A DNA stretch of 64,000 nucleotides from Candidatus Bathyarchaeia archaeon. GTDB lineage: Archaea; Thermoproteota; Bathyarchaeia; Bathyarchaeales; Bathycorpusculaceae. The translations under genes and the position numbers were made by a program. The first letter of the stretch is position 1. Each line of letters starts with the position of its first letter. The DNA is taken from the NCBI GenBank assembly GCA_049521795.1, contig JBEKOM010000008.1, positions 1 to 64,000 of the forward strand, given 5' to 3'. Below the pieces are notes generated by a model that was not told the DNA's origin, ran no database searches, and was given only the letters and a program-made list of their open reading frames with translations. Positions 1-64,000 of the stretch are shown one piece after another.

Positions 1-798
1 GAAATTGCCATCCAAGAAATGAAACATGCCGCAAGCATAATAGCGCGTATTTACTATCTTGGAGGGAAAGCAACCACTAAATCCGGCAAACCTAACATTG
101 GCGACAGCATAAGCGAATTTGCAAAACTAGGCGTAAAAGCTGAAGAAGAAGCGTTAATGCTTTACCGCCAAATCATCGAGACTTCTGGGAAGATGGGCGA
201 TTGGGAAACACGTGAACTCTTCGAGAAAATCTACGGCGAAGAAGAAGGACATTTATTCAAATTCCAAGAATACACCAAATTCCAAGACGAGAAAGAAGAG
301 CCGAGCAAAGTGCCTTTGCCTAAATGGCGCAAGATATACACAGACGATTACTTTGCCCTCTTGAACAAGGCTGTTGCAGCGGAAATCACCGGAATAGTCC
401 AATACACAAATCAACATGAAAAAGCGGTTTTTCTTGAACTTCGAATGAAGAACACACCGCTAGAAACCATAACTGAAACCAACAAAGCCAACATAGTAAG
501 CAAGATACTGAAAGAAATCTTCATGCAAGAAATGGACCACTTAGAAAAAATCAGCGAAAGAATCTATTTGCTTGAAGGCGAAGCAACAACCAATCCAGAT
601 CCACTTCCAGTTGTCGGCAACACAGCTATGGATTTCCTGACATTGGATCATGCATTGGAAAGTAGCGCAATATCACTGTACCGCCAAATCATCGCTGAGG
701 CACTCAAATGCGGCGACACAACAACAAGACGCATGTTCGAAGACATAATAATTCAAGAAGAAAATCACTTCTGGACATTCGATGACTTCGTTAGATAA
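1..798 (+). CDS. Tandem ferritin/bacterioferritin-like di-iron protein (5'-truncated by window edge)
   Basis: Frame is open from base 1 (EIAIQEMKHA). Two copies of the ferritin pattern: QEMKH...EEEGH and AAE...QEMDH...E...EENH. Confidence 0.8.
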   Translation, partial: EIAIQEMKHAASIIARIYYLGGKATTKSGKPNIGDSISEFAKLGVKAEEEALMLYRQIIETSGKMGDWETRELFEKIYGEEEGHLFKFQEYTKFQDEKEEPSKVPLPKWRKIYTDDYFALLNKAVAAEITGIVQYTNQHEKAVFLELRMKNTPLETITETNKANIVSKILKEIFMQEMDHLEKISERIYLLEGEATTNPDPLPVVGNTAMDFLTLDHALESSAISLYRQIIAEALKCGDTTTRRMFEDIIIQEENHFWTFDDFVR

Positions 799-1265
799 GA
801 CTAATAATTCTTTTTTTATATCGAAAATTTTAGCGCGCGCGGGGCATGCCGCATTAGAGGAGAAGTGACAGGAAGTAAAACCGGCTATAATGGATTTCCT
901 CAAACGCTGCGATGTCTGTTAGCAAAAGAAGAGGGCTAGATTCGGGAGGAACTTGCTACACCCCAAGTTTTTGCACTATCGTTTCCAGTTGTCTTCTTGT
1001 GCTGCAGCTTCGACACTAGATTTTTAGGTTCCAGTAATCACGGTTGTTCGTGTTAGAAGTCATTAAATTGCCGAAAGAAAAGCGGAAATTAAGTTTAAAC
1101 TTTCCTGTGGACCGGCGGTTATCGGAGGCTCAACTGTTTCTGCGGTGAACAAGTTGGGATATAGATACTAACTTAGTCTAAGCGCGCGCTAGACGATGAC
1201 AGTGAATCAAATAGCAGAGCTTATATCAAGTCATCCGAATAGTGAACATCAAGGTGAAAGATCAA

Positions 1266-1769
1266 ATGGACAAGACGTTAGAGAACTTGAAAGCAGCGTT
1301 TGCAGGCGAGTCTCAGGCAAACAGACGTTACGTAGCATTTGCCCAGAAGGCCGAGGAAGAAGGCCGACCGCAGGTCGCAAAACTGTTCAGGGCAGCTGCT
1401 GAGGCAGAGACTGTCCACGCGTTGAACCATATGAGAGTCATAGGAGAAGTTAAAACAACGGCTGAAAACCTGAACGCTGCTGTTGGTGGAGAAACCTTCG
1501 AGTTCAAACAGATGTATCCCGAATACCTCAAGATGGCGAAGGAAGAGAAGAATAGTCAAGCAACATGGAGCTTCAACGTGGCAAACCAGGTTGAACAGGT
1601 CCACGCAAAACTCTTCACAAAAGCAGTCAATGCCTTGAAAGCCGGCAAAGAACCGCCAAAAGCCGAATACTACGTTTGCAGCGTCTGCGGCAACACTGTC
1701 GAAGATGAACCGCCTGAAAAATGTCCGATCTGCGGAAACCCGAAGTCGAAGTTCTTCAAGGCAGCTTAA
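1266..1769 (+). CDS. rbr: Rubrerythrin
   Basis: TLENLKAAFAGESQANRRY, EAETVHA, EQVH di-iron motifs; C-terminal CSVCG...CPICG rubredoxin-like site. Confidence 0.93.
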   Translation: MDKTLENLKAAFAGESQANRRYVAFAQKAEEEGRPQVAKLFRAAAEAETVHALNHMRVIGEVKTTAENLNAAVGGETFEFKQMYPEYLKMAKEEKNSQATWSFNVANQVEQVHAKLFTKAVNALKAGKEPPKAEYYVCSVCGNTVEDEPPEKCPICGNPKSKFFKAA

Positions 1770-1797
1770 TACCGATCTTTCTCACGGTCTGTCCCGG

Positions 1798-2139
1798 ATG
1801 CCCGAGCCGATGATCATCAAAACACCGAGAGAGTTCTTCGAGAAGACTTTGCCGAGCAGGTTCGACCCAAGCAAGGCAGCGGGGCTTGAGGCGGTGGTCC
1901 AGATGAACATCACGGGGTCCGACGGAGGAGACTGGACGATAACCATCAAAAACGGAAAGATTGAAGTAAAGGAGGGAACCCATCCGTCTCCTGAAATCGC
2001 GATCAAAATCGTTGACACGGACTTTGTTGACTTGATCAACCGCAAACAGAACGCTCTGACAGCGTTCATGTCTGGCAAAATCCAGTTCAAGGGAAGCTTG
2101 GCCCTCGGGCTTAGACTCATGGACGCTGGGTTCTTCTAA
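1798..2139 (+). CDS. SCP2 sterol/lipid-binding domain protein
   Basis: GGDWTITIKNG...AFMSGKIQFKGSLALGLRL is typical of SCP2. Confidence 0.85.
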   Translation: MPEPMIIKTPREFFEKTLPSRFDPSKAAGLEAVVQMNITGSDGGDWTITIKNGKIEVKEGTHPSPEIAIKIVDTDFVDLINRKQNALTAFMSGKIQFKGSLALGLRLMDAGFF

Positions 2140-2191
2140 GATGCATTAAGGCTTTTCCTCCCTCATGGTCTGATGCGACAAGAAGTGATGG

Positions 2192-2923
2192 ATGATGAAT
2201 CCTACGTACAAGGGTTCCGTTGAATCGCTCAAGGATTTCTGGGAGCGCAGAAGCGAATCGTTCGAAAGGGACTATGGCATACGCACGGAAGGAATCATCA
2301 AGATAGTCAAAGAGATTGCAGAGTTGATTGAGGACAGGCTGGTCCTCGACATCGGGTGCGGTCCTGGAATCGCTGGAAAGCTTTTTCCAAAGAACAGCGA
2401 AACCGTGGGTCTAGACTTCTCCATCTCAATGCTGAGAAGTGCAAAGAATCGCATTCGACAACTGGTTCTAGGAGACTCTCTCAACCTTCCATTCGGCAGT
2501 GAGACTTTTGAAATTGTGACCTGTTTCTTCGTAGCCTCAGACTATTCACAAAAGGAAAAAATCTTTTCAGAAGCCTTTCGAATCCTCAAGGGCAAAGGGC
2601 TGCTACTGTTTGCGGACTACTCATCCGGGGACGCGCATTGGAAGCTCAGGAGAAGAATTCGTCCAGTCATAGGCGAAAGCTGCGACATTTACATAGAGGA
2701 CGAGAAGAGCCTTTCGAACAAGCTGGAGCAGACCGGGTTCAAGGTTCGAGAAGCCAAGCTTATCCGATTCAACGCTGCCTTTGAACTCAGGCGGTACGTA
2801 AGAACGGAAACGGAATTACAACTGTTGAAAGAAACCGACCCTGACCTTTTTACGCATCTTCAAGGCCTGACAGAACGCAAGAGAATCAGGCGAGAATTCA
2901 TACTCCTATTCGCCAGAAAATAG
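2192..2923 (+). CDS. Class I SAM-dependent methyltransferase
   Basis: VLDIGCGPG, GLDFSISML, GDSLNLPF motifs. Confidence 0.85.
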   Translation: MMNPTYKGSVESLKDFWERRSESFERDYGIRTEGIIKIVKEIAELIEDRLVLDIGCGPGIAGKLFPKNSETVGLDFSISMLRSAKNRIRQLVLGDSLNLPFGSETFEIVTCFFVASDYSQKEKIFSEAFRILKGKGLLLFADYSSGDAHWKLRRRIRPVIGESCDIYIEDEKSLSNKLEQTGFKVREAKLIRFNAAFELRRYVRTETELQLLKETDPDLFTHLQGLTERKRIRREFILLFARK

Positions 2924-3013
2924 CAGGCTCTTCACTCAACTCTTTGTGCTGACAAGGCAACCCGTGCAGTGTAAAAGGCTATTAGTGGAGTATGACAAAT
3001 ATCCAACGGGTAT

Positions 3014-3466
3014 ATGATGGATTTCACAATTCCTCACACGATGGAGATAGAGCACGAGACGCTACATAAGGAACTGAGAAAAGGAACAAGAGCTGGCGGC
3101 GAAACAGGAGAAGCAGCAAAGAAATTGGCGAAGATTCTGCATCCACACTTTGTGAAAGAGGAAGACTTTGCCCTACCTCCGCTTGGGCTGTTGCCTCTGC
3201 TTTCAAAGTGCAGGGTGACTCCAGACATGAAGGACATCTTGCTGATGACTGACAAGCTGAAGACAGAGCTTAACCTGATGTTAAAGGAACACAAACAAAT
3301 ACTCCGTGCCCTCAAGAAACTGGTCGCCGCCGCAAAGAAAGAAAGGAAAATGGAATACCTCCGATTTGCCGAAAAACTCACTCTACACGCGCAGGCTGAA
3401 GAAGAATTGTACTATCCTGCCGCTATACTCGTAGGCGAATACGTGAAGCTTAGACTTGGAAAATAG
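3014..3466 (+). CDS. Hemerythrin (HHE) domain protein
   Basis: EH, HFVKEE, EH, HAQAEEELYYP pattern. Confidence 0.8.
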   Translation: MMDFTIPHTMEIEHETLHKELRKGTRAGGETGEAAKKLAKILHPHFVKEEDFALPPLGLLPLLSKCRVTPDMKDILLMTDKLKTELNLMLKEHKQILRALKKLVAAAKKERKMEYLRFAEKLTLHAQAEEELYYPAAILVGEYVKLRLGK

Positions 3467-3486
3467 CTTCAAGTTCCTTTGTTTCT

Positions 3487-4029
3487 TCAGTCACCCTTGA
3501 TCTTCCTCACATTTGCCTTTTCCAGCGTCAATATGATGGGTAAGGTTATCGCAAGCGTTAGTATTCCACCAACTAGATGCCATCCTCCCCAAAAAGTCAG
3601 CGCCCATTGAAGCGTTTGGTTGGGCGTGAACATCACGCCGATCAATACTCCGGCAATATAGGCAGATACAATCGTCGCAATGGCTGCTATTGCCAAGCTG
3701 TATATTGAAATGCGGATTCTGTGCCGACTTACAAACATTAGCAGGTCAAAGATTACTGCTGAAGCCGCAAAACAGATTATAAGCGGTGGGCCTCCTAGGA
3801 GTATAGCAACCATTGAGCCTATGACGCCGACCAACAGGCTTGTGCCGAACCGCCCTGTCGCCCATGTGACGAGTAGCAATGGAAAGAAAACTGCAAAATC
3901 ATGGAGTATTGGAAGCTGCAGCAGTTGAAAACTCAAGGGTCCCAAAGTCAAGTTTAAGGCCGCGAAAACGGCACAGAAGACACCTGTTAGCGCAACGTCG
4001 ACTGTTGTAAGGTAGGTCCTGCTGCTCAC
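3487..4029 (-). CDS. ECF-type S-component-like membrane protein, divergent from nikR
   Basis: About 5-6 hydrophobic segments; N-terminal TTVDVALTGVFCAVFAAL resembles S-component helix 1. GTG start at 4029 lies about 25 nt downstream of a TATA box. Confidence 0.6.
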   Translation of the reverse strand: MSSRTYLTTVDVALTGVFCAVFAALNLTLGPLSFQLLQLPILHDFAVFFPLLLVTWATGRFGTSLLVGVIGSMVAILLGGPPLIICFAASAVIFDLLMFVSRHRIRISIYSLAIAAIATIVSAYIAGVLIGVMFTPNQTLQWALTFWGGWHLVGGILTLAITLPIILTLEKANVRKIKGD

Positions 4030-4040
4030 TTTCTCACTCA

Positions 4041-4068
4041 GTAACACTATTTTATACAACAGTAACAC
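4041..4068. promoter_or_regulatory. Putative NikR operator overlapping the TATA box of the divergent transporter gene
   Basis: GTAACA-N16-TAACAC (28 bp; GTAACAC twice) with TATAAAA on the minus strand in the spacer; same 6-16-6 geometry as the E. coli NikR operator. Confidence 0.55.
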
Positions 4069-4121
4069 TCAACCTGCATAAAAACTTTATTTGAGAACGC
4101 GATAGAACCAAGTGTGAAATA

Positions 4122-4529
4122 ATGACGAACATAGTGAGGTTGGGCGTAACGTTTCCCCCGGAGCTGCTCGCCGATTTTGACAAAATCACGCGCAGAATGG
4201 GCTACAGCAACCGTTCCAAGGCTGTTCAGGACGCCGTTAGAATGTTCATCTCTGAGAAAGAGTGGCTTCAAAAGGAAAAGGAAAGTCAGGCTGGAGTCTT
4301 GATGATGCTTTACGATCATGAAGTCAGAGGCCTGGAGAGCGCGCTCACAGACTTGCAGCACCATTTTTCGGAGTTAATATGTTCTACGATGCACATTCAC
4401 CTCAGCGAAAGAGAATGTCTTGAAGCGATAGCTGTCAAAGGAGATGGCACGGAAATTCGCAAGCTGAGCAATGAACTTGCTACGAAAAAAGGAGTCAAAC
4501 TGCTGAGAACCATGGTTGTTTCCCTCTAA
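4122..4529 (+). CDS. nikR: Nickel-responsive regulator NikR
   Basis: RHH N-terminus (RLGVTFPPELLADFD...YSNRSKAVQDA), YDH, QH, HIH...CLE Ni-binding motif. Confidence 0.95.
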   Translation: MTNIVRLGVTFPPELLADFDKITRRMGYSNRSKAVQDAVRMFISEKEWLQKEKESQAGVLMMLYDHEVRGLESALTDLQHHFSELICSTMHIHLSERECLEAIAVKGDGTEIRKLSNELATKKGVKLLRTMVVSL

Positions 4530-4745
4530 CACCAATGCCCCGAATTTCACGTGCGCCTTTTCCCGTCTATTCTTGAGTGAAGTCGCCTGATCAAATGCGC
4601 ATCTTCTGGGAGTTCCTGAGTGCATGTGCGCAACTGCTCCTGGGCTCAGCATATGCATAAGATATGACCCTAGTAGCCTTGTGAGCAACCTCCGACCGCG
4701 AACCCGATTTGACACGTGTGAAAGAATTGCAAGTGGGGCGCGCGG

Positions 4746-5099
4746 ATGTTTGTCATGTTTGGCCTTTCCGAGATGTTGGTGCACCAGTACAATGTTATGC
4801 AGCACCTCTTTGAAAATGCTTCCTGCACGACGTGCCCGCTAAGGAACAAAGATAATAGACGCGTGGTTTCGATCAGATTTGGCAAGGGTTTAGCTTTGTC
4901 AGCCAAAACAAGACTCTTGATACTCGCAGTGTCTGTTGGGGTGGTGCTCTTCGCAATTTTCTACTACCTAGAAGGAATCAACTATCCATATGTGATTCGA
5001 TATCCGATTCTTGTTGCGACTGTGATTCTGTTCATGGTGATAGTGGCGACGTTAGTATTTACGATGGGGAGGCGGGTGGGCGTTCCGCTTCCTTCATAA
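4746..5099 (+). CDS. Hypothetical small membrane protein (start uncertain)
   Basis: Two hydrophobic segments in the C-terminal half; no recognised family. Confidence 0.3.
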   Translation: MFVMFGLSEMLVHQYNVMQHLFENASCTTCPLRNKDNRRVVSIRFGKGLALSAKTRLLILAVSVGVVLFAIFYYLEGINYPYVIRYPILVATVILFMVIVATLVFTMGRRVGVPLPS

Positions 5100-5440
5100 G
5101 CGCTCTTGAACTAGGTTCTTGGTGTGCACAATTCTATCGAATTGCTCGGGTTTGATTTTGGAATATTTACCCAACCAACAACCAATCAAGAACTGGACAG
5201 TTCCTCGAATGTGCAATACGCGTGACCGGTCGAACCGCTAGGTTCATGCCCGGCGCGTCTCCTCCGCTTGAAACCAAGTCCAATCTTTTCAAGATTCCTC
5301 CCAAACTATAGGTTTGCGGGAACCTTTACCATTAACGTTTTCGTTTTTCACGAAAAAGTTTCCAGGTTAACATTGCTTCGAGACCAACGATGTGAAGGAA
5401 AACTTGGAATATGTTTCTTTCAAGCAGCGCGCGTTTTTCC

Positions 5441-7210
5441 CTAGCTTGATGAAGAGAGATGCTGTGATAATGAATGCGCGTCAAGCGCGGGGATCTCCAC
5501 CCATATTTCATCTCTCGTCTCAGCCCTAGCTTTTGTAGGTATGAATACTGTAGCGGTAGTTCCTCTACCTATGGTGCTCTCAAACGACAGAGAGCCTCCG
5601 TGAGCTTCCACTAAGCGCTTAGAGATTGACAAGCCGAAACCCATGCCTTTGGCCTTGGTAGTGAAAAGTGGTGTACAAATTTTGCCTAATGTTTCTTTCG
5701 ACATTCCACAGCCCGTGTCTGAGAATGTGAATTTGACACCATCATTGACCTCAACACTCTTTATAATCAATGATCCACCTTCGGGCATCGCGTCTACACC
5801 GTTTTTGATCAAGTTGACGAAAACTCGCTTCATCTTTTCTGCGTCAACAGCTATTTCTGTCGCGTTTTCTGTCAGGTCTACGACCTCTATATTCTTGGGA
5901 ATGTCCACTAGTGACAGTGCTTCTTTCGCCAGCAGTTTAGGAGTAGTGTCAACATATTCAAGCTGGATCTTCCTAGAATAATCCAGTAGATCGCTGACAA
6001 TCTTATCGGAGTAGGCAACGTTGTCCTCGATAATCTTCAACATCTCTCTGCCTTTTGCGTCCATTTTTGATTCGTATTTTGTTTTCACGTAGTATTCAGC
6101 TCCTAAAATTCCTGTCAACGGGTTGCGCAGATCATGACCAACCATGCCCGCCAATTCCTCAATGGCAGCCAATCTCTGCGATATCGCATCCTTGATTGCG
6201 TCTGCCAGAATGGACGTTTCATCAGTTCCTAAACGTGAAACGGAATGCAAGCGGTATTCTCTTATTCCCATTCCTTTTACAGTCTTTGTCAGTTTCGATA
6301 GTGGCGATAGCATGCCTTTTTCCAAAAGAATAATCATCGCAGCGCCGAATATTCCGCAGATCGCCGCCACTATGGCAATGAAATAGGTGGCGGTTGTCAA
6401 ACCTTGTTTGTAGATGTCTCTTGGCAAATCTATCCTCAATATGAGGGAAGGGTTCGAAAAGACATCGTTGAGCAGCGCATATCCACCGACAGAGTCTGCG
6501 TTCAATGGTTCTACGAAGATGGGAGCAGTATTCGACAATGATGAACGAGCGATCTGAAAGTCTTTCTGAATCTGTGGGTCGTTGAATCGGCTTACAGTCA
6601 TAGGAAAGCGTAGAGTGGTTGATATGTAGCTAATTTCGCTGGAGCCGATGTATCTTGCCATTATCAGTGCTCCTCTGATGGGTCCTTCGTTTTGACTTGT
6701 CAGGATCGGCTGGGAAGAGAATATCAGTGGTTCCTGCGGGAGCAGGATAATGCCTTCCATTTTGCTGTCTATGGTTGTGAAGTTCCAAAGCGCGGGTTCG
6801 GATGATATTTCCTCATTGATGCCCTGCGGCATCGTCATTTCCGTATCGTTACTTAGGTCGAAAGCTTTCCCATAGACGATGTTTCCAGACGCGTTGATGA
6901 AGAGCATCAGATTTAGCCTTAAGTTAATGAAGACTGAATTGTCCAGATTTAATGCAATGTAGCTTTCATTGAGAGTCTGGACAAAGTCGTATGTGTCGTC
7001 CCAGAATGCCCAGTCACTCACTTTGCTGCTGATATCTGCCCGTTCATTGGACAGCACATTGATTGTCCGTGAAACGCTTTCAGTCGTCTTCTGTTTTTCC
7101 AAAGTGACGTAACTCTGGAGGAAGATGACGTTGACTATGGCATAGATAGCCACGAATATGGTTATCATCAGTGCGGCGACAATTATGAGCACTTTGCTCC
7201 GCATTTTCAT
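5441..7210 (-). CDS. CHASE4-domain sensor histidine kinase
   Basis: TM, DWAFWDDTYDFV (CHASE4), second TM, H-box GHDLRNPL, N-box NLIKNGVDAM, G1 DTGCG, G2 GMGFGL. Confidence 0.92.
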   Translation of the reverse strand: MKMRSKVLIIVAALMITIFVAIYAIVNVIFLQSYVTLEKQKTTESVSRTINVLSNERADISSKVSDWAFWDDTYDFVQTLNESYIALNLDNSVFINLRLNLMLFINASGNIVYGKAFDLSNDTEMTMPQGINEEISSEPALWNFTTIDSKMEGIILLPQEPLIFSSQPILTSQNEGPIRGALIMARYIGSSEISYISTTLRFPMTVSRFNDPQIQKDFQIARSSLSNTAPIFVEPLNADSVGGYALLNDVFSNPSLILRIDLPRDIYKQGLTTATYFIAIVAAICGIFGAAMIILLEKGMLSPLSKLTKTVKGMGIREYRLHSVSRLGTDETSILADAIKDAISQRLAAIEELAGMVGHDLRNPLTGILGAEYYVKTKYESKMDAKGREMLKIIEDNVAYSDKIVSDLLDYSRKIQLEYVDTTPKLLAKEALSLVDIPKNIEVVDLTENATEIAVDAEKMKRVFVNLIKNGVDAMPEGGSLIIKSVEVNDGVKFTFSDTGCGMSKETLGKICTPLFTTKAKGMGFGLSISKRLVEAHGGSLSFESTIGRGTTATVFIPTKARAETRDEIWVEIPALDAHSLSQHLSSSS

Positions 7211-7998
7211 ATGCTCATCTGCCTCTAGCCAAGACTTCCATGTCTTTGTGTTCCCAGATGTGTTACTCTGAGACAGAGTAGTCTTCAAATCGATGGAAGA
7301 GAGTAAAAAGGATTATGAATGCCCTGTAAAGATTGAAACTCGATTAAAAACGACGCGCGGTGTTTGTATGTCTGTTTGGGATAAAACTTTACCATCGCAC
7401 ACGCTTGCGTGATGTTCTCAAAAACAGATTCGGTATGATAGAAACAAGGCAGAATTAGGTTTGGCGGGGTCGCTTAGGTCAAAGCCTGCGTTTGGCCTCT
7501 TAGGCCCTCTCTATTGGCATCTTGTCGGTTTTCAGCACACGCTTAGTCAATAGTGTAAATCTCTTGAATTGAAAGAATATACAGGTACCTTATGTTTTCA
7601 AGGTCCTAGTTTTCTTCTTTTTGCAGCACAAACGCGCTTTTTTCAACGTTGTCTACTGAAAAAAGCAAAAAATACTTCGAATGGCTAACTCTTAATGGAT
7701 GAGTGTGGCGGATGGTGGTTCTTCCTTCTCCTTTCATTCTGCCATCCTCCTCATGAAACATGTTTTATGCGTACTAATTCCGAAAGCATCTCGGAAAATG
7801 GAAAAGGGCAAGAAATTGATTCCAAGCAGTTCACCAGGTTCTAGCGCGTGCTTGCTTGTTAATGCTCGCGGTGGGCTTATTATGGGTTTTTCGATCAAGA
7901 CGACGACTGTGAGCTGGTTTTTTGTGGCTGATGGGTTGATGCTCCAGCTCTTGCCATGGTTGAGCGTGTCCTGATCTGGTTCGTGAGTTCAGCTGTGC

Positions 7999-10296
7999 TC
8001 AAGCTGGCAGTTTGGTTTGTCGCTGTCCTCTAACCTCATCATAAGTGGTCTTTACGGAATAGCCGAAAGGGCTGAGCATGTTGGCGGCTGACGCGTATAG
8101 AAGGAGCAGGTACTTCTTGACGTCTGAGCTCGTGTTCTTCTCTATCAGCTCTTCAGCCGTAACCCTTCGGTCGTAGCGTTTGTTCTCGGCGCTGGTGAAG
8201 AGGAACTTCACGTTTTTTCCAGCGGCAACTTCGACGCCTTCTTTCATCAGTTGTTTGGCTGCGATGACTTGACTGATCATCTGCTTGTACCTCTTTGGGT
8301 CCTTGGACATGTGCTTCGTGATTATCAGGTCCCAGACTGAAACGTCTCCTGCAAGGAGTTTCTCTCTGAAGTCTCTTAAAACCTTCAACGCGTCAGGGAT
8401 CTTCTCCAGAAATTCCTTCGAGTTCTTGGCCTCTGCAAGCACTTCCAGCATTCTGGTCTGAGCATCATGCACAAATGGAGGAGTGTCTCTTCTTCTAACC
8501 TCCAGGCCTCTGACCTTGATTTTGCCACTCTCCATCACTCCGTAGTAGCGATTCAAAACGCCGACGTTCGGGTGCATTCTGGACGGTAGAAACACGATCC
8601 AGTTGTAGCGGCCTTCAAAGCTCAGTGGGATCTTGGTCTCTTCAGCGATCTGTCTGCAGAGTTCGTGATATTCTTCGTCTGTGGCCCCTTTCTTCTTCAG
8701 CCACAGAGAATCAACGATGCCATGAATGACCCTGAACCCGTTTTGTTCGGCCATTCTTGACGCTTTCAGGAAAGCATCTCTGCCGAAAGCACAGACGCCG
8801 ATGTGTCCGTCTACTGTCCCGAACCTTGCGTTTCTGTAGCCGAGATAGCCAAAACACGTGACGAGAATCCATTTCAAAGCCGTCTGACGATTATCATAAA
8901 CCGTCCTGAGTCTCTCGTCGTCGGTCTCCGATTTCAGCTTCTTGTAGTGAAGCCTCTTCGCGATCACGGGCTTCAGAGCCTTGGGAACGATTCCAACCTT
9001 TTTCTCGCAGATGTTGTATCCAAGCTCGGGAATGCGGAGTTTCGAGTTGGGGCAGCATTTGCAGAGAACCGTTTCGGCAGAAATGTTGTTATTAACCATC
9101 ACAGTCGGGTACATTGAGGCAAAGTCAACTTCGCCAACGTCGTCGTGAACTCCAACCTCTGGCTCATAAACGAAGCCTCCTCGGTCTCCGACTAGCAGCT
9201 CGAGAGTGGATTTGAAGGCTTCTGGGATGCTCTTGTTCCTAGGAACTAAAACGTCGTCTTTTATGGCTTGGTAGAACTGAATGGACGACATGCTTGAGCC
9301 GATTGACGAACGCGCAGCCGTGTGCAACGATACCCTGCAGGTTCTGGCTATCTCATACAGCCCGTCCAGTCCACACTCAGCCAAGATGAACGTGTTCTTC
9401 TCGTCGACATGGACCCTGCCGTACAATCGTCTCATCGGAGCGCGATAGTACGTTCGCCCATAGGAAAAGAAGGTTCTCCCTCGAACGTTTCTTGCAACAA
9501 GAGGAACCCCGTCTCGGCTCAGAACAAGCTCATCCAAAACCCCATTGATGACTGCCCTGCGCACGAGATACGGGAAAAGATAGGAATCTCCACCTTTGGT
9601 AACGATTATGTCTGGGTCAAGTTCTGCGACAGTTCGTACGAGCCGAAGCAGTATGTCTTTCTCATCACCCGAATCAACGATCACCTTTTCATCGCCTTGG
9701 CTCACGACCACCTTGCCAATCGGGTCAGTGATCTTGGCGATCTTGCCCTGTTTGGCGACTTCGACGTCGACTTTCGAGATGCGCAACGGCGGAACTGCAT
9801 AGTCCTCGCTTTCAGCGGAATCTAGAAGACGATATTTCAACTGGGAACCTTCAGGCGCAACCTCGACGAACGCCAGAGGAAAAACATCGCGATTGTAGAA
9901 GTACAGCTGCTCGTGTTTCAAGTCGCAATTGAAAACGCGATACTGCAAGTATCTTCCAGCCTTGAGGACTCTCCGAGTAAACGACGGTGACGCTCGACAG
10001 TCTTTCAGAGTCACTTCCAGGACTTTAGACTGCTCTGAGTCAGTTGTGTCTACGTATCTTCGGACAAAATCCCAGGAGACAACGGCCCTATCGTAGATGA
10101 ATTGCCCGGCAAGTCTCTCCAGGCTGTCTTCATTGCCTGAAACGTAGATTTTGGGCTTGAAACTGTCCGTAAAGCGTAGGCGTTCTCCGTTTTCAGCTAT
10201 GACCCAAACCGCGAACTCTCCAAGCCCAGAAGGATATACGTCGAGTACCCAGCCTTTCACCCGATCATGGTTGGGCAAGCTTCTGCTTGATTGCAA
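7999..10296 (-). CDS. polB2: Family B DNA polymerase, archaeal PolB2 group
   Basis: Motif A DFASMYP, motif B RQTALKWILVTCFGYLG, altered motif C HGIVDS, KVRGLEVRRRD; degenerate exonuclease domain. Confidence 0.9.
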   Translation of the reverse strand: MQSSRSLPNHDRVKGWVLDVYPSGLGEFAVWVIAENGERLRFTDSFKPKIYVSGNEDSLERLAGQFIYDRAVVSWDFVRRYVDTTDSEQSKVLEVTLKDCRASPSFTRRVLKAGRYLQYRVFNCDLKHEQLYFYNRDVFPLAFVEVAPEGSQLKYRLLDSAESEDYAVPPLRISKVDVEVAKQGKIAKITDPIGKVVVSQGDEKVIVDSGDEKDILLRLVRTVAELDPDIIVTKGGDSYLFPYLVRRAVINGVLDELVLSRDGVPLVARNVRGRTFFSYGRTYYRAPMRRLYGRVHVDEKNTFILAECGLDGLYEIARTCRVSLHTAARSSIGSSMSSIQFYQAIKDDVLVPRNKSIPEAFKSTLELLVGDRGGFVYEPEVGVHDDVGEVDFASMYPTVMVNNNISAETVLCKCCPNSKLRIPELGYNICEKKVGIVPKALKPVIAKRLHYKKLKSETDDERLRTVYDNRQTALKWILVTCFGYLGYRNARFGTVDGHIGVCAFGRDAFLKASRMAEQNGFRVIHGIVDSLWLKKKGATDEEYHELCRQIAEETKIPLSFEGRYNWIVFLPSRMHPNVGVLNRYYGVMESGKIKVRGLEVRRRDTPPFVHDAQTRMLEVLAEAKNSKEFLEKIPDALKVLRDFREKLLAGDVSVWDLIITKHMSKDPKRYKQMISQVIAAKQLMKEGVEVAAGKNVKFLFTSAENKRYDRRVTAEELIEKNTSSDVKKYLLLLYASAANMLSPFGYSVKTTYDEVRGQRQTKLPA

Positions 10297-10537
10297 CGAG
10301 TCCCTTCTCCAGACGATTCAGTTTCTTTTGTTGTTCCAGCAGGATTGACATGACCATCGGCTCAAAAATCTCAGGTCGTGTTGAATTGCTTCCTGCGGAG
10401 GCGTGGTTTCTGCACGCGTCGGTCATCTGTTCAAACGCGCTTCTGTCATCAGCGCGCAGAGCCTTGACAAACCCGTTCCAGCTCTGAATCTCCGTGTCTA
10501 AAGCAAGTCGATAAGACTCAACCGTCTTTCCCATCAT
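10265..10537 (-). CDS. Small PolB2-associated helical protein
   Basis: MGKTVESYR...W..F.KALR..DR..FEQM...EPMVMSILLE pattern; overlaps both neighbours in the polB2 operon. Confidence 0.8.
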   Translation of the reverse strand: MMGKTVESYRLALDTEIQSWNGFVKALRADDRSAFEQMTDACRNHASAGSNSTRPEIFEPMVMSILLEQQKKLNRLEKGLVAIKQKLAQP

Positions 10538-11268
10538 GAAGCACCTCTCTCAAAATCTTTCAACGTCAAGTTTTCAGACTTGAAATCAACAGTCGCCAGC
10601 TTGAACACCGAGTGCTTTTGAAGGGTGAACTGCTTGTCGAAGGGGTACGTCGGTTTCTTGCCTATGGATATCGTGACGTTGGACCTTGCGCACAAAACGG
10701 CATCGAAGAAGGCACTGCGCCTAGAATAGCAATGTGGCAGACACGTCGCTAATACGATGACGCTCTTGTCTTCAGCAAACTTCGAGAGGTATGCCGTTAC
10801 TTGAGTGAAGACCTCTCTGCTTTCTTCTGGCGGGATGTCTTTGTCGAGGTATAACCCTTGAAAATCCGAAATGATCACGAGTCTAGCATCGTATCTTGTG
10901 ACAGCTTCGTCAAGTCTGTCAAGGATTATTGAGGTCATCTGGTGCGCTGTAAAAGCTCTTGAAATGAAGATTCGCTGCAAAACGTTCCTTGGTTTCAGAT
11001 GATGAAGTCGGGCCAGTCGGGACACTTTGTAGAGCCTAAACGTGTTCCCTCCGTCGACGAACACGGCACTGGACTCCAGTCCTCCTAACTGGTATGGGAG
11101 TTGAGCTCTGACGGCAAGCAGCAACGAGAGCGTCAAGATAGACGAGAGGCCATGAACGACGGCGAAGTCGCCTAACATGAACCCTGGAAATAGAGTGTCT
11201 ATGTTTTCCATGTTGAATGATAGCAGCGCCTTAGATGAAATCGGCTTAACCACCGCATTCTGTGCCAA
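10534..11268 (-). CDS. RadA/RecA-like protein with degenerate Walker A (PolB2-associated)
   Basis: IDTLFPGF..G, QLPYQLGGL, VFVDGGNTF, ISRAFTAHQ; no GKT/S P-loop. Confidence 0.82.
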   Translation of the reverse strand: MAQNAVVKPISSKALLSFNMENIDTLFPGFMLGDFAVVHGLSSILTLSLLLAVRAQLPYQLGGLESSAVFVDGGNTFRLYKVSRLARLHHLKPRNVLQRIFISRAFTAHQMTSIILDRLDEAVTRYDARLVIISDFQGLYLDKDIPPEESREVFTQVTAYLSKFAEDKSVIVLATCLPHCYSRRSAFFDAVLCARSNVTISIGKKPTYPFDKQFTLQKHSVFKLATVDFKSENLTLKDFERGAS

Positions 11269-11455
11269 AATTGCTCACTTCCTCAAGTCAACAGGGATTA
11301 AAACATGCGATTCTTCGAGCTTTTAACAGTTAAGTTGAACAGTAAATCGCCGGGTGTGGAGAGTAAAGTTAAAGTGAAAACCACCACGCAGCACGGATCA
11401 CGTGCTTCACGAGTGCTAACAAAGTATAAGTTGCCAATTTGAAGCATAAGTTGTT

Positions 11456-13528
11456 GTGAAAAAGTTGCCTCGGACCTACGCTTGTCGCAAGTGCGGTAAG
11501 ATCTACTCTTCAGAAGAGTATGTGAACAGTCGATTCTGCACCGAATGCGGAACATACCTGATGTCCGAAAGCATGGCTTCTGAGCATTTCAGGGCGAGCC
11601 ATCAACGTGCGAAAAACAAGATTCTGAAGAGAAGCATGCTTCCTGAAAACTATCAGACCCGGAAGGAACAGATGGAGTTTGTCCAAGAGGCAGCGAAAGC
11701 ACTCAAGAACAAAGAGGTTTTTGTGGGGAGCGCTCCATGCGGAGTAGGCAAATCTCTTGCGTCATTGCTTGCCGTTTTGCCAGGGCTCGAAGAAAACAGA
11801 CTGATGATCTGCTTCAGAACGAGAAGCCAGTTGCACATTTACCTTAAAGAGCTGAGAGCACTCTCAAGTGACCTTTCAGCGGTCTCCTTCTTCAGCAAAC
11901 AAGACATGTGTCCTTTGAAGACAAGGGGCGACCTCTCATACGTTGACTTTTTTGAAGAGTGCAAGAGACTCAAAAATAACTGCGAATCCTCTACCAAGCC
12001 TTACTGCAAATTCTATATGAACATATTGAAAGGGAAAAAAGAAGCCGAAGAATTGGCTCTGGACTGCGCCCAAAAAATTCTTGCGCCAGAGGAAACGGTT
12101 GAGATCATGGCCAGGCGAGGATTCTGCGCTCATGAAGCCTTGAAGAGAATTCTCCCTAGGGTGAACGTTTTTCTCGGAACGTACCACTACGCCTTCGACC
12201 CCAGAATCAGGGAATCAATACTAAAGAGCTTCGGAGTCGGTCTCTCAAATGTCTTCTTAATCGTGGACGAGGCTCATAATCTTCCAACCTTCGCCAGAGA
12301 ATTGCTTTCTGATCAATTGACAGAAGGTACAGTTGAAAGAGCCCAAAAGGAGACTGAAATTTTCGAGCATGAGTCACTTGGATCTGTCAGAGAACACCTA
12401 AACGTACTTCTGGAAGAGGTTTTCCAGCACGCTTCGCAGACGTTGAAAGACGAAGATCTGAGACGGCTTAACCCTCAAGAACTCAGTGACCTGTTTCTGG
12501 CTCACAACAGCGTATCCGGTCTTGAAGCCGCAGCAACGCTTCTAGAATACGGCGAATTCGTGAAACAGAAGCGACTCGAGTCCGGTTCTGAGAGAATTTC
12601 AAGTTACAATTATCGAATTGGCACGTTCATGGAAAGCTTCTTCAAGAATGCTGGGTCGAAACATATGCACCTGATCGAAAGAGACCAGAAGAACAGGATT
12701 GCTCTGGAAGTCAGATGCTTCGACGGAAGAGAGGTCGTTGATCCCGTTCTCAGAGGAGCCCGAGGAGCCATCCTCATGAGCGGCTTTCTGTCTCCTCCAC
12801 CCGTTTACAGGGACCTGATGCTCTACAAGCCAGACGATGCTCGTCTGAAAGAGTTTGACCCTCCTTTTCCGGCCGAGAACAGACTTATCCTAGCTGCTGA
12901 GGACGTGTCGTCAGAGTTCAAGAAAAGAACCGACTTGATGCTTGAGAAGTGGAAAAGTTACGTTGAAGCCATATCCAACGCCAGTCGAGGCAACATCGCA
13001 GTCTTCTTCACGAGCTACCGACTAATGCATAGAGTCGCATCACTGATAAAGACACACAGAAGGACAACTATGGAAGAGCCGAATATGAAGAGAAACGAAG
13101 TGATTGAGAAGCTAGCAAGTTCGTCTAACAACATTCTGTACGGAGTCATGGGAGCTAAACTAAGCGAGGGAATAGACTACCCTCACAACATCCTAAAATG
13201 TGTTGTAGCCATTGGATTGCCATATGCAACGTGGGACGCTTACCAAGAATCACTGATAGGTTATCTTGATCAACAGTTCCCTGGAAACGGGAGAACATAT
13301 GCCTACTTGACCCCGGCCATACTGCGGCTGGTTCAAGCCTGTGGGCGCGTTCACAGATCAGCGATAGACAGAGGGTGCATAGTGATATTGGATGAACGGA
13401 TTACTCAGCCTCACGTAAAAAGGCAACTTCCAAGCTATTACCAGAAAGAGATGATTGCTGTGAAAAGCCCGTCTGATTGTGCAGAGCGAATAAAGAGTTT
13501 TTGGCACATGCCTCACGCAAGGAAGTAG
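11456..13528 (+). CDS. XPD/Rad3/DinG-family helicase with N-terminal Zn ribbon
   Basis: CRKC...CTEC; Q motif R.EQ; APCGVGKS; four FeS-type Cys; DEAHN; SEGID; QACGRVHR. Confidence 0.9.
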   Translation: MKKLPRTYACRKCGKIYSSEEYVNSRFCTECGTYLMSESMASEHFRASHQRAKNKILKRSMLPENYQTRKEQMEFVQEAAKALKNKEVFVGSAPCGVGKSLASLLAVLPGLEENRLMICFRTRSQLHIYLKELRALSSDLSAVSFFSKQDMCPLKTRGDLSYVDFFEECKRLKNNCESSTKPYCKFYMNILKGKKEAEELALDCAQKILAPEETVEIMARRGFCAHEALKRILPRVNVFLGTYHYAFDPRIRESILKSFGVGLSNVFLIVDEAHNLPTFARELLSDQLTEGTVERAQKETEIFEHESLGSVREHLNVLLEEVFQHASQTLKDEDLRRLNPQELSDLFLAHNSVSGLEAAATLLEYGEFVKQKRLESGSERISSYNYRIGTFMESFFKNAGSKHMHLIERDQKNRIALEVRCFDGREVVDPVLRGARGAILMSGFLSPPPVYRDLMLYKPDDARLKEFDPPFPAENRLILAAEDVSSEFKKRTDLMLEKWKSYVEAISNASRGNIAVFFTSYRLMHRVASLIKTHRRTTMEEPNMKRNEVIEKLASSSNNILYGVMGAKLSEGIDYPHNILKCVVAIGLPYATWDAYQESLIGYLDQQFPGNGRTYAYLTPAILRLVQACGRVHRSAIDRGCIVILDERITQPHVKRQLPSYYQKEMIAVKSPSDCAERIKSFWHMPHARK

Positions 13529-13588
13529 TTTGGACTACGTAGCCAACGATAAATACCAGGTCGGATTAAGAACGAAGAGAAGGAGGAG

Positions 13589-14431
13589 GTGAAGAAGATG
13601 TTTGAGGATTGGACTGTAACAGTGATTCCTCTCATTTTAGGAGCGTTCGTTGTTCTCGTCATTTTCTTCTTCAGCTATTACATCGTCAGGCAATGGGAGA
13701 GAGTAGCGTTAATTCGTTTAGGCAGGATAGTGAAGATCGAAGAGAAACCAGGATTGCATTTCAAAATTCCTCTCATCGACACGCTTTATGTCGTTGACAT
13801 GAGAATGCAGACGATTCAACTGAAAGGGCAAACAACAATCACAAAAGACAACATTTCACTCAGCATAGACACAGTTGTTTTCACCAAAGTGGAGGACCCC
13901 ATGAAAGTCATACTGCAAATCGAAGATTACAAGGACGCTGTGGCCAAGTATGCACAAACTTCCATCAGAGACGTGATGGGGAAATACAGTCTAGACGACT
14001 TGCTTATGAAACGTGAAGAAGTGGCGAACACTTTCAAGGACAAGGTTGACGAATTGTCTAAAGTGTGGGGTGTGGACATTACCAAGGCAGAGATTCAAGA
14101 CATATCTTTGCCTGATAACATGAAAAGAGCCTTGGCGGTAAAAGCAGAAGCGGATAGAGAAGCACAGGCAGTTGTAATCAAAGCAGATGCAGAACTGAAA
14201 GCGTCAAGCATTCTCAAACAAGCGGCTGATAACATGAAAGACCCGAATGCTATGCAGCTAAGAATCCTAGCGGCAGTGAGCGAAGCAAGCAAAGAAGCGG
14301 CAAACACAGTAATCATGGCGTTACCGTTAGAGACGTTGAAGTATGCGAGTGTAGGAGATTTGGGAGCATTAGCTTCAATAAACAGCAGTGCGGCCAGAAG
14401 ACGAGTGGAGGAGAAAAGTAAACGAGAGTGA
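13589..14431 (+). CDS. SPFH/stomatin (band 7) protein
   Basis: N-terminal TM, QWERVALIRLG, VDMR, TKDN, AQTSIRDVMG, AMQLRIL. Confidence 0.92.
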   Translation: MKKMFEDWTVTVIPLILGAFVVLVIFFFSYYIVRQWERVALIRLGRIVKIEEKPGLHFKIPLIDTLYVVDMRMQTIQLKGQTTITKDNISLSIDTVVFTKVEDPMKVILQIEDYKDAVAKYAQTSIRDVMGKYSLDDLLMKREEVANTFKDKVDELSKVWGVDITKAEIQDISLPDNMKRALAVKAEADREAQAVVIKADAELKASSILKQAADNMKDPNAMQLRILAAVSEASKEAANTVIMALPLETLKYASVGDLGALASINSSAARRRVEEKSKRE

Positions 14432-14779
14432 AAGCTATGATTCCGTTTCTTCTTGGTCTACCTTGACAACAACGCTTGAACCCTAGCGGAGTGGTTTGCC
14501 TGCGCGCAGTTAAAAGAGTAGACCTCCGTCTTGACGAATAATGCAGCTTGCAATGGATACACGGTAGAGCGTGACGTGAACAAAAAGCGAATGGAAAACA
14601 AGCAAAAAAGAGAATACTTCCAGTGATAAGGGTTGAAGCCCCCATTTTGACCCCCAGGATCTCTTTTGCAAGAGGCACATGACGCAGACTAACGATTACT
14701 GAAGATGCAGAAACGTTCCACTGTTTACTAAGAGAAACTCCATATATTCTTCGCATCAATATTGGGCCAATTGAGTTCA

Positions 14780-15802
14780 ATGGAAGTCGAGCAACTGATA
14801 AGAAAGCTTCCGAAAGCAGAGCAGCACATTCACATTGTAGGCTCAACGAGACCTGAAACACTACTATGGCTTGTGGATGATGGCGGCCTGGACAAACCCT
14901 TCAAAACCATAAGGGACGTCCAAAACTTCTACCAGTTCACGAACTTTCCTCAGTTCATCAATGTGTACGGCACCGTCGTTGATTGCATCACAAAAGAGAA
15001 TCAATTCGAACGCATCACCTACGAAATGCTGGAGTCAGAGGTCCAGTGCAACGTCCAATACGTAGAGGCCAGCTTCTCACCGCTTGATCACGTACTCCGG
15101 GGCCTTGATTACGGAAAAACGCTCGACGCAACAAACAGAGGCATAGACCGTGCAAGAATGGACTTCGCAGTAGAATGCAATCTCAGACTCGACCTCGTGC
15201 GAAACTATGGGCCAGAAAAGGGAATGGAAGTCCTAGACTGGGTAGAAAGCAAGAACGATAACATCATATCAGTTGACTTAGGAGGAAGCGAGGAAAGATT
15301 CCCTGCAAAGCCATACAGGTCGGTGTTTCAAAGAGCAAGAAAGATGGACCTCCATTTGGTTGCTCACGCAGGAGAGGCCGCTGGACCAGACAGCATCTGG
15401 CAAGCCGTGACCGAACTCGAAGTTGAACACGTAGGTCATGGAGTAACCGCAATTCACGAACCAAAACTAATGGAACATCTCAAGAAGCGAAACATCACGA
15501 TCGAAGCATGTCCCACAAGCAACATGAGAACTCGAGCGGTCGACACGATCAAAAATCACCCCATTAAAGTCTTCAAAGATCTCGGTTTAGCAGTTACCGT
15601 GAACACAGATGATCCATCAATTTTCGGAACTAGCATGAACAATGAATATCTGCAGCTTCATCATCAACTTGGCTTCACACTCCAAGAACTCTTCAAGTTC
15701 AGTCTCAATGCCGTCAACTCATCCTTTCTCCCAGAAGAATCGAAATCCAAGATGCGTGAATCTTTTATGAAGACTTATAACAGCATATTGAACGAAGATT
15801 AG
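14780..15802 (+). CDS. add: Adenosine/adenine deaminase
   Basis: LPKAEQHIH, HAGE, GHG, CPTSN, VNTDDP. Confidence 0.9.
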   Translation: MEVEQLIRKLPKAEQHIHIVGSTRPETLLWLVDDGGLDKPFKTIRDVQNFYQFTNFPQFINVYGTVVDCITKENQFERITYEMLESEVQCNVQYVEASFSPLDHVLRGLDYGKTLDATNRGIDRARMDFAVECNLRLDLVRNYGPEKGMEVLDWVESKNDNIISVDLGGSEERFPAKPYRSVFQRARKMDLHLVAHAGEAAGPDSIWQAVTELEVEHVGHGVTAIHEPKLMEHLKKRNITIEACPTSNMRTRAVDTIKNHPIKVFKDLGLAVTVNTDDPSIFGTSMNNEYLQLHHQLGFTLQELFKFSLNAVNSSFLPEESKSKMRESFMKTYNSILNED

Positions 15803-15874
15803 CGCGCGTTTGAAAAATATCGAGATAGATGCTAAGGAAGCGTTTTCATGCACCACGCAGAAAGAAAAAAAGAA

Positions 15875-16273
15875 TCATTCCGTGGTTTTGCCGTCGAATT
15901 CTTCTGGTTTCGCCAACGCGTCCGCTTTCGTCTTACGCACCGTGCCATCTTGGTGTTCAGGTGGCGAGTATATCGTGTACAGCTTTAGTTCTGTTGTCTT
16001 CGATGTGTTCATCACGTTATGTCTCGCACCAGCAGGCACAATAACTGCATCCCCATCAGAGACCTTTTGCTTGATGCCATCTATGGAGACTGTTCCCTCA
16101 CCTTTCTCGAACCTGAAGAACTGGTCGATTTTCTTATGCACCTCTTCACCAATTTCCTCCCCAGGCTTAAGCTTCATCAACACAAGCTGACTGTTCTTAC
16201 CCGTGTAAAGCACCCGCCGGAAATCACTATTGCCCAAAGTGTCCTTCTCGATATTCGATTTGAAACCTTTCAT
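15875..16273 (-). CDS. Cupin domain protein
   Basis: QLVLM.L.PGEEIGEEVH...DQFF; PAGARHNV; LYTIYSPPEH. Confidence 0.9.
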   Translation of the reverse strand: MKGFKSNIEKDTLGNSDFRRVLYTGKNSQLVLMKLKPGEEIGEEVHKKIDQFFRFEKGEGTVSIDGIKQKVSDGDAVIVPAGARHNVMNTSKTTELKLYTIYSPPEHQDGTVRKTKADALAKPEEFDGKTTE

Positions 16274-16388
16274 AGCGAGACCTCACTTATGATTCTGTAC
16301 CCCTTTATTTAAGAGTTGACAAATTGGCGCGCTGCCTAGCATAGGAAAGAGTAATCTGTGACCTCAGGAAAACGCATAATGAGAGACT

Positions 16389-17015
16389 ATGAAACCTGTC
16401 GGTAAGGCACGTGCAGCAAGAAAGCATGAACGAACGAAGAGAAGGGTCATTGCGATTTCTGCTGTGCTTCTTTTTGCGGGGTTGCTTGCAGTCGCGTATT
16501 TTTGGTCTTCTGGAAAGAATGAGGCAGAAGGGTTTCAGGTTTTCAGAGATCACTACTTGGGAATAATGAAGAGCTTGAACTCCACCGAAGTCAAACTCAA
16601 TATGGCATCGGAACTCGATGGAAAATATAATTTCACTGATCTCTTCGCGTGGGAACACGGCAAGCTCACGTTTGCTCAGGATCCTGCGGGCTGGTTTGAA
16701 GATCCTGTTGAAATCCTGAACAGCGGAAAGGGAATCTGCATGCAATTCAGTATAGTCTACGTGTCCGCGTGCTTAGCCCTGGGCTATCAGAGCAGGCTCG
16801 TCGTGGCGGCTAACGTGACCAGCTGGACCTTTATACATGCCTGGGCTGAAGTCTACTTCAACGGCAGCTGGGTTCACGTAGACCCCTCAGACCAGATCTG
16901 GGACAAACCATCAAGGTATCAAGATTGGGATTGGGGCAAAAGCATAGGGCTAGACGTTAAGATATACGCTTTTGAAGACGGAGAATTCGCAGACGCAACC
17001 TCAGCTTACAGCTAA
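16389..17015 (+). CDS. Membrane-anchored transglutaminase-like protein
   Basis: N-terminal TM; Cys-His-Asp triad GICMQFS, HAWAEV, VDP. Confidence 0.85.
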   Translation: MKPVGKARAARKHERTKRRVIAISAVLLFAGLLAVAYFWSSGKNEAEGFQVFRDHYLGIMKSLNSTEVKLNMASELDGKYNFTDLFAWEHGKLTFAQDPAGWFEDPVEILNSGKGICMQFSIVYVSACLALGYQSRLVVAANVTSWTFIHAWAEVYFNGSWVHVDPSDQIWDKPSRYQDWDWGKSIGLDVKIYAFEDGEFADATSAYS

Positions 17016-17306
17016 AATTCAAGCTAGAAGCGGAACACCAAATCGATCGCAGCGCGCGCCCTTACAGTACCGAGACAATTTTACGTGCTCTACGCGCGCG
17101 AAGAGCCATTTCACCTTTCCTCGTGCCTTTTCTCCTTGACTCTATTTCTGGCTACAGACTTGTGAAAACGTGCTGATTTGGTCCGGGGTTGCTCAGTTCA
17201 ATGCCCCACGCTTGAACCCTTGGAGGAATAGCCAGTGTAGAGCAAGACTTAGACAGCCTCTTTATCAAAATCAAGCTCAATTGTTGCCTAGAACAAGGAT
17301 TTTTGG

Positions 17307-17433
17307 TGGTGGGGTCGCTGGGATTTGAACCCAGGATCGCCAACGCCCCAGGCTGGTATACTAAACCAATCTAGCCACCCTACGCCCAGTATCACCACCA
17401 CCGAGCTTAAGGCAGAAGCTATACGACGACCCC
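17307..17433 (-). tRNA. tRNA-Pro(GGG) with 48-nt non-canonical D-loop intron (~17369-17416)
   Basis: Spliced sequence GGGGTCG TC GTAT AGCTTGGTTTA GTAT A CCAGC CT GGG GC GTTGG CGATC CTGGG TTCAAAT CCCAG CGACCCC A CCA folds as a cloverleaf. The insert forms its own hairpin (CTGCCTTA/TAGGGTGG, GCTCGGT/ACTGGGC) with a relaxed BHB junction. Confidence 0.85.
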
Positions 17434-17579
17434 AACAAGAAACACCATACCAAGACCAAATAGATAAAACAATCGCCAAAGCCATAATGGAAGGAAAAGC
17501 CACAAACACGATCAAAGTGTTCAAACACAGATTAACACAACTAAGCAAAGTGGCTGACCTAAACAACCCCGCTCTCTAG
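17325..17579 (+). pseudogene. Truncated N-terminal fragment of a tyrosine integrase, antisense to tRNA-Pro
   Basis: ORF reads through the tRNA antisense strand (PGSPTPQAGILNQ...AIRRP) into GKATNTIKVFKHRLTQLSKVADLNNP, which resembles the core-binding domain of archaeal tRNA-targeting integrases. It stops before any catalytic domain. Confidence 0.55.
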
Positions 17580-17634
17580 CAGTCTTTTAGCCTCTTCTAA
17601 CGTCGCGCGCGCTAACGAGAGCGGTGCCTCTAAA

Positions 17635-20600
17635 CTACACTTCGCCCTTCAGCCAGCCTCGAATTCCCAGCTCTTTCACAGTAACAGGTGCTTGCTCGAG
17701 CTCGCAGAATTTGTGCTCGCCCGTTTCATCCATGTATTTGATTTTTGGTGCGAACGTGAATTTTCCTTTTCTCTTGGGTTTTAATATCATTTTTATCTCA
17801 GCCGTTTCAAGAGGCGCCAGTCCTCTCCGCTTAAGGTTAAGACCGGAATCGTTGACCACACATTTTTCAGGCTTCTCAACCAAATCGAAACCTTCTGGAA
17901 TCAGCTGTTCAATGTCCATCAAAAAGGCTGTTTCTTTGCCTAGGTTAGCTAGTTGAATTTCTAAGTCAAGAGTTTCACCGACCACAAGCTCCTTTGGATG
18001 AATGACCAAGTTTGCTTGGACGAATGCTCGTGAAAACTTGACAAGACCAACTGGTTCTTCCACGGTCATGCCAGGTGGTGACATTATGCGAGTAGTAGAG
18101 GGTTCAGTAGGAGTAACCAACAGTTCTCCGAGCGACAGCGCAAATTCGCGTTTTTCCCTCAAGCGCGTTAAAGTCTTCAGAACTTCGTCTCTTCTGCCCA
18201 CGTAACCCGCTTTTTCGAAAAGATTGGCTGATCTTTCCAAACACTTTTCTGCAAGAGAATACTCCTTCGATTTTTCGTTCGGATTGGCTTCTGTTTCTGC
18301 CTCAGTCATGTAGTTACTAGCGTCAAACAGCATTTCCGTTCCGCTCGTCCATGAGGAGGCACTGTCAAAACCGGCTTTCAGATAACAGTTTGCCGCATTT
18401 TCGAGATACTGTTTTGCCCTTAAGAAATCGCTTCTTTCCCTCGTTGTTTCGAACGTCGTCCCATGTTCCAAGGCTTTGCAGTACGCGCCGTTGCCAGAAG
18501 CCAGCATAGCCGTCCTGTCCTTCACGCTTTGTTCTTTCGCCTTGAGAAACAACTCGGAGGCTTCACGGTAGAGTTCCGGGGAAATTCTGCTGTCAGCGAT
18601 CTTCATCTTTTGCCAAGCGCGGCACATGAAAGCGATTTGCCTTATCTCTTTCTCATCGGTTTCTTTCTCCAATATCCCTTCTAGCACTGTAGCGGCTGAA
18701 TCGTACCTTGTCGCGCTTTCTGCATGATCCCCGTTTCTATCAGCCATCCTTGCTTCCTCGATGTTTATTCTTGCAATGCAATAGTCTTTTCTTTCGAGAG
18801 AGGCTTTGCATAGCTCAATTGCTTTTTCTCTTTCGTCTAGATTCTCGATTTTACTGGTCTCTTCTTCAAAAGCTTCTTTGGCTTCTTTGAAGAGTTCTGC
18901 TGATTTGTTGAAGGCTTCTATTGATTCGGTGTAGTTCTCTTTTCCGCTCAGATCCTCTGCTTTTTCGAGAAGTGACCATGCCTTAAAATTTGAAGAAAGG
19001 TGACCCCATCGCCTTGAATGCTCGAGAACGGTTGCTACTTTTTCATAGTGTTTTGAGGCATCGTCATAGTTTTCGTGATCGTGGGTAGATTTGGCTTTTT
19101 CAATCTCGCTCCATGCATCCATATACGCGGCGTAGTCAAGACAGAAGTCTGCGAAATGTGGAATCATTTGAGCTGTCTCTTTGTACTCGGCAAACGCATT
19201 TCCAAAATGCTCTGCCGCCTTGATGTGCTGACCTAGACGGTCTTGGTTAATTGCCATTTTCCAATACGACTCTGCAGCGCGGCTGGGCAACTTGACCTTC
19301 TTGTATTGTTTTGCAGCGTCTTCGTACACCTCGACTGCTTTTTGCATGGATTTTTCGTTCTTTGTCAATGCGAAAAGCTCGTTGAGAATTCCCCCAAGGG
19401 AGTCTTCGTAAGTTGCTACAGCGGCTATGTTCGTCGGTACTGGGCGAGAAAAAATCCATCTCTTGCAGTGTGTTACGCTGTCCTCTATGTCTGCGGCAGC
19501 GTTTTCGAGCAAGACCTTCTTCTTTTCGTTGTCAGCTTCAACTTTGACCATATCCACCTTTATGAGTCCCTCGTAGTTTTTGTTGACTCCGGTGAGCCAA
19601 TCGTTCGATGGATATGCTTTCTCCACTAGCCTTTCGACATCGTACCTGTAAACCAAAGCTTCCTCAAGCAACTTTTTCTTCTCATCTTTGTCGACTTCAA
19701 GATTAGAGTAGAAGTGTATAGCTTTGCTCAAAGCGTGAAGGGTGGAGCCAAGGGCATCAGGAGAACCTGAGCGTTTCGCGTATTCTAACCCTTTGCGTCC
19801 CGCTTGTACTGCTTTTCCCAGAATCCTTCTTCTCTCTTCTGAACTAGCGTCAACGTCTGATCCTGAAGCAGAATAACTTTCAGCATAGTACAAGTAGGTT
19901 TGTGCGACGTAAAAATCTTGGCAAACCAGTTGAAGGCAACTTATCGCATGTTCCGAAAACTCGATGATCTTCCTATGTCCTTCCTTTTTCTTGTCCGGAT
20001 CCCCTTCCCTCACGGTCCTCCAATCAGTCACGAGCGCAAGGAGATAGTATGCAACTCCTTTCAAATAATTGTCTCTTATTTCGGCCCCCTGTTTCAACAT
20101 CTCTTCAGCATATCTAAACGAGTCCTCAGCGTTTTCAGTGAAGATAATAGTGGAATGGGCTGCTGCGCAGTTTGCCATAGCGACGAGTGAAGGATTTTCC
20201 ACTTGCTTTGATAGTTCAAGGGCTTTCTCTGAATAACTAATGCTTCTTTGCACAAGTTCTTTACGTGTTCTCTCGTCTTGCTCACTGAAATTCGCCGCAT
20301 ACCAGTTCAAGAGACTGGCTGTGGAAAAGGCACCGAGCAAATCTTCCTTGTCCGCAAGCTTTGACAAAACGTTGATCGCGTCAAGGCCGTAGGTGATCGC
20401 CTCCTGAGTGAGGTCTTTCAGTTCCCTCCAATCAGATGCGATGCTAAGTCTCTCGAAAAAGCAACGCAACAAATCATTGCACATCTTTCCATAGCTCGCT
20501 TCGTCCGCAGATTTTTTGTATTTTTCCAGGCTTTCTTTTCCGAGCTTTAGACACTCATCGAGCGTTGTTCTTTTTTCCGCTGAGGTTGGTGCTAGCCATG

Positions 20601-20928
20601 AACTGACAAGTTCTGCGATGGCATTGCGCTGAGCCCTCTTTCCTTGATTTTCAAGCGTGCCCTCGCTCTCAAGAGCTTTCGCTGAAGACCTGTAAGCTTC
20701 CACTGCTGATTGCCGGAGTCTTGCAAATTCCTCCACGGTTTCAGCTTGCCTAGAAGCGGACTCGTAGCAATCGCCGATTTTCTCCCACAAGTTGCCTACA
20801 AATGAAGCATCCTCGATTCTGGAGCGCAGCAATTGCTCATAGCATTTCGCCGCTTTGAACCACTCATACGTTTTCTCTTGTTCTTTTGCTTTTTCCAGAA
20901 GTGACTGCGTGTCGAAATGCGAGTTCAT
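17635..20928 (-). CDS. Large alpha-helical (TPR-like) repeat protein with C-terminal Ig-like domain
   Basis: 1097 aa, rich in A/E/K/Y helical repeats; C-terminal VGETLDLEIQLANLG...IPEGF...GKFTFAPKIKY beta-sandwich. Confidence 0.7.
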   Translation of the reverse strand: MNSHFDTQSLLEKAKEQEKTYEWFKAAKCYEQLLRSRIEDASFVGNLWEKIGDCYESASRQAETVEEFARLRQSAVEAYRSSAKALESEGTLENQGKRAQRNAIAELVSSWLAPTSAEKRTTLDECLKLGKESLEKYKKSADEASYGKMCNDLLRCFFERLSIASDWRELKDLTQEAITYGLDAINVLSKLADKEDLLGAFSTASLLNWYAANFSEQDERTRKELVQRSISYSEKALELSKQVENPSLVAMANCAAAHSTIIFTENAEDSFRYAEEMLKQGAEIRDNYLKGVAYYLLALVTDWRTVREGDPDKKKEGHRKIIEFSEHAISCLQLVCQDFYVAQTYLYYAESYSASGSDVDASSEERRRILGKAVQAGRKGLEYAKRSGSPDALGSTLHALSKAIHFYSNLEVDKDEKKKLLEEALVYRYDVERLVEKAYPSNDWLTGVNKNYEGLIKVDMVKVEADNEKKKVLLENAAADIEDSVTHCKRWIFSRPVPTNIAAVATYEDSLGGILNELFALTKNEKSMQKAVEVYEDAAKQYKKVKLPSRAAESYWKMAINQDRLGQHIKAAEHFGNAFAEYKETAQMIPHFADFCLDYAAYMDAWSEIEKAKSTHDHENYDDASKHYEKVATVLEHSRRWGHLSSNFKAWSLLEKAEDLSGKENYTESIEAFNKSAELFKEAKEAFEEETSKIENLDEREKAIELCKASLERKDYCIARINIEEARMADRNGDHAESATRYDSAATVLEGILEKETDEKEIRQIAFMCRAWQKMKIADSRISPELYREASELFLKAKEQSVKDRTAMLASGNGAYCKALEHGTTFETTRERSDFLRAKQYLENAANCYLKAGFDSASSWTSGTEMLFDASNYMTEAETEANPNEKSKEYSLAEKCLERSANLFEKAGYVGRRDEVLKTLTRLREKREFALSLGELLVTPTEPSTTRIMSPPGMTVEEPVGLVKFSRAFVQANLVIHPKELVVGETLDLEIQLANLGKETAFLMDIEQLIPEGFDLVEKPEKCVVNDSGLNLKRRGLAPLETAEIKMILKPKRKGKFTFAPKIKYMDETGEHKFCELEQAPVTVKELGIRGWLKGEV

Positions 20929-21384
20929 CGCCTGTCAATCATACTTAACGGCTGGGCTTATGAAAGGTTTTCGCATGATACGTTTATAATTCTTGCCTTT
21001 CTTTCTCTCCGGCAGATCCTAGCGCGCCCATGGTGTTTCCGAAAACATTGCCGCTTAAGGTCGTATTGAATTACCAGTACGGTGCCGCTGAAAAGTTGTC
21101 GAGTCGCGAAAAGAGGCGAGTTCGTCCTCAACTCCACACTTGAACAAAACCTTTAGGCTTTTTCCTCCTCGTTTCGCACGATCAACTCAAATCATGCCTT
21201 CCTCGCGCGCACCAAGGATGGCTTTGCTAGCTGTAGGATAGTATTTTTTCAGAAAAGCATTTCCGAAGGAGAAACGGTGAGAATTCTTTGGTTTGTTTGG
21301 CACGCGCGCTGGAAAGCTTGAGATGAAAAAAGTTAAATGAAAGCAGCAGTACAACACTATTGTATATTCACAGGTGAAAGGGGA

Positions 21385-22749
21385 ATGAGGAAAGCGCTAG
21401 AAGTGATGGTAATAGGAGTTCTGTGTTTATCTGTTTTTTTCGTTTCTTCTATAGGCTCTATTTTGTCAACATCACGAAGGATTGTCTCGCACTCCTCCGC
21501 TTTAGATGAACCCCCCACTTTGGTAGGAGTCAGTGTTAGGCTTTTTGATGGTTCTGTGAGTGTCAGTTACTCCGACTACTTCTACGTGAAGCACGGATGG
21601 GTGGCCTACAACTGGAGCGGTGTGCCCACGCCAGCCCAAAATGCGTTCCTAGACCCAGCGCAAAACAACTTCACTTTAACGACGAACGCCTCAGGCTTCA
21701 CAAACCCGCCTCTGAGCCAATACACAGAATACAACAGCACGGAAGACTCGATGGCAAGCTGGTTCTGGATCCAATTCTATCCAGGAAACCTCACTCCCGG
21801 AACATACTCATTAACGGGCACCTGGCAAGAAGCTGCAGCTGCTAACTATCCAAACTATACCGACATCTACAGTCAAAGAACGATCACGCTTTTCGTAAAT
21901 CCTGCAAATTCCACAACGCTGGTTTCCCTTTCACCCAACCTTGTCTCTGTCGGCCACGTTGCTAACTGCACCGCTACGGTGTCAGGACTAAACGCAACCG
22001 GCACCATCAACTGGACGACGAGCAGCATCGGAGGCTCGTTCGGTTCAAACGTCGGAATCTTGTCCGCTGGAGGCACAACAACCACTTATGTCGACAACTT
22101 CACCGGCTACGTGATGATCACGGCATGGTACAGTGGAGACTCAAACAACGCGCCGAGCAGCGGCAGCGCCGTTCTAACGGTTTTCGTTAACGTCTCGACG
22201 GGAACAAACGTCATGGTTTACCCGACCGCTGGCCTAACACTGAATTTCAACAGCGTCACGTCTGCCGGTTACACGGTCGCAAACACAACGCCAACCGTTA
22301 ACGCACCTCCGTTGAACAACACGGTTGGCCCATACTACAACATCAAGGTGACCGCAGGTTTTTCTGGCAACGTGACGGTTAGCTTGGCTTTTGACGGTTC
22401 AAACATGACGACGGAGCAGAAAAACAGTCTGCAGATGGCGCAGTACACGCCCATACCCGGCGACTTCAAGGGCGAAGGCATAGTAAACATACTCGACGCC
22501 ATAATACTGGGCAATGCGTTCGTTTCACATTGTCCAAACTATGACTATGTTGGAGAACCGGCTAGTCCTAACTGGAATCCCAACGCTGACCTGAACGGCG
22601 ACGGCATCATCAATATCCTGGACGCCATAATCCTTGGAAACCACTTCCTTCAAACCGCCAACTGGGTAAACATAACATTGTACGTCGACACAACGAACAA
22701 CATCGTCTACGGACAAACCTCACACTTCTCCTTCATAACAATACACTAA
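21385..22749 (+). CDS. Secreted Ig-like protein with dockerin-like domain
   Basis: Signal peptide, T/S/N-rich beta domains, GDFKGEGIVNILDA...ADLNGDGIINILDA duplicated Ca-loop. Confidence 0.8.
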   Translation: MRKALEVMVIGVLCLSVFFVSSIGSILSTSRRIVSHSSALDEPPTLVGVSVRLFDGSVSVSYSDYFYVKHGWVAYNWSGVPTPAQNAFLDPAQNNFTLTTNASGFTNPPLSQYTEYNSTEDSMASWFWIQFYPGNLTPGTYSLTGTWQEAAAANYPNYTDIYSQRTITLFVNPANSTTLVSLSPNLVSVGHVANCTATVSGLNATGTINWTTSSIGGSFGSNVGILSAGGTTTTYVDNFTGYVMITAWYSGDSNNAPSSGSAVLTVFVNVSTGTNVMVYPTAGLTLNFNSVTSAGYTVANTTPTVNAPPLNNTVGPYYNIKVTAGFSGNVTVSLAFDGSNMTTEQKNSLQMAQYTPIPGDFKGEGIVNILDAIILGNAFVSHCPNYDYVGEPASPNWNPNADLNGDGIINILDAIILGNHFLQTANWVNITLYVDTTNNIVYGQTSHFSFITIH

Positions 22750-22775
22750 GGAAAAGATTTCACTTTGCCCTCAAA

Positions 22776-22814
22776 CCTAGACTGGCATACTAAACCAAGC
22801 TATACGACGGCCCC
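22776..22814 (-). repeat. Intron-less 5' half of tRNA-Pro (att-like remnant)
   Basis: GGGGCCGTCGTATAGCTTGGTTTAGTATGCCAGTCTAGG matches the spliced tRNA-Pro up to the anticodon with 4 transitions; no 3' half follows. Confidence 0.8.
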
Positions 22815-22915
22815 ACAGAGGTAGGTTAGTACTCCTTGAGGACGTAGCCCTTAAGGCTTTATTTTCTTTTCCTTCATAGCGTTTCTACGGATAGAGAATC
22901 AGATGGATGATGAAG

Positions 22916-23224
22916 TCATTGTTTGTCGGTTTGCGTAACTAAACCTAGGGTTTTCTTCTCAAGATATGTAGGTGCTTTCTGACTGATCAAACGTTTCTGT
23001 ATGAATTCATAACCGCATTCACACTTGAACCCAACAGTCTCATTCTTTATCGTCAGCAGACTATTGATGCGTGATGCTTTGCATCCTGTTTCTAGTTTGT
23101 GCATTCTCCAAGTTAAAGCAAGATCGTCCAGATTCATAGGGTTGAGCGTTTCCGCTTTGAACAGGAACCAAAAGACATATGATATCAAGCTGACCCAGAA
23201 AATCAACGCTAGCCATTCCAGCAT
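22916..23224 (-). CDS. Hypothetical membrane-anchored protein with H/C...CxC motif
   Basis: N-terminal TM; WRMHKLETGC...GFKCECG. Confidence 0.6.
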   Translation of the reverse strand: MLEWLALIFWVSLISYVFWFLFKAETLNPMNLDDLALTWRMHKLETGCKASRINSLLTIKNETVGFKCECGYEFIQKRLISQKAPTYLEKKTLGLVTQTDKQ

Positions 23225-23454
23225 TCTTTCACAACCATGCTTACAACGCATAATCTAGATTTTTCACCGGTGCGCGCCTGATGTTTAGGGCAGAGCCCTA
23301 GATTAAAGAATTGTGAACCAAGCATCTTTACTTCAAATCAAAGACTGCATCACATACTCGGTAATTCTTGAAGTAATAAAGAAGCGAAGGCAGGCCTGAA
23401 TGGGGAAGAAATGGATGGGTCCACTGCTCAATCCACGTCTTCTTGCAACTTGAA

Positions 23455-24561
23455 TCATTCTGTCCAGTAGACCCGTCCGTTCGGACCCTTGGATTCTTTC
23501 AAGACTTCCTTTTTCACTCTGCGAGCGAGAAAATTCACAATCTTGCGCTCTTTGCCTTTGGTCAAGAGACCTCGGGACTCTAAGGCTTTGACCACATCTC
23601 TCACTGTTCTTCTACTGGTTTGCTTGAAAAATCCTTCGCGAACCAGACCTTCAAACGCGCGATGCGCGTGACCGCCCCATGTTTGAGCAATATTGCAGCG
23701 TCGTGTCTTCTGTGCTGTTCCGAGGACCATGAATTTCTTCTGAAGACGTTCAAAGGAAGATCCCACGACCTGGATATTCTCCATAACTCCTTCTCCGAGG
23801 TCTCTCTTCACAAATTCCTGTATCACAGGCATCTTTTGAGGGTTAAGACCAGCAATTGTAGCTCCAACTGTCTCTACGGCAACCGCATCTCTTCCAGCGA
23901 GCATAGTGTTCACCCGCACTGGAGCACCGCCTGCACCGCGCCAAAGGTACGTTCCGTCCAGCACGGCAAGGTCTATGCCGCCGACAGCTTCGTACACGTC
24001 CGCGAGGAGTGAAGGGAGAACTTTGTGATATTTTATTCTCTTCGAGTCTGGAATGCACCCGAAAAGGTTCTTGAGGATGCTTCCACTCTCAAAGGAGCGC
24101 AGAATGTGCGTGTCAACTAAGACGTTGGGTTTGAACAGTGTGTGCGACAAGTTCATTTCTCGGTCAGCAAGCTTCACTTTTTTGGTGTCTGAGTCATCTG
24201 AGAGGTTGAAGGGAATAACTCGCTCTGTGAAAAGCTTCTTCCATATTTGAAGCCTCTCTGAACCGGTGCCTTTGTAATTGTCAGATTCAGCCAAGAAAAT
24301 CTTCGGCGTTCTATCGAAACAATCGATGATTGCCTCAACCAAGCTCACTGAGGCGTGGTTTTCCGCCTTATGACTGAATACGCCGACCTTAATGACAACA
24401 GGTCTCTCAGCAGTGTTCAGGTCATCTATTCCGCCGATCAGGTCGAGAAGTCGCCTCAACTGCGTCTCCTCGTCACCATTAAATTCGACCACAGCCACTT
24501 TCGAAGTCAATGTCAAACCTCGCTTTAGAACGGAACAATGTGGATATTCATTGAAAAACAA
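23455..24561 (-). CDS. DUF362 domain protein (start may be ~24510)
   Basis: SKVAVV, VVIKV, AESD, LKNLFG, LAVLDG, DAVAVE pattern; C-terminal wHTH-like extension. Confidence 0.75.
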   Translation of the reverse strand: MFFNEYPHCSVLKRGLTLTSKVAVVEFNGDEETQLRRLLDLIGGIDDLNTAERPVVIKVGVFSHKAENHASVSLVEAIIDCFDRTPKIFLAESDNYKGTGSERLQIWKKLFTERVIPFNLSDDSDTKKVKLADREMNLSHTLFKPNVLVDTHILRSFESGSILKNLFGCIPDSKRIKYHKVLPSLLADVYEAVGGIDLAVLDGTYLWRGAGGAPVRVNTMLAGRDAVAVETVGATIAGLNPQKMPVIQEFVKRDLGEGVMENIQVVGSSFERLQKKFMVLGTAQKTRRCNIAQTWGGHAHRAFEGLVREGFFKQTSRRTVRDVVKALESRGLLTKGKERKIVNFLARRVKKEVLKESKGPNGRVYWTE

Positions 24562-24660
24562 AAACCTTTCTACTACAGCAAATTGTGTTACGGCAACGCT
24601 AAGTCTTCATGGGCCACAACGCTCACCGTAAGATTCGAACTTAAAAGTGGATTCATCTAG

Positions 24661-24695
24661 TGTATATACAAAACGTATATGCAAAATGTATATGC
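24661..24695 (+). repeat. 13-bp tandem repeat YGTATATRCAAAA (~2.7 copies) in a divergent promoter region
   Basis: TGTATATACAAAA CGTATATGCAAAA TGTATATGC. Confidence 0.8.
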
Positions 24696-24816
24696 TCACA
24701 GATTTTTCTTTTTGCGAATTTAGAGACAAGCTAGCGCGCTTTATATCTTGACGCGTTCAAGCCAAGTTATAGAATCTGTTATAAGCGTTGCCGTTTTCAG
24801 GTTTGTCTTGAGGAAA

Positions 24817-26073
24817 ATGGTTGAGCTAAAGAGAACTCTGAGTCTTTTAGATGCCACGGCGATCGGCGTCGGGGCGATAATCGGTGCGGGAATCTTCGTT
24901 GTGCTAGGCATCGCCGTGGGCTATGCTGGGCCAGCCGTTGTCGTGTCAATGGTCATTGCAGCTACCGTTGCCTTGTTCACCGCGCTTAGCTTCGCCGAAC
25001 TGGGTTCTGCAATTCCCAAGCAGGGAGGGACTTACGAGTTTGCTTACGAGATGATCTCTCCCTTCGTAGCGTTTATTTCGGGATCTTTGTGGCTCTTCGG
25101 CCAGACCGTGGCCGGAGCAGCTGTGAGCCTAGCGCTAGCAAGTTACGTCGTAGCGATGTTCCCGTTTTTTCCTTTGAAAGTCGTTGCAGTTTCAGCCGCA
25201 CTGGTTTTCACGGGTTTAAACCTCGTCGGAACGAAGCATTCGGCTATAATCAACAACATTTTGGTTCTGGTGAAAATCGTGATCCTCTGCCTGTTTGTTA
25301 GTTTCGGAGTTCTTCAAGTGAATTCGCAAAACTATTCACCGTTTGCGCCGCATGGCCTTGTTGGAATCCTTCAGGGAGCAGGGTTCATCTTCTTTGCGTT
25401 TTTGGGTTTCGGAAGAATAGCAGCGCTCGGTGAAGAGGTAAAGAACCCCAAGAGAACGTTGCCGCTGGCGATCTTGATCGCCCTCGTCACCTCGGTGATT
25501 CTGTATGTTGCGACGGGCCTTGTCGCAACAGGCCTGCAAAACTATCAAACTTTGGCAGGTTCAGGGTCGCCCCTTGCCACCGCTGCAAGAGCGACGGGAA
25601 ACTCGACACTAATCGCGACAATTTCCTTCGGAGCCATTGTGGCCACTGCGAGCGTCCTTTTGACCAACCTGATCGGCTTGTCCAGGGTCTCATTTGCGAT
25701 GGCGAGAAACGGACAGCTTCCAAAGTCTCTGGCAACAATCCACTCCAAGTTCGGAACCCCCTATGTTTCAATTCTTTTGACTGGTGCGCTGATGGTTGTC
25801 TTGGCCTTTGTTGCTGATCTGTGGCAGACTGCTGCAATAACGAGTTTTTCACTTCTGTCTACTCACATCATCCTGCACGTTTCAGCGATAAGACTCAGAA
25901 AGAAAATGCCCAACCTGAAAACCTTTAGGGCCCCATTTTACCCGCTGATCCCTTCCCTTGGCTTGGTCAGTTGCATCATTCTGATGTTTTCACTGCCCGT
26001 AGAAGCGTGGATCGTTTGGGCAGTGTTCGTGATAGCCATCTCAGCCTATTATCTTCTAAGAAACAGACATTGA
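24817..26073 (+). CDS. APC-family amino acid permease
   Basis: LKRTL, GAIIGAGIF, FAELGS..P..GG.Y, FFAFLGF, EEVKNP; about 12 TM. Confidence 0.93.
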   Translation: MVELKRTLSLLDATAIGVGAIIGAGIFVVLGIAVGYAGPAVVVSMVIAATVALFTALSFAELGSAIPKQGGTYEFAYEMISPFVAFISGSLWLFGQTVAGAAVSLALASYVVAMFPFFPLKVVAVSAALVFTGLNLVGTKHSAIINNILVLVKIVILCLFVSFGVLQVNSQNYSPFAPHGLVGILQGAGFIFFAFLGFGRIAALGEEVKNPKRTLPLAILIALVTSVILYVATGLVATGLQNYQTLAGSGSPLATAARATGNSTLIATISFGAIVATASVLLTNLIGLSRVSFAMARNGQLPKSLATIHSKFGTPYVSILLTGALMVVLAFVADLWQTAAITSFSLLSTHIILHVSAIRLRKKMPNLKTFRAPFYPLIPSLGLVSCIILMFSLPVEAWIVWAVFVIAISAYYLLRNRH

Positions 26074-26242
26074 CGGCTTGTGCACGGTGTTCTCGTCTAT
26101 TTCTCACATCAAGACGAACAAGCTCTGATCCAGATGGGAAAAACCGGTTAATGAGTGAGGCATAAATAAGAAATTCATTCCACGATACGAGAGGCTAGGG
26201 TTAAATAAACGTGGATCCTCAGCGATACTCGCAAGGCTCAAG

Positions 26243-27688
26243 GTGTTCATCGTGAAAGAATATGATTTTATATTGTTAGGCACAGGCTCGGGCATGGAAA
26301 TAGTCAACGCGCTGATTGAAGATAATCCGAGCATGAGAGCGGCAGTAATAGACAAGGATGAGCCAGGCGGCATCTGTCTCACCCGCGGTTGCATTCCGTC
26401 CAAAATTCTCCTATACTCTGCAGAATTAGTAAGGACGATAGAAAGAGCCAAGGATTTCGGCATATCTGCTGATATCAAGAACGTGGATTTTCAGAAAGTC
26501 ATGCAGAGAATGAGAACCCTGATCTACGAGGATATCAACAGTTTGCGGCAAGGACTTTCTCATTCCAAGAACGTGGATTATTACAACAGCGTGGCCGAAT
26601 TTGTGGCGCCCTACACGTTGAAAGTTGGCAACGAAATCGTAACCTCTAAGATGATTTTTCTATGCTGCGGGTCGAAACCAATTATGCCTGCAATAGACGG
26701 TCTTGAAAACGTACCCTACCTTACCAGCGACACGATCCTCAAGCTTGATCGCCTCCCTAAGAGCATCGCAATCATCGGCGGCGGGTACGTAGCAGCTGAG
26801 TACGGCCATTTCCTCTCAGCCATGGGGTCCAAGGTCACCATAATTGGCAGAAATCCACAGTTCATTCCGGAAGAAGAGCCAGAAGTGTCCGCGTTGGCCA
26901 AAAGAGAACTGCAGAAGCACATGACCGTGTTCACGAATCATGAGGTGCGCAGAGTCGACAACACTTCAGCCGGCAGAAGAATGGTGATTGCCGTTGACAA
27001 AGAAACAGGAAGGGAAACTGAGATAGCAGCAGACGAGATACTCGTAGCGTCGGGAAGAGGCCCCAACTCGGACATACTGCATCCAGACAGGGCCGGAATC
27101 AAAACTGACGAAAAAGGCTGGATCATCGTTAATGAGTATATGGAGACATCTCAGCCTAACGTTTGGGCCTTCGGAGACGCAGACGGCAAATACATGTTTA
27201 AGCACGTGGCAAACTATGAGGCACTACTCGTGTATTTCAACGCTGTACAGAAGAAGGCTGTCAAGGTCGACTATCACGCGGTCCCACATGCTATCTTCAC
27301 TTATCCGGAAGTCGCATCGGTGGGACTAAAGGAGAAGGAGGCAATAGAAAAGTACGGCCAAGAAAACGTTCTGATCGGCTTTCACAGGTTTGAAGACACG
27401 GCTAAAGGAGAAGCTTTGGGCGTGCGAGACTACTTTGTGAAGGTAATGCTTGAAAAAGACACGCTGAAAATCATAGGCGCACACATCATCGGGCCCTACG
27501 CGTCAGTTCTTATCCAAGAAATAGTGAACGTCATGTGCACTGATGAACAAACCGCAGAACCGCTCATCAAGGCAATGCACATCCACCCCGCGTTGACCGA
27601 GGTTGTGGCGAGAGCCTTCAGCCCGCTCATGACACCGCAGCTGTACCACCACACTATCGAGGAGCATTACGGTCTTCTATTGAAGTAA
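26243..27688 (+). CDS. Pyridine nucleotide-disulfide oxidoreductase (dihydrolipoamide dehydrogenase family)
   Basis: GTGSG FAD motif, GGICLTRGCIPSK redox disulfide, IIGGGYVAAE, HIHPALTE. Confidence 0.9.
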   Translation: MFIVKEYDFILLGTGSGMEIVNALIEDNPSMRAAVIDKDEPGGICLTRGCIPSKILLYSAELVRTIERAKDFGISADIKNVDFQKVMQRMRTLIYEDINSLRQGLSHSKNVDYYNSVAEFVAPYTLKVGNEIVTSKMIFLCCGSKPIMPAIDGLENVPYLTSDTILKLDRLPKSIAIIGGGYVAAEYGHFLSAMGSKVTIIGRNPQFIPEEEPEVSALAKRELQKHMTVFTNHEVRRVDNTSAGRRMVIAVDKETGRETEIAADEILVASGRGPNSDILHPDRAGIKTDEKGWIIVNEYMETSQPNVWAFGDADGKYMFKHVANYEALLVYFNAVQKKAVKVDYHAVPHAIFTYPEVASVGLKEKEAIEKYGQENVLIGFHRFEDTAKGEALGVRDYFVKVMLEKDTLKIIGAHIIGPYASVLIQEIVNVMCTDEQTAEPLIKAMHIHPALTEVVARAFSPLMTPQLYHHTIEEHYGLLLK

Positions 27689-27851
27689 TGCACCCGCGTG
27701 CACGGTACCTTTGTCTTGCGATGCGTGGGACTCCTTTGAGAAGCTTCGGACGGCACGCATGAAATCTTCTGCACACTACAACAACCTTATATGTCCACAT
27801 TTAACCATTGGCAAACAAGCGGTCGTCCAAAGCTGAAAAGAAGGAGTCATT

Positions 27852-29057
27852 TTGATCAAAGACCTTTCAGCCTTCTACTCCAAGAATGCTCTCAACATGA
27901 AACGTTCCGAGATCCGCGAACTTTTGAAAGTGACCAGACGACCCGACATGATCAGCTTCGCAGGCGGACTTCCCGCTCCAGAAACTTTTCCCGTCAAAGA
28001 CCTCGAAGATATATCTTGTCAGATACTGAGAGAAAAAGGAGCCGAGGCCCTTCAGTACGGACCCACCGAAGGAGAATGGCCTCTGCGCGAAGAAATCGCC
28101 AAGTGGATCTCACGTGAAAAACCCGGAATCAAACCCGAAAACATCCTTGTCACGTCAGGATCGCAACAGGGTCTGGACATCATCTCCAAAGTCTTCCTGG
28201 ACCCGAAGGACACGGTAATAGTTGAGTTGCCAACGTACATCGGCGGTCTGCAAGCGTTCACAGCGTACAGAGCCAAGATGGTCGGCGTCCTTCAAGACGA
28301 TCAAGGAATGAGGATGGACCTCCTGGAAAAAACTTTGACCGGACTGGCAAAGAGGAAAAAGAAACAAAAATTCATCTACGTTGTCCCAGACTTTCAGAAT
28401 CCTTCCGGAGTCACGATGTCCCTGGAAAGACGCAAGAGACTCTTGGAACTGGCATACGAGTACGAGCTTCCCGTCGTTGAAGACAGCCCGTACAGAGACC
28501 TCAGATTCGCAGGCGAAAGCGTTCCAGCCATTTTCAGTCTGGACAAAGAGAATCAAGTCATAGTCTTAGGAACCTTCTCCAAGCTGCTCTGCCCAGGACT
28601 AAGGTTGGCTTGGATAACGGCCCCTGCCGAGTGGATGGACAGGATGGTCGTCGCCAAACAGAGCATGGACCTCTGCTCGCCCACGTTCACTCAGCTAATA
28701 GCGGCCGAGTTCATGAAACGCGGGTTGATGCCGAAACAGGTCGAGAGTATCCGCAGACTCTATGCAAGAAAGCGTCAAGTGATGCTCGAAGCCTTGCAGA
28801 AATTCATGCCGAAGGGTGTGACATGGACCAAGCCCGAAGGCGGACTGTTTCTGTGGGTCAAACTTCCGAAGAGAATGAGCACAGACGACCTATTTCCAAA
28901 GGCAATCGAAAACGGAGTGGTCTACGTAAAAGGCTCAGCCTTTCACTGCAACGGCAAAGGCCAGAACACCATGAGAATAAACTTCTCCTACCCATCAGAG
29001 CAGCAGATTGAAGAAGGCATCAAGCGCCTAGCCAAAATGATCAAAGAGAACGCATGA
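27852..29057 (+). CDS. PLP-dependent aminotransferase class I/II (LysN/ARO8-like)
   Basis: ISFAGGLP, LQYG.TEG, FQNPSG, EDSPY, GTFSK...PGLR. Confidence 0.92.
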   Translation: MIKDLSAFYSKNALNMKRSEIRELLKVTRRPDMISFAGGLPAPETFPVKDLEDISCQILREKGAEALQYGPTEGEWPLREEIAKWISREKPGIKPENILVTSGSQQGLDIISKVFLDPKDTVIVELPTYIGGLQAFTAYRAKMVGVLQDDQGMRMDLLEKTLTGLAKRKKKQKFIYVVPDFQNPSGVTMSLERRKRLLELAYEYELPVVEDSPYRDLRFAGESVPAIFSLDKENQVIVLGTFSKLLCPGLRLAWITAPAEWMDRMVVAKQSMDLCSPTFTQLIAAEFMKRGLMPKQVESIRRLYARKRQVMLEALQKFMPKGVTWTKPEGGLFLWVKLPKRMSTDDLFPKAIENGVVYVKGSAFHCNGKGQNTMRINFSYPSEQQIEEGIKRLAKMIKENA

Positions 29058-29222
29058 GAAAACAGAGGCAGAAATAGCGAACGTTTGCTTTCAAAGCTTT
29101 GTCCACCGTACCAGCGATCAATGCAGAACTGCCGATACTTTCTTCGGCCTTACTATTGCTCCTCGTGAATTTCTCTACGGCTCGATGCCTGACGGTCGGG
29201 TCATAAAGACTTATTGCTTGAC

Positions 29223-29630
29223 TCACTCAGACAACACGGGCAACGGGTACAGGTCGCTCAATCTGACTTTCTTGAGTTTCCTGTCGACTTGAACGATCAC
29301 GTGCGGGTCGCCGAATTCGCTTATGAACTGTCTGCACTTTCCACATGGCGGCAGGAAACGGCCACCGTTTTTGTATGCAAACGCGATAATAGTTTCGATT
29401 TCTTCTTCTCCCTCGGAAACCATCGTTCCGATCGCTGCGTACTCTGCGCAGATTGAACATGGAGCAGAACACTCTATCTCGATGTTGACACCGGAGAAAA
29501 TCTTGTTGTTCTTGGTCCGCAAGACAGCTGCGACGGACGACCTCTTGGACTTTCGCTTTCCAATCATATCCTTTGCTTTCTCGACAAGTTCAAGATCCCG
29601 CTTCGTAAGCTCTTCGAATCGCATAGACAT
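29223..29630 (-). CDS. cdd: Cytidine deaminase
   Basis: CAE and PCGKCRQ zinc motifs; SGVNIE. Confidence 0.85.
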   Translation of the reverse strand: MSMRFEELTKRDLELVEKAKDMIGKRKSKRSSVAAVLRTKNNKIFSGVNIEIECSAPCSICAEYAAIGTMVSEGEEEIETIIAFAYKNGGRFLPPCGKCRQFISEFGDPHVIVQVDRKLKKVRLSDLYPLPVLSE

Positions 29631-30458
29631 CTAAAGCAGAACTCGCGTTAATGAACTTTCGTCTAAAATAGAATCACGGGTGACTAAGTCCCGCGGTTCT
29701 CGATTCGCGTTTTCATTGGATATGAACGCTACATCCCTGTGTTCGCGTTTTCACCTCGTCTATCACGCCTACCCCCTCCCCCTAGGGTACTAGTACTGCA
29801 CATAGGCGCTCATGGAGCCCCTGGTGGGTTTGTACGGACTTGAAGCCAACGCGAGTAGAGGGCTTGAAAGAGGACTGGGCGAGGGTAGTAACTTTTCATT
29901 GTGTTCAACCGTCACCGTTTTCTGGTTTCATCTGCGACGCTGCGAGCTTGCTAAAACGCCGGTCCTTCCGTGCTAGGATGTCAGCCAGACGTGACCTGTC
30001 AAGCGTGTGTCTAGCTGAGTCTGTCGCTGCGGATCTGTTCGTTCATCAAGCCTAGGCTTTTTGCGTATTCTAAGAATGCGGTGCGCAGAGCCTCGCTTTC
30101 AGCCATTCCTAGGCTTATGCACATTCGGTCAAGAACCTTCTTCTGTGAGGGTGGCAAATAGACTTTGACAGATTTCCTCGCCAAAAAGCATCACCTCTTT
30201 AGACATCTCACCGTTTTCGGCTCTGAAAAATACGGATGCTCCTGATTCATAAAAGAATTGCCAACATGGAAGCTTCAAACCTTGCAGGGGGTTAAGCAGT
30301 GTTGAAGCGTAAGTTGACACAGGGAAAAGGCAAGGCAGAGAACGTTATTCACAGACCGTAGTTTCAAAAAAGAAGTCCATTACGGTCCATCCTTAACGTG
30401 CAGATGTTCAAGCAGGGTCCTCGACCATTAGACTTAATTATTCTGCCATTGTTGTCGC

Positions 30459-31187
30459 TTGCAGAGGAGGAACAAGACTCGTTTCGCAGTCGGCCACATG
30501 TCGTTGGGGTACATCCTGGGCAAGACTTCGTCCAAGTTCCTGAAAACAAACCTTAACATACCGCTTGTACTGACCTTATCTATCCTCCCTGACATGGACA
30601 TCCTGGCAGAGCACGTGCCTGGTTTGGCTCCGATCCTCCAGCACAGGGGCCCAACGCATTCGTTTGTGGTTTCGTTCATCATTTTCATCCCTTTCTTTGT
30701 CGTCTATCGGAAGACCGCGGTTCCGTATTTCATAGCCTTGGTCCAGCACGCTTTGATAGGTGACTACTTAACTGGAGGGGGTTTGCAGCTTTTCTGGCCG
30801 ATTAGCCAGCAACGTTTCGGATTAGCAGGGGCAAGCATAATGAGCGCAGAAAACGTGGCTTTAGAGTTTAGTCTGTTCGTTGTGTCCCTTGCGATCTTGC
30901 TGATCACCCTGGATATAGTTGCATTGTTTCAGGCTCATCGGTCCAACCTCATACTGGTTATCCCCATTTTCACGGTGTTGCTGCCAACGTTCTTGAGCTA
31001 CCCGTTGACCGTGCCTGCCTGGTTAATCGTGCCGCACTTAGTGTACATGGTTCTTTTTGCGGCCAGTGTTATCTTCGAACTGCCAAGGCTCTTCAGGTCC
31101 CAGCGCAGCCAGAAATCAGAACTTGTCCTGAGCAAGCAGGTGTATAGATTATTAGGACGGCGGCGGAGGCCTTGTTCCCAGGGTTAG
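30459..31187 (+). CDS. Membrane-bound metal-dependent hydrolase (YdjM-like; start uncertain)
   Basis: GH, LPDMD, HRGPTHS, H...D, G.QLFWP motifs. Confidence 0.85.
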   Translation: MQRRNKTRFAVGHMSLGYILGKTSSKFLKTNLNIPLVLTLSILPDMDILAEHVPGLAPILQHRGPTHSFVVSFIIFIPFFVVYRKTAVPYFIALVQHALIGDYLTGGGLQLFWPISQQRFGLAGASIMSAENVALEFSLFVVSLAILLITLDIVALFQAHRSNLILVIPIFTVLLPTFLSYPLTVPAWLIVPHLVYMVLFAASVIFELPRLFRSQRSQKSELVLSKQVYRLLGRRRRPCSQG

Positions 31188-32330
31188 TAGCAAATCAAGA
31201 TCTTGATTGCTCCTGACTAGGTGTAAGGTCACATTTTCCGTAGGCAGAGTGTATTCTTCCAGGTAACTGGACATCTCGTCGCCGTTTTTTATGCGAGTCT
31301 GATTGATCCCGACCAGTATGTCGTCAACGTGCACTCCTGCCTTGTCAGCCGGTCCTCCAGAGACCACTTCACCGATCCACCAGCCGTAGGTTACGTTTGT
31401 GTGCAGAGTCTGAGCTTGGAAGTAGTCCATGTCTCCTCCTCGGTCGGCCGTTGTTCCTACGCCCAGATATGAGTGGCCGTCGTAATGGCCAGTTGCAACC
31501 AAGCTTCCTAACTCCCTGAGTATCGTGTTCGATTCAACGGCAAAAACCACTCCCTGAGCCGGCGTGCCTTGAGAAACCTCAGCTGTAGCTGCAGTTATCC
31601 CCACGACTTCACCGTCGAGGTCCAGCAGGGGACCGCCAGAATTGCCCGGGTTTACAGGAGTGCTCGTTTGTATGATGTCAGCTATGGCAAAACCCCCAGC
31701 ATATTCGGTCTCAGTTATCGTCCTGCCGAGACCACTTATCACGCCCGTGGTCATCGACCCCGCTAAGCCGAAGGGAGCCCCTATCGCCACCACAGAGTCT
31801 CCGACCCTCAAGGTTGAGGAACTCGCGACAGCAATCGGCTTGAACTCATCCTCTGGAGCCCCTACAACCGAGACCACTGCTAAATCTGCGTACGGGTCTG
31901 TCCCATTCACTGTGGCTGCGTAGCCGTCACCGTTTGAAAAAGTCACGCTTAGGCTTGTCGTTCCGTGTACAACGTGGTTGTTTGTTACCACAAGCAATGA
32001 TCCCGTCATGTTGTAGACGAAACCTGAACCCTGAACGGTTCCGGTGCTCGTTTGGCCTTCAATCAGAACGACCGAGTCTTTGACTTTCCCATACAACTCG
32101 TTTAACGCAGTTGTGTTCCAAAATAGATTGATCGTCTGGTAGAGGTTCGTCTGGTTACCTGACATGCGCGACAGCGTACTTGAAAGGTTTGAAACATCAT
32201 TCTCAAGACTGTCGATCTTCTGCAAAAACACGTAAGATGTTGCCAGTCCTCCAATTATCAGCCCTGCAACGAGGACCAGAGCTATGACCGCCGCAGAGGA
32301 ACCCATACGATGCTCATTCATCTGATTCAC
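31152..32330 (-). CDS. HtrA/DegP-like serine protease with PDZ domain
   Basis: N-terminal TM, GSGF, TNNHVV, DLAV, NPGNSGGPL, PDZ (GGPADKAG). Confidence 0.92.
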   Translation of the reverse strand: MNQMNEHRMGSSAAVIALVLVAGLIIGGLATSYVFLQKIDSLENDVSNLSSTLSRMSGNQTNLYQTINLFWNTTALNELYGKVKDSVVLIEGQTSTGTVQGSGFVYNMTGSLLVVTNNHVVHGTTSLSVTFSNGDGYAATVNGTDPYADLAVVSVVGAPEDEFKPIAVASSSTLRVGDSVVAIGAPFGLAGSMTTGVISGLGRTITETEYAGGFAIADIIQTSTPVNPGNSGGPLLDLDGEVVGITAATAEVSQGTPAQGVVFAVESNTILRELGSLVATGHYDGHSYLGVGTTADRGGDMDYFQAQTLHTNVTYGWWIGEVVSGGPADKAGVHVDDILVGINQTRIKNGDEMSSYLEEYTLPTENVTLHLVRSNQDLDLLLTLGTRPPPPS

Positions 32331-32386
32331 CTTTCCCTAAGTGAGTTGAAAGACCCCTCTTAAGAGTTACGGAAAACCTGTTCCGG

Positions 32387-33523
32387 TCAATGCTTGAAGA
32401 GTCTAACGGCAAAAAGAGCCATGACCGGCATAGCAGCCCCTGCCACCATGAATGGATACTGCGGCGAAAACGCGTAGAGAAGACCACCAAGGTACGGGGC
32501 TATGAAGGAAACAAACATGCTTACCGTCTGAGGCACCGCCACCCAACGGGCTCTGCACGACTCTGGGGCCATAGGGCCTGCGATAGCACTCATCAAAGAC
32601 CACGTTAAGTATGAACCGCCGATCAGAACAAATGAGACTGCAAGAATTGCGAAACTGCCCGACAACAACAACAAAACCGTCGACACACTGCTCAGGATGG
32701 CAACCAGTGCAAGAGGATACGATTTGCCTGACCTGTCTCCGAGTCTGCCAAGGAGAACACTTAGTACGGCTGAGCTTGCAAAGGAAATTGAACCGAGAAC
32801 ACCCAATTCAAAATCGCCAAACTTGTACACATCGGCCACGAACTTTGGAATGAAAGGTCGAAACATCGTCAAAACAAACATTAACAGCGCGAAGAAAATC
32901 GTCATGATCAACAGTTTTCGATTTTTCAGAAGTTCTCTAAATGAATAATCATTCTCCGTGCCGGTTTGAATGTTCTTTGCGCGTTGGCTCTTGATGAAGA
33001 AAAGTGTCAGGCAGGCCAAAGAGTAAAGAATGAAGGCCGTGTAGAAAACAGGTTTCATGCCGATGTTTCCAGACAGAAATCCCCCTAGAGCAGGTGAAAA
33101 AACGTAACCGATTGACCATGCCGCGGACATCGTCGTGAAAGTCAACGTCAACATGCTGGGGTCAGCAGCTGTCACGATGTACGCTGTTCCCGCGGGTCCT
33201 CCCAGCCAGATGCCCCACATTATCATTCCAGGAAGCATTGCAATCCAGTTGCTGGCTGATGAAAAGATCAAAGGCACGGGTAACCATGCAAGCCACCCCG
33301 CGATCATGATCTTCTTGCGGTCGTACCTGTCTGCCAGCGTTCCTGAGATCAGAAGGGTCAGGGCAGCGGACAGACTGAGCACCGCGTAAAGTATCCCTAT
33401 CTGAACTGAGTCAGCGCCCAACGTGTTACTCATGTAAACCGGCAGAAGATACGCGAAGAGGCCGTCGCCGAAAGCGCCCACCAAGTTGCAAGTGAAGACC
33501 AATTTCAAATCTTTGTTCAGCAC
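32387..33523 (-). CDS. MFS transporter
   Basis: GTLADRYDRK and GRLGDRSGK motif A; about 12 TM. Confidence 0.9.
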   Translation of the reverse strand: MLNKDLKLVFTCNLVGAFGDGLFAYLLPVYMSNTLGADSVQIGILYAVLSLSAALTLLISGTLADRYDRKKIMIAGWLAWLPVPLIFSSASNWIAMLPGMIMWGIWLGGPAGTAYIVTAADPSMLTLTFTTMSAAWSIGYVFSPALGGFLSGNIGMKPVFYTAFILYSLACLTLFFIKSQRAKNIQTGTENDYSFRELLKNRKLLIMTIFFALLMFVLTMFRPFIPKFVADVYKFGDFELGVLGSISFASSAVLSVLLGRLGDRSGKSYPLALVAILSSVSTVLLLLSGSFAILAVSFVLIGGSYLTWSLMSAIAGPMAPESCRARWVAVPQTVSMFVSFIAPYLGGLLYAFSPQYPFMVAGAAMPVMALFAVRLFKH

Positions 33524-33607
33524 TGGCGAGCCTCCTGCGCCACTATCGTGTTAGATTGTTGTTCTTACTTTTTTCGGCGATTGCTGAACAGTCAACGACC
33601 TTCTGCG

Positions 33608-34630
33608 TCATGTTTCGTTGAGGCCATTTCTCCTGTCAACAAGGTCTAAGGCGTCAGGTCCAGTCCCTATGAGTGCAACCTGGACTCCTGTTTCTTTTTC
33701 AATTCTGCTGACGAACTGTTTTGCCTCATTTGGAACTTTCTCATATGATTTTGCGCCTTTACATTCTGGGTAAACGCAATCGAGTTTGGTTAACGCTATC
33801 TGTGTGGCTCCATCGATCATCACAGACCTCTTGGCAAGTTCGAAGTTGAAGGGTGCTGCACGTCTGTCTCGCCCAGTTCCTGCCGCTTTCTCAAACCATC
33901 CGCGCCTCATTGCTTCTTCTTTTGATATTTCTCCAGGCAGGGATCCTGTCCCCACGCGGGTCATGAAGGATTTCAGCACTAACAAAACGTCGTCGACTCT
34001 GGTTGGGCCTACACCTGCTTCTGAACATATCGCAGCAGCACTCGTATCTCTGCTGGTGACGTATGGGTATGTCCCATGGAACACAGAGAGCATCAGCCCT
34101 TGGGTTCCTTCGAGCAGAACCTTCTTCTGCTTGTTCAGTGCGTCATTGATTTCCGATGCCGCGTCTGCGAGGTAAGGCTTCAGTTCAGGAACATCTCTCA
34201 CAAGCTTGGCAGTCCTGCGCACACGTTCTTCAACCGCCGGACCGACACCCCAGCCCGTTGTTCCTAGACCCTTGAGGTGCTCGCTCGTCTTGTCCAGGGT
34301 CGAGTGCTTCTCCTCTATTATGGATGCTCGGCTGTCAACCCCTATGCGGTTCTTCACGCCGGTCTCCTCAACTTCTTTCAGAAACTGTTCAACGTGAACG
34401 TTTGCGCCTGGCCCGATCAGCAGCCGACATGCCTCATTGACGAAACCTCCTGGAACCATGTGTAACGCGTAGCGTTTACCCTTGTACCAGATCGTGTGGG
34501 CAGCGTTCACCGAACCTGTTCTCACGCAGCAGTCCACCTTGTCTTTAAGTGACAAATAGGATATTATTTTTCCTTTACCCTCATCTCCCCAGAAGCCGCC
34601 GGCTACAACTGTGCAAGGCATTTTTTTCAC
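33608..34630 (-). CDS. purA: Adenylosuccinate synthetase (short archaeal type)
   Basis: GGFWGDEGKGK, NAAHT, EGTQG, GTYPYVTS, TRVG.G, TKLD. Confidence 0.96.
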   Translation of the reverse strand: MKKMPCTVVAGGFWGDEGKGKIISYLSLKDKVDCCVRTGSVNAAHTIWYKGKRYALHMVPGGFVNEACRLLIGPGANVHVEQFLKEVEETGVKNRIGVDSRASIIEEKHSTLDKTSEHLKGLGTTGWGVGPAVEERVRRTAKLVRDVPELKPYLADAASEINDALNKQKKVLLEGTQGLMLSVFHGTYPYVTSRDTSAAAICSEAGVGPTRVDDVLLVLKSFMTRVGTGSLPGEISKEEAMRRGWFEKAAGTGRDRRAAPFNFELAKRSVMIDGATQIALTKLDCVYPECKGAKSYEKVPNEAKQFVSRIEKETGVQVALIGTGPDALDLVDRRNGLNET

Positions 34631-34692
34631 CGATCAGAGAATTTGCGTGGGTTTATTTAACATTGTTTGCCGGTTTCATGTCGAAAGAATAG

Positions 34693-35085
34693 CTATGATC
34701 CATGGGGCTGTCTGCGACTTGCAGCTTCAAGTTCTATCCTTCGCAGAAGCTCACCGATTTTTTCGCCTTTCTTCCTCAATTCCATCTTTGAAACGGTTCG
34801 GCCTCTCGGGCACAGCTCATCCACGAGCGGTACGTTCTGTTCGGTGTAAACAGCAGGGTATAGACGGCATCCGAACGGCCTAGACGCATAAGCTTTGCAG
34901 CGTCGCCTCTCAACATCATAGAAAACACAGTGTCCTCCACGATTTTGAAGCAACGCATAACCATGCCTGTCATATCTCACGAAGCTTTCGCTGCTGTAAC
35001 CTGCCTTCATCAGGAGCTGCACGTCATCTTCAGAAAGCAACATTTGAGTTTCTTTGCAGCATACTCCACAGTGCGAACAGCGCAT
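34693..35085 (-). CDS. YkgJ-family Cys-cluster protein
   Basis: CSHCGVCC...CVFYD...C..Y..RP..CRLYP. Confidence 0.88.
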   Translation of the reverse strand: MRCSHCGVCCKETQMLLSEDDVQLLMKAGYSSESFVRYDRHGYALLQNRGGHCVFYDVERRRCKAYASRPFGCRLYPAVYTEQNVPLVDELCPRGRTVSKMELRKKGEKIGELLRRIELEAASRRQPHGS

Positions 35086-35140
35086 GAAGGCTCTATAAGC
35101 CAGGCTTTTCTAATCTGCGTTTCGACTACTTTCTGCTTCT

Positions 35141-35380
35141 CTAACCGTCAGTAAGGATCAAGTTCAGGTTCAGCAACTCTGCCCATGCTATGTTTCTTAT
35201 GGAAACTCTCAAAGTGGGTCTATTGCCATACGGAACGCACGTGACAAAGTTCTCTCTTCTGAATTCGTCCTTCTTGATCCCTGCTACTTGAACGTTTATT
35301 ATCACAGAACCGTCTTTCAAGTGCAGGTTAACGTTTCTTCCGAGAAAAGACCTTGCCGTGTTAAGGCTGAAACCTTCCAT
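35141..35380 (-). CDS. Small hypothetical protein (79 aa), possibly Sm/SH3-like fold
   Basis: FLGRNVNLHLKDGSVI resembles Sm1; ATG lies 4 nt after the stop of the upstream mini-ORF, with GGTGA upstream. Confidence 0.65.
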   Translation of the reverse strand: MEGFSLNTARSFLGRNVNLHLKDGSVIINVQVAGIKKDEFRRENFVTCVPYGNRPTLRVSIRNIAWAELLNLNLILTDG

Positions 35381-35384
35381 GTTC

Positions 35385-35522
35385 TCACCACTCGAAGTCT
35401 CGGTCTGCCAGCTTGCTCCAGCAGCGTCGGCAAATCGGCAGCCTCTCTCCTTTGAAGAAAATGTAGACTTCAATGTCATTGTTCTTGCACTCTCCATCCC
35501 AAGGGTTTTTGCAACGTTCCAT
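35385..35522 (-). CDS. 45-aa Cys4 zinc-finger-like microprotein (absent from the ORF track)
   Basis: MERCKNPWDGECKNNDIEVYIFFKGERLPICRRCWSKLADRDFEW; GAGGTG RBS 5 nt before the ATG. Confidence 0.7.
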   Translation of the reverse strand: MERCKNPWDGECKNNDIEVYIFFKGERLPICRRCWSKLADRDFEW

Positions 35523-35760
35523 AATAGCACCTCTTCAGCATCTGGACACTCGCTGTTTTTGCTCTTAAGCTTCGCCTTGCCACGACATCAGCCGCCCGAA
35601 GAGAGATGAGTTAAAGTGATGCCGTCCACTGCTGGAATTACGGGTTCGACTGTGCAGAAATCTTTTAAGCAGTTGATTCCAGATTTGACGTCTGGCAATG
35701 AGCAGGTGAGAGAAGCTATTGCGCAGGTCTGCTGGCTGGATTTGGGAGGCTAAGTAGCAC

Positions 35761-36198
35761 ATGGGTCTGTTTAATCCAAACGCTTTTTTTCTATCTGACG
35801 TAAACTTGCTTCTTCAATTGGCAATTTTGGTCGTCTTGATTCTGGCGTTCTTTTTCAAGTCTAGGAAGAGTTATCTGAAGCATGGTGCAACTATGGGAAT
35901 TGCTGTCACCTTGCACACGGTTTTGATATTTGCCATAATGGTTCCCTCATTTGCGTCGCTCGTGGGCTCGTTTGGAAATCTGCTTTGGCCATCTGCGTTG
36001 GCGGTCCTATCGCACGCGGTTCTCGGAAGTCTAGTGGAATTACTCGGGCTGTATCTCGTCCTGGCATGGGCGCTGAATCGCTGGAATGTCAAAGTCTGCC
36101 ATGGAAATAAGAGATTCATGAAGCCCACGATCATCTTGTGGTTGATAGAAATAGCACTCGGTGCGTACGTGTACATATTGCTCTACGTGCCCTTGTAG
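35761..36198 (+). CDS. DUF420-like 4-TM membrane protein
   Basis: Four TM segments with His residues (KHG..M, LH, SHA). Confidence 0.65.
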   Translation: MGLFNPNAFFLSDVNLLLQLAILVVLILAFFFKSRKSYLKHGATMGIAVTLHTVLIFAIMVPSFASLVGSFGNLLWPSALAVLSHAVLGSLVELLGLYLVLAWALNRWNVKVCHGNKRFMKPTIILWLIEIALGAYVYILLYVPL

Positions 36199-36244
36199 CT
36201 CTTCACAGTTTAGGCTAAGATGGGTTGCAAGTCGGTTCGTGTCC

Positions 36245-36787
36245 CTAGATCTGGATTAGTTCGGGCACAATTCTCTCTTTTGTTACCCTTAGCAAGGCAA
36301 CGCTGGGCTTAGCTATGAACGAAGGAAGAGGGTTCGTTGGGCTTCCAGGGTTTATGAACAAGATGTCGCCGTTCCATTTTATGCTTGAATTATGCGTATG
36401 CCCATAGACCAGGACGTCGAAACCGTTCAGCTTGGCGATTTCACGCGCTTTTCTGATCCCGAAAAGTGTGCCAGGGTCATGAATCGCACCGATCTTCCAG
36501 TTGAACACTTTGAAGGAGTTCAACTTCTGAAGACCCCCACGAACCTCTGGCCCGTCCATGTTGCCATAGACAGCCAAGACTGGAGCGAGCTGTTCCAAGT
36601 CGTCGATAACTGACAACTCAACAAGGTCACCTGCGTGAACAATGTAATCAACGTTTTCAAAAACCTTGAAGACCGCTTTGGGGATCTCCCGTGCCCGAAC
36701 TGGCACGTGCGTGTCGGATATTAGGCCAACGACCTTGCCCGAACTTTCCTGCAGCCTGGGAAGAATCTGGTCTTGCTGGCTGACCAT
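36245..36787 (-). CDS. YfcE/Vps29-family metallophosphoesterase
   Basis: SDTH, HAGD, GNMD, GHTH, NPGS. Confidence 0.92.
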   Translation of the reverse strand: MVSQQDQILPRLQESSGKVVGLISDTHVPVRAREIPKAVFKVFENVDYIVHAGDLVELSVIDDLEQLAPVLAVYGNMDGPEVRGGLQKLNSFKVFNWKIGAIHDPGTLFGIRKAREIAKLNGFDVLVYGHTHNSSIKWNGDILFINPGSPTNPLPSFIAKPSVALLRVTKERIVPELIQI

Positions 36788-36950
36788 CAACTTGCACTTC
36801 CATGTGGCCTCTGACAGCTCACCGAAACGGTTCGAGCGCAAATTAACCATTCGGAACTTGGATATTAAAGCTTAAGGCGCAACCCGAGTTCTTGGCAAAT
36901 TAATAAGTAACCTGAAAAGCTATGCCTTTTGCAGATGGTGCAACAGTCAG

Positions 36951-38312
36951 ATGCATGGTGCTAAATTGTTAGAAGAAACAAGAGAAGAAGTGACGGCTCT
37001 TCTTAGAGATTTGATCCGCATCGATACGACTAACCCGCCGGGAAATGAAATCAAAGCTGCAGAATACTTGGCTGGAACATTGGAAGAAGACGGTTTCAAA
37101 TGTGAGCTCTTTGAGTCCAAGCCAAGTAGGGGCAGCTTGATAACGCGTATGAAAGGATGCGGCGAAGGACCGAGTCTTCTGCTTCTCTCACACTTGGATG
37201 TGGTTCCTGCAAATCCAAAGGAATGGAGCGTAGACCCCTTCGCCGGCATAGCCAAGGATGGCTTCGTCTGGGGACGCGGTGCATTGGACATGAAGTCCAT
37301 GACTGCTGTTGAAGTTATGGTCATGAAGCTCCTGAAGAAAAAGCGCGCCCAGTTGAAGGGTGACATCATACTCGCTGCAACAGCAGATGAAGAAAAAGGC
37401 GGAGAAGACGGAGTTGGCTGGCTGACGCGCAAACATCCAGAGAAAATTCGGGCAGACTACGTGATAAACGAAGGAGGAGGTCTAGCGATACCGGTCGACG
37501 GCAAAAACGTTTACACAGTTCAAACAGCGGAGAAAGGAATCTTATGGTTTAAGGTCAAGGCGAAAGGCACTCCTGGACACGGCTCGATACCAGGAGCATC
37601 GGACAACGCCATCGTGCGGATGAACAACGTCGTCCGTAAGCTTGAGCGATACCGTTCAAAAATCTCGTTAACGCCGACTGTCAAACGGTTCTTGGCTGAA
37701 ATGGCAAAAGAGCACAAGACGGCAAGGAAGACGTATACCAAGCTTCTTGAGAACCCGGCTGATGCTGATTCCGTTTTGGATGAACTTGCCAAGAAAGACA
37801 GGATTTTGGCTGAAGAGATACGGGCAAAGCTTAGGATGACGGTGACTCCCACCATGATTCACGGCGGAGTCAAAGAAAACATAATCCCGTCAGAATGCGA
37901 AGCTGTCTTTGACTGCAGAATCTTGCCGGGCCAGACCACTTCAGACGCCATGAACAAAATTAGGATCCTGCTCAAGAGCGTTGGCCTTGAAAAGTTAGAG
38001 TTTAAGACAATTCAGGCTAATGAGCCCTCAGAGTCGCCTCTTAACACCAAGCTGTACCGAGAGATCGTGAGTGCTCTGCGAAAATTCGACGCTGACTGTG
38101 CCGTTGCGCCAGACTTGCTGACCGGTGGAACTGACTCTCGATTTCTCAGGAGGCTGGGTGCTGTGTGTTACGGTTTTCAGCCTGTGCGTGCAGACATGTC
38201 CTACGGAGAATTGAAGAGTGGAATACACGGGGTTGATGAGAGGATATCGATCGATAACCTTGTGTTCGGAACGAGCGTCTTGTACCATGTTGTTGAGAGG
38301 TTCATGACTTAG
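36951..38312 (+). CDS. M20/M25/M40 metallopeptidase
   Basis: SHLDVVP, GRGALDMK, DEE, NEG, GGTD, HGVDE. Confidence 0.92.
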   Translation: MHGAKLLEETREEVTALLRDLIRIDTTNPPGNEIKAAEYLAGTLEEDGFKCELFESKPSRGSLITRMKGCGEGPSLLLLSHLDVVPANPKEWSVDPFAGIAKDGFVWGRGALDMKSMTAVEVMVMKLLKKKRAQLKGDIILAATADEEKGGEDGVGWLTRKHPEKIRADYVINEGGGLAIPVDGKNVYTVQTAEKGILWFKVKAKGTPGHGSIPGASDNAIVRMNNVVRKLERYRSKISLTPTVKRFLAEMAKEHKTARKTYTKLLENPADADSVLDELAKKDRILAEEIRAKLRMTVTPTMIHGGVKENIIPSECEAVFDCRILPGQTTSDAMNKIRILLKSVGLEKLEFKTIQANEPSESPLNTKLYREIVSALRKFDADCAVAPDLLTGGTDSRFLRRLGAVCYGFQPVRADMSYGELKSGIHGVDERISIDNLVFGTSVLYHVVERFMT

Positions 38313-38366
38313 AGTGAACCTATAAATACGGTTCAGTACAACTCATATGATTCAGTAGGAGAACCT

Positions 38367-38660
38367 GTGATGCCCGCGATAGAGGTTGGCAGAATATGCG
38401 TCAAGGTTTCGGGACGCGAGGCCGGAAGAAAATGTGTTATAGTCGACGTAGTTGACAAGAGTTTTGTGTTGATAACTGGACCGAAAACAGTGACTGGTAT
38501 CAGAAGGCGTAGGGCAAACGTCAACCACGTTGAACCTCTGCAAGACAGGGTGGAGATCAAGCGAGGCGCATCCGATGATGAGATTTCGGAAGCGCTGAAG
38601 GCTTCTGACAAGCTAGACATGATGGCGAAAGAAGTCAAGCCTGTCCTATCGGCGAAGTAG
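38367..38660 (+). CDS. rpl14e: 50S ribosomal protein L14e
   Basis: IEVGRICVKVSGREAGRKCVIVD...TGP...RRRANVNHVEP; conserved synteny with cbf5. Confidence 0.95.
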   Translation: MMPAIEVGRICVKVSGREAGRKCVIVDVVDKSFVLITGPKTVTGIRRRRANVNHVEPLQDRVEIKRGASDDEISEALKASDKLDMMAKEVKPVLSAK

Positions 38661-38793
38661 ACTAGACGGCCGCAGCCTGTGGGCACTTTTCCACAGAAAT
38701 CATGAAGTGCGAGGCAGGCAAGAAGCTGTGTTTCACATCTAAGCTCAAATACTTCAAACACTTTTTCTGTGTGCAAGGAGTGATATTGCCACT

Positions 38794-39826
38794 ATGCCTA
38801 GGACTGCTGCTCCATGGGAAGTTAAACATGAACTGCTTGTCAAAGCTGAGGATGAAACTGACCCGCGTTTTGGATGTAAGCCTGAAGAAAGGTCGGCTGA
38901 GGATTTGATGAAGTACGGTGTGATAAACGTTGACAAACCGGCCGGTCCGAGTAGCCACGAGGTTGCGGCGTGGGTTAAGCGCATCTTGAAGCAGGAGCAT
39001 GTTGGTCACGGCGGGACTCTAGAGGCTAAGGCTTAGCCAGAGAAATCCCAAAGTGACCGGCGTTCTGCCCGTGACTCTAGGGGACGCTACGAAAGTTGTT
39101 CAGGCGTTGCTTCACAGCGGGAAAGAGTACGTGTGCGTAATGAAGCTTCATAAAGACGTAAGCATAGAACAAATCAAGAAAGTGCTAGGTCAGTTTGAGG
39201 ACAACATCTATCAGCGACCTCCGTTAAGGGCTTCGGTCAAGCGTCAACTTCGAACCCGGCGCATCTTCTACCTGGACCTCCTAGAAACAGAAGGACGCAA
39301 GGTGCTCTTCAGAACCGGATGCGAAGGCGGCACGTACATACGCAAGCTATGCTTTGACATCGGCGAAGTCTTAGGCTGTGGCGCACACATGCAGGAGCTG
39401 CGAAGAAGTAGAGCCGGGCCGTTCGTTGAGGCAAACAGCGTGATCTTGCATGATGCTGCCTACAGTTTCATGATGTGGCAGGAAAAGAACGATGAAAAAT
39501 ATCTAAGACGGTTCATTCAGCCAATGGAGCGAGCCTTGGACATGATTCCAAAGGTTCATATTCGAGACTCAGCAGTGGACGCAGTGTGTCACGGTGCAAG
39601 CCTGACCGCTCCAGGGGTCCTATCGCTTGAAAGCAGTGTCAAAACAGGTTCAATGATTGCTGTTCTAACCCTGAAGAATGAGGCCGTTTGCTTGAGCCAA
39701 GCTGTCGTTGACGGAAACCAAGTCTTGAACATGGAGCACGGAGTTGTTGCGAAGACTCAAAGAGTGCTCATGCCCAGAGGTACGTATCCAAAACGCTGGA
39801 AGAGCGGTTCGAAAAAAGATGAGTAA
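38794..39826 (+). CDS. cbf5: H/ACA RNA-guided pseudouridine synthase Cbf5, split by a 22-nt intron (join 38794-39022, 39045-39826; 336 aa)
   Basis: DKPAGPSSH; GHGGTL-D-PKVTGVL restored on intron removal; KEY, GTYIR, PUA domain. Confidence 0.95.
39023..39044 (+). other. BHB-type mRNA intron in cbf5
   Basis: GGGA/TCCC outer helix, CTCT/AGAG 4-bp central helix, AGA and AAA 3-nt bulges, GGCTAA/TTAGCC intron stem. Cutting after the second nt of each bulge gives CTA GAT CCC. Confidence 0.93.
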
Positions 39827-40436
39827 GAAGAACAACAGCATAGAGCATTACTTTGTAGAACACCCAAAGTCAAGGGCAAGTTTTGGGCTGGTCTGCACCT
39901 ACCTGCGGGGAAGACCTTTCGAGTTCCTGACAGCCTCCGGCATATTTTCAAGAAGCCGAATCGACCTGGGTACAAGGCTGCTGATCGAATGCATGGTGCT
40001 TCCAAAAAAAGGCCACGTGCTGGACATCGGATGCGGCTACGGACCCGTCGGCATTGCCGCAGCGGCTTTCAACCCCAAACTGCACGTAGTACTGGCCGAC
40101 CTTAACAGCCGAGCAGTGTGGCTGGCAAGGCAGAATGTGGAAAAAAACCTTGTCTACAATGCCGAGGTAAGGCGGGGCAACCTGTACGAACCTGTTCAGG
40201 AGCTCCTTTTCGACTGTGTGCTTTCGAACCCGCCTGTGAGTGCTGGGCTGAAGACTGTCAGAGCGATAATCTGTGAAGCGCCAAAGCATATGCCGAACAA
40301 AGGCACTTTTCAAATGGTCGTCAGATCCAAGGTTGGCGGCAAAAGATTCCGCACCTTTTTCGAGGAGGCTTTTGGAAATGTTGAGGTTTCGGCGCGCGAA
40401 AGCGGCTATCGCGTCCTAATGTCCCACAAACATTAA
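39819..40436 (+). CDS. RsmC/MTS-like SAM-dependent methyltransferase
   Basis: GIFSRSRIDLGTRLL, VLDIGCGYG, SNPP. Confidence 0.9.
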   Translation: MSKKNNSIEHYFVEHPKSRASFGLVCTYLRGRPFEFLTASGIFSRSRIDLGTRLLIECMVLPKKGHVLDIGCGYGPVGIAAAAFNPKLHVVLADLNSRAVWLARQNVEKNLVYNAEVRRGNLYEPVQELLFDCVLSNPPVSAGLKTVRAIICEAPKHMPNKGTFQMVVRSKVGGKRFRTFFEEAFGNVEVSARESGYRVLMSHKH

Positions 40437-40459
40437 AGTCAATCGTCTAGGCGACTCAA

Positions 40460-40515
40460 AGACCTATGATAAACTGCAAGCCCTAGTGTGATTTGCTGGG
40501 TTTGAGCCGAGGTCT
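40460..40515 (+). ncRNA. Candidate box C/D sRNA
   Basis: Terminal stem AGACC/GGTCT closing box C-like ATGATAA and box D-like CCGA, with internal D'/C'-like CTAG and GTGATT; 56 nt. All boxes deviate from consensus. Confidence 0.35.
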
Positions 40516-40667
40516 GCAAACCAAGTATAATGCGCGCGCTTATCCTAGGCCCTTTCTTCTGTCTCGCTTATCGCTATGCCCTGGAATTTGGGTCTAATTG
40601 TGAAAAACCCTTTAATCCTACTGAACCTTTATAGGCAAGATTCAGAATACGGGAAACAACAGGTGTA

Positions 40668-41639
40668 TTGATGGATATCTGGAAGCTCCGTTTGTCCATG
40701 GCTGGAACGCTAGCCCTAATAATCGGACTATCAACGCTGTTCTTCACGGTTATTCTAACCCTGACAGCGTCCTTCGATCTCATAACCTTGGGCGTATTGG
40801 TCGGAGTGTTTAACATTGTCATGTGGCTTGTTTCACCCTACCTAATTGGTGCAATGTACCGCGTTCGTGCCATGTCTGCAACTGAGCAGCCCAAACTTCA
40901 CGAAGTCGTCGACGATCTCAGCAAAAAATGCAACATAAAGACACCAAGGCTAATGCTGGCGCAGATCCCACTGCCGAACGCTTTTGCTTACGGTTCACCG
41001 ATAGCGGGAACCCGGATTGCCGTCACAAGCGGACTTTTGACAACCTTGAACGACGGTGAAGTTGCAGCTGTAATTGGACACGAACTTGGACATCTGAGAC
41101 ACAGAGACGTGCAGATAATGATGTTCGTTTCATTGTTGCCCGCCGTAGCCTACTACATAGGTTTCTCCCTCATGCTCTCAGGCATGTTTGGAGGAAACCA
41201 AAAGAATCAAGGCAGCGGTGCAGCGCTGGGCATAGTCTTCATGGCTTTTTCCTTCATAATGAACCTGTTCATACTCAATCTCAGTAGACTCCGCGAGTAC
41301 TACGCTGACAGAAACAGCGCATCAATCGTCGACGGAGGATCACAGAAACTCTCAACTGGATTGGCAAAAATAGTCAATGCAAGCAAAAACATGGGTAGGA
41401 TGGGTATGACGAGACAGCAAACGAAGAATCTGCATGCATTCAAGGCGTTGTTCATCACCGACCCCGACCACGCAAACGTCGACTCTGCTGAATTGTCCGC
41501 AATGTCAGCCGCAGACAGTCAAAAACTGGTCCAAGAGATATTGTCAAAGAAGCTGACAACGGCCGATCGGATTCAAGAGGTTTTCTCGACACATCCCAAC
41601 ATAGTTAAGCGACTAAGAGCCTTGCAAGAACTTGCCTGA
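40668..41639 (+). CDS. htpX: Zinc metalloprotease HtpX (M48)
   Basis: PNAFAYG, AVTSGL, GHELGH, SRLREYYAD, FSTHP. Confidence 0.93.
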   Translation: MMDIWKLRLSMAGTLALIIGLSTLFFTVILTLTASFDLITLGVLVGVFNIVMWLVSPYLIGAMYRVRAMSATEQPKLHEVVDDLSKKCNIKTPRLMLAQIPLPNAFAYGSPIAGTRIAVTSGLLTTLNDGEVAAVIGHELGHLRHRDVQIMMFVSLLPAVAYYIGFSLMLSGMFGGNQKNQGSGAALGIVFMAFSFIMNLFILNLSRLREYYADRNSASIVDGGSQKLSTGLAKIVNASKNMGRMGMTRQQTKNLHAFKALFITDPDHANVDSAELSAMSAADSQKLVQEILSKKLTTADRIQEVFSTHPNIVKRLRALQELA

Positions 41640-41805
41640 GCACCCAAGCTGATTCTCCAAGTCTTGCAGAGCCGCTGGACTCGAACCTCGTGAGCCATCC
41701 GCATGCTAATTTGGAAGCCATTCTGAAAAACGCTTAAATCCCCTTTCGGTCGCCTCTGTACGCAAGGCACACTGCTTCATTTGCAAGTAATGAATTAAAG
41801 GAAGA

Positions 41806-43179
41806 ATGATGATGAAAGCCGAGAAGACTTTGATAATGATCGCATTACTTATGATGAGTTTAACCTTGCTAGCTGACGCGTCAACTGCAAAGGCAAGCAA
41901 GACTGTTCACTTCTCCAATCCAGTTCCAGCATCTTCCGCAACGTCACATGGGGACTGGAGCCAAACTTACGGCGGATCAAACGACGAATTCGCATATTCT
42001 GTTGTTCAGACCAGCGATGGCGGCTACGCATTAGCAGGTTTCACGGATTCTTCAGGTGCAGGAGGCTTTGATTTCTACCTTGTCAAAACGGATTCCGCTG
42101 GGAATCAGAATTGGACCCAAACCTATGGCGGATCCGGCGATGATTTCGCGTATTCCCTTGTTCAGACCAGTGATGGAGGATACGCGTTGGCAGGCTACAC
42201 GGAGTCTTTTGGCGCGGGGTACTATGATTTCTATTTGGTCAAAACGAATTCGGCTGGCATCCTGCAATGGTCTAAGACGTATGGGGGCCCAGGCGACGAT
42301 GAGGCACGTTCGCTAATCCAAACGAGTGACGGCGGATACGCGCTAGCAGGGTGGACGAACTCTTTTGGCGGTGGCGGCTACAGTTTCTACTTGGTCAAAA
42401 CCGACTCAACAGGCAGTATGCTTTGGAATAGAACTTATGGAAGTGCAGGCGACAATCAGGCCTATTCAGTAATCCAAACGAGTGATGGCGGATATGCGTT
42501 GGCTGGTTACACCGATTCTTCTGGTCATGGCGGCAACGATTTCTACCTAGTTAAGACGGATTCGGCGGGCAACATGACATGGAACATGACTTATGGGGGA
42601 ATAGGCGACGACGAAGCATATTCACTAATCCAAACAAGTGATGGCGACTACGCTTTGGCGGGCTATACGACCTCTTCGAGCGCCGGCGTAGACAACTTCT
42701 GGCTTGTTAAGACGAATTCAACGGGCGCCATGCAGTGGAGCCAGACTTATGGGTCACCTGGTGATAGCGAGGCATATTCATTAGTTCAGACCAGTGATGG
42801 CGACTACGCGCTTGGAGGCTTCACGGACACTTTGGGCGCTGGGGGCTACGATGTTTGGCTCGTCAAGACAGATTCAACAGGCGGCGTGCGGTGGAGTCAG
42901 ACTTACGGCGGATCAAGCGACGATTTCGCATATTCCCTTGTTCAGACCAGCGACGGAGGATACGCACTGGCAGGTTTCACGGATTCTTCTGGTGCCGGCG
43001 GCAACGATTTCTACCTGGTCAAGGTTGATTCGACCGGCGCATCTTCCTCCTCGCCAGGCTTGAATTGGAGCTCTATAGAAGGATACGTGATTATCGCTGC
43101 GATAATCATTATCATAATAGCAGCAGTATTGTTAATCCTTTCTAGAGTAGGTGGCAGAAAGGGCAAGGGCAAAATCTAG
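41806..43179 (+). CDS. Membrane-anchored 7-bladed beta-propeller surface protein
   Basis: Signal peptide, seven 52-aa repeats (W..TYGG..DD.AYS..QTSDGGYALAG.T.S.GAG..DF.LVKTDS.G; 156-bp period, 41956-43040), C-terminal TM plus basic tail. Confidence 0.88.
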   Translation: MMMKAEKTLIMIALLMMSLTLLADASTAKASKTVHFSNPVPASSATSHGDWSQTYGGSNDEFAYSVVQTSDGGYALAGFTDSSGAGGFDFYLVKTDSAGNQNWTQTYGGSGDDFAYSLVQTSDGGYALAGYTESFGAGYYDFYLVKTNSAGILQWSKTYGGPGDDEARSLIQTSDGGYALAGWTNSFGGGGYSFYLVKTDSTGSMLWNRTYGSAGDNQAYSVIQTSDGGYALAGYTDSSGHGGNDFYLVKTDSAGNMTWNMTYGGIGDDEAYSLIQTSDGDYALAGYTTSSSAGVDNFWLVKTNSTGAMQWSQTYGSPGDSEAYSLVQTSDGDYALGGFTDTLGAGGYDVWLVKTDSTGGVRWSQTYGGSSDDFAYSLVQTSDGGYALAGFTDSSGAGGNDFYLVKVDSTGASSSSPGLNWSSIEGYVIIAAIIIIIIAAVLLILSRVGGRKGKGKI

Positions 43180-43310
43180 CAAGTGATAGAAGTCGATGTT
43201 TCTGCCAAGTTGACTTCGCGGAGTGTACCATTCTAAATAGTCAAGCTCAGAGCGGAACCGTTTGCTGCAACAGAAAGCGAGTCATTCAGCTTCGTGCCGA
43301 TGCTTGCGCG

Positions 43311-43334
43311 TTGCATATACGTTTTGCATATACG
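43311..43334 (-). repeat. Second locus of the 13-bp tandem repeat CGTATATGCAAAA
   Basis: Minus strand reads CGTATATGCAAAA CGTATATGCAA. Confidence 0.8.
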
Positions 43335-43870
43335 CTAATGATCATCAACGGTTGAAGTTTTTGTCCGAAGCACGCGCGTTTGTTGAAGCGGCAGGAACGG
43401 CGTGACAAGATGCTACTGTTAAGAAGGCCTTTAAGAAGGCAATAAGCTCTTGATTGCCATGAATTGGGCCACCATGCCGCCTGTGAACGGCCTTACCCAG
43501 AACGTTAAGGCTCGGACCGTGCCAGCATCTCCAACCTTTGGAAACAAACTTAACGGTGCAGTCGCTCTTTCCTTCACTCATCATTGAAACTAGAACATTC
43601 TTTATAGGGTGATATTGTTGAAAAATGGCATGGCGCGTTGGGTGTTTCCAGCTTCCAGAGGCGGTTTTCTCTTCTTTCTTACCTACTGGGTTGGCGCGCG
43701 CGTGCGCATGCTTCTTGTCGAGCCGTTTGGTCTATAGGTAGCGCTCTAGGATGTCGTTTCAGAGGGCTATTGCGTCCTGGGTTTTTACACGCGCTCTAAA
43801 TGTGTTTGCTGTGAAGACGAAGTTCAAAAAGGGGGTTGAAGGGTCGCTGAGGCTCGATAGCAGCCGTGCA

Positions 43871-46800
43871 TTAGCCAGTCCAATGGTTTGACAGTATTAT
43901 GTCGTCCAAGATGTTTACGACGCCGTCGCCGTTGATGTCCGCGTTGTGGTTCCAGTTGGGACTGCTAGGCGTGGATAAGAAGGCGTTGCTCACTAGTATA
44001 TCGTCCAAAATGTTGACTCTTCCATCGCCGTTGACGTCGCCCGTAATAGTCAAAGTGACGTTAAACTTGGCTGTGAAGCTTCCGGCCCAGGTCGTTATCT
44101 GGAGCGTGTAAGTTCCGGATGACACTTGTTGACCGGAGTAGTCTTTTTGATTCCATCCCCACTCTCTCTTTTCTCCTGGGAGAACAGAAACCAGTACATA
44201 TTCCGCGATTGGATTGTAAACGACGCGTCCTGAGGCATCAAGTATGACCCAAGGAGCGGTGTTTGACAAAGTGATCGTTGTTGAGCCCGTGTTTTGGAAC
44301 CCGACAATGACTGTGTCACCAATGGCATACTGCAATTTGTCTGTGTACGCAAAACCACTACCAAAGACAGCTTGCAACGCGTGGTTTGTATTCATCGTCA
44401 CGCTCGTGGGGTTGGCAGGGCCCACGTTAACACCATCCAGCACCCAGTGGTCGAACCCGTAGTTGACGTTTGGCCTCGCCGAGACGCCGACAACGCTTCC
44501 CGCGGCATAAGAATAGACGCCAGGCACAGGAGTCGTCGTTCCCCCAGCAGTAGCCGAAATCGTCAAAGTGTACGTAACAGGAGAGAAGGCATACTTGAAT
44601 ATCCATTCGTTACCCGGACCATACCCCCCGATATCGCAGAGTTTAAGTTCGTTCTGGCCATCGTTGTTGAAGTCTGCAATGTTTACGCCAGAGATTAAAC
44701 CGAATGCTCCGGTTATGGTGGACTGTTCGGCATATCCTGTTCCTATCCATGATATAACGTGCACGTTGCCGCCTCCGACGTAGAATTGATTCTTTCCAAT
44801 GTTTTCGCCGTCACCTATGGCCACACCTTCAATGACTGAGTATTCCGATGGCCAGCTGCCCTCCCACACCTTGTTGTATGCCACACCGTCCCACTTGACC
44901 AGAACTGCTCCTGCCCCAGCGTATCCTGCAACGTTGTTTCCGATTCCAATCTCTGCTATTCCGTCTCCGTCAACATCTCCCACCGCGACTCCGTAAGGGA
45001 TGCCGCCGCCTATCAGGCCCGCATAGACAAGCTCTGCATTCCAGGTGTTCGAGGTTGCGTTCCAAGTGAGTGCCCATGTTCCCGCTGTTGTACCAGTGGA
45101 GCTGTCTGATATGCAGGCCACGATCCTTGTCTTCCCGTCACCTTTGATGTCACCACTCCACACCATCGAGCACTCCATCGACGAGTAGCCCGGCAGCATC
45201 CACTGGGCTTTCACATAGAATTTGCTGGTTGCCTTGTTCCATCCGAGGCCAATGACATGTGCAGCATAGCCGCCCCACGGGGCGTTTGCAACGACCACCT
45301 CTTTGACGCCGTCACCGTCAAAGTCGCATGAGTATACGTCGTAGGTGAAAGAACAGTAGAAGTGGTCAAGCTTGGTGAGCGTGGTGCCGTCCCACTTGTA
45401 GGCCCATACTCCATCGTTTGCGCCGCAGTACGCCCATGACATTACGAGTTCTAGGCTTCCGTTTCCGTAGAGGTCCAGCATGGTTGCGCCAGACGGCGAG
45501 TTGTAGGTGCCGCCGCCTTCAGTCCAGCTGTACACTTGATAGTACGTGCCTGATGTTTTGTCGTATTTCAGTATGCGTGCTATACCGCTGCTTTCGTAAC
45601 CACCGACTACTATCTCGTTGACTCCGTCTCCGTCAAGATCCCCGCACGGCTGGGCAAACTGAGAGTGCCCACCACCACCAAAAGTGCTATTCCACTGTAG
45701 AGACCACAGAGCAGCGGGCCCGTTCACTGTTACAGCCGCTGTGTTAGACTTTGCCGTCGCGCCGACGCTGTCGAGAACTGTTGCGTAGACCGTGTAGGAA
45801 CCTGAGGATGACGGGGTGAAAGTCCAGCTACTGTAACCCCAATATTGCGGGTTACCATTCAAAAACCACTGATAAGAGTATGGAGACGCACCGCCAGAGA
45901 CGCTTAACGTAAACAGCACAGACTGACCAACGTTCATCACAACAGAACTGGGCGAAACAGATACAGAAAGCGGGTTGAAAGGAGATTGAAGAGACAGAGT
46001 TTGTCCCGCGCTGACTGGTTTGGTTGTATAATCGATGAGTACGCCGTTTTGGTTGTATAATTGCAGGAGGTAGGTTCCGGGATACAATGTCACAGTGACT
46101 TGCCCGTTGACAAACGGGATTTGCCAAGCCGTAGCAACATTCGGATTGGATGCACTCGTAACGTAAAGTGTTCCTGAAGTTAACGTGGAAGTGATATTGA
46201 TTACTCCCATCTGAGACTGGTAGTACAGTGGGCCAAGTTGACCAGCACCATTCGTCATCGTTTCGAATGTTTCTCCGTTTTGATTGTAGGAGAATCCGCA
46301 CATCACATTGTCTATTAGTTCCCCCGTGCCACTTCCAAAATTGTAGGCGTAAGGCACGATCTGATAGTTGTGCCCGTTCCAGTACTCCAGCTGAAGTTGA
46401 ACCTGAGACTGGACAGTGGGGACAGCGGTAGTTGGTGGTGGTGGTCCGCGTGCAGCTGGTGCCCCCAGTATCAACGCGGCATTATAGAAAGTTCCAGCAG
46501 GATCGTAATTGAACCCGTTTACTTCAAAACCAGCTAAAGACGTGAATCCGACCACATTTGTAAAAGTGACTGTATCGAAGGTTACCAACCCAGAACCGTC
46601 GATGTCGAATGCAAAGCTTACCGTAGGGCCGGAATAACTCATCCGTGAGGTCACATTGAGTGTGATAGTTGTCGGGTTAGTGAGAGTAACAGGTTGGAAA
46701 TCGTGCGTGTTTTGGTAAGCGCTACAAACATAACAGCTCCCATCCTGCTTTATAGGGGTAGGGTTGTTTCCAGATATGCCGGAAGAGCTTGTGTTCGGAG

Positions 46801-49339
46801 CAGGAAAACTTGAATAGTTCCACACGTTGTCGACGAAATCGTTGAGAGTCAAGGTATTTCCAGAGGCAGAGGTAGTGACTGCCGCTACGTTTTGTACCCA
46901 AAAGACGAGCGGTCCATATATGGTGTTGATTTGAAGTTTGACGTTCAGTTGAAAGCTCGCGTCATGATTAGAGGTGGTTCCCTTCACCAACGTCGAAAGG
47001 GACGCAACCGTGACGGTTCCCACAAAACTGGTGGTGTTGTATTGGTAGGGCCCGCTTGGCTCCATTCCGTAGTCTGCTATTCCCATCGGGGCTGGCTCGA
47101 TTTGATCAAAGCAATAAACATCGATTCCACCATTTGCAACATTCACAGTTGCGGTGTTAGACGTGGCCATCAATGGCTGGCTGTCGGTGACTCTTACGTA
47201 GACCGTGTAAGAGCCTGTGTATTGTGGGTAAAAAACCCAAGTAGAGAGAGTACCGCCTGAAGCAGCTGAAACTGCCTGACTATTAAGATACCACTGATAT
47301 TTGTAGGGCGGAAGGCCACCTGAAACGGTTGACGGAAACGGCTGACCTGAACCAAACCCGCTAACAGGCATGGTGACAGAACTTGGCGAGATAGATACAG
47401 AAAGCAGTCCGATCACCGTTACAGTCGCAGTGTTAGACGCTGCGTGCAGAATTCCCTGGTTGTCAGTGACTCCCGCCCAGACCGTGTAAGAGCCTGCGGA
47501 TTGTGGAGTGAAAGTCCAACTGCTTGAAGTCGCGCCCGTAACCGAAGACCCATTCAAATACCACTGATAGGAGTATGGAGACGACCCGCCGCCGCCGCCG
47601 TTGAAGACGCTTGAAGTAAACAGCACAGATGACCCAAGATTCATAGTGATCGAGGCGGGCAAAATGGAAATGTAAAAATTGTAAGTGCTAAATCGCACGC
47701 CAACTCCAGTTGCAAATTGATAGACGTTGCTGTACTCAGTTGCTCCGCTGGAGTTGAATAATTGGAACACACCTGGGTTTCTGACGAACGATATTGAATT
47801 TATAGTGCTAACCGAGAACAGAGAATTGCCCGCTGAATCGATTTCTTGCATCCACATCCAAGCAGATGACTTGGTGGAAGTCATATCGCTGTACCATACT
47901 TGCTGCATATTACCATAATATGGATTAGTATGCAACTGTTCTGTCATTAATCCGCTGAATGCAGATTGAGGGGGAGGAGTTTGCGGATAGTTTGGAAGAC
48001 CCACGAAGTACGTTGCTCCGGAGGAACTGTAACTCCCCGAAGAGGTTGCGCCTGTATTCGGGTCGTAGACTTGCATGAGGACGTTGCCTCCCGAAAAGCT
48101 TAGGAATAAATTTACACTGTCTCCTTGATTGACAGAAAGACTCACCCAGTAATAGTAGACTGTACTTCCACTAGGATCGAAGACAAAATAGTTGGCGTTG
48201 AACCCGGGAGTATATGGAAAACCAGAGATACTCGAATTAGCATTGGTACCGAACCAGTCCCATGATAGCCCAACCTCGTACATGTATCCCTGGTCGGAAA
48301 GGCCACACAGCAGACACGCCGGACCTGTTACACTTGAGGCGCCAAACTGTAGCGCAAAACTGTCATCATAATCCTGCTGGACTGCAGTGACGCTGTAGGA
48401 CATGCTGCCGGAGTTTTGTGTGAAAGTTTCTCCGAGTAGTTCGCAATATGGACCGGCCAAATAGCTGGTATATTCGGCCCAAATCTGCTGATCAGACAGT
48501 GCTATATTGTAAATCTTGACTTCGTCGATGATGCCGTTGAACCATGATGTACCTCCAGGATTGTTGCCAATACTGAGTGATTGGCCGTTATAGGCCAGAT
48601 AACCTGATTGTTGGCTACCTACAAGCCTTCCATTGACATAGAGTTTTGCGGTCGCGCCATCGAAAGTTCCAACAACATGATACCATACGCCTGGTTGAAT
48701 AATTCCGGGAGGTGAATAACATATTCCTGGGGCAAATTCAATTCCTGCGTTTGGGTTAATGCGCAAAAAATAACCTTCAGAATAATATGTACTTGCAATA
48801 GTCCCATAAGTACTCACATCATTCGCGTTAAACCACGCTTCTAACGTGATTGCCGCAGTTGGCATAAGACTGGAACCAGTCCCGCAACTAACATAATCAA
48901 CAACTCCATCAAAGCTCAAGGCGCTACCTACTTTCCCGGCAGTCCATGAAGCTCCAATTACAATTCCGTTATTGTTGTTACCGGAGCTATCGTAGGCCGT
49001 TGTACCTGAGCCTTCATCAAGCTTCCAGTAGCCAACCAATCCTGAAGCCTGAGTGTAGCCCGGTAGGCCGGAGTAGGCGGTTACGTTGCTCGTGTCAAGT
49101 GGACCTGCGGCACCAGACGTTTTCGGTAGAGGGGTTGCATAGTGCGGCGCCACAGCGTCCCTCTTGGTCGGGTCGGGGACTAACCCGCTGGCGTTTCCCC
49201 CACGCGCAGCGGTGAACTGTGACTCAGAAACTCCAGAGCTGCCATGAGAAGCGGCTGCTCCAGAGAGAGTACTAATAGGAAACACCGAAATCAGAAAAAA
49301 CACAATTAAAACGAAACTTACAACTGCTTTTCTATTCAT
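43871..49339 (-). CDS. Very large secreted multidomain protein: LamG, thermopsin-like, PKD/Ig repeats, FG-GAP propeller, dockerin
   Basis: Signal peptide MNRKAVVSF; LVGYWKLDEGSG...IDEVKIY (LamG); EPAPMGIADYG (thermopsin); three YQWYLN Ig repeats; DxDGDG repeats; C-terminal GDVNGDG/ADINGDG. Confidence 0.85.
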   Translation of the reverse strand: MNRKAVVSFVLIVFFLISVFPISTLSGAAASHGSSGVSESQFTAARGGNASGLVPDPTKRDAVAPHYATPLPKTSGAAGPLDTSNVTAYSGLPGYTQASGLVGYWKLDEGSGTTAYDSSGNNNNGIVIGASWTAGKVGSALSFDGVVDYVSCGTGSSLMPTAAITLEAWFNANDVSTYGTIASTYYSEGYFLRINPNAGIEFAPGICYSPPGIIQPGVWYHVVGTFDGATAKLYVNGRLVGSQQSGYLAYNGQSLSIGNNPGGTSWFNGIIDEVKIYNIALSDQQIWAEYTSYLAGPYCELLGETFTQNSGSMSYSVTAVQQDYDDSFALQFGASSVTGPACLLCGLSDQGYMYEVGLSWDWFGTNANSSISGFPYTPGFNANYFVFDPSGSTVYYYWVSLSVNQGDSVNLFLSFSGGNVLMQVYDPNTGATSSGSYSSSGATYFVGLPNYPQTPPPQSAFSGLMTEQLHTNPYYGNMQQVWYSDMTSTKSSAWMWMQEIDSAGNSLFSVSTINSISFVRNPGVFQLFNSSGATEYSNVYQFATGVGVRFSTYNFYISILPASITMNLGSSVLFTSSVFNGGGGGSSPYSYQWYLNGSSVTGATSSSWTFTPQSAGSYTVWAGVTDNQGILHAASNTATVTVIGLLSVSISPSSVTMPVSGFGSGQPFPSTVSGGLPPYKYQWYLNSQAVSAASGGTLSTWVFYPQYTGSYTVYVRVTDSQPLMATSNTATVNVANGGIDVYCFDQIEPAPMGIADYGMEPSGPYQYNTTSFVGTVTVASLSTLVKGTTSNHDASFQLNVKLQINTIYGPLVFWVQNVAAVTTSASGNTLTLNDFVDNVWNYSSFPAPNTSSSGISGNNPTPIKQDGSCYVCSAYQNTHDFQPVTLTNPTTITLNVTSRMSYSGPTVSFAFDIDGSGLVTFDTVTFTNVVGFTSLAGFEVNGFNYDPAGTFYNAALILGAPAARGPPPPTTAVPTVQSQVQLQLEYWNGHNYQIVPYAYNFGSGTGELIDNVMCGFSYNQNGETFETMTNGAGQLGPLYYQSQMGVINITSTLTSGTLYVTSASNPNVATAWQIPFVNGQVTVTLYPGTYLLQLYNQNGVLIDYTTKPVSAGQTLSLQSPFNPLSVSVSPSSVVMNVGQSVLFTLSVSGGASPYSYQWFLNGNPQYWGYSSWTFTPSSSGSYTVYATVLDSVGATAKSNTAAVTVNGPAALWSLQWNSTFGGGGHSQFAQPCGDLDGDGVNEIVVGGYESSGIARILKYDKTSGTYYQVYSWTEGGGTYNSPSGATMLDLYGNGSLELVMSWAYCGANDGVWAYKWDGTTLTKLDHFYCSFTYDVYSCDFDGDGVKEVVVANAPWGGYAAHVIGLGWNKATSKFYVKAQWMLPGYSSMECSMVWSGDIKGDGKTRIVACISDSSTGTTAGTWALTWNATSNTWNAELVYAGLIGGGIPYGVAVGDVDGDGIAEIGIGNNVAGYAGAGAVLVKWDGVAYNKVWEGSWPSEYSVIEGVAIGDGENIGKNQFYVGGGNVHVISWIGTGYAEQSTITGAFGLISGVNIADFNNDGQNELKLCDIGGYGPGNEWIFKYAFSPVTYTLTISATAGGTTTPVPGVYSYAAGSVVGVSARPNVNYGFDHWVLDGVNVGPANPTSVTMNTNHALQAVFGSGFAYTDKLQYAIGDTVIVGFQNTGSTTITLSNTAPWVILDASGRVVYNPIAEYVLVSVLPGEKREWGWNQKDYSGQQVSSGTYTLQITTWAGSFTAKFNVTLTITGDVNGDGRVNILDDILVSNAFLSTPSSPNWNHNADINGDGVVNILDDIILSNHWTG

Positions 49340-50045
49340 TTTCCAAACCCTTCCCGCGCGCGCTCCCCCGTCTTCCCAAAGACAACTCGCGCACGCCAAT
49401 GTTGATTAGGCCCATTAGTACTATTTAAGCCCTGTGAAACAATGTTTCAGTCCTTACGAGCGCGTGCTGAAAATGAAGCATCTGATACAGGTTCAGTTCT
49501 GACAAGCTTTCTTTCCATTCTCCATCCTCGAAGATACGCGCGCATCAGACTCTTGGCTAGACGGTCAGCAAGATTCTTCGTTAAAACAAACAGCTCTCCC
49601 GGATGCTTCCCATACAAAGTCTCCACATGCACAACCCATGATCGCGTAGTATGCCTCACATACACACTCTGTAAGAGCCCCAACAAAGCTGTCCAATTCA
49701 CCATCTCAACACGCCTAAAATCAACGGGCAAACAACCCTCAGCCGGCGCGCGCTACTTGATTGTATCTCGTCTCAAAGGAGGCTTCTCTTTCCAAAGGTC
49801 TTCGGACAGAATCTTCCCGCAATGTGGCAATTGACTATCTTTCTGCTCATCCAATTCATCTCCTGCCAAACTTTGCGGCACCCAGCGGTCGCACAGCGAA
49901 AAAGAAAAAAAGGGAAAGAAGCCGTCAAGAAGCGAATTGGAGACATCGCCTCGGGGAGTGAGGCTAGGCAAACCCACAAGTGTGCGTTGACTCGGCGGAC
50001 ATGTTAAAACAACTGCTAGGCCTTCGAACCGTGGCTTGCAGAGCG

Positions 50046-50813
50046 CTAGACTTCTCTCCATCGTGCCTTGGTTTTTGCAAGCATGAAGAGTATGATTGTT
50101 ACGGCTATTAGGACGCTCCAGTCGAGAACTATCGTGGCAAGTGGTAGTGACAGATATCCAGCTGCATTCTGCGCTAGCTCTGCTGCGTACGTGGTAGGCG
50201 AGAGGTAGGCCAAGTATCTGAACGGAAGCGGGATGTAGGTAATGGGGTAGTAGACAGGCGGTATCGTTGAGAAAAGCGTTGAAAGAAGCCGTGTGAACGC
50301 AAAGCTTTGGACTATGTCGCTGGAAAACGTTGAGAGCGTATAGCCGACCGCCATTGAAGCAAAGAACATGAGGAGAAGCACTACGATGAACTCTAGGACT
50401 CCAACGACGCTCATTGCCACATAGTAGTGTGCTATAATGGCGAGTACGGTTAGCGCGGGAATGGAGTAGACGATCTCTGAGATGGCGATTCCAATCATGT
50501 AGGTCAGCCATGTGGTTGGAGAACTGACCACCATGTCTTGCAGTTTGAAATCGTTCTTGAGGTGCGAAAGGTCGGCTTGCAGGGACATGCCGCTCGAGAA
50601 CATGCTCATTATGAACCCGCCTTCCACGGCTTCTCCTATGAGGCTGCCGCGGCTTACGAACACTATGAGCACTAGGAAGGAGAGGGGGGACAGAACAGTG
50701 TTGATTAGGACGATCGGGTAGTTCCTCATTTCATACAGGGCGTTGACGAGTATCGCGGCCAGAAACTGGCTGAACCTACTCCTCTTCTGCGTCGCGCTCT
50801 TCTTGAATGCCAA
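50046..50813 (-). CDS. ABC-2 type exporter permease
   Basis: Six TM; PVYYP...P...YLSPTTY ABC-2 signature. Confidence 0.88.
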   Translation of the reverse strand: MAFKKSATQKRSRFSQFLAAILVNALYEMRNYPIVLINTVLSPLSFLVLIVFVSRGSLIGEAVEGGFIMSMFSSGMSLQADLSHLKNDFKLQDMVVSSPTTWLTYMIGIAISEIVYSIPALTVLAIIAHYYVAMSVVGVLEFIVVLLLMFFASMAVGYTLSTFSSDIVQSFAFTRLLSTLFSTIPPVYYPITYIPLPFRYLAYLSPTTYAAELAQNAAGYLSLPLATIVLDWSVLIAVTIILFMLAKTKARWREV

Positions 50814-51735
50814 CTCCTTTACCTCCTTCTTGATTCACAAGATAGAAAAATATGTCGTCCAGCGAAACCGGATTTATCGTAAACTTTGACCCGCCCTTGG
50901 AGAGTTCTCTTGAAATTCTGAAGGCCTCTTCCTCAGTCGTGAGCACTCTGACATAGCCATCTCTTCCAGTCACTATCTCGCCCTTAGAAAGCTTAAGAAA
51001 ATCGGGCGCCGGTTTTGAGAGCAGCTTCATGCTGTAGTTGTAATTCATGCTCTGTCTCAGATCCTCGAGCGTTCCGATGCGGATCAGTTTGCCCTGATCC
51101 AGGATGCCGATCTTATCAGCTAGCTCTTCCGCTTCTTCGAGATAATGCGTAGTAAGAAACGTGAAGCGGTCGTTTCCAATATCCTTGAGAATCTCCCAGA
51201 ATTCTCTTCTTGAGATCGGATCAAGTCCCGTTGTCGGCTCGTCCAAGAAGAGTATTTCCGCTTCTGAAGACAGGACAGTCGCAACCAAAACCTTTCTCTT
51301 CATTCCTCCTGAAAGCTTGCGATTCAAAGTATCGTTGTATCCGCTGAGTCCGAGCTTTTCAAGCGACTCGCAGGCCCTCTTTTTTGCTTCAACGTAGTCG
51401 AGCCCTCGCCAAAGAAGATACGAAAGTACCGTTTGCATAGGCGTCATCCACGGAATCGGCCTCGCTTCTTGCGGTACTATGGCGATTTTTTCTCTGAGCC
51501 TACGAGGCTCCTTCACGACGTCTATACCGTTTATAGTGGCTCTTCCAGACGTCGGTTCAAGCTCGGTTGCAAGGATACGCACGAGCGTGGTCTTTCCAGA
51601 ACCGTTCCGGCCTATCAGCACGAACACACCACGGGTGGGAATAGAGAAGCTTGCAGAGTCAAGCGCCTTCGTTTTGCTTTTGCCATAGACCTTCGTTAAA
51701 TGATCACATATGATTGACTGAGAACTCTCTTCCAT
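50776..51735 (-). CDS. ABC exporter ATP-binding protein
   Basis: GRNGSGKT, LSGGMK, LDEPTTGLD, TTH. Confidence 0.95.
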   Translation of the reverse strand: MEESSQSIICDHLTKVYGKSKTKALDSASFSIPTRGVFVLIGRNGSGKTTLVRILATELEPTSGRATINGIDVVKEPRRLREKIAIVPQEARPIPWMTPMQTVLSYLLWRGLDYVEAKKRACESLEKLGLSGYNDTLNRKLSGGMKRKVLVATVLSSEAEILFLDEPTTGLDPISRREFWEILKDIGNDRFTFLTTHYLEEAEELADKIGILDQGKLIRIGTLEDLRQSMNYNYSMKLLSKPAPDFLKLSKGEIVTGRDGYVRVLTTEEEAFRISRELSKGGSKFTINPVSLDDIFFYLVNQEGGKGVGIQEERDAEEE

Positions 51736-51965
51736 CCTCTCTCACACAACACGAATGCTGAATTTTTGGGGGCGCTGTTAACTCTTTCGGTTGATGGAAC
51801 ACAAGACAAGTGCTTCGTCCATCGGCGCGCTAGGCTGTTTAGAAAGCGCGCGCCCATCTACTTTCCACAAAGCTTTAAGCTGTGCTTGGTCAGAGAAAGG
51901 GATACGAACTATCTTCAGACATTTCCAAAAGTGCAGGGTGCACAATCTGGGGTATAGTTCCCCGT

Positions 51966-52070
51966 GCCGGGGTCTCCTAGCTAGGTATGGAGCAAGCCTG
52001 GAGACGATCAAATTCGCCTAACAGCTTGTGGCCTCTCGGGGCCACGTGGGTTCAAATCCCACCCCCGGCG
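51966..52070 (+). tRNA. tRNA-Ser(GGA) with 19-nt intron at 37/38 (52004-52022)
   Basis: GCCGGGG/CCCCGGC acceptor, CAAGC/GCTTG anticodon stem with CT-GGA-G, long variable arm TGGCC/GGCCA, GTGGG-TTCAAAT-CCCAC, discriminator G, followed by T6. Confidence 0.93.
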
Positions 52071-52130
52071 CTTTTTTACCAGTAAATCTTATATAGATTC
52101 CGCATTTAACTTTAAAGAGGGCTGGTCGAT

Positions 52131-52655
52131 TTGGGAAAGACAGAGAGGATCAAGGATAGATCCATCTACGTTTATCTTCCATCCGTTGACCAAAAGAAAC
52201 GATGGGATGAACAGGCCAGCAAGCATGGTGTAAGCACGTCAAAGTTTGTGATACAGCAGGTAGAGAATTCGCTAAGGCAGACAGAAGATGACAATTACAA
52301 ATCCATTGGTGAACTTTGGAAAGAGAATAAACAACTAAAAGAGCAGTTCGATAAAGAGGCGAGAGAAAAACACGTACTTGAGATTGCGATTGAAAGGTTG
52401 GAAGAAGAACTAAGAAAGTACCGTGCGCAGCCGTTTCTTGATGACGAGTTTGTCGGCACACGACCGTATCAAAAAGAGCTCGTGGAAATTCTCAGGGAAG
52501 GACGGATCGTAAAGAGTGAGGAGGTTCTGTCTGGATTAAGGATTAACCCTACTGAACAGGAGACAGTTAAGGCTGTTTCAAAACAGCTAGAAAATCTAGA
52601 AAGTTATGGCGTAATTAAGTCTTCACCGAAGGGTTGGAGGTGGATTGAGAGATGA
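52131..52655 (+). CDS. Integrase-associated DNA-binding protein (RHH-like N-terminus, coiled coil, wHTH-like C-terminus)
   Basis: RSIYVYLP...W...A...GVSTSKFV; heptad segment; LENLESYGVIKSSPKGWRW; ATGA overlap with the integrase. Confidence 0.7.
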   Translation: MGKTERIKDRSIYVYLPSVDQKKRWDEQASKHGVSTSKFVIQQVENSLRQTEDDNYKSIGELWKENKQLKEQFDKEAREKHVLEIAIERLEEELRKYRAQPFLDDEFVGTRPYQKELVEILREGRIVKSEEVLSGLRINPTEQETVKAVSKQLENLESYGVIKSSPKGWRWIER

Positions 52656-53611
52656 GTCTTGATAATAATGTTGAATCAGTCAGTTCTATCAATGAGGCGA
52701 GACTTGCTGAAGGATTTCTGAAGGACTGCGAACTTAGAAGACTTTCTCCTGAGACAATTGAAGGGTACAAATCGAGTCTCCGAATAACTTCACAAATTCT
52801 CAGAAAACAAGGGCTAAGCTTAAGCAAATTGGACAAGGAATCTCTGAAAAGAGTTTTGGAGTTTCTAGTTGATCAAGGCTACGTCTGTAACACGCTACTC
52901 AATTATTTCGCCACTCTGTCTGGTTTCTGTGACTATTTAGTCTGGGAAGGAATAGCAGACACAAATCCTGTCGTTCCTTTTAGAAAAAGATACGTTAGGC
53001 AATTTAAAAACCAGCATGACCCGGAAAGGAAATTAATTTCAGTCGACGAGATGGCGATGCTGATTAATTCAATATTAGATCCTAGAGACAAAGCAATTGT
53101 CACTCTTCTGGCCAAAACTGGAATTCGAAGGGGAGAACTCATCGGAATAGACATAAAAGACATCGATTGGGTTAATCAAAGTATCCAACTCAAACCTCGT
53201 CCAAAAAGAAGCAACTGCACGGTCTTTTTCGACGACGAAACTGCCCGAGTTTTGAGAAGGTGGTTAAGTGCAAGGCGGGACTTTAATGTTCAACAGGGGT
53301 GCGAAGCCGTCTTCGTAAATGAAGGCGGGACGAGGTTGCAACGCCATGGAGTGACGGATGCAGTAACAAAGCATGCTGAACGCGTCGGATTACACAACCC
53401 TATGAGCAAAAGAATCGAAGACCATTTCACACCTCACTGCTGCAGACACTGGTTTACGACGCATCTCAGAAGAAATGGCATGAGAAGAGAGCTAATCCAA
53501 GAGCTGAGAGGAGATGCTAGAAACGCAGCAGTCGACATTTACGATCATATAGATAAGAAAGAGCTGAGGCGAGCCTACCTGGCAGCAATACCAGTGTTGG
53601 GCATTAACTGA
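52652..53611 (+). CDS. Tyrosine recombinase/integrase
   Basis: KTGIRRGEL (R), K, HCCRH (HxxR), LRGD, IYDH (Y); N-terminal SAM-like domain. Confidence 0.95.
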   Translation: MSLDNNVESVSSINEARLAEGFLKDCELRRLSPETIEGYKSSLRITSQILRKQGLSLSKLDKESLKRVLEFLVDQGYVCNTLLNYFATLSGFCDYLVWEGIADTNPVVPFRKRYVRQFKNQHDPERKLISVDEMAMLINSILDPRDKAIVTLLAKTGIRRGELIGIDIKDIDWVNQSIQLKPRPKRSNCTVFFDDETARVLRRWLSARRDFNVQQGCEAVFVNEGGTRLQRHGVTDAVTKHAERVGLHNPMSKRIEDHFTPHCCRHWFTTHLRRNGMRRELIQELRGDARNAAVDIYDHIDKKELRRAYLAAIPVLGIN

Positions 53612-53754
53612 ACTCTCACCTCTTTCGGACGCTCCCTGTTAGGTTTTAGAAAAACGTAGCGCGCGTCAAACTCCGAGCAAAACGCTACTCATTGTCTTTT
53701 CTTGTGGAAAGGAAAAGAACCAAAGATGTCTATTGACTGCCTTTAGTGTGGGGG

Positions 53755-53783
53755 ATGGGGCCTCCACCCAACTTTACCGGTAA
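53755..53783 (+). repeat. 29-bp direct repeat, copy 1
   Basis: ATGGGGCCTCCACCCAACTTTACCGGTAA; 26/29 identical to 57575-57603. Confidence 0.85.
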
Positions 53784-53976
53784 GAATATGCTTGGGTTAT
53801 GCTTGATTGGAGTTTAGCGCGCGCGCTCGTAGTTTCGTGTATTCTGATAATGGCACTTTCGTAGTATTGGATAAAAGCATATATAGAAAAGCAGCGGGCG
53901 CAAAACCGTTTGACGAAAAGCTTAAAAGATGATACATAAAATACAATGAAATATTCGTTATGGAGGGGGAACAAAG

Positions 53977-54861
53977 TTGAAAAACAGGAAATTGAAAATG
54001 AGTGTGTTGCTGATTGCAACTTTGATAGTGGCCGTGGGAATATATGGTATCTGGGCTAACGTTGGTCCGAAAAGCACTGGGTTAGCTGGAGATAACTCAG
54101 GATTCTCTTTGGTACGTCCAGCTTTTGCGCAGAGTATGGCTGCAGCAACCACATTTCTGGATCAAGAGGCTGGAATATCAATATACCTGAATACCGGAAG
54201 TTCTATGGACGTGAACGCTGCGGCAGCCAACCTCGTAAACATAGAAAACAAAACCTCTGACTGGGCCATAGGTTCTGTTCCTCTAAGCAGTCCTTTTACA
54301 AGTTCTGACTACCCACACTGCTTTGTCCATAAGAGCGGGTGGATCGTTGTCTACTATCTTAAAGCAACCTCACAAAATATGGCTTACATAAGCAAGATGA
54401 TAGTCTGGAAATCTGTCGCGAACGTAAATTCTCCGTTGAATGACACCAAGCTGGAGCAGGGACTGAGAATCGCTTGTACGCCTCTTGGGATATCTACAAC
54501 AAATGCGCAATATTATGACTTCCAGTACCCAAGCGCCACCAACTTACTAATAGCAGCCAAGACCACAATAAATGGATCACCAGCCACGTTCAACATAGAA
54601 ATCCCAGGAACCATGACAGTCTACGAACAAGCTTGGTGCCACAAGACTCACTCTTGGACGTCATGGGGAAACCCAGTGTCACCATCAGCTTTCAAAATCG
54701 ATCAAACACAAGTTGACAGTTGGATAGGAAGCGACGAGGTAACTATTGGTATGCTTGCGTTTCTACCGACCAATCCGCTGGCACTAGACATGTTTCATGT
54801 GGTTTACGTTGATGGAGACACTGGTTATTGCGGTATCTGTCTAACTATACTTTACTCCTAG
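53977..54861 (+). CDS. Secreted/membrane-anchored hypothetical protein
   Basis: Basic plus hydrophobic N-terminus; 294-aa ORF; no family recognised. Confidence 0.7.
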   Translation: MKNRKLKMSVLLIATLIVAVGIYGIWANVGPKSTGLAGDNSGFSLVRPAFAQSMAAATTFLDQEAGISIYLNTGSSMDVNAAAANLVNIENKTSDWAIGSVPLSSPFTSSDYPHCFVHKSGWIVVYYLKATSQNMAYISKMIVWKSVANVNSPLNDTKLEQGLRIACTPLGISTTNAQYYDFQYPSATNLLIAAKTTINGSPATFNIEIPGTMTVYEQAWCHKTHSWTSWGNPVSPSAFKIDQTQVDSWIGSDEVTIGMLAFLPTNPLALDMFHVVYVDGDTGYCGICLTILYS

Positions 54862-55887
54862 TTGTCAAAGCCTCGGAAGTGCCTGTGCTTGAAAAAGATT
54901 CCAGTGACATACCTCTGCTTAATCAGCCTACTGATTGCTATCGCCACATGCTTTACGTTGACGCATGCGAAAACTTTGCAGACTTCGAGTCTGCCTCGTG
55001 CAAGTATGCATGAAAGCGCAATTCAAGGAAATAGCATAGAGCTTAATAACACAGACTACAATTCAACTACTGCTTTTGAACATCCCGACCTTGGCAACGT
55101 GACCGAAAACGTTACGCAAAGAGTGGTCGTAGAGTACGGAGATTATGCGGCTCAGCACACAGTGTATCCGCCTGTCGGCCTGCCGTCAATACTCTCGACA
55201 AGGATAATCGTAGAATATGCTGATACATCACTTCTGATAGGTCTTCAAAGGCCTGAGGTTTTGAACCAAACAATCGCGCCGAGAATAATCATAGAATATG
55301 CCGATATGTCGTTTCAACTAAGCCTTCAGAGGCCTGAGACCCTCACCCAGACAATGGCGCCCAGAATAATTATTGAATACGCAGATTACGCGACAACCAT
55401 TGCCGTGTCGCCTTATATGGGTCCGCCGCCATATTCGAACGGCACGAGTCGTCCCAGCATTGTCGTAACGCGGGAGCCATCAGGGCCCCAAGTTCCTGAA
55501 AATCAGAGAGTTCTTGTTTCAGCGAATGTTACTGATGCAGAATCAGGAGTAAGAAACGCAACACTGGAATACACTCTGGACAACAGCACAGACTGGTCTC
55601 GTGCACATGCCACGCCTATGAGCCTCAGCACGACCCTGCAGCCTCAGAATTCTCTGGCTCTCTCTTTCAACGCAACAATTCAGGGGCAATCGTCTGGCAC
55701 GCGCGTACGTTTCAGGATAGTTGCCTACGACTTCGCTGGAAACAATGCAACGATAGATGGTGTGATAGATACCACTACTTATCTAGTAGTGCCAGAGTTT
55801 CCATCGGTCGTACTGCTGCCACTGTTTGTAATGGCAAGTCTGTGTGCAGCCATAGTCTACAGAAGAAGGCACTCAGTAAGTGGCTAA
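54862..55887 (+). CDS. Secreted protein with four RIIxEYAD repeats, Ig-like domain and PEF-CTERM sorting signal (start uncertain)
   Basis: C-terminus VVPEFP, then a TM helix, then RRRH; repeats RVVVEYGD, RIIVEYAD, RIIIEYAD twice. Confidence 0.78.
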   Translation: MSKPRKCLCLKKIPVTYLCLISLLIAIATCFTLTHAKTLQTSSLPRASMHESAIQGNSIELNNTDYNSTTAFEHPDLGNVTENVTQRVVVEYGDYAAQHTVYPPVGLPSILSTRIIVEYADTSLLIGLQRPEVLNQTIAPRIIIEYADMSFQLSLQRPETLTQTMAPRIIIEYADYATTIAVSPYMGPPPYSNGTSRPSIVVTREPSGPQVPENQRVLVSANVTDAESGVRNATLEYTLDNSTDWSRAHATPMSLSTTLQPQNSLALSFNATIQGQSSGTRVRFRIVAYDFAGNNATIDGVIDTTTYLVVPEFPSVVLLPLFVMASLCAAIVYRRRHSVSG

Positions 55888-56151
55888 CGAAGCGCGCGCG
55901 TTTTTGTGCATAAAAGACAGCGCGCGCGATCGAGTCTGCTGACATTATTGTAATCGCTGAGTCCCCTTTCTTTTCCTTTCGTCTCTTTCTTCCTTGTTAT
56001 ATTTGATACAGTTCTAGGAAGTATGAGTTTCAGCTCATGCGATAGAAGATGGTTCCAAAAAACTTTAATACCTAAACACAGAGGACAATCTTCAGGTCAT
56101 TGAGAAGTAAGAATTAGGGGAAAAAATCCACCAACCGGGAAGCGACTAGGA

Positions 56152-57498
56152 TTGAAAACAAAAATGGTTGTCGTTATCGCTATTGTGTTATTGGCTCAGT
56201 GCTCAATAGCTCCATTTCTCCATGAAGCAATAGCAGATTATTCGGGAAACCATTGTCTAAGTTACAACGGGGTCAATGATTATGTAGTTTTCGGGAATTC
56301 GCCAGTTTTCCATTCAGCCGCGCTCACTCTTGAAGCTTGGATTAAACCCAAATACGACATCATATATGGAAGCAATTCACAATATGGGCACCAAAGTGGA
56401 GTGGTCGCAACCACTCGGCCGCAAGGGATGTCGACTGACACTGGATGGCAAGTGTGGTTCAGTTATTCGAATGGCTACCTTGGCTTTGCATTTTGGTACG
56501 CGCCAGCTGTTGGAGTGTCTTACCAGTCAATCAAGCAGGTCTGGTACAATGATTCGTGGTACCACATTGCGGTTACGTATGACCCAACGCTACCCAATGG
56601 AAACATAAAGTTCTTCGTGAACGGAACCCTTGACTCCGAACTTAACGAAAATCATACTATTTCTTATTCCACCGCGGGGCCTTTCGAGGCTGGTCTGTTG
56701 CCAGGTGGACCAGATGGCGGTCACCCTTTTGGTGGCCTTATTGACGAAGTGCGAGTGTGGAACATCTCTAGGCCGCAGGCAGATATTCAAAGCGACTGGA
56801 ATAGAACACTTATCAGCACTGAAATGGCAAACCCCAACCTGATCGGATACTGGCGCTTCGACGAAGGAAGCGGACCGACTTCCCACGACTACTCGATTTA
56901 TCAAAACGATGCCGCTCTAGCCCCAGCCCCATCTAATCCGCAATGGTTTAGTCCAGGCGCCCCGATAGTGCTCGCGTCTCATGATGTAGCCGTCACGAAT
57001 GTTGTGTCTTCTAAGACTGGTTGCCTGCCAATGCCAACAGTTGGTCAAGGCTTCAGCGTCACCATAAACGTCACAGTGGCAAACCAAGGCAGCTACACTG
57101 AAACCTTTAACACAACAGCATATGCCAACGCAAACATCACGGGATCAGAAAACGTTACCTTACCAGCTGGCGGCTCCACGACAGTCACGTTCACATGGAA
57201 CACTACTGGCTTTGCCTTTGGCAACTACACCATAAGCGCTTACGCTTGGCCTGTCCCAGGCGAAACCAACACGGCGAACAACAACCTCACAGGCGGAACT
57301 GTTGAAGTAACTATTCCAGGCGACCTCAATGGCGACGGAACGGTCAACATTTTGGATGCTATATTACTTGCTAACGCCTTTGGCGCCACGCCCGGCAGCT
57401 CAACCTGGAACCCCAACGCAGACATAAACGGCGACGGTGTCGTAAACATCTTAGACGCCATAATCCTCGCAGGCCACTTCCAACAACACTACCCATAG
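56152..57498 (+). CDS. Secreted LamG + CARDB + dockerin protein
   Basis: TLEAWIK, WYHIAVTYD, IDEVRVWN, YWRFDEGSG; HDVAVTNV...V.V.NQG; GDLNGDG/ADINGDG. Confidence 0.87.
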   Translation: MKTKMVVVIAIVLLAQCSIAPFLHEAIADYSGNHCLSYNGVNDYVVFGNSPVFHSAALTLEAWIKPKYDIIYGSNSQYGHQSGVVATTRPQGMSTDTGWQVWFSYSNGYLGFAFWYAPAVGVSYQSIKQVWYNDSWYHIAVTYDPTLPNGNIKFFVNGTLDSELNENHTISYSTAGPFEAGLLPGGPDGGHPFGGLIDEVRVWNISRPQADIQSDWNRTLISTEMANPNLIGYWRFDEGSGPTSHDYSIYQNDAALAPAPSNPQWFSPGAPIVLASHDVAVTNVVSSKTGCLPMPTVGQGFSVTINVTVANQGSYTETFNTTAYANANITGSENVTLPAGGSTTVTFTWNTTGFAFGNYTISAYAWPVPGETNTANNNLTGGTVEVTIPGDLNGDGTVNILDAILLANAFGATPGSSTWNPNADINGDGVVNILDAIILAGHFQQHYP

Positions 57499-57574
57499 CC
57501 CCTTTTTCCTAGTTCAGCGCGCGCTGCTGCAAGCATCCCCTAGAAGGCGCTGCTCGCTCTGCCACACTCGAAAA

Positions 57575-57603
57575 ATGGGGCCTCCACCCGATTTTACTGG
57601 TAA
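57575..57603 (+). repeat. 29-bp direct repeat, copy 2
   Basis: ATGGGGCCTCCACCCGATTTTACTGGTAA. Confidence 0.85.
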
Positions 57604-57698
57604 AACGCGCGCGCAAGCCTGCACGTTAGTGTGTAAAGTCTTTTATTAGCTACCGAACATAATAGAGAAAATGTTTGGCGTAGTGAATGGCTCTCCAG

Positions 57699-57784
57699 AA
57701 GGGTCATCACCACTCGCTGCGATACGCAAACTTACAGTGTGCAATTGCACACTTAAGATTTTCGCAAGAGTGGCTTTAACCCTT
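57699..57784. other. 86-nt imperfect inverted repeat / long RNA hairpin
   Basis: AAGGGT/ACCCTT, CCACTC/GAGTGG, TGCGA/TCGCA and CTTA/TAAG nested around the perfect palindrome AGTGTGCAATTGCACACT (57736-57753). Confidence 0.8.
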
Positions 57785-57828
57785 AGGGAACCTTCCTCCT
57801 CACGCCAAATAGGAGGGGTCTATAAAAA

Positions 57829-58014
57829 ATGGGAATAAATCTGGAAAACCCGAAGACATTCTTGCCTTTATTACTATTCATAGGCTTTGTCTTTTCATTG
57901 ATAGGGTTGGGCTTGTGGACTTGGACATCAAACGCAGGGCTAGTGATTGTTGGTTATCTGACCATGATGCTGGCAGTATTTCTATGGGTTCTCATAAATC
58001 GCAGAAGGTTCTAA
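57829..58014 (+). CDS. 61-aa two-TM membrane protein with basic C-tail
   Basis: AGGAGG upstream; two hydrophobic helices; ends in NRRRF. Confidence 0.65.
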   Translation: MGINLENPKTFLPLLLFIGFVFSLIGLGLWTWTSNAGLVIVGYLTMMLAVFLWVLINRRRF

Positions 58015-58061
58015 ACTAAATGCTTGACCTAATACTGTCACCCTTCCCTTTTTTGAAAATA

Positions 58062-58134
58062 ATCGAACAAAGATATGATCTTATTGTCACATCTCCACCC
58101 TATCATCATTGATCCCTTTGCAGGAACAGGGTGC
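58062..58134 (+). pseudogene. Relic of an amino (N4-C/N6-A) DNA methyltransferase
   Basis: YDLIVTSPPY (motif IV) directly followed, in another frame, by IIDPFAGTG (motif I). Confidence 0.7.
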
Positions 58135-58379
58135 ATGTCTGTTAAGTTTACAGTATCCCTTTGGGTTATCCGCAAGAAGGTCTAGCCACTAATGTTGGGC
58201 CCCAGCGCGCGCGCTATTGAAATATTCAAACATGATTCCAATGTAAACATAACCTGATCTTAGACACGTTAAGGATGGGTGAGTCTTAAATGGCATTTGG
58301 CAACGTCAAAGTCATAGGATTTTGAGCACTCTACAACGAGCACAACAGGTGTGCGTGCTAAGCGAGAAAGTATTTTAAG

Positions 58380-58856
58380 ATGACTAACAGGTGTAAGGTT
58401 GTGCAAGAGAAATTGCAGAAAAACGGCAAACAGGAAGCCTCAAATCAGATCCTATCAGGTGAAGGTTTCCCTGACGGAAATGCGAAGGGAGAAGTAATTA
58501 AAGTTAGAAGATTGGAACTAGATTTAGGCAAGAAAGGACTATTCTTATCCTGCGAACCAAGGAAAATCATAGTCGCACAGGAGCTTCTCGCTATAGACGG
58601 TGCAAGTTTTGCCATAAGGGCTTTTCTCATGTCTGAGAATGTCGAACATTTGTTACCAAAAGCGATTCTACTAGAAAAGTGTAATGTCGAGCTTTTGAAC
58701 GGTTTAGTGGCCGCTGAAAGTGGTAAACCTAATATTGTTTTGCCCATTTACGTATGGGATGTCCGTTCTGAGCTTTTGAATAGAATCGAGAACGGAGAAA
58801 CATTGGAGATAAAGGTAAAACAGCATAAGGCAATCATCCATAGACTGTCGAAATAA
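58380..58856 (+). CDS. Aconitase X swivel-domain (DUF126)-like protein, divergent
   Basis: GEG...GNAKGEV, LPKAILLEK, GLVAAE, LPI, IENGETLEI resemble AcnX small subunits; the usual GKGST-like loop is not evident. Confidence 0.45.
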   Translation: MTNRCKVVQEKLQKNGKQEASNQILSGEGFPDGNAKGEVIKVRRLELDLGKKGLFLSCEPRKIIVAQELLAIDGASFAIRAFLMSENVEHLLPKAILLEKCNVELLNGLVAAESGKPNIVLPIYVWDVRSELLNRIENGETLEIKVKQHKAIIHRLSK

Positions 58857-58879
58857 ACACATTTAGAAAAAGACCACTA

Positions 58880-59764
58880 TTAGAAACCCTGGAAACACTC
58901 TGTAGTAATCCTAATGAAACCGTCAACAACTGAATCAAGGTCAAATCTAAATTCTGAATAACGTTTTATCAATCTTCTTATGGCCAGCGAGACCAAAGGA
59001 ACATTCGCCATAACTTCATTTATCACTTCGAACCAACGGTTCTCGTACTCGTCAGCAAGTTTCCTGTCAAACTCCTGCAGGGCCAGAATTACAGAAACCT
59101 TGCCCAGGCTTCTTGCTGTATGCAAAACTAGACAAGGAAATGTCAAGTCCTCTGAATCAATTGACTCTCTAAGTGCCCTTATATTCAATCGTTTTTTCTC
59201 TTCGAGGAGTGCTTCAAGAGACAATTGCCGATAGCTAATGTCACTCCTAAACATCAACTTGTAAGCTTTTGTGTCCCCGATCAGATTCAGGAGTATGGAC
59301 AGGTATTCTCGTGATATTCCTTCATCTTTTGTAAGCGAATAAATTCTATTCAAATTGCTCATGAACTCTGAGCCCCCGTGCGGAGGGTACTCTTTTAGAA
59401 CATAGTGAGCTATTTCATGGGCCAGAGCGAGTCTCTTTTCGCTGTCTGAGCGTTTAGCAAGGTCTTCAAGGTCGATACATATTTCTGGGGGTGGATATGG
59501 CATGAAGAGAATTGCAGGAAGCGAGGAGACAAAGAATCTTGTTTGTTTAAGGCTAGTTCTTTTTTTTAACTCTCTAATAATGTAATTGTGAAAGACAATT
59601 CTGTTGTTACACATGGTAACATTGACAGTTTCATCTTTTCCAGAAAGCTGACTGGAAATCGTAGCAATCTCCAAGCAAAGGCTTTTTTTCATTTGCAGGG
59701 ATATGTTGCCAATCGTTTTCGCGTTAATTGACAATAATGTCTCCCTTGAGTTCTGTATGGTCAT
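58880..59764 (-). CDS. HExxH zincin-like metallopeptidase domain protein
   Basis: ICID...SDSEKRLALAHEIAHY; ATGA overlap with the upstream gene. Confidence 0.65.
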   Translation of the reverse strand: MTIQNSRETLLSINAKTIGNISLQMKKSLCLEIATISSQLSGKDETVNVTMCNNRIVFHNYIIRELKKRTSLKQTRFFVSSLPAILFMPYPPPEICIDLEDLAKRSDSEKRLALAHEIAHYVLKEYPPHGGSEFMSNLNRIYSLTKDEGISREYLSILLNLIGDTKAYKLMFRSDISYRQLSLEALLEEKKRLNIRALRESIDSEDLTFPCLVLHTARSLGKVSVILALQEFDRKLADEYENRWFEVINEVMANVPLVSLAIRRLIKRYSEFRFDLDSVVDGFIRITTECFQGF

Positions 59765-60582
59765 TCTCTAATCAAATCATCTATAAAAGAGGCATCCTCT
59801 ACTTTTTCGCCACTCTGCCACAATTCTCTTTCAAACTCATCTCTTAGCTGCTGGGCCCTTTCTTTGTTTTCGACCAATTTTCCCTCAAAAATCTTCTTCG
59901 TTTCTTCATCTCTGTTTGAATAAACAATGTACTTGTCGCCTATAATAGTAGCTTCAAGAAATTTTGACTTCTCGTCGATCTTACCACAACGAATCTTGAA
60001 GTTTGAATTTGTCTCTTTTAGAAACTTCTCCAATATCTTTTTTCCCTCTTTAACGTAGCCTTTGTAGTTTTCATCCCGAATGTATTGTTTGAGAACAAGT
60101 GCTGCATTGTACTTATCAAAGAAATATTTCACTTTGAGACCCATTTCAGCCTTTCCGTCCCTAGATGCAGATGCCTTCAAAAGCAAATCGAAGTATTTTC
60201 TTCTAAACTTGGACTTCTCTGAACTGGGAAAAGGAAACGCGGAAGGGTCATATTCAGAGGCTAGTATAACCCCTGGTGTCGTGGAAACGATACAAATATC
60301 GGTTGAATTTTCGACAACCCATCTGGATTTTTCGTAAAATTGTTTTGCAGTATGGAGTTCCTTGTAGTTCCTTATATTAACCGCGGAAATGACAATTCCT
60401 CCAGATGTAAGTCCTGACAACGCGATACCCAAAGCAAATGCGAGTTGATTCAGGTAGACAAGCACACCCAAGCACGCTGCTATAACAATTAGGATTAGGA
60501 TGACTGCTATTCCTCTAAGACCTAATCTATCGTAAATACTACGAAATTCATTGAATTTTCTGTTTGAACTTATTTCGCTCAT
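59761..60582 (-). CDS. Two-TM protein with PLD-like/TrmB-type soluble domain (no HKD)
   Basis: Two N-terminal TMs; ICIVS...VKYF...IR...IIGD...G....N......L...FE..W pattern. Confidence 0.5.
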   Translation of the reverse strand: MSEISSNRKFNEFRSIYDRLGLRGIAVILILIVIAACLGVLVYLNQLAFALGIALSGLTSGGIVISAVNIRNYKELHTAKQFYEKSRWVVENSTDICIVSTTPGVILASEYDPSAFPFPSSEKSKFRRKYFDLLLKASASRDGKAEMGLKVKYFFDKYNAALVLKQYIRDENYKGYVKEGKKILEKFLKETNSNFKIRCGKIDEKSKFLEATIIGDKYIVYSNRDEETKKIFEGKLVENKERAQQLRDEFERELWQSGEKVEDASFIDDLIRE

Positions 60583-60911
60583 ATTTCTTTCTCCAAGATT
60601 ACCTTTAATGTGTATATTACCATATAAATAATAGATGGTGCTGCCGCGAACACGAGGAAGACGCTTAAATAGAATATCGAGGTGCGCGAATCTTCAAGTT
60701 GTGGCGATGCACCAAAGATGGAAATGAAGGAAGCCAAAAATAGGCTGAAAATTGTCCAAGGAGAATTGCGTAGAATTTGCCGACGCACCGCCCGGAATTC
60801 TCTTAATTGCTCTCCGAGAGCTAAAGAAAGAAAAACCAGAACTAATGATGCACTGGTCATGCAAAGCCCAGCTAATCCAATTAAAGTTGCCGAGTCGATC
60901 AAACCGATCAC
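60579..60911 (-). CDS. Three-TM small membrane protein
   Basis: 110 aa, three hydrophobic segments; 4-bp overlaps with both neighbours. Confidence 0.7.
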   Translation of the reverse strand: MIGLIDSATLIGLAGLCMTSASLVLVFLSLALGEQLREFRAVRRQILRNSPWTIFSLFLASFISIFGASPQLEDSRTSIFYLSVFLVFAAAPSIIYMVIYTLKVILEKEI

Positions 60912-62074
60912 ATCTTGTCTAGGTGCTTGATGTCATCCAGAAGAAGAGAGCGGTCTTTTTCGCTTGCGGTTTCTGGGGGGCCTCCTATTTCAGATATGAC
61001 GGTTGGACACCTATTTTCTAATGCTGTGGACACTTCAGTGCGCACTCTGTCTGCGTGTTTATTGTCTGTGATTATGAATACGCTCGGCCCTGTATCGATA
61101 GAATAGTGAACTGGAAAATGAGCTTCTCTTAACTTGCTTACGAGGTGAATAATAGATACTGTCTCAGGCATCCAGACTAATGCTCCGCATTGCAATAATA
61201 GGCTGTGGAAAAATCTTGTATCGGATTCAGCCATCTCTCCTATTTTGAAAACATCTCTATTTTCAACATGGTTGACAAGTTCAAAGACGTGTTGTGCTTT
61301 ATTCGTAGCCCATTTTTCATAGAAGGGAGATGATAAAGCTCTCCTGTGCATTTCTTCAGTGGTAATTCCTAAGGGCAATGGCACCACAACCATTTTTAAA
61401 GGCAGTTCGCCGTCATCGATTCTTACCGAATAAGATTCCTCGGGAGCTATACCCTCATATGAAAACCATAGAGCAACACCTCCAGCAGCGGATCTTGATG
61501 CAGACCCAGCGAATAATCGTGCATAAGTAGAGACAAGCCTGGATTTCCTGCTCATTTCTTCCCCATAGGCGGCCGATATAATCGCCTTAGCGAGAGCAGC
61601 TCCAGCTGCAGCGGAAGTGCCAAGTCCCTTGGCATCAGACCCATTTTGAAACCTATTTCTTGATGCAATTAGCACTTTTGTCTTTATACCAGTATCGTTT
61701 CGAAAACATCGGATTACCTTAGACGCCCTTGTGAGACTTTTGTCAATTTGTTTCCCATTCACGATAAAAAGATCATCTTCTAGACGCCTGTCAAACTTCA
61801 CATAGGTGATTGTTTGCATAACCTTGTGGCAAACTGAAACTGACGGGAAATACGCTAATCGTAGTTCACTATCAGACATTCCTAGATACTTCTCTAATCC
61901 TAAAATAGGATAGGCAGTGGCTGTGGCTTCTCCCTCAATTTTCTCTTCTTTTGGTAGCTTCGGTTTTTCTTCTAATTTCCCTTGCTGTTTGAGATAAGCA
62001 CGTATCTTTTCTGTTTCTTCTTTCAGTTTCTGAACAATTGATGCGTCAATCATTCCAGTTTTCTCATTCTGCAA
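60908..62074 (-). CDS. Diphosphomevalonate-decarboxylase family protein (mevalonate 3,5-bisphosphate decarboxylase-like)
   Basis: AYPILGLEKYLG, GHMP loop KGLGTSAAAGAA, GSASRSAAGG, catalytic Asp retained in SIDTGPS. Confidence 0.8.
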   Translation of the reverse strand: MQNEKTGMIDASIVQKLKEETEKIRAYLKQQGKLEEKPKLPKEEKIEGEATATAYPILGLEKYLGMSDSELRLAYFPSVSVCHKVMQTITYVKFDRRLEDDLFIVNGKQIDKSLTRASKVIRCFRNDTGIKTKVLIASRNRFQNGSDAKGLGTSAAAGAALAKAIISAAYGEEMSRKSRLVSTYARLFAGSASRSAAGGVALWFSYEGIAPEESYSVRIDDGELPLKMVVVPLPLGITTEEMHRRALSSPFYEKWATNKAQHVFELVNHVENRDVFKIGEMAESDTRFFHSLLLQCGALVWMPETVSIIHLVSKLREAHFPVHYSIDTGPSVFIITDNKHADRVRTEVSTALENRCPTVISEIGGPPETASEKDRSLLLDDIKHLDKM

Positions 62075-62903
62075 CCTTCTCTGCCTCTCCTACTAACACT
62101 CTAACTCTATCGAACGCTATGTCTAAACATTCGTCAACTACCTTATCGAAATCATCGTTGGAGATTATTGGGATTCCATTCTCTCGAGCTAAACTAACAA
62201 GATGATTTTGTATGACTCGTATTTCATTAAACACGGGGATGAATCTCTCCGCATCTCGTCGGATGTGTGTAGAAGACTTCCGCAAAAGAAGACGTTCCCT
62301 ATGTACCTTAGGATCTCTTACTTCTAACATCATGGGTATGACGCTTTTATTTTGAAAGGCAGTGCTCCCACATAGTTTTTGTGTCAAGTAAAGGCTCTCA
62401 ATAGCTACGCTTTCTCCATCTCGCAAGCATCTTTCTAGCAGTCGTTCTATTGCATCGGCAATGCACTTTGAATGCTCTTCATATGCTTTTATGATATTGT
62501 GTTCTGTTGGTTTTTTGTACTTCACCCTCCAACATTCATATACACTACTGAAGAAAAGCGGATACTGCTCTTCAGGCACAACACTTCTCAAGCACTCTCT
62601 GATGGCGTCAGCCCCTATTGTGTTTCGCAGTCCCATTCTAAACGCCAACTCTGCTGTGACACTTGTTTTCCCGGATGCATGGCCACCTATTACTAGAAGT
62701 ATTATCGGATCTGTCAATTTGCCTGATTTGACAAGGTCATGGTACCTCAAGAACAGTTCAAATCTACTCGCATATTTTGGCGAAAGCTTTGCGAGATTCC
62801 GGATAATGTCGTTGGAATTTGAACTATGGGTTGAGATTTTGCAAGCTTGCTTGAGATCGAGTCCTGTTGAAAAGATGGCCAACTCTTTGACATCAAGAAA
62901 CAT
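62064..62903 (-). CDS. 2-phosphoglycerate-kinase-family P-loop kinase (mevalonate-3-phosphate 5-kinase-like by context)
   Basis: GGHASGKT, D.IRE.LRS, SS.Y..W, IES, H.ER...R, F.EIR.IQ..L. Confidence 0.78.
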   Translation of the reverse strand: MFLDVKELAIFSTGLDLKQACKISTHSSNSNDIIRNLAKLSPKYASRFELFLRYHDLVKSGKLTDPIILLVIGGHASGKTSVTAELAFRMGLRNTIGADAIRECLRSVVPEEQYPLFFSSVYECWRVKYKKPTEHNIIKAYEEHSKCIADAIERLLERCLRDGESVAIESLYLTQKLCGSTAFQNKSVIPMMLEVRDPKVHRERLLLRKSSTHIRRDAERFIPVFNEIRVIQNHLVSLARENGIPIISNDDFDKVVDECLDIAFDRVRVLVGEAEKVAE

Positions 62904-62924
62904 AGACTTGGCCTCTCAATGAAT

Positions 62925-63917
62925 CTAATTTTGAACGATTGAAGCTGGACCAGCAACCTTGTATTCAACAGCAGGAAAACGTTTTGTTAATTCCTTGAAT
63001 ATTTCTCTTGAATCTTTCTTCAAACACAATACGTTTACTGCACTACCACCGGTGATAATAAAATACGCCTGATGCCCATTTTCTCTTAACTGTCTAACGT
63101 AGTTTAGGGCTTCAAACATCTGATCTTTGATAACTCGCAACCCGCACCATTCGAGCAAGTAATGAAAATTCATTGTGTCTTGTTCCGCAATTTGCATAAT
63201 CCTAATAATATCTCTCTTTTTAGCGGCCTCTTTCAATTCTTCAACCATTTTTGATCTGCTTGCAACCCGCTGTGGAAAGTCTGGGTGTTTCACGATAGCT
63301 TGATGAATTTCGTCAGAGCTGTGTCGATTGATTCCTTTAAAGCCTATTACGAAAATCGAGAGATCTTGAAGCTGTTCATTGCTCAATAGTAAACTTGCGT
63401 GGCAATTATCAGAGATTATTTCGGTCAAAGATAATCCTCCTAAAAGGCTTCGGTAAACGCTTTCAGACCCTTGTCTAGCAATATCAGTCACCTTTGCATC
63501 TAGTTTGAGGTCGAACATGTTAGAAACCGCGAGCGCTAGAGCACAAGCACCGGAATCTGAGCTACCCGAGATAATGCCAAAATTGCGTGAAGTGATTTTT
63601 AATCCCACTCTTAGCCCTGCAAGGTCTTGTAGTGCCAACACCATTTTTTTCATGTCATCTATGCGTTTGTTGTCAAGGTTTTTGCGGATTTCTTTCCCTT
63701 CAGCGACATCAACTATACCAAGCTGGATTTCATTTTTTTGGGGAAGTTGCTCCACAAGGGTCTCGGTTCTTACATATTCACGATCATCAGTAACTGAAAT
63801 GCCTGCGTTGGAATACGCTGGAACTCTTCTGTCCCAATCCTTCAGGCCACCCAAAAGCAAAACTCCAATTGCCGGGTATGCCCTCGCAAGCACTTTTTCT
63901 TTCATTTTCATTCCCAA
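62925..63917 (-). CDS. Mevalonate 3-kinase-like GHMP protein
   Basis: AYPAIGVLLLGG, NFGIISGSSDSGA, SES..RSLLGGL, SDEIHQ, ITGGS (catalytic Asp replaced by Thr); closely parallels my recollection of Thermoplasma mevalonate 3-kinase. Confidence 0.85.
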   Translation of the reverse strand: MGMKMKEKVLARAYPAIGVLLLGGLKDWDRRVPAYSNAGISVTDDREYVRTETLVEQLPQKNEIQLGIVDVAEGKEIRKNLDNKRIDDMKKMVLALQDLAGLRVGLKITSRNFGIISGSSDSGACALALAVSNMFDLKLDAKVTDIARQGSESVYRSLLGGLSLTEIISDNCHASLLLSNEQLQDLSIFVIGFKGINRHSSDEIHQAIVKHPDFPQRVASRSKMVEELKEAAKKRDIIRIMQIAEQDTMNFHYLLEWCGLRVIKDQMFEALNYVRQLRENGHQAYFIITGGSAVNVLCLKKDSREIFKELTKRFPAVEYKVAGPASIVQN

Positions 63918-64000
63918 CTGAAATGACGTTAAGTGGTTGTTCTTAATTGCTAATTTGCATATATAAAAGATTTGTATTAATAGGCTAAAATCGAAGCATG

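Follow-up and report, generated by a model that had tools for sequence, protein, structure and literature searches.

A small integrative element with an SSV-type integrase as the probable source of the D-loop intron, 5′ half and promoter of a bathyarchaeial tRNA-Pro(GGG) gene

The tRNA-Pro(GGG) gene in a 64,000-nt stretch of DNA from Candidatus Bathyarchaeia archaeon (GCA_049521795.1, JBEKOM010000008.1:1–64000; hereafter the window) very probably received its intron, a new 5′ half and its promoter from a small element with an SSV-type integrase, which then decayed. This reading draws directly on the anatomy of the locus, homologies, an attP form, conservation of the splice motif and synteny, from which we infer the exact crossover point, the use of the promoter and actual splicing.

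In the proposed pathway, the archaeon's single tRNA-Pro(GGG) gene would once have been targeted by a small integrative element encoding a 'suicidal' (SSV-type) tyrosine integrase, whose att site is part of its own reading frame, close to the N-terminus, and runs antisense to the tRNA. The attP would be a copy of tRNA positions 1–33 whose D loop is interrupted by a bulge-helix-bulge (BHB) intron. An exchange between this attP and the host gene, which had no intron, close to the anticodon loop (identity ends at U33) would have had four effects, namely the replacement of host positions 1–33 by the element's intron-bearing copy, a new promoter for the tRNA, antisense within the integrase gene, the displacement of the original host 5′ part and promoter across the insert to its far side, and a split of the integrase into int(C), adjoining the tRNA, and int(N), at the distal end. 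The pre-tRNA would be spliced by the host's heteromeric-type endonuclease, and later decay in the window would have kept 136 nt of int(C) and lost int(N), with two genes of host-type families now inside.

RESULTS

The complete tRNA-Pro(GGG) gene has a 48-nt insert in the D loop

The complete tRNA-Pro(GGG) gene occupies 17307–17433 on the minus strand. Specifically, exon 1 (17417–17433, tRNA positions 1–17, putatively element-delivered) is separated from exon 2 (17307–17368, position 17a to the encoded CCA, putatively host-derived from position 34 on) by a 48-nt D-loop intron of the BHB type (17369–17416), which is supported by its motif and by covariation and whose plus strand reads as 16 sense codons in the former integrase frame. 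The acceptor strand GGGGTCG at 17427–17433 pairs with the CGACCCC preceding the ACCA that ends at 17307; the complete gene with a 48-nt D-loop insert that had originally been noted is confirmed. Three possible junctions, each 1 base apart, give an identical mature RNA, and the boundaries given here are those of the junction fitting the BHB. The exon 2 part is 94–99% identical over 67–69 nt to the tRNA-Pro(GGG) of six same-genus genomes, and the tRNA-Pro(GGG) gene is the sole one with a GGG anticodon found in this 98.75%-complete genome, which also has tRNA-Pro(UGG) and tRNA-Pro(CGG) genes. ARAGORN calls only 17307–17381, with a mispaired acceptor, and misses the true gene, while Rfam gives no match to the locus at the gathering score. 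The tmRNA that Rfam places over 17307–17433 at a loose threshold (27.4 bits versus 47) is an artefact, arising because the acceptor and the T arm fit.

An intron-less 5′ copy is stranded beside the host flank

A displaced, intron-less 5′ part, putatively that of the original host tRNA-Pro(GGG), lies at 22779–22814 on the minus strand. This stranded copy spans 36 nt corresponding to positions 1–33 and differs from the complete gene at 3 of 36 nt (positions 5, 26 and 31, which are C5, G26 and U31 in the copy), and the similarity ends after U33. A repeat search recovers two blocks, D3 with a spacing of 5429 and D10 with a spacing of 5381, the difference being exactly 48 nt. The intron-less 5′ half noted upstream of the complete gene is real, as are the places of the two promoter-like boxes pointed out with it. 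In particular, the host-type tRNA promoter box AAAGCCTTAAG (22850–22860, minus strand) sits at −46 to −36 from G1 of the stranded half; AAAGCT(C/T)TAAAT-like boxes are found at about −48 to −33 before many tRNA genes of the genome, and the flank bearing the window box recurs in a relative, G002. The TATA-like TTTTATCT (17462–17469, minus strand) sits at −36 to −29 from G1 of the complete gene, within an integrase stub, and is presumably the replacement promoter of tRNA-Pro(GGG). T-rich boxes are equally spaced from G1 in integrase types A, B and C, and the peptide encoded there differs in type C.

Next to the stranded half, at the far edge of an insertion hot spot, lies a host gene of 111 aa (22916–23251, minus strand), whose orthologues adjoin the outermost stranded half in G002 and lie on the same side in G001. 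Synteny of the adenosine-deaminase side and of the 111-aa gene extends across the window, G001 and G002, and what is inserted between the two varies; on this gene order, the flanks of the window insert are host DNA.

The complete gene adjoins an integrase stub

An integrase int(C) stub on the plus strand (17434–17569) adjoins G1 of the complete gene; homology to full-length integrases stops at 17569, and the ORF continues to a TAG at 17577–17579. The window integrase is cut after about 45 codons, with 136 nt of int(C) left and int(N) absent. A same-genus genome has a 353-aa integrase ORF whose N-terminus matches the peptide encoded at 17325–17576 (E = 2e-27), verifying the integrase identity proposed for the stub, and residues 1–51 alone give 72.5% identity (E = 7e-19). 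In the antisense frame, the complete gene gives ILNQ-SSHPTPSITTTELKAE-AIRRP and the stranded copy ILNQ-AIRRP, in agreement with the predicted stop-free insert of 16 codons.

Full-length ORFs adjoining the tRNA in relatives match PF00589, with 28.0 bits in G008 (E 2e-6) and 26.1 bits in G001 (E 8e-6), above and below the 27.1-bit cut-off, respectively. Full-length relatives also match the PHROG 216 integrase (E 7.5e-4) and the archaeal XerA 4a8e (E 0.006). By homology, the integrase relatives can be assigned to the tyrosine recombinase / phage integrase family (PF00589); the window stub comprises the N-terminal ~50 residues only, with no catalytic domain, and a Pfam search of the 84-aa stub alone gives nothing significant. 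The integrase family is found in 182 of 401 Bathyarchaeia genomes (E ≤ 1e-10), and a profile search of a viral contig collection reveals no relative.

In related genomes and metagenome contigs, a full-length integrase runs antisense across the 5′ exon, the intron and exon 2. Its frame is stop-free through exons and intron in 11 of 11 genes (eight intron types), and intron lengths are 0 or 2 modulo 3, never 1, the frame that holds a stop. When excision is simulated, the ORFs of G002 (361 aa), G008 (416 aa) and G041 (373 aa) become continuous and gain an N-terminal extension and an ATG; that of the window meets a stop immediately before the att site. The idea that the intron supplies int(C) with a start codon after integration was dropped because ATGs are limited to type C and absent from types A and A′.

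A metagenome contig carries the intron within an intact integrase gene

An intact integrase carrying a 16-codon insert, of the kind for which a search had been proposed, does exist: metagenome contig L093 has an intact 336-aa integrase gene in which the ribosome-binding site GGAGGTGA is followed by ATG. The protein reads MTENNTTLENYLAQK-AGILDQ-(16 intron codons)-AIRRP, and tRNA positions 33–1 together with the intron make up codons ~16–44 of the ORF. Beyond tRNA position 33 the contig continues into the element end, not into tRNA, with no T arm in 5.9 kb, and the conserved ~340-aa gene of the element is found about 1.5 kb upstream, which is where a circular permutation would place it. Judging from this organization, L093 is the unintegrated (attP) form, with the intron within an intact integrase ORF. 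Two hallmarks of SSV-type integrases can be recognized in these sequences: the attP lies within the integrase reading frame in L093, and integration would split the gene into int(N) and int(C) in G002, G008 and G041.

Inserts are associated with integrases across relatives

Among 20 tRNA-Pro(GGG) loci in 41 relatives, all six with an insert have an integrase or stub at G1 (five detected by tblastn; the sixth, in G005, a 25-aa stub by ORF only), and none of the 14 intron-less loci has an integrase there. Metagenome loci with upstream sequence carry the insert in 23 of 23 cases. Similarity is lost after position 33 in all seven stranded copies that reach the anticodon stem, and two shorter copies, an eighth and a ninth, stop near positions 24 and 20. 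The stranded halves that keep a host-type promoter are intron-less (one in the window, two in G002, and those of G041 and G043), and wherever such halves are compared the intron adjoins the integrase. The tRNA-Pro(GGG) gene of G003, a same-genus genome that lacks the element, has no intron, as had been expected of such relatives; the short G003 contig does not extend far enough to include the neighbouring 22916 gene, also expected there. The stranded copies of G001 and G008 hold a different, older intron and an integrase stub, indicating that the intron was probably swapped by a later element, in line with the exchange envisaged originally. The hybrid tRNA-Pro(GGG) gene of G042, in which U5 pairs with G68, also speaks for the proposed pathway.

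Synteny, the intron-less stranded halves, L093 and G003 together support the proposal that the element delivered a replacement 5′ half, promoter and intron and stranded the original 5′ half; the accompanying suggestion that the intron arrived later and blocked excision finds no support. It is also improbable that the intron is an old one, vertically inherited in the genus, upstream of which elements with an intron-less attP inserted, the stranded half being element-derived. Such descent would suit the six same-genus genomes with an insert at the same D-loop place and the orphan D-loop introns behind host promoters in other genera (L112, L114), but it is at odds with three unrelated insert types within the genus, each with its own integrase type, and with the intron-less G003. 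Moreover, the host promoter goes with the intron-less copies, which are found towards the host flank, the free element L093 has the intron inside its integrase gene, and had an attP lacking the intron recombined at position 33, the complete gene would be intron-less, contrary to observation. D-loop introns also lie behind host-type promoters without an integrase in four genomes (L111, L112, L114 and L117), so that the ultimate transfer may have run in either direction, host to element or element to host.

The insert has the features of a spliced BHB intron

The archaeal BHB motif is defined as a 4-bp helix between two 3-nt bulges that hold the splice sites (Yoshihisa 2014, PMC4090602). The window insert, AUAG[CU|U]...CUAG[AU|U], is predicted to form a central helix H of 3/4 bp, two 3-nt bulges and an h′ helix of 16 bp, and can be classed with these introns. 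Shuffling the window intron gives as good a BHB in 0 of 2000 trials. The motif occurs at the canonical junction in eight of eight intron types, where shuffled introns equal it 0–8 times in 2000, and at 14 further loci, where shuffles match it 0–26 times in 1000. Among 11 distinct sequences, 89.5% of cells are paired versus 31–43% with the partner slid, and six pairs are changed on both sides. The central helix has 3/4 pairs in the window's genus (A12·G) and 4/4 (CUAG/CUAG) in hosts with C12. Removal of the intron leaves positions 1–33 equal to those of intron-less relatives, restoring a canonical tRNA, and the genome has two splicing-endonuclease (EndA) paralogues. We infer that pre-tRNA-Pro(GGG) is spliced in the cell.

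An unbiased BHB scan with a naive score chooses the expected junction for types B and C only; in the window this junction ties with a 46-nt alternative (UAGC/GCUA, 4/4) whose removal would add two U to the D loop, and the motif was therefore tested at the junction fixed by intron-less relatives. The MFE fold of the whole precursor is uninformative (z = −1.64). A search of RNA runs with 16900–18000 listed none that contains this organism.

Taken at face value, the failure of ARAGORN and Rfam to recognize the full gene and the presence of tRNA-Pro(UGG) and tRNA-Pro(CGG) genes would fit an unspliced insert in a pseudogene broken up by debris of integration, with CCY codons read by another tRNA. 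This is very unlikely: no other GGG-anticodon gene was found in the nearly complete genome, the exons are intact and share 94–99% identity with those of relatives, the BHB lies at the D-loop-restoring junction in all eight intron types with compensatory changes, both EndA paralogues are present, and the motif is lost (H 1/4, h′ 0) in the G008 stranded copy, the one that is clearly non-functional.

The element in the window appears decayed

The 5.2 kb from stub to stranded half has nothing in common with related elements and holds genes of host-type families, namely a 1097-aa ORF with weak TPR/SNAP matches (17635–20928, minus strand), belonging to a genus-specific multicopy family, and a 470-aa ORF with a type I dockerin domain (21337–22749, plus strand), neither of them common to related elements. 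Because of this interior, the present insert is not recognizable as an element. The window element appears to have decayed, and its later history may include capture and rearrangement. Of the suggested 'snapshot' of intron gain, the gain by an element stands, but the snapshot is not fresh, because the element in the window is apparently a decayed one. A PHROGs search of the 1097-aa, 470-aa and 111-aa ORFs gives nothing, nor does a Pfam search of four other ORFs of the G001 element and the G041 copy of the conserved ~340-aa gene.

Contigs of four peat/soil DNA runs reveal neither an empty site nor an excised form over 16300–23600. One contig of 12,469 nt from run X1 covers 17339–23600 with zero differences, so that the raw data join intron, stub, interior and stranded half in one piece. 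That spanning contig, together with the same architecture in G001, G002, G008, G041 and G043, with copies ending at the same tRNA position, makes it hardly credible that the stranded half stems from a segmental duplication or assembly chimera unrelated to integration, for which the host-type interior genes and the lack, among the contig pieces listed for the four runs, of one joining the left flank across the tRNA 3′ half (break at ~17114–17339) could be adduced.

Two candidate features of the insert were rejected. G010:C72, considered as its circular junction, matches 22652–22756 through the end of a paralogous dockerin gene and is otherwise not collinear. The sequence CCTTAGTGTATTG at 22739–22751 resembles CCTTAGTAATTC at the ends of other elements and is not counted as an element end because its distance from the att site is larger by ~27 nt and it falls within the dockerin ORF.

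DISCUSSION

The non-canonical tRNA introns of Thermoproteota are of unknown origin or have been ascribed to transposition between tRNAs, and where such introns of Archaea come from is a long-standing question. In the literature searched, the only mechanistic proposal rests on a single locus, the tRNA-Thr(GGU) of Caldiarchaeum subterraneum, for which recombination between an intron-bearing attP and an intron-less attB was proposed (Sugahara et al. 2012, PLoS One, PMC3293823). The principle is not new, since it combines that model with integrases targeting the tRNA 5′ half (pTN3). As in Caldiarchaeum, a complete gene with an extra non-canonical intron is preceded by a 5′ tRNA fragment, and a recombinase is encoded in the insert between them. 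The intron of that one locus is at 24/25, whereas that of the bathyarchaeial tRNA-Pro(GGG) is in the D loop at 17/17a; the Caldiarchaeum recombinase is described as predicted only, without tRNA overlap, and judged pNOB8-like, whereas the integrase here appears to be SSV-type and reads through the intron. The account of the Caldiarchaeum locus gives no attP form, whereas L093 provides one here, and the present comparison further adds to that proposal an integrase family, many covarying intron variants, serial intron-swapping integrations, and decayed and orphan states.

As described for the pTN3 and TKV4 integrases of Thermococcales (Cossu et al. 2017, PMC5495485; Badel et al. 2021, PMC8371274), attB is the 5′ part of a tRNA (Leu 2–44 in those cases; positions 1–33, the segment duplicated in seven stranded copies, here), integration disrupts the integrase gene, and the rebuilt tRNA is parted from its original promoter. 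Those reports mention no intron in the att site, whereas here the intron lies inside it. The tRNA in pTN3-type integration is expressed from the integrase promoter (PMC8371274), whereas the integrase here is antisense to the tRNA, and a separate promoter inside int(C) would therefore be needed. As for sequence kinship to pTN3/TKV4, tblastn of the integrase against plasmid and phage collections, which are not known to include pTN3, gives no match at E ≤ 1e-3.

Like SSV1 of the fuselloviruses (PMC8371274, PMC3293823), the element has a tRNA-segment att with attP within the integrase ORF and int(N) and int(C) at the provirus ends. SSV1 is described as using the 3′ part of tRNA-Arg (44 bp), so that the host promoter is retained, and as having no intron, in contrast to the 5′ part with an intron used here. 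The motif, a place other than 37/38 and a lineage with two EndA paralogues are shared with Thermoproteota non-canonical BHB introns as reviewed in PMC4090602, unlike which the intron here has an identified vector and also codes for protein on the opposite strand.

We lean, with some reserve, towards a wider generalization, in which a bathyarchaeial clade of suicidal integrases keeps a functional BHB intron on the opposite strand of its own coding sequence. Each integration would install a D-loop intron in tRNA-Pro(GGG), or in tRNA-Arg(GCG) in the case of related elements, superintegration would swap introns, and element decay or deletion between 5′-exon copies would leave an orphan intron behind a host promoter. 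If true, elements of this kind would supply non-canonical tRNA introns to Archaea generally and would still be doing so. Apart from this generalization, the system shows a single DNA segment that is doubly constrained, by RNA structure on one strand and by a reading frame on the other.

One difference between the two 5′ halves concerns position 5, where the stranded half has C5, facing A68 in the 3′ half of the complete gene. This may reflect an ancestral C5:G68 pair followed by a G68-to-A change, or drift of the stranded copy. The first route is plausible because the pair is C5:G68 in G003 and U5·G68 in G042.

A predicted intron in the D loop of tRNA-Pro(GGG)

The window belongs to contig C8 of a 2.44-Mb archaeal genome (G000, 69 contigs) and encodes tRNA-Pro(GGG) on the minus strand at 17307–17433. 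The acceptor is formed by GGGGTCG (17427–17433) and the CGACCCC that immediately precedes the encoded ACCA, whose last base is 17307. A 48-nt insert (17369–17416) separates exon 1 (17417–17433) from exon 2 (17307–17368), between D-loop bases AGC(U) and (U)UGG. ARAGORN calls only 17307–17381, with a mispaired acceptor, and Rfam gives no match for the complete gene at gathering score. A stranded half, comprising tRNA positions 1–33 without the insert, is located at 22779–22814 (minus strand) with 3/36 mismatches (positions 5, 26 and 31), and its likeness to the complete gene stops after U33. The original prediction had described the insert, the stranded half and an antisense integrase frame, and all of its details are correct on re-examination. 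At position 5, C5 pairs with G68 in a relative without the element (G003), and U5 pairs with G68 in a relative with it (G042); the window gene may have passed through a U5·G68 wobble state and then fixed A68.

The bulge-helix-bulge (BHB) splice motif is defined in a review as a 4-bp helix between two 3-nt bulges (PMC4090602). We tested for the BHB at the splice junction whose use would yield the D loop seen in intron-less relatives. The motif is present in all eight intron types of complete genes, where 2–3 of the 4 helix pairs form and the inner helix measures 7–17 bp; shuffled introns equal the real motif 0–8 times in 2000. It is also present in 14 further loci, and hosts with C12 have a perfect CUAG/CUAG central helix. 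In the 48-nt class (11 distinct sequences), 89.5% of cells are paired, compared with 31–43% with a slid partner, six pairs are changed on both sides, and the covariation score is reached by 0 of 500 shuffles. A stranded copy in G008, which is of no use, no longer has the motif. A naive, unbiased scan is less clear, allowing a 46-nt alternative for the window. G000 has two EndA paralogues (in the C1:264960–265202 and C5:55689–55943 regions), a number that goes with lenient, heteromeric enzymes according to the same review (PMC4090602). These sequence comparisons support the view that the 48-nt insert behaves as an intron, and splicing would join ...AGCU to UGGUUUAG.

Two related genes show further variation. 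A tRNA-Pro(GGG) on metagenome contig Ga0209725_1006417 (L098, 2433–2516 and downstream) has an integrase-linked D-loop intron plus a 20-nt insert at 37/38, and is a two-intron gene, apparently built in two steps. The complete gene of G001 (L021, about 7553–7662) has CCAGACCT in the anticodon stem, compared with CCAGCCT in all others; the extra A may be an assembly error.

Promoters of the complete gene and the stranded half

An AAAGCT(C/T)TAAAT-like box precedes many tRNA genes of G000, at about −48 to −33, and the stranded half has retained one (−46 to −36). The complete gene is instead preceded by TTTTATCT, located within the integrase stub at −36 to −29, and other integrase types have a T-rich box at the same distance from the first tRNA nucleotide (G1), even with a different encoded peptide. 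We infer that TTTTATCT is used as the tRNA promoter, in which case the 5′ end of the transcript would lie about 25–30 nt downstream of it.

An integrase gene read antisense through the tRNA

The plus-strand frame through the complete gene reads ...AGILNQ-SSHPTPSITTTELKAE-AIRRPQQETPYQDQIDKTIAKAIMEGKATNTIKVFKHRLTQLSKVADLNNPAL*. In four genomes of the same genus (G001, G002, G008 and G009), an ORF of 336–385 codons (stop to stop) runs antisense through the whole tRNA and continues into a protein matching the phage-integrase family; the window peptide aligns to the N-terminus of a same-genus integrase (E = 2e-27). The stub in the window, an int(C) remnant of a type A element, occupies 17434–17569 (plus strand), and homology to full-length integrase genes ends at 17569, indicating that the gene was cut by deletion or rearrangement, not by point mutation. 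When the stranded-copy flank is joined in silico to the complete gene, the integrase ORF of G002, G008 and G041 becomes continuous and gains an N-terminal extension and an ATG. The same joining in the window meets a stop before the att site, indicating that int(N), the other part of the integrase, has been lost. The integrase of related elements is of the split ('suicidal') kind.

Metagenome contig L093 contains the unintegrated arrangement, with a 336-aa integrase. Its order is GGAGGTGA, ATG, 15 codons, tRNA positions 33–17 antisense, 16 intron codons, the 5′ exon antisense, and the rest of the integrase, and there is no tRNA 3′ half in 5.9 kb. About 1.5 kb upstream is the ~340-aa gene that is conserved among related elements, an order that fits the circular permutation predicted for a free element. 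The arrangement therefore indicates that the intron belongs both to the attachment site of the element (attP) and to its integrase gene.

Across exons and intron, the integrase frame has no stop in any of 11 genes representing eight intron types. Intron lengths are 0 mod 3 (48, 48, 54, 45, 42 and 39) or 2 mod 3 (44 and 38) and never 1 mod 3, the route into the sole antisense tRNA frame that holds a stop. The hairpin loops of the otherwise dissimilar introns, in all types (about 17385–17400 in the window), have a common GGTGNTAT(A/C)(C/T)TGG-like core, which reads ..GATA(C/T)C(C/A)AC.. in integrase sense and often encodes I-T-T/N. The shared core may reflect common descent, protein constraint, or a DNA or RNA signal.

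Serial integration at the tRNA-Pro(GGG) locus

The window, G001 and G002 are syntenic on the left flank of the locus, which includes an adenosine deaminase gene, and on the right flank, which comprises a 111-aa gene (22916–23251) and its neighbour; the segment from the tRNA to the 111-aa gene is different in each. The locus is a hot spot for integration. Additional copies of the 5′ part of the tRNA are found in G001 (one), G002 (two), G008 (one) and G041 (one), and also in G042 and G043. Seven copies reach U33 and then diverge into sequence common to several elements; one shorter copy in G002 stops near position 24, and one fragment in G042 near position 20. Copies joined to a host-type tRNA promoter have no insert (the window, both in G002, G041 and G043). 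The copies in G001 and G008 have a different insert and an integrase stub, and derive from an older element that a subsequent one displaced. On contigs C23, C33 and C208, G042 contains both an intron-bearing tRNA-Pro(GGG) with integrase (U5·G68) and an intact intron-less tRNA-Pro(GGG); this MAG may mix strains with and without the element, forming a natural filled-site/empty-site pair.

It had been proposed that an element delivered a replacement 5′ half, promoter and intron, stranding the original 5′ half. Hot-spot synteny, the stranded copies, the L093 arrangement and the BHB motif support this proposal, with the delivered promoter remaining putative. The mechanism was proposed by Sugahara et al. 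(2012) from one Caldiarchaeum locus (PMC3293823), and the review by Badel et al. (2021) restates it and describes pTN3-like integrases that target the tRNA 5′ half (PMC8371274). The literature searched describes neither an intron within the reading frame of an integrase nor an intron-bearing integrase system in Bathyarchaeia. The evidence supports reading the window locus as a decayed member of an intron-delivering integrase system, a variation on known kinds. The intron may benefit the element by splitting the direct repeat (16 + 17 bp instead of 33 bp), hindering deletion, or may alter the target for rival elements, although the serial integrations demonstrate that any block on rivals is incomplete.

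State of the element in the window

A 12.5-kb contig from a public peat run matches 17339–23600 without difference, so misassembly of the MAG does not account for the arrangement. Outside the stub and the two att copies, 17570–22775 has no match to related elements, and its base composition does not stand out. A 1097-aa ORF (17635–20928) is a member of a large, genus-specific multicopy family, and relatives carry its orthologues at other locations. The family occurs at five further places in G000, gives up to 15 matches in G009, and among the genomes searched is nearly confined to the genus, with only weak TPR/SNAP matches. A 470-aa ORF is one of many dockerin proteins, and its two dockerin-type repeats at 22462–22640 are 53 nt long, 75% alike and spaced 126 nt apart. 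Dockerin proteins are also encoded around tRNA-Pro in G002, G003 and G005.

Spread of the integrase family and candidate orphan introns

The integrase family is present in 182 of 401 Bathyarchaeia genomes (E ≤ 1e-10), and the named relatives found with it are all Candidatus Bathyarchaeia or Bathyarchaeota MAGs. Its closest members adjoin the 5′ ends of tRNA-Pro, -Arg, -Gly or -Val genes in antisense orientation, and a D-loop insert is present in only some of these tRNAs. More distant members follow the 3′ end of tRNA-Ala, -Thr or -Gln genes. In an order-level sample, tRNA-Pro(GGG) has a 32–62-nt D-loop insert in 14 of 301 genomes (13 of 98 genera). In eight of these genes an integrase or stub adjoins G1; a ninth retains a 26-aa vestige, a tenth has a distant integrase arranged differently, and the other four have host-type promoters and no integrase. 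Two of these four tRNA-Pro(GGG) genes, L112 (G421:C18) and L114 (G543:C48), carry D-loop introns whose BHB has all its central helix pairs (H 4/4), and an integrase is absent from the 1.5 kb around them; in L112 the intron is similar to the one in element type G (G377). The four introns with host-type promoters are candidate orphans left after element loss, and could also be sources.

G000 has a second case outside the window (C1:382592–383641, L048/L075): a tRNA-Arg(GCG) gene has a 36-nt D-loop insert, and adjoining its 5′ end, in antisense orientation, is a full-length integrase of the same family (E 1.7e-82) with an open frame of 382 aa. No second copy of the 15-nt 5′ end of this tRNA was found in the assembly, and ARAGORN wrongly reports the gene as an intron-containing tRNA-Thr(CGU). 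In the window, the default ARAGORN run misses a tRNA-Ser(GGA) at 51966–52071, whose 19-nt intron occupies the canonical position; the gene is called when introns are allowed.

Follow-up and report, generated by a model that had tools for sequence, protein, structure and literature searches.

A Thermoplasma-type mevalonate gene trio and a rare membrane module on an integrated element of a Bathyarchaeia genome

The enzymes of the Thermoplasma-type (variant III) mevalonate pathway have been described as the mevalonate 3-kinase (M3K) Ta1305, the mevalonate-3-phosphate 5-kinase (M3P5K) Ta0762, and the mevalonate 3,5-bisphosphate decarboxylases (MBD) Ta0893 and PtoMBD (PMC5177888, PMC9254496). A first-pass annotation of the DNA studied here spoke of this route as characterised in Thermoplasmatales; it has already been reported also in Micrarchaeota, Altiarchaeota, Aenigmatarchaeota and Heimdallarchaeia (PMC11052028). 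The same annotation stated that the genes are not clustered in Thermoplasmatales, which is correct for M3K, which stands alone, and incorrect for the kinase and MBD, which are adjacent in three of the five genomes checked.

We analysed a window of 64,000 nt, the whole stretch under study, from a Bathyarchaeia genome from peat (69 contigs, 4.4% estimated contamination). Six genes on the minus strand (58880-63917) form one tightly packed operon, confirming the earlier observation; all six ORFs are present as first placed. The first three are g1 (62925-63917; M3K homologue, 330 aa from TTG), g2 (62064-62903; 2-PGK-family P-loop kinase and putative M3P5K, 279 aa) and g3 (60908-62074; MBD homologue, 388 aa, or 381 aa from ATG 62053), followed by g4 (60579-60911; 3-TM protein, 110 aa), g5 (59761-60582; two-helix membrane hairpin and cytoplasmic PLD-fold domain, 273 aa) and g6 (58880-59764; HExxH protein, 294 aa, or 284 or 270 aa by other gene callers). 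A 21-nt gap separates g1 from g2, and the three reported 4-nt overlaps join g3/g4 (GTGA), g4/g5 (ATGA) and g5/g6 (ATGA); the reported 11-nt overlap of g2 and g3 exists only if g3 starts at TTG 62074, and gives way to a 10-nt gap with ATG 62053. For g1, ATG 63905 (326 aa) is more likely the start than TTG, judging by the 95% identical relative P0001, and a TATA-box-like TTTTATATAT (63959-63968, minus strand), a motif match read from sequence only, lies 54-63 nt upstream of this ATG. Downstream of the g6 stop lie a T5 run (58867-58871) and a convergent plus-strand ORF of 158 aa, o158 (58380-58856), which has no match in Pfam, NCBIfam, PADLOC or PHROG. No RNA run was found to contain the locus. 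Because homologues exist elsewhere for six of six operon ORFs, these are real genes and not chance frames.

The trio g1-g3 resembles the Thermoplasma-type pathway in comprising the same three enzyme families, here in pathway order, and in the loss of the catalytic Asp from the kinase (ITGGS in g1, where Thr replaces it) and its retention in the decarboxylase (DTGPS in g3), both motifs being found as first described. [quoted passage not shown] The M3P5K model NF008996 matches g2 over positions 3-190 of 193, whereas 2-PGK models match its kinase core alone (positions 85-296 of 306), and in other archaea g2 homologues neighbour the M3K and MBD genes or lie between the two. Phylogenies place g1 inside the M3K clade and g3 inside the MBD clade, each with an SH-aLRT of 100, and both in a sub-clade with Micrarchaeia-type clustered operons; the trio appears to belong to the Micrarchaeia/Altiarchaeota branch rather than the Thermoplasmatota one, and g1 is only 29-37% identical to Thermoplasmatota M3Ks (tblastn). 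All three enzymes fall far below NCBIfam equivalog cut-offs (g1, NF040848, 208 bits against 440; g2, 108.7 against 250; g3, NF040847, 207 against 560), which counts against their identity. We infer from homology, in agreement with the first-pass annotation, that g1-g3 constitute a complete Thermoplasma-type lower mevalonate module, in which g1 would convert mevalonate to mevalonate 3-phosphate, g2 would convert this to mevalonate 3,5-bisphosphate, and g3, as an ATP-independent MBD, would yield isopentenyl phosphate.

The nearest relatives of the trio are found in two Micrarchaeia MAGs (L017 and L018), a MAG titled Methanosarcinales (L019) and a Micrarchaeota MAG (L029), the only four clustered trios among 42 M3K loci examined. 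They are 46-49% (g1), 33-34% (g2) and 40-45% (g3) identical to the operon described here, and L017-L019 share its gene order and strand. They differ in GC (0.43-0.61 against 0.41 here) and in what follows the trio: the L017 operon runs on into NUDIX (IDI-like) and AA_kinase (IPK-like) genes, that of L029 into an AA_kinase (IPK-like) gene, and that of L019 into AglB. The continuation of the L017 and L029 operons into IDI-like and IPK-like genes ties the trio branch to isoprenoid synthesis. No relatives of g4, g5, g6 or o158 lie within 9 kb on either side of these four trios.

Unlike Thermoplasmatales, described as being without MVK (PMC8975820), the host keeps both MVK and the AcnX/UbiD route: it has HMGR, MVK (278 bits), two AcnX, UbiD, a UbiX-type flavoprotein, and an isopentenyl phosphate kinase (IPK) adjoining MVK; cluster mates (>=90%) of the latter two proteins supply the class name given to the host. 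As the host already has these enzymes, the trio is probably a second way of making isopentenyl phosphate that was gained by horizontal transfer; it would run in parallel with the native MVK/AcnX/UbiD route and hand its product to the host IPK. Related genomes hold little that resembles it: the best g1 match in 40 of them is 33% identical, one of ten same-genus genomes has a g1 match (30% identical), and the 2-PGK family occurs in one of 151 genomes of the phylum, that of the host, where g2 is its sole member. The composition is also foreign, in keeping with the AT-richer island noted at first, with GC falling to 0.40-0.42 between 58 and 64 kb, compared with 0.45-0.53 for the remaining window, returning to 0.50-0.52 immediately past 64 kb; GC3 is 0.365-0.427 in the six operon genes and 0.409 in the similarly low-GC o158, against 0.53-0.68 in flanking host genes.

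The operon is the attR-proximal cargo of a tyrosine-integrase element inserted in the 3' end of tRNA-Ser(GGA) (51966-52071, plus strand, 19-nt intron), and the earlier suggestions of an island and of a mobile isoprenoid module in a non-Thermoplasmatales host are both supported. This tRNA gene, found by ARAGORN with introns allowed and missed by default ARAGORN and by Rfam (which also missed tRNA-Pro), is 92-93% identical to its counterparts in G001 and G002, two genomes of the same genus. The final 18 nt of the gene (52054-52071) form attL and recur with one mismatch at contig position 64163-64180, 163 nt past the window end, bounding an element of ~12.1 kb (contig 52072-64162) that the window end cuts at 64000. 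It resembles tRNA-targeting archaeal integrative elements with tyrosine recombinases in that an integrase adjoins attL, the tRNA 3' end is directly repeated over 18 nt, and the site is unoccupied in a relative: in G001 the tRNA 3' end joins the 8 nt found after the host attR (26 of 26 nt), with asnA ~1.1 kb past the empty site, compared with 13.8 kb away in the host genome. G002 has the element end in a 44-nt copy, together with att, 2.2 kb from the same tRNA. The integrase (52652-53611, plus strand, 319 aa; PF00589, 2.3e-25, plus SAM-like N-terminal domains) is partnered by a coiled-coil ORF (52131-52655, plus strand, 174 aa; weak coiled-coil Pfam matches only); host contig C1 carries a paralogous pair (42% identity), likewise with an integrase, and a sister element occupies a tRNA-Leu in the same genome. 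Three further plus-strand cargo ORFs (53977-57498), of 294 aa, 341 aa (Ig-like) and 448 aa (Laminin_G_3, CARDB and dockerin), have GC3 of 0.45-0.51, intermediate between host and operon. The element showed no recognisable hallmark genes of viruses or of conjugation, and its cargo, unlike that of known elements, is a central-metabolism bypass; the trio likewise differs from the Thermoplasma-type pathway in being one operon on a mobile element.

The remaining genes, g4-g6, form a novel, very rare and highly variable membrane module attached to the trio. Although first taken for a separate 3-TM protein, g4 is the N-terminal part of the g5 family, split off as a gene of its own: it lines up collinearly with the N-terminal ends of three fused relatives, P0069 (E 4e-6), P0071 (E 3e-5) and P0070 (E 0.098), in which the C-terminal portion matches the g5 profile. 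By this comparison g4 and g5 are two halves of one five-helix membrane protein. The predicted g5 model (pLDDT 68) is closest to TrmBL2 (Z 11.6), Nuc (10.8) and TrmB (10.3) in the VIA-align wide comparison, with which Foldseek concurs, and an Atlas structure search returned C-terminal domains of TrmB- and XRE-type regulators (TM by query 0.57-0.71); at the level of sequence, g5 matches neither the Pfam TrmB families nor any PDB chain. The suggested PLD-like character therefore survives as a fold, but the HxKxxxxD (HKD) motif is absent from 27 of 27 g5-family sequences, and the cytoplasmic domain looks like a non-catalytic PLD fold most similar to TrmB-type ligand-binding domains. As in the sugar-sensing TrmB/TrmBL2 and the XRE-type DUF5753 regulators, g5 residues ~75-265 superpose on HKD-less PLD-like effector domains; in contrast to these regulators, a membrane hairpin takes the place of the DNA-binding domain. 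Some family members carry an N-terminal HTH, more distant relatives have the domain fused to HTH or to CYTH and cytidine deaminase, and g5 itself has Glu where most members have a conserved His (KKIxH[G/N]).

The label of peptidase for g6 reflects its HExxH motif, and nothing beyond that motif: HEIAH is invariant in four of four homologues and kept in a distant 33% relative, and the g6 model (pLDDT 45) has no confident fold. Similarity to ImmA/IrrE (Peptidase_M78) and CapP proteases extends to the HExxH helix and a similar sequence setting, but the matches to M78 (Pfam, E 0.038), SprT-like (E 0.095) and CapP (PADLOC, E 0.013) lie below every cut-off, and no counterpart was found in M78 or CapP for the conserved 170-residue helical C-terminal part. 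PADLOC returned no other match in the operon.

Linkage of g4-g6 to the trio recurs on a variant contig of 8039 nt, where co-residence of the genes is inferred only from an equal longest-contig figure and the source of the records. The trio there is 94-95% identical (g1 94.8%, g2 93.5%), o158 91.8%, g6 77% and g5 55%, with divergence peaking in the membrane part of g5 (26-40% identity). Elsewhere, g4-g6 are missing at 42 of the 42 further M3K loci that were examined. Contigs of 2592 and 6895 nt likewise carry the g5-g6 pair, judging by equal longest-contig figures; the g1 search and g1 cluster recorded no g1 relatives on contigs of either length. No viral contigs carry g1, g5 or g6 relatives.

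On balance we favour, with some reserve, an element-borne, horizontally acquired second route from mevalonate to isopentenyl phosphate accompanied by a separate, rare membrane sensing or regulatory module, in which g4-g6, translationally coupled to g3, would act as a membrane-bound partner and not as pathway enzymes. Counting against separateness are this coupling and the fact that g4-g6 accompany the trio again on the inferred 8039-nt variant; the lack of g4-g6 in four of four other clustered trios, and the Glu of g5 at the conserved His position, also weigh against the favoured reading.

Given the tight coupling and the recurrence, the two modules may be one system, in which the trio product (a mevalonate-derived phospho-metabolite or another 3-hydroxy-acid product) would be the ligand of the TrmB-like g4/g5 domain and, with g6, would trigger a membrane or cell-fate response, as in a signalling or defence-like cassette. 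We regard this as unlikely. HExxH/M78 proteases do pair with such regulators in known systems, the 4-nt overlaps run unbroken from g3 to g6, o158 has the same foreign composition as the six genes, g5 is the hypervariable centre of the 8039-nt variant, as in conflict genes, and its domain resembles ligand-binding domains of regulators and is fused in distant relatives to HTH or to CYTH and cytidine deaminase; however, PADLOC is silent except for the g6 match to CapP, a search for catalytic motifs of effector type gave none, the closest trios form part of ordinary isoprenoid operons, and the missing g4-g6 at other M3K loci, the lack of relatives on viral contigs and the indirect evidence for the 8039-nt contig all weigh the other way.

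It is similarly doubtful that two unrelated cargo modules lie side by side, one a working mevalonate bypass and the other a membrane/HExxH module (including o158) with a separate function, and became one transcript by an intergenic deletion. Their very unequal divergence, the M3K loci devoid of g4-g6, and the g5-g6 pairs recorded apart from g1 relatives would fit such a history, but the latter contigs may simply stop short of the trio, the start and stop codons of g3 and g4 overlap, composition is uniform over the six genes, and the inferred 8039-nt contig again has both modules together.

That a low-GC block belonging to a different organism, such as a DPANN or Thermoplasmatota cell, was misjoined into a Bathyarchaeia contig, as the contig count, the contamination estimate and sharp composition jumps at about 57.5 and 64 kb might suggest, is highly improbable, as the block lies inside an element with integrase, att repeat and empty site, contigs from other runs cross attR and internal junctions with 0 differences, and a separate 90,598-nt JGI contig is the longest listed for g5 as well as for the flanking MDH; the chimera with Thermoplasmata sequence considered in the first-pass annotation falls with it. 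Runs X2 and X3 hold 0.84 and 0.82 of sampled words, and their contigs span the g6/g5, g5/g4/g3 and g2/g1 junctions, one X2 contig spanning g1, attR and the start of an amidase gene; X2 depth over the junctions is 4-6, the same low depth as in the flanks. These contigs are short (0.6-1.6 kb), and the whole island is spanned by no listed record.

The element holds a known pathway in a new variant, on a mobile element and with a novel attached module. On paper the second route is redundant and costs one more ATP, which counts against our preferred reading. UbiD-type decarboxylases need prenylated FMN. The dehydratase of the AcnX route carries a [4Fe-4S] cluster (PMC10040528). If the reading of a second, element-borne route is true, the bypass would need neither cofactor.

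The six minus-strand genes between 58880 and 63917 (g1 to g6) lie exactly at the positions assigned by the first-pass annotation; their reading as chance ORFs was rejected, since all six have homologues elsewhere. A spacer of 21 nt separates g1 from g2, and the last four genes are joined by 4-nt overlaps, GTGA at g3/g4 and ATGA at both g4/g5 and g5/g6. Of the short overlaps originally described, these three stand, and the 11-nt overlap of g2 and g3 depends on the start codon, arising solely if g3 starts at TTG 62074 and becoming a 10-nt gap if it begins at the in-frame ATG 62053. The probable g1 start, ATG 63905, has a putative promoter element 54-63 nt ahead of it, the TATA-like motif TTTTATATAT, and a T5 run lies downstream of g6.

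The first three genes resemble the enzymes of the Thermoplasma-type mevalonate route. The M3K homologue g1 has an MDD-like GHMP fold, with matches to PF22700 (3e-17) and the M3K C-terminal domain PF21433 (9e-25); its best PDB chain is Thermoplasma M3K, Ta1305 (2.6e-36), and its top NCBIfam model is the mevalonate-3-kinase NF040848, which we take to be built on Thermoplasmatales sequences, at 207.9 bits versus a cut-off of 440. For the MBD homologue g3 the top NCBIfam model is the bisphosphomevalonate decarboxylase NF040847 (207.3 bits, cut-off 560) and the nearest solved relative is Picrophilus MBD (PtoMBD, 7t71; 1.7e-33). The putative M3P5K g2 is a P-loop kinase of the 2-PGK family that matches the M3P5K model NF008996 over its full length (108.7 bits, cut-off 250) and 2-PGK models only in their kinase core. 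All three proteins score far under the equivalog cut-offs. Alignment bears out the earlier observation that g1 lacks the catalytic Asp (ITGGS) and g3 retains it (DTGPS): the position is Thr in g1, and across 12 aligned M3K-like sequences the GG is invariant and the Asp position is T or A, never Asp (0/12). In the available text of PMC9254496, replacement of the catalytic Asp of decarboxylases gives a kinase without decarboxylation, so the Thr of g1 is what is expected of a non-decarboxylating kinase. The DTGPS of g3 aligns with DTGTS of PtoMBD, in which Asp309 is catalytic, with mutagenesis described in the same text (PMC9254496). In addition, g3 shares with MBD an N-terminal extension that DMD and PMD lack, its residues 14-50 aligning with PtoMBD from residue 21 onwards and PMD/DMD chains aligning only from g3 residue 48-53.

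The phylogeny proposed at first pass was built as a "quick" IQ-TREE of the MDD family (74 rows, duplicates removed) that carried long-branch warnings. In this tree the M3K clade (51 rows, SH-aLRT 100), apart from PMD and DMD, includes g1, and the MBD clade (12 rows, SH-aLRT 100) includes g3. Within the M3K clade, g1 belongs to a 10-row sub-clade (88) whose other members are metagenome proteins and four MAGs, two of Micrarchaeia, one titled Methanosarcinales and one of Altiarchaeota; this sub-clade is sister to a 41-row Thermoplasmatota-type clade.

The isoprenoid enzyme set of the host genome is that of the standard archaeal route, comprising HMGR, MVK (278 bits, above cut-off), two AcnX, UbiD and UbiX-type flavoproteins; NCBI names the cluster mates (at least 90%) of MVK and of the adjacent IPK Candidatus Bathyarchaeia. 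The AcnX/UbiD route, which the first-pass annotation had suggested looking for, is thus encoded, and a trio serving as sole route would go with absence of canonical MVK, whereas this genome has MVK, AcnX and UbiD. Judged by sequence comparison, the trio is non-native to the host lineage. A search with g1 found matches in 8 of 41 related genomes, the host included, the best of them 33% identical, and in one of ten same-genus genomes (30% identity); the matching proteins of related genomes fall in separate PMD-like clades of the tree. The 2-PGK family is found in one of 151 genomes of the phylum, that of the host, and in none of the other 150, and g2 is its sole member there, bar a 24-bit fragment with stop codons.

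We next consider where else the trio occurs. An alignment of g1 relatives gave 42 loci in species-representative genomes, which were compared with seven window proteins by tblastn. The trio is clustered at four of these M3K loci: L017, L018 and L019 have the gene order and strand of the window, with g2 homologues between M3K and MBD, and at L029 the kinase is divergently upstream. At the other 38, most titled Thermoplasmatota, M3K is alone of the trio within +/-9 kb. The L017 operon runs on into NUDIX and AA_kinase genes and that of L029 into an AA_kinase gene, which ties this branch of the trio to isoprenoid synthesis. L017, from a Micrarchaeia MAG, also has split transketolase and transaldolase genes directly ahead of M3K, kinase, MBD, NUDIX and AA_kinase (6495-13324), forming one long same-strand run that unites pentose-phosphate and isoprenoid genes. 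A scan of genome contigs with g3 alone as query gave no match. For Thermoplasmatales, where the first-pass annotation described the trio genes as not clustered, three of five genomes checked (G761, G762 and G764; loci L074-L076, L064, L065 and L067) have MBD next to an M3P5K-like kinase on one strand, with M3K elsewhere; the description therefore applies to M3K only. The available text of PMC11052028 reports the Thermoplasma-type route from Micrarchaeota, Altiarchaeota, Aenigmatarchaeota and Heimdallarchaeia and mentions PMD alone for Bathyarchaeia, and that of PMC8975820 describes Micrarchaeota as recipients of the trio by transfer from Thermoplasmatales. Our literature search found no report of M3K in Bathyarchaeia; the supplementary genome tables of PMC11052028 might include one.

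The operon lies on an integrated element. ARAGORN, with introns allowed, places a tRNA-Ser(GGA) at 51966-52071, followed by a coiled-coil ORF and then a tyrosine integrase. Neither ARAGORN in default mode nor Rfam detected this tRNA in the window; the Rfam blank carries little weight because Rfam at gathering threshold found no family in the whole window (1-64000) and so also missed a tRNA-Pro at 17307-17381 that ARAGORN sees. DNA comparison with ten same-genus genomes and pairwise BLAST resolved the att structure. The final 18 nt of the tRNA-Ser, AAATCCCACCCCCGGCGC (52054-52071), recur with one mismatch as AAATCCCACTCCCGGCGC at 64163-64180 of the contig. In G001, a closed genome of the same genus, the tRNA ends in the attR version, joined directly to the 8 nt that follow attR in the host (26/26 nt), and asnA lies ~1.1 kb beyond the tRNA-Ser, versus 13.8 kb in the host; in a second relative, G002, a 44-nt stretch copying the element end plus att lies 2.2 kb away from that tRNA-Ser. 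From the tRNA repeat and these two comparisons the element therefore occupies 52072-64162 of the contig, ~12.1 kb, with the operon and its promoter region at the attR end; attR itself lies 163 nt past the window end. That this is a tRNA-integrated element is shown by its integrase, by the repeated tRNA 3' end in direct orientation and by the empty site of a relative. The AT-richer island noted beside the tRNA-Ser is equally evident in composition: GC is 0.40-0.42 in the operon block versus 0.45-0.53 in the rest of the window, returning to 0.50-0.52 directly past 64 kb, and GC3 is 0.365-0.427 in all of g1 to g6, 0.42-0.51 in the remaining island ORFs longer than 100 aa and 0.53-0.68 in flanking host genes.

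Several other features of the region were seen. The 2.2-kb insert at the tRNA-Ser of G002 (contig C15, 4434-6656), bounded by the 44-nt element-end copy and att, may be what is left of the window element or else a smaller element related to it. The host itself carries a sister integrative element adjoining a tRNA-Leu(GAG) on contig C1 (~606.7-610.99 kb), with a coiled-coil ORF and an integrase 42% and 53% identical to the pair in the window; its low-GC cargo (0.38), one transglutaminase-like (DUF553) gene plus unknowns, offers no functional hint. The 3' part (56960-57500) of the ORF at 56152-57498 encodes the dockerin-bearing end of a Laminin_G_3/CARDB/dockerin protein; with dozens of DNA copies 65-85% identical to this end in the host and same-genus relatives, the protein is a member of a large secreted-protein family. 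An 1842-aa ORF lies on the minus strand at 43871-49399, upstream of ABC transporter genes.

Downstream of the trio, g4 encodes a 3-TM protein, g5 a membrane hairpin with a PLD-fold domain and g6 an HExxH protein. Among 5.8 billion clustered proteins g5 and g6 have three relatives each (50-52% and 70-80% identity), and when 1.84 billion proteins were searched exhaustively by HMMER with a g5 profile, 24 representatives emerged; P0078, a repeat protein matching in the TM region only, and the fragment P0079 were left out of the family. Four g5 relatives of 367-448 aa (P0069, P0070, P0071 and P0086) have four or five predicted TM segments before the g5-like part, and g4 is collinear with the N-termini of three of them (E 4e-6, 3e-5 and 0.098). 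Therefore g4 and g5 are a split form of one protein, and charge distribution predicts that the ends that must meet are cytoplasmic on both pieces.

The "PLD-like" description of g5 holds for its fold and fails for the catalytic motif. In the structure model (pLDDT 68) the PLD fold covers residues about 75-265; VIA-align gives TrmBL2 (Z 11.6), Nuc (10.8), F13 (10.7), SauUSI (10.6) and TrmB (10.3), and its top 24 rows (Z 11.6-6.1) are all PLD-fold proteins, mostly by entry title, counting polyphosphate kinase and restriction endonucleases, which we assume to share the fold. Foldseek concurs, and the nearest matches to the Atlas's own g5 model are C-terminal domains of TrmB- and XRE-type regulators. 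A pattern search found no HxK(x)4D (HxKxxxxD) motif in g5 or in any of 26 relatives, and a His conserved in most of the family (KKIxH) is Glu in the window's g5. TrmB-family regulators have an N-terminal winged-helix DNA-binding domain, whereas g5 has a two-helix membrane hairpin there, and Pfam gives no TrmB match on g5. Some relatives have an HTH, or CYTH plus cytidine deaminase, ahead of the g5-like domain; in 18 relatives Pfam detected nothing beyond N-terminal parts of HTH, weak FUR-like, CYTH and deaminase type. Two such fusions are the metagenomic P0088 (618 aa), a distant member of the domain family, with a cytidine/dCMP deaminase and a weak, sub-cut-off CYTH match (E 0.007), and P0084, with an HTH_3 domain. 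The SLATT 2-TM effector domain NF033634 matches g5 only at the TM hairpin, below cut-off (13 bits versus 41, E 0.077), and the g5 and g6 family profiles matched nothing meaningful among PDB sequences.

The HExxH motif reported for g6 is present as HEIAH, invariant among homologues and retained in one distant relative. Beyond it, matches to Peptidase_M78 (ImmA/IrrE; 14.2 bits, Pfam cut-off 22), SprT and CapP are sub-threshold. The g6 structure model (pLDDT 45) is too poor to use; its best Foldseek E is 0.94, with no fold match at E <= 0.001, and the Atlas feature search gave only unnamed clusters, one with DUF5781 on 14%. PADLOC 2.0 found no family for g1 to g5 or for o158, a convergent 158-aa ORF, and for g6 only CapP (E 0.013) and RmrA (E 0.024).

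The first-pass annotation offered a horizontally mobile alternative isoprenoid module as one explanation, and this is the best-supported reading: the module is element-borne and in a non-Thermoplasmatales host, with enzyme activities that are predicted. We consider it probable on balance that the element carries a horizontally acquired Thermoplasma-type bypass that feeds the host IPK and shares its transcript with a novel, sensor-like membrane module. The conserved six-gene synteny suggested earlier did not materialize, as tblastn found g4 to g6 and o158 at none of the 42 other M3K loci; the g6 profile hit one of 401 genomes of the class and the g5-family profile one of 401 genomes of the phylum, the host in each case. 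A metagenome scan with g6 found only three distant, partial relatives (33-34%) with no trio nearby, and viral contigs held no relatives of g1, g5 or g6. Two cargo modules that are merely adjacent, an arrangement set against the 4-nt overlap joining g3 to g4, we think unlikely.

Close relatives of the locus bear on the opposite possibility. Five proteins (P0063, P0093, P0101, P0102 and P0105) each have a longest Logan contig of 8039 nt; from this equality we infer that they reside on one variant of this locus, with copies of g1 (94.8% identity to the window), g2 (93.5%) and o158 (91.8%) and relatives of g6 (77.3%) and g5 (55.3%). Divergence on this presumed variant is uneven, least at the ends and most in the membrane part of g5 (26-40% identity). 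Equal contig sizes likewise suggest co-residence of g5-g6 pairs at 2592 nt (P0062/P0066) and 6895 nt (P0064/P0067), and of P0001 and P0094 at 3364 nt. That the trio and g4 to g6 form one integrated signalling or defence-like system is nevertheless unlikely, to the same degree as simple adjacency of two cargo modules, g4 to g6 being absent from the other M3K loci; these two readings are the main rivals of the bypass. A more specific version is less probable still: the seven low-GC genes would be one mobile system in which a phosphorylated mevalonate derivative or isopentenyl phosphate from the trio is the ligand of a membrane-anchored TrmB-like sensor, g4/g5, this sensor and g6 would control a membrane or cell-fate response, and the hypervariable g4-g5 centre would reflect an arms race. 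If the one-system reading is true, no earlier signalling or defence-type system would have been based on isoprenoid-precursor chemistry.

The bypass reading presupposes a sound assembly. Seven public runs contain part of the stretch; in three of them at least half of the sampled words are present, and one of the three may be the source run; none of the listed runs is an RNA run. Four runs, all labelled peat metagenome, were compared with the locus. In X2 and X3, short contigs at a depth of about 3-7 show no differences to the locus and span the g6/g5, g5/g4/g3 and g2/g1 junctions, and a single X2 contig runs from g1 through the promoter region and attR into the neighbouring amidase gene, of which it includes the first 212 nt. 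The full island is not spanned by any listed record, the longest contig listed for g5 and for the flanking MDH alike is a 90,598-nt JGI contig, and no contig joining across the island (empty site) appeared among the four peat runs. An assembly chimera is rejected as highly improbable, the element having an integrase, an att repeat and an empty site, and contigs of other runs matching the junctions with 0 differences. At E<=1e-60, none of the ten same-genus genomes matches the amidase gene beside attR, just past the window (contig positions 64239-65744). A copy 91% identical to it, in other flanks, occurs in the same peat runs in an organism whose depth is 20- to 400-fold greater, a pattern that suggests a second, separate acquisition.

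At this locus, transfer at the level of a pathway can be seen directly in core lipid-precursor metabolism, as the operon is on a mobile element in a host that possesses the standard archaeal route already. The Thermoplasma-type route had been read as an adaptation of extreme acidophiles, and certain DPANN and Asgard genomes subsequently proved to have it; here it forms a compact operon on a mobile element whose integration is demonstrable, in a phylum without a report in the literature searched. The host offers a natural test of the benefit of an extra route, for example in acidic peat or under limitation of the native route, which includes an iron-sulfur dehydratase. The available text of PMC5177888 proposes an acid-adaptation rationale for the Thermoplasma-type route and, together with the peat labels of the runs, this suggests that the extra route may be of advantage at low pH. 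The g4/g5/g6 module is itself an undescribed and extremely rare family with a regulator-like sensor domain and strikingly uneven divergence, and if it proves coupled to the trio enzymes it would be a new kind of system.
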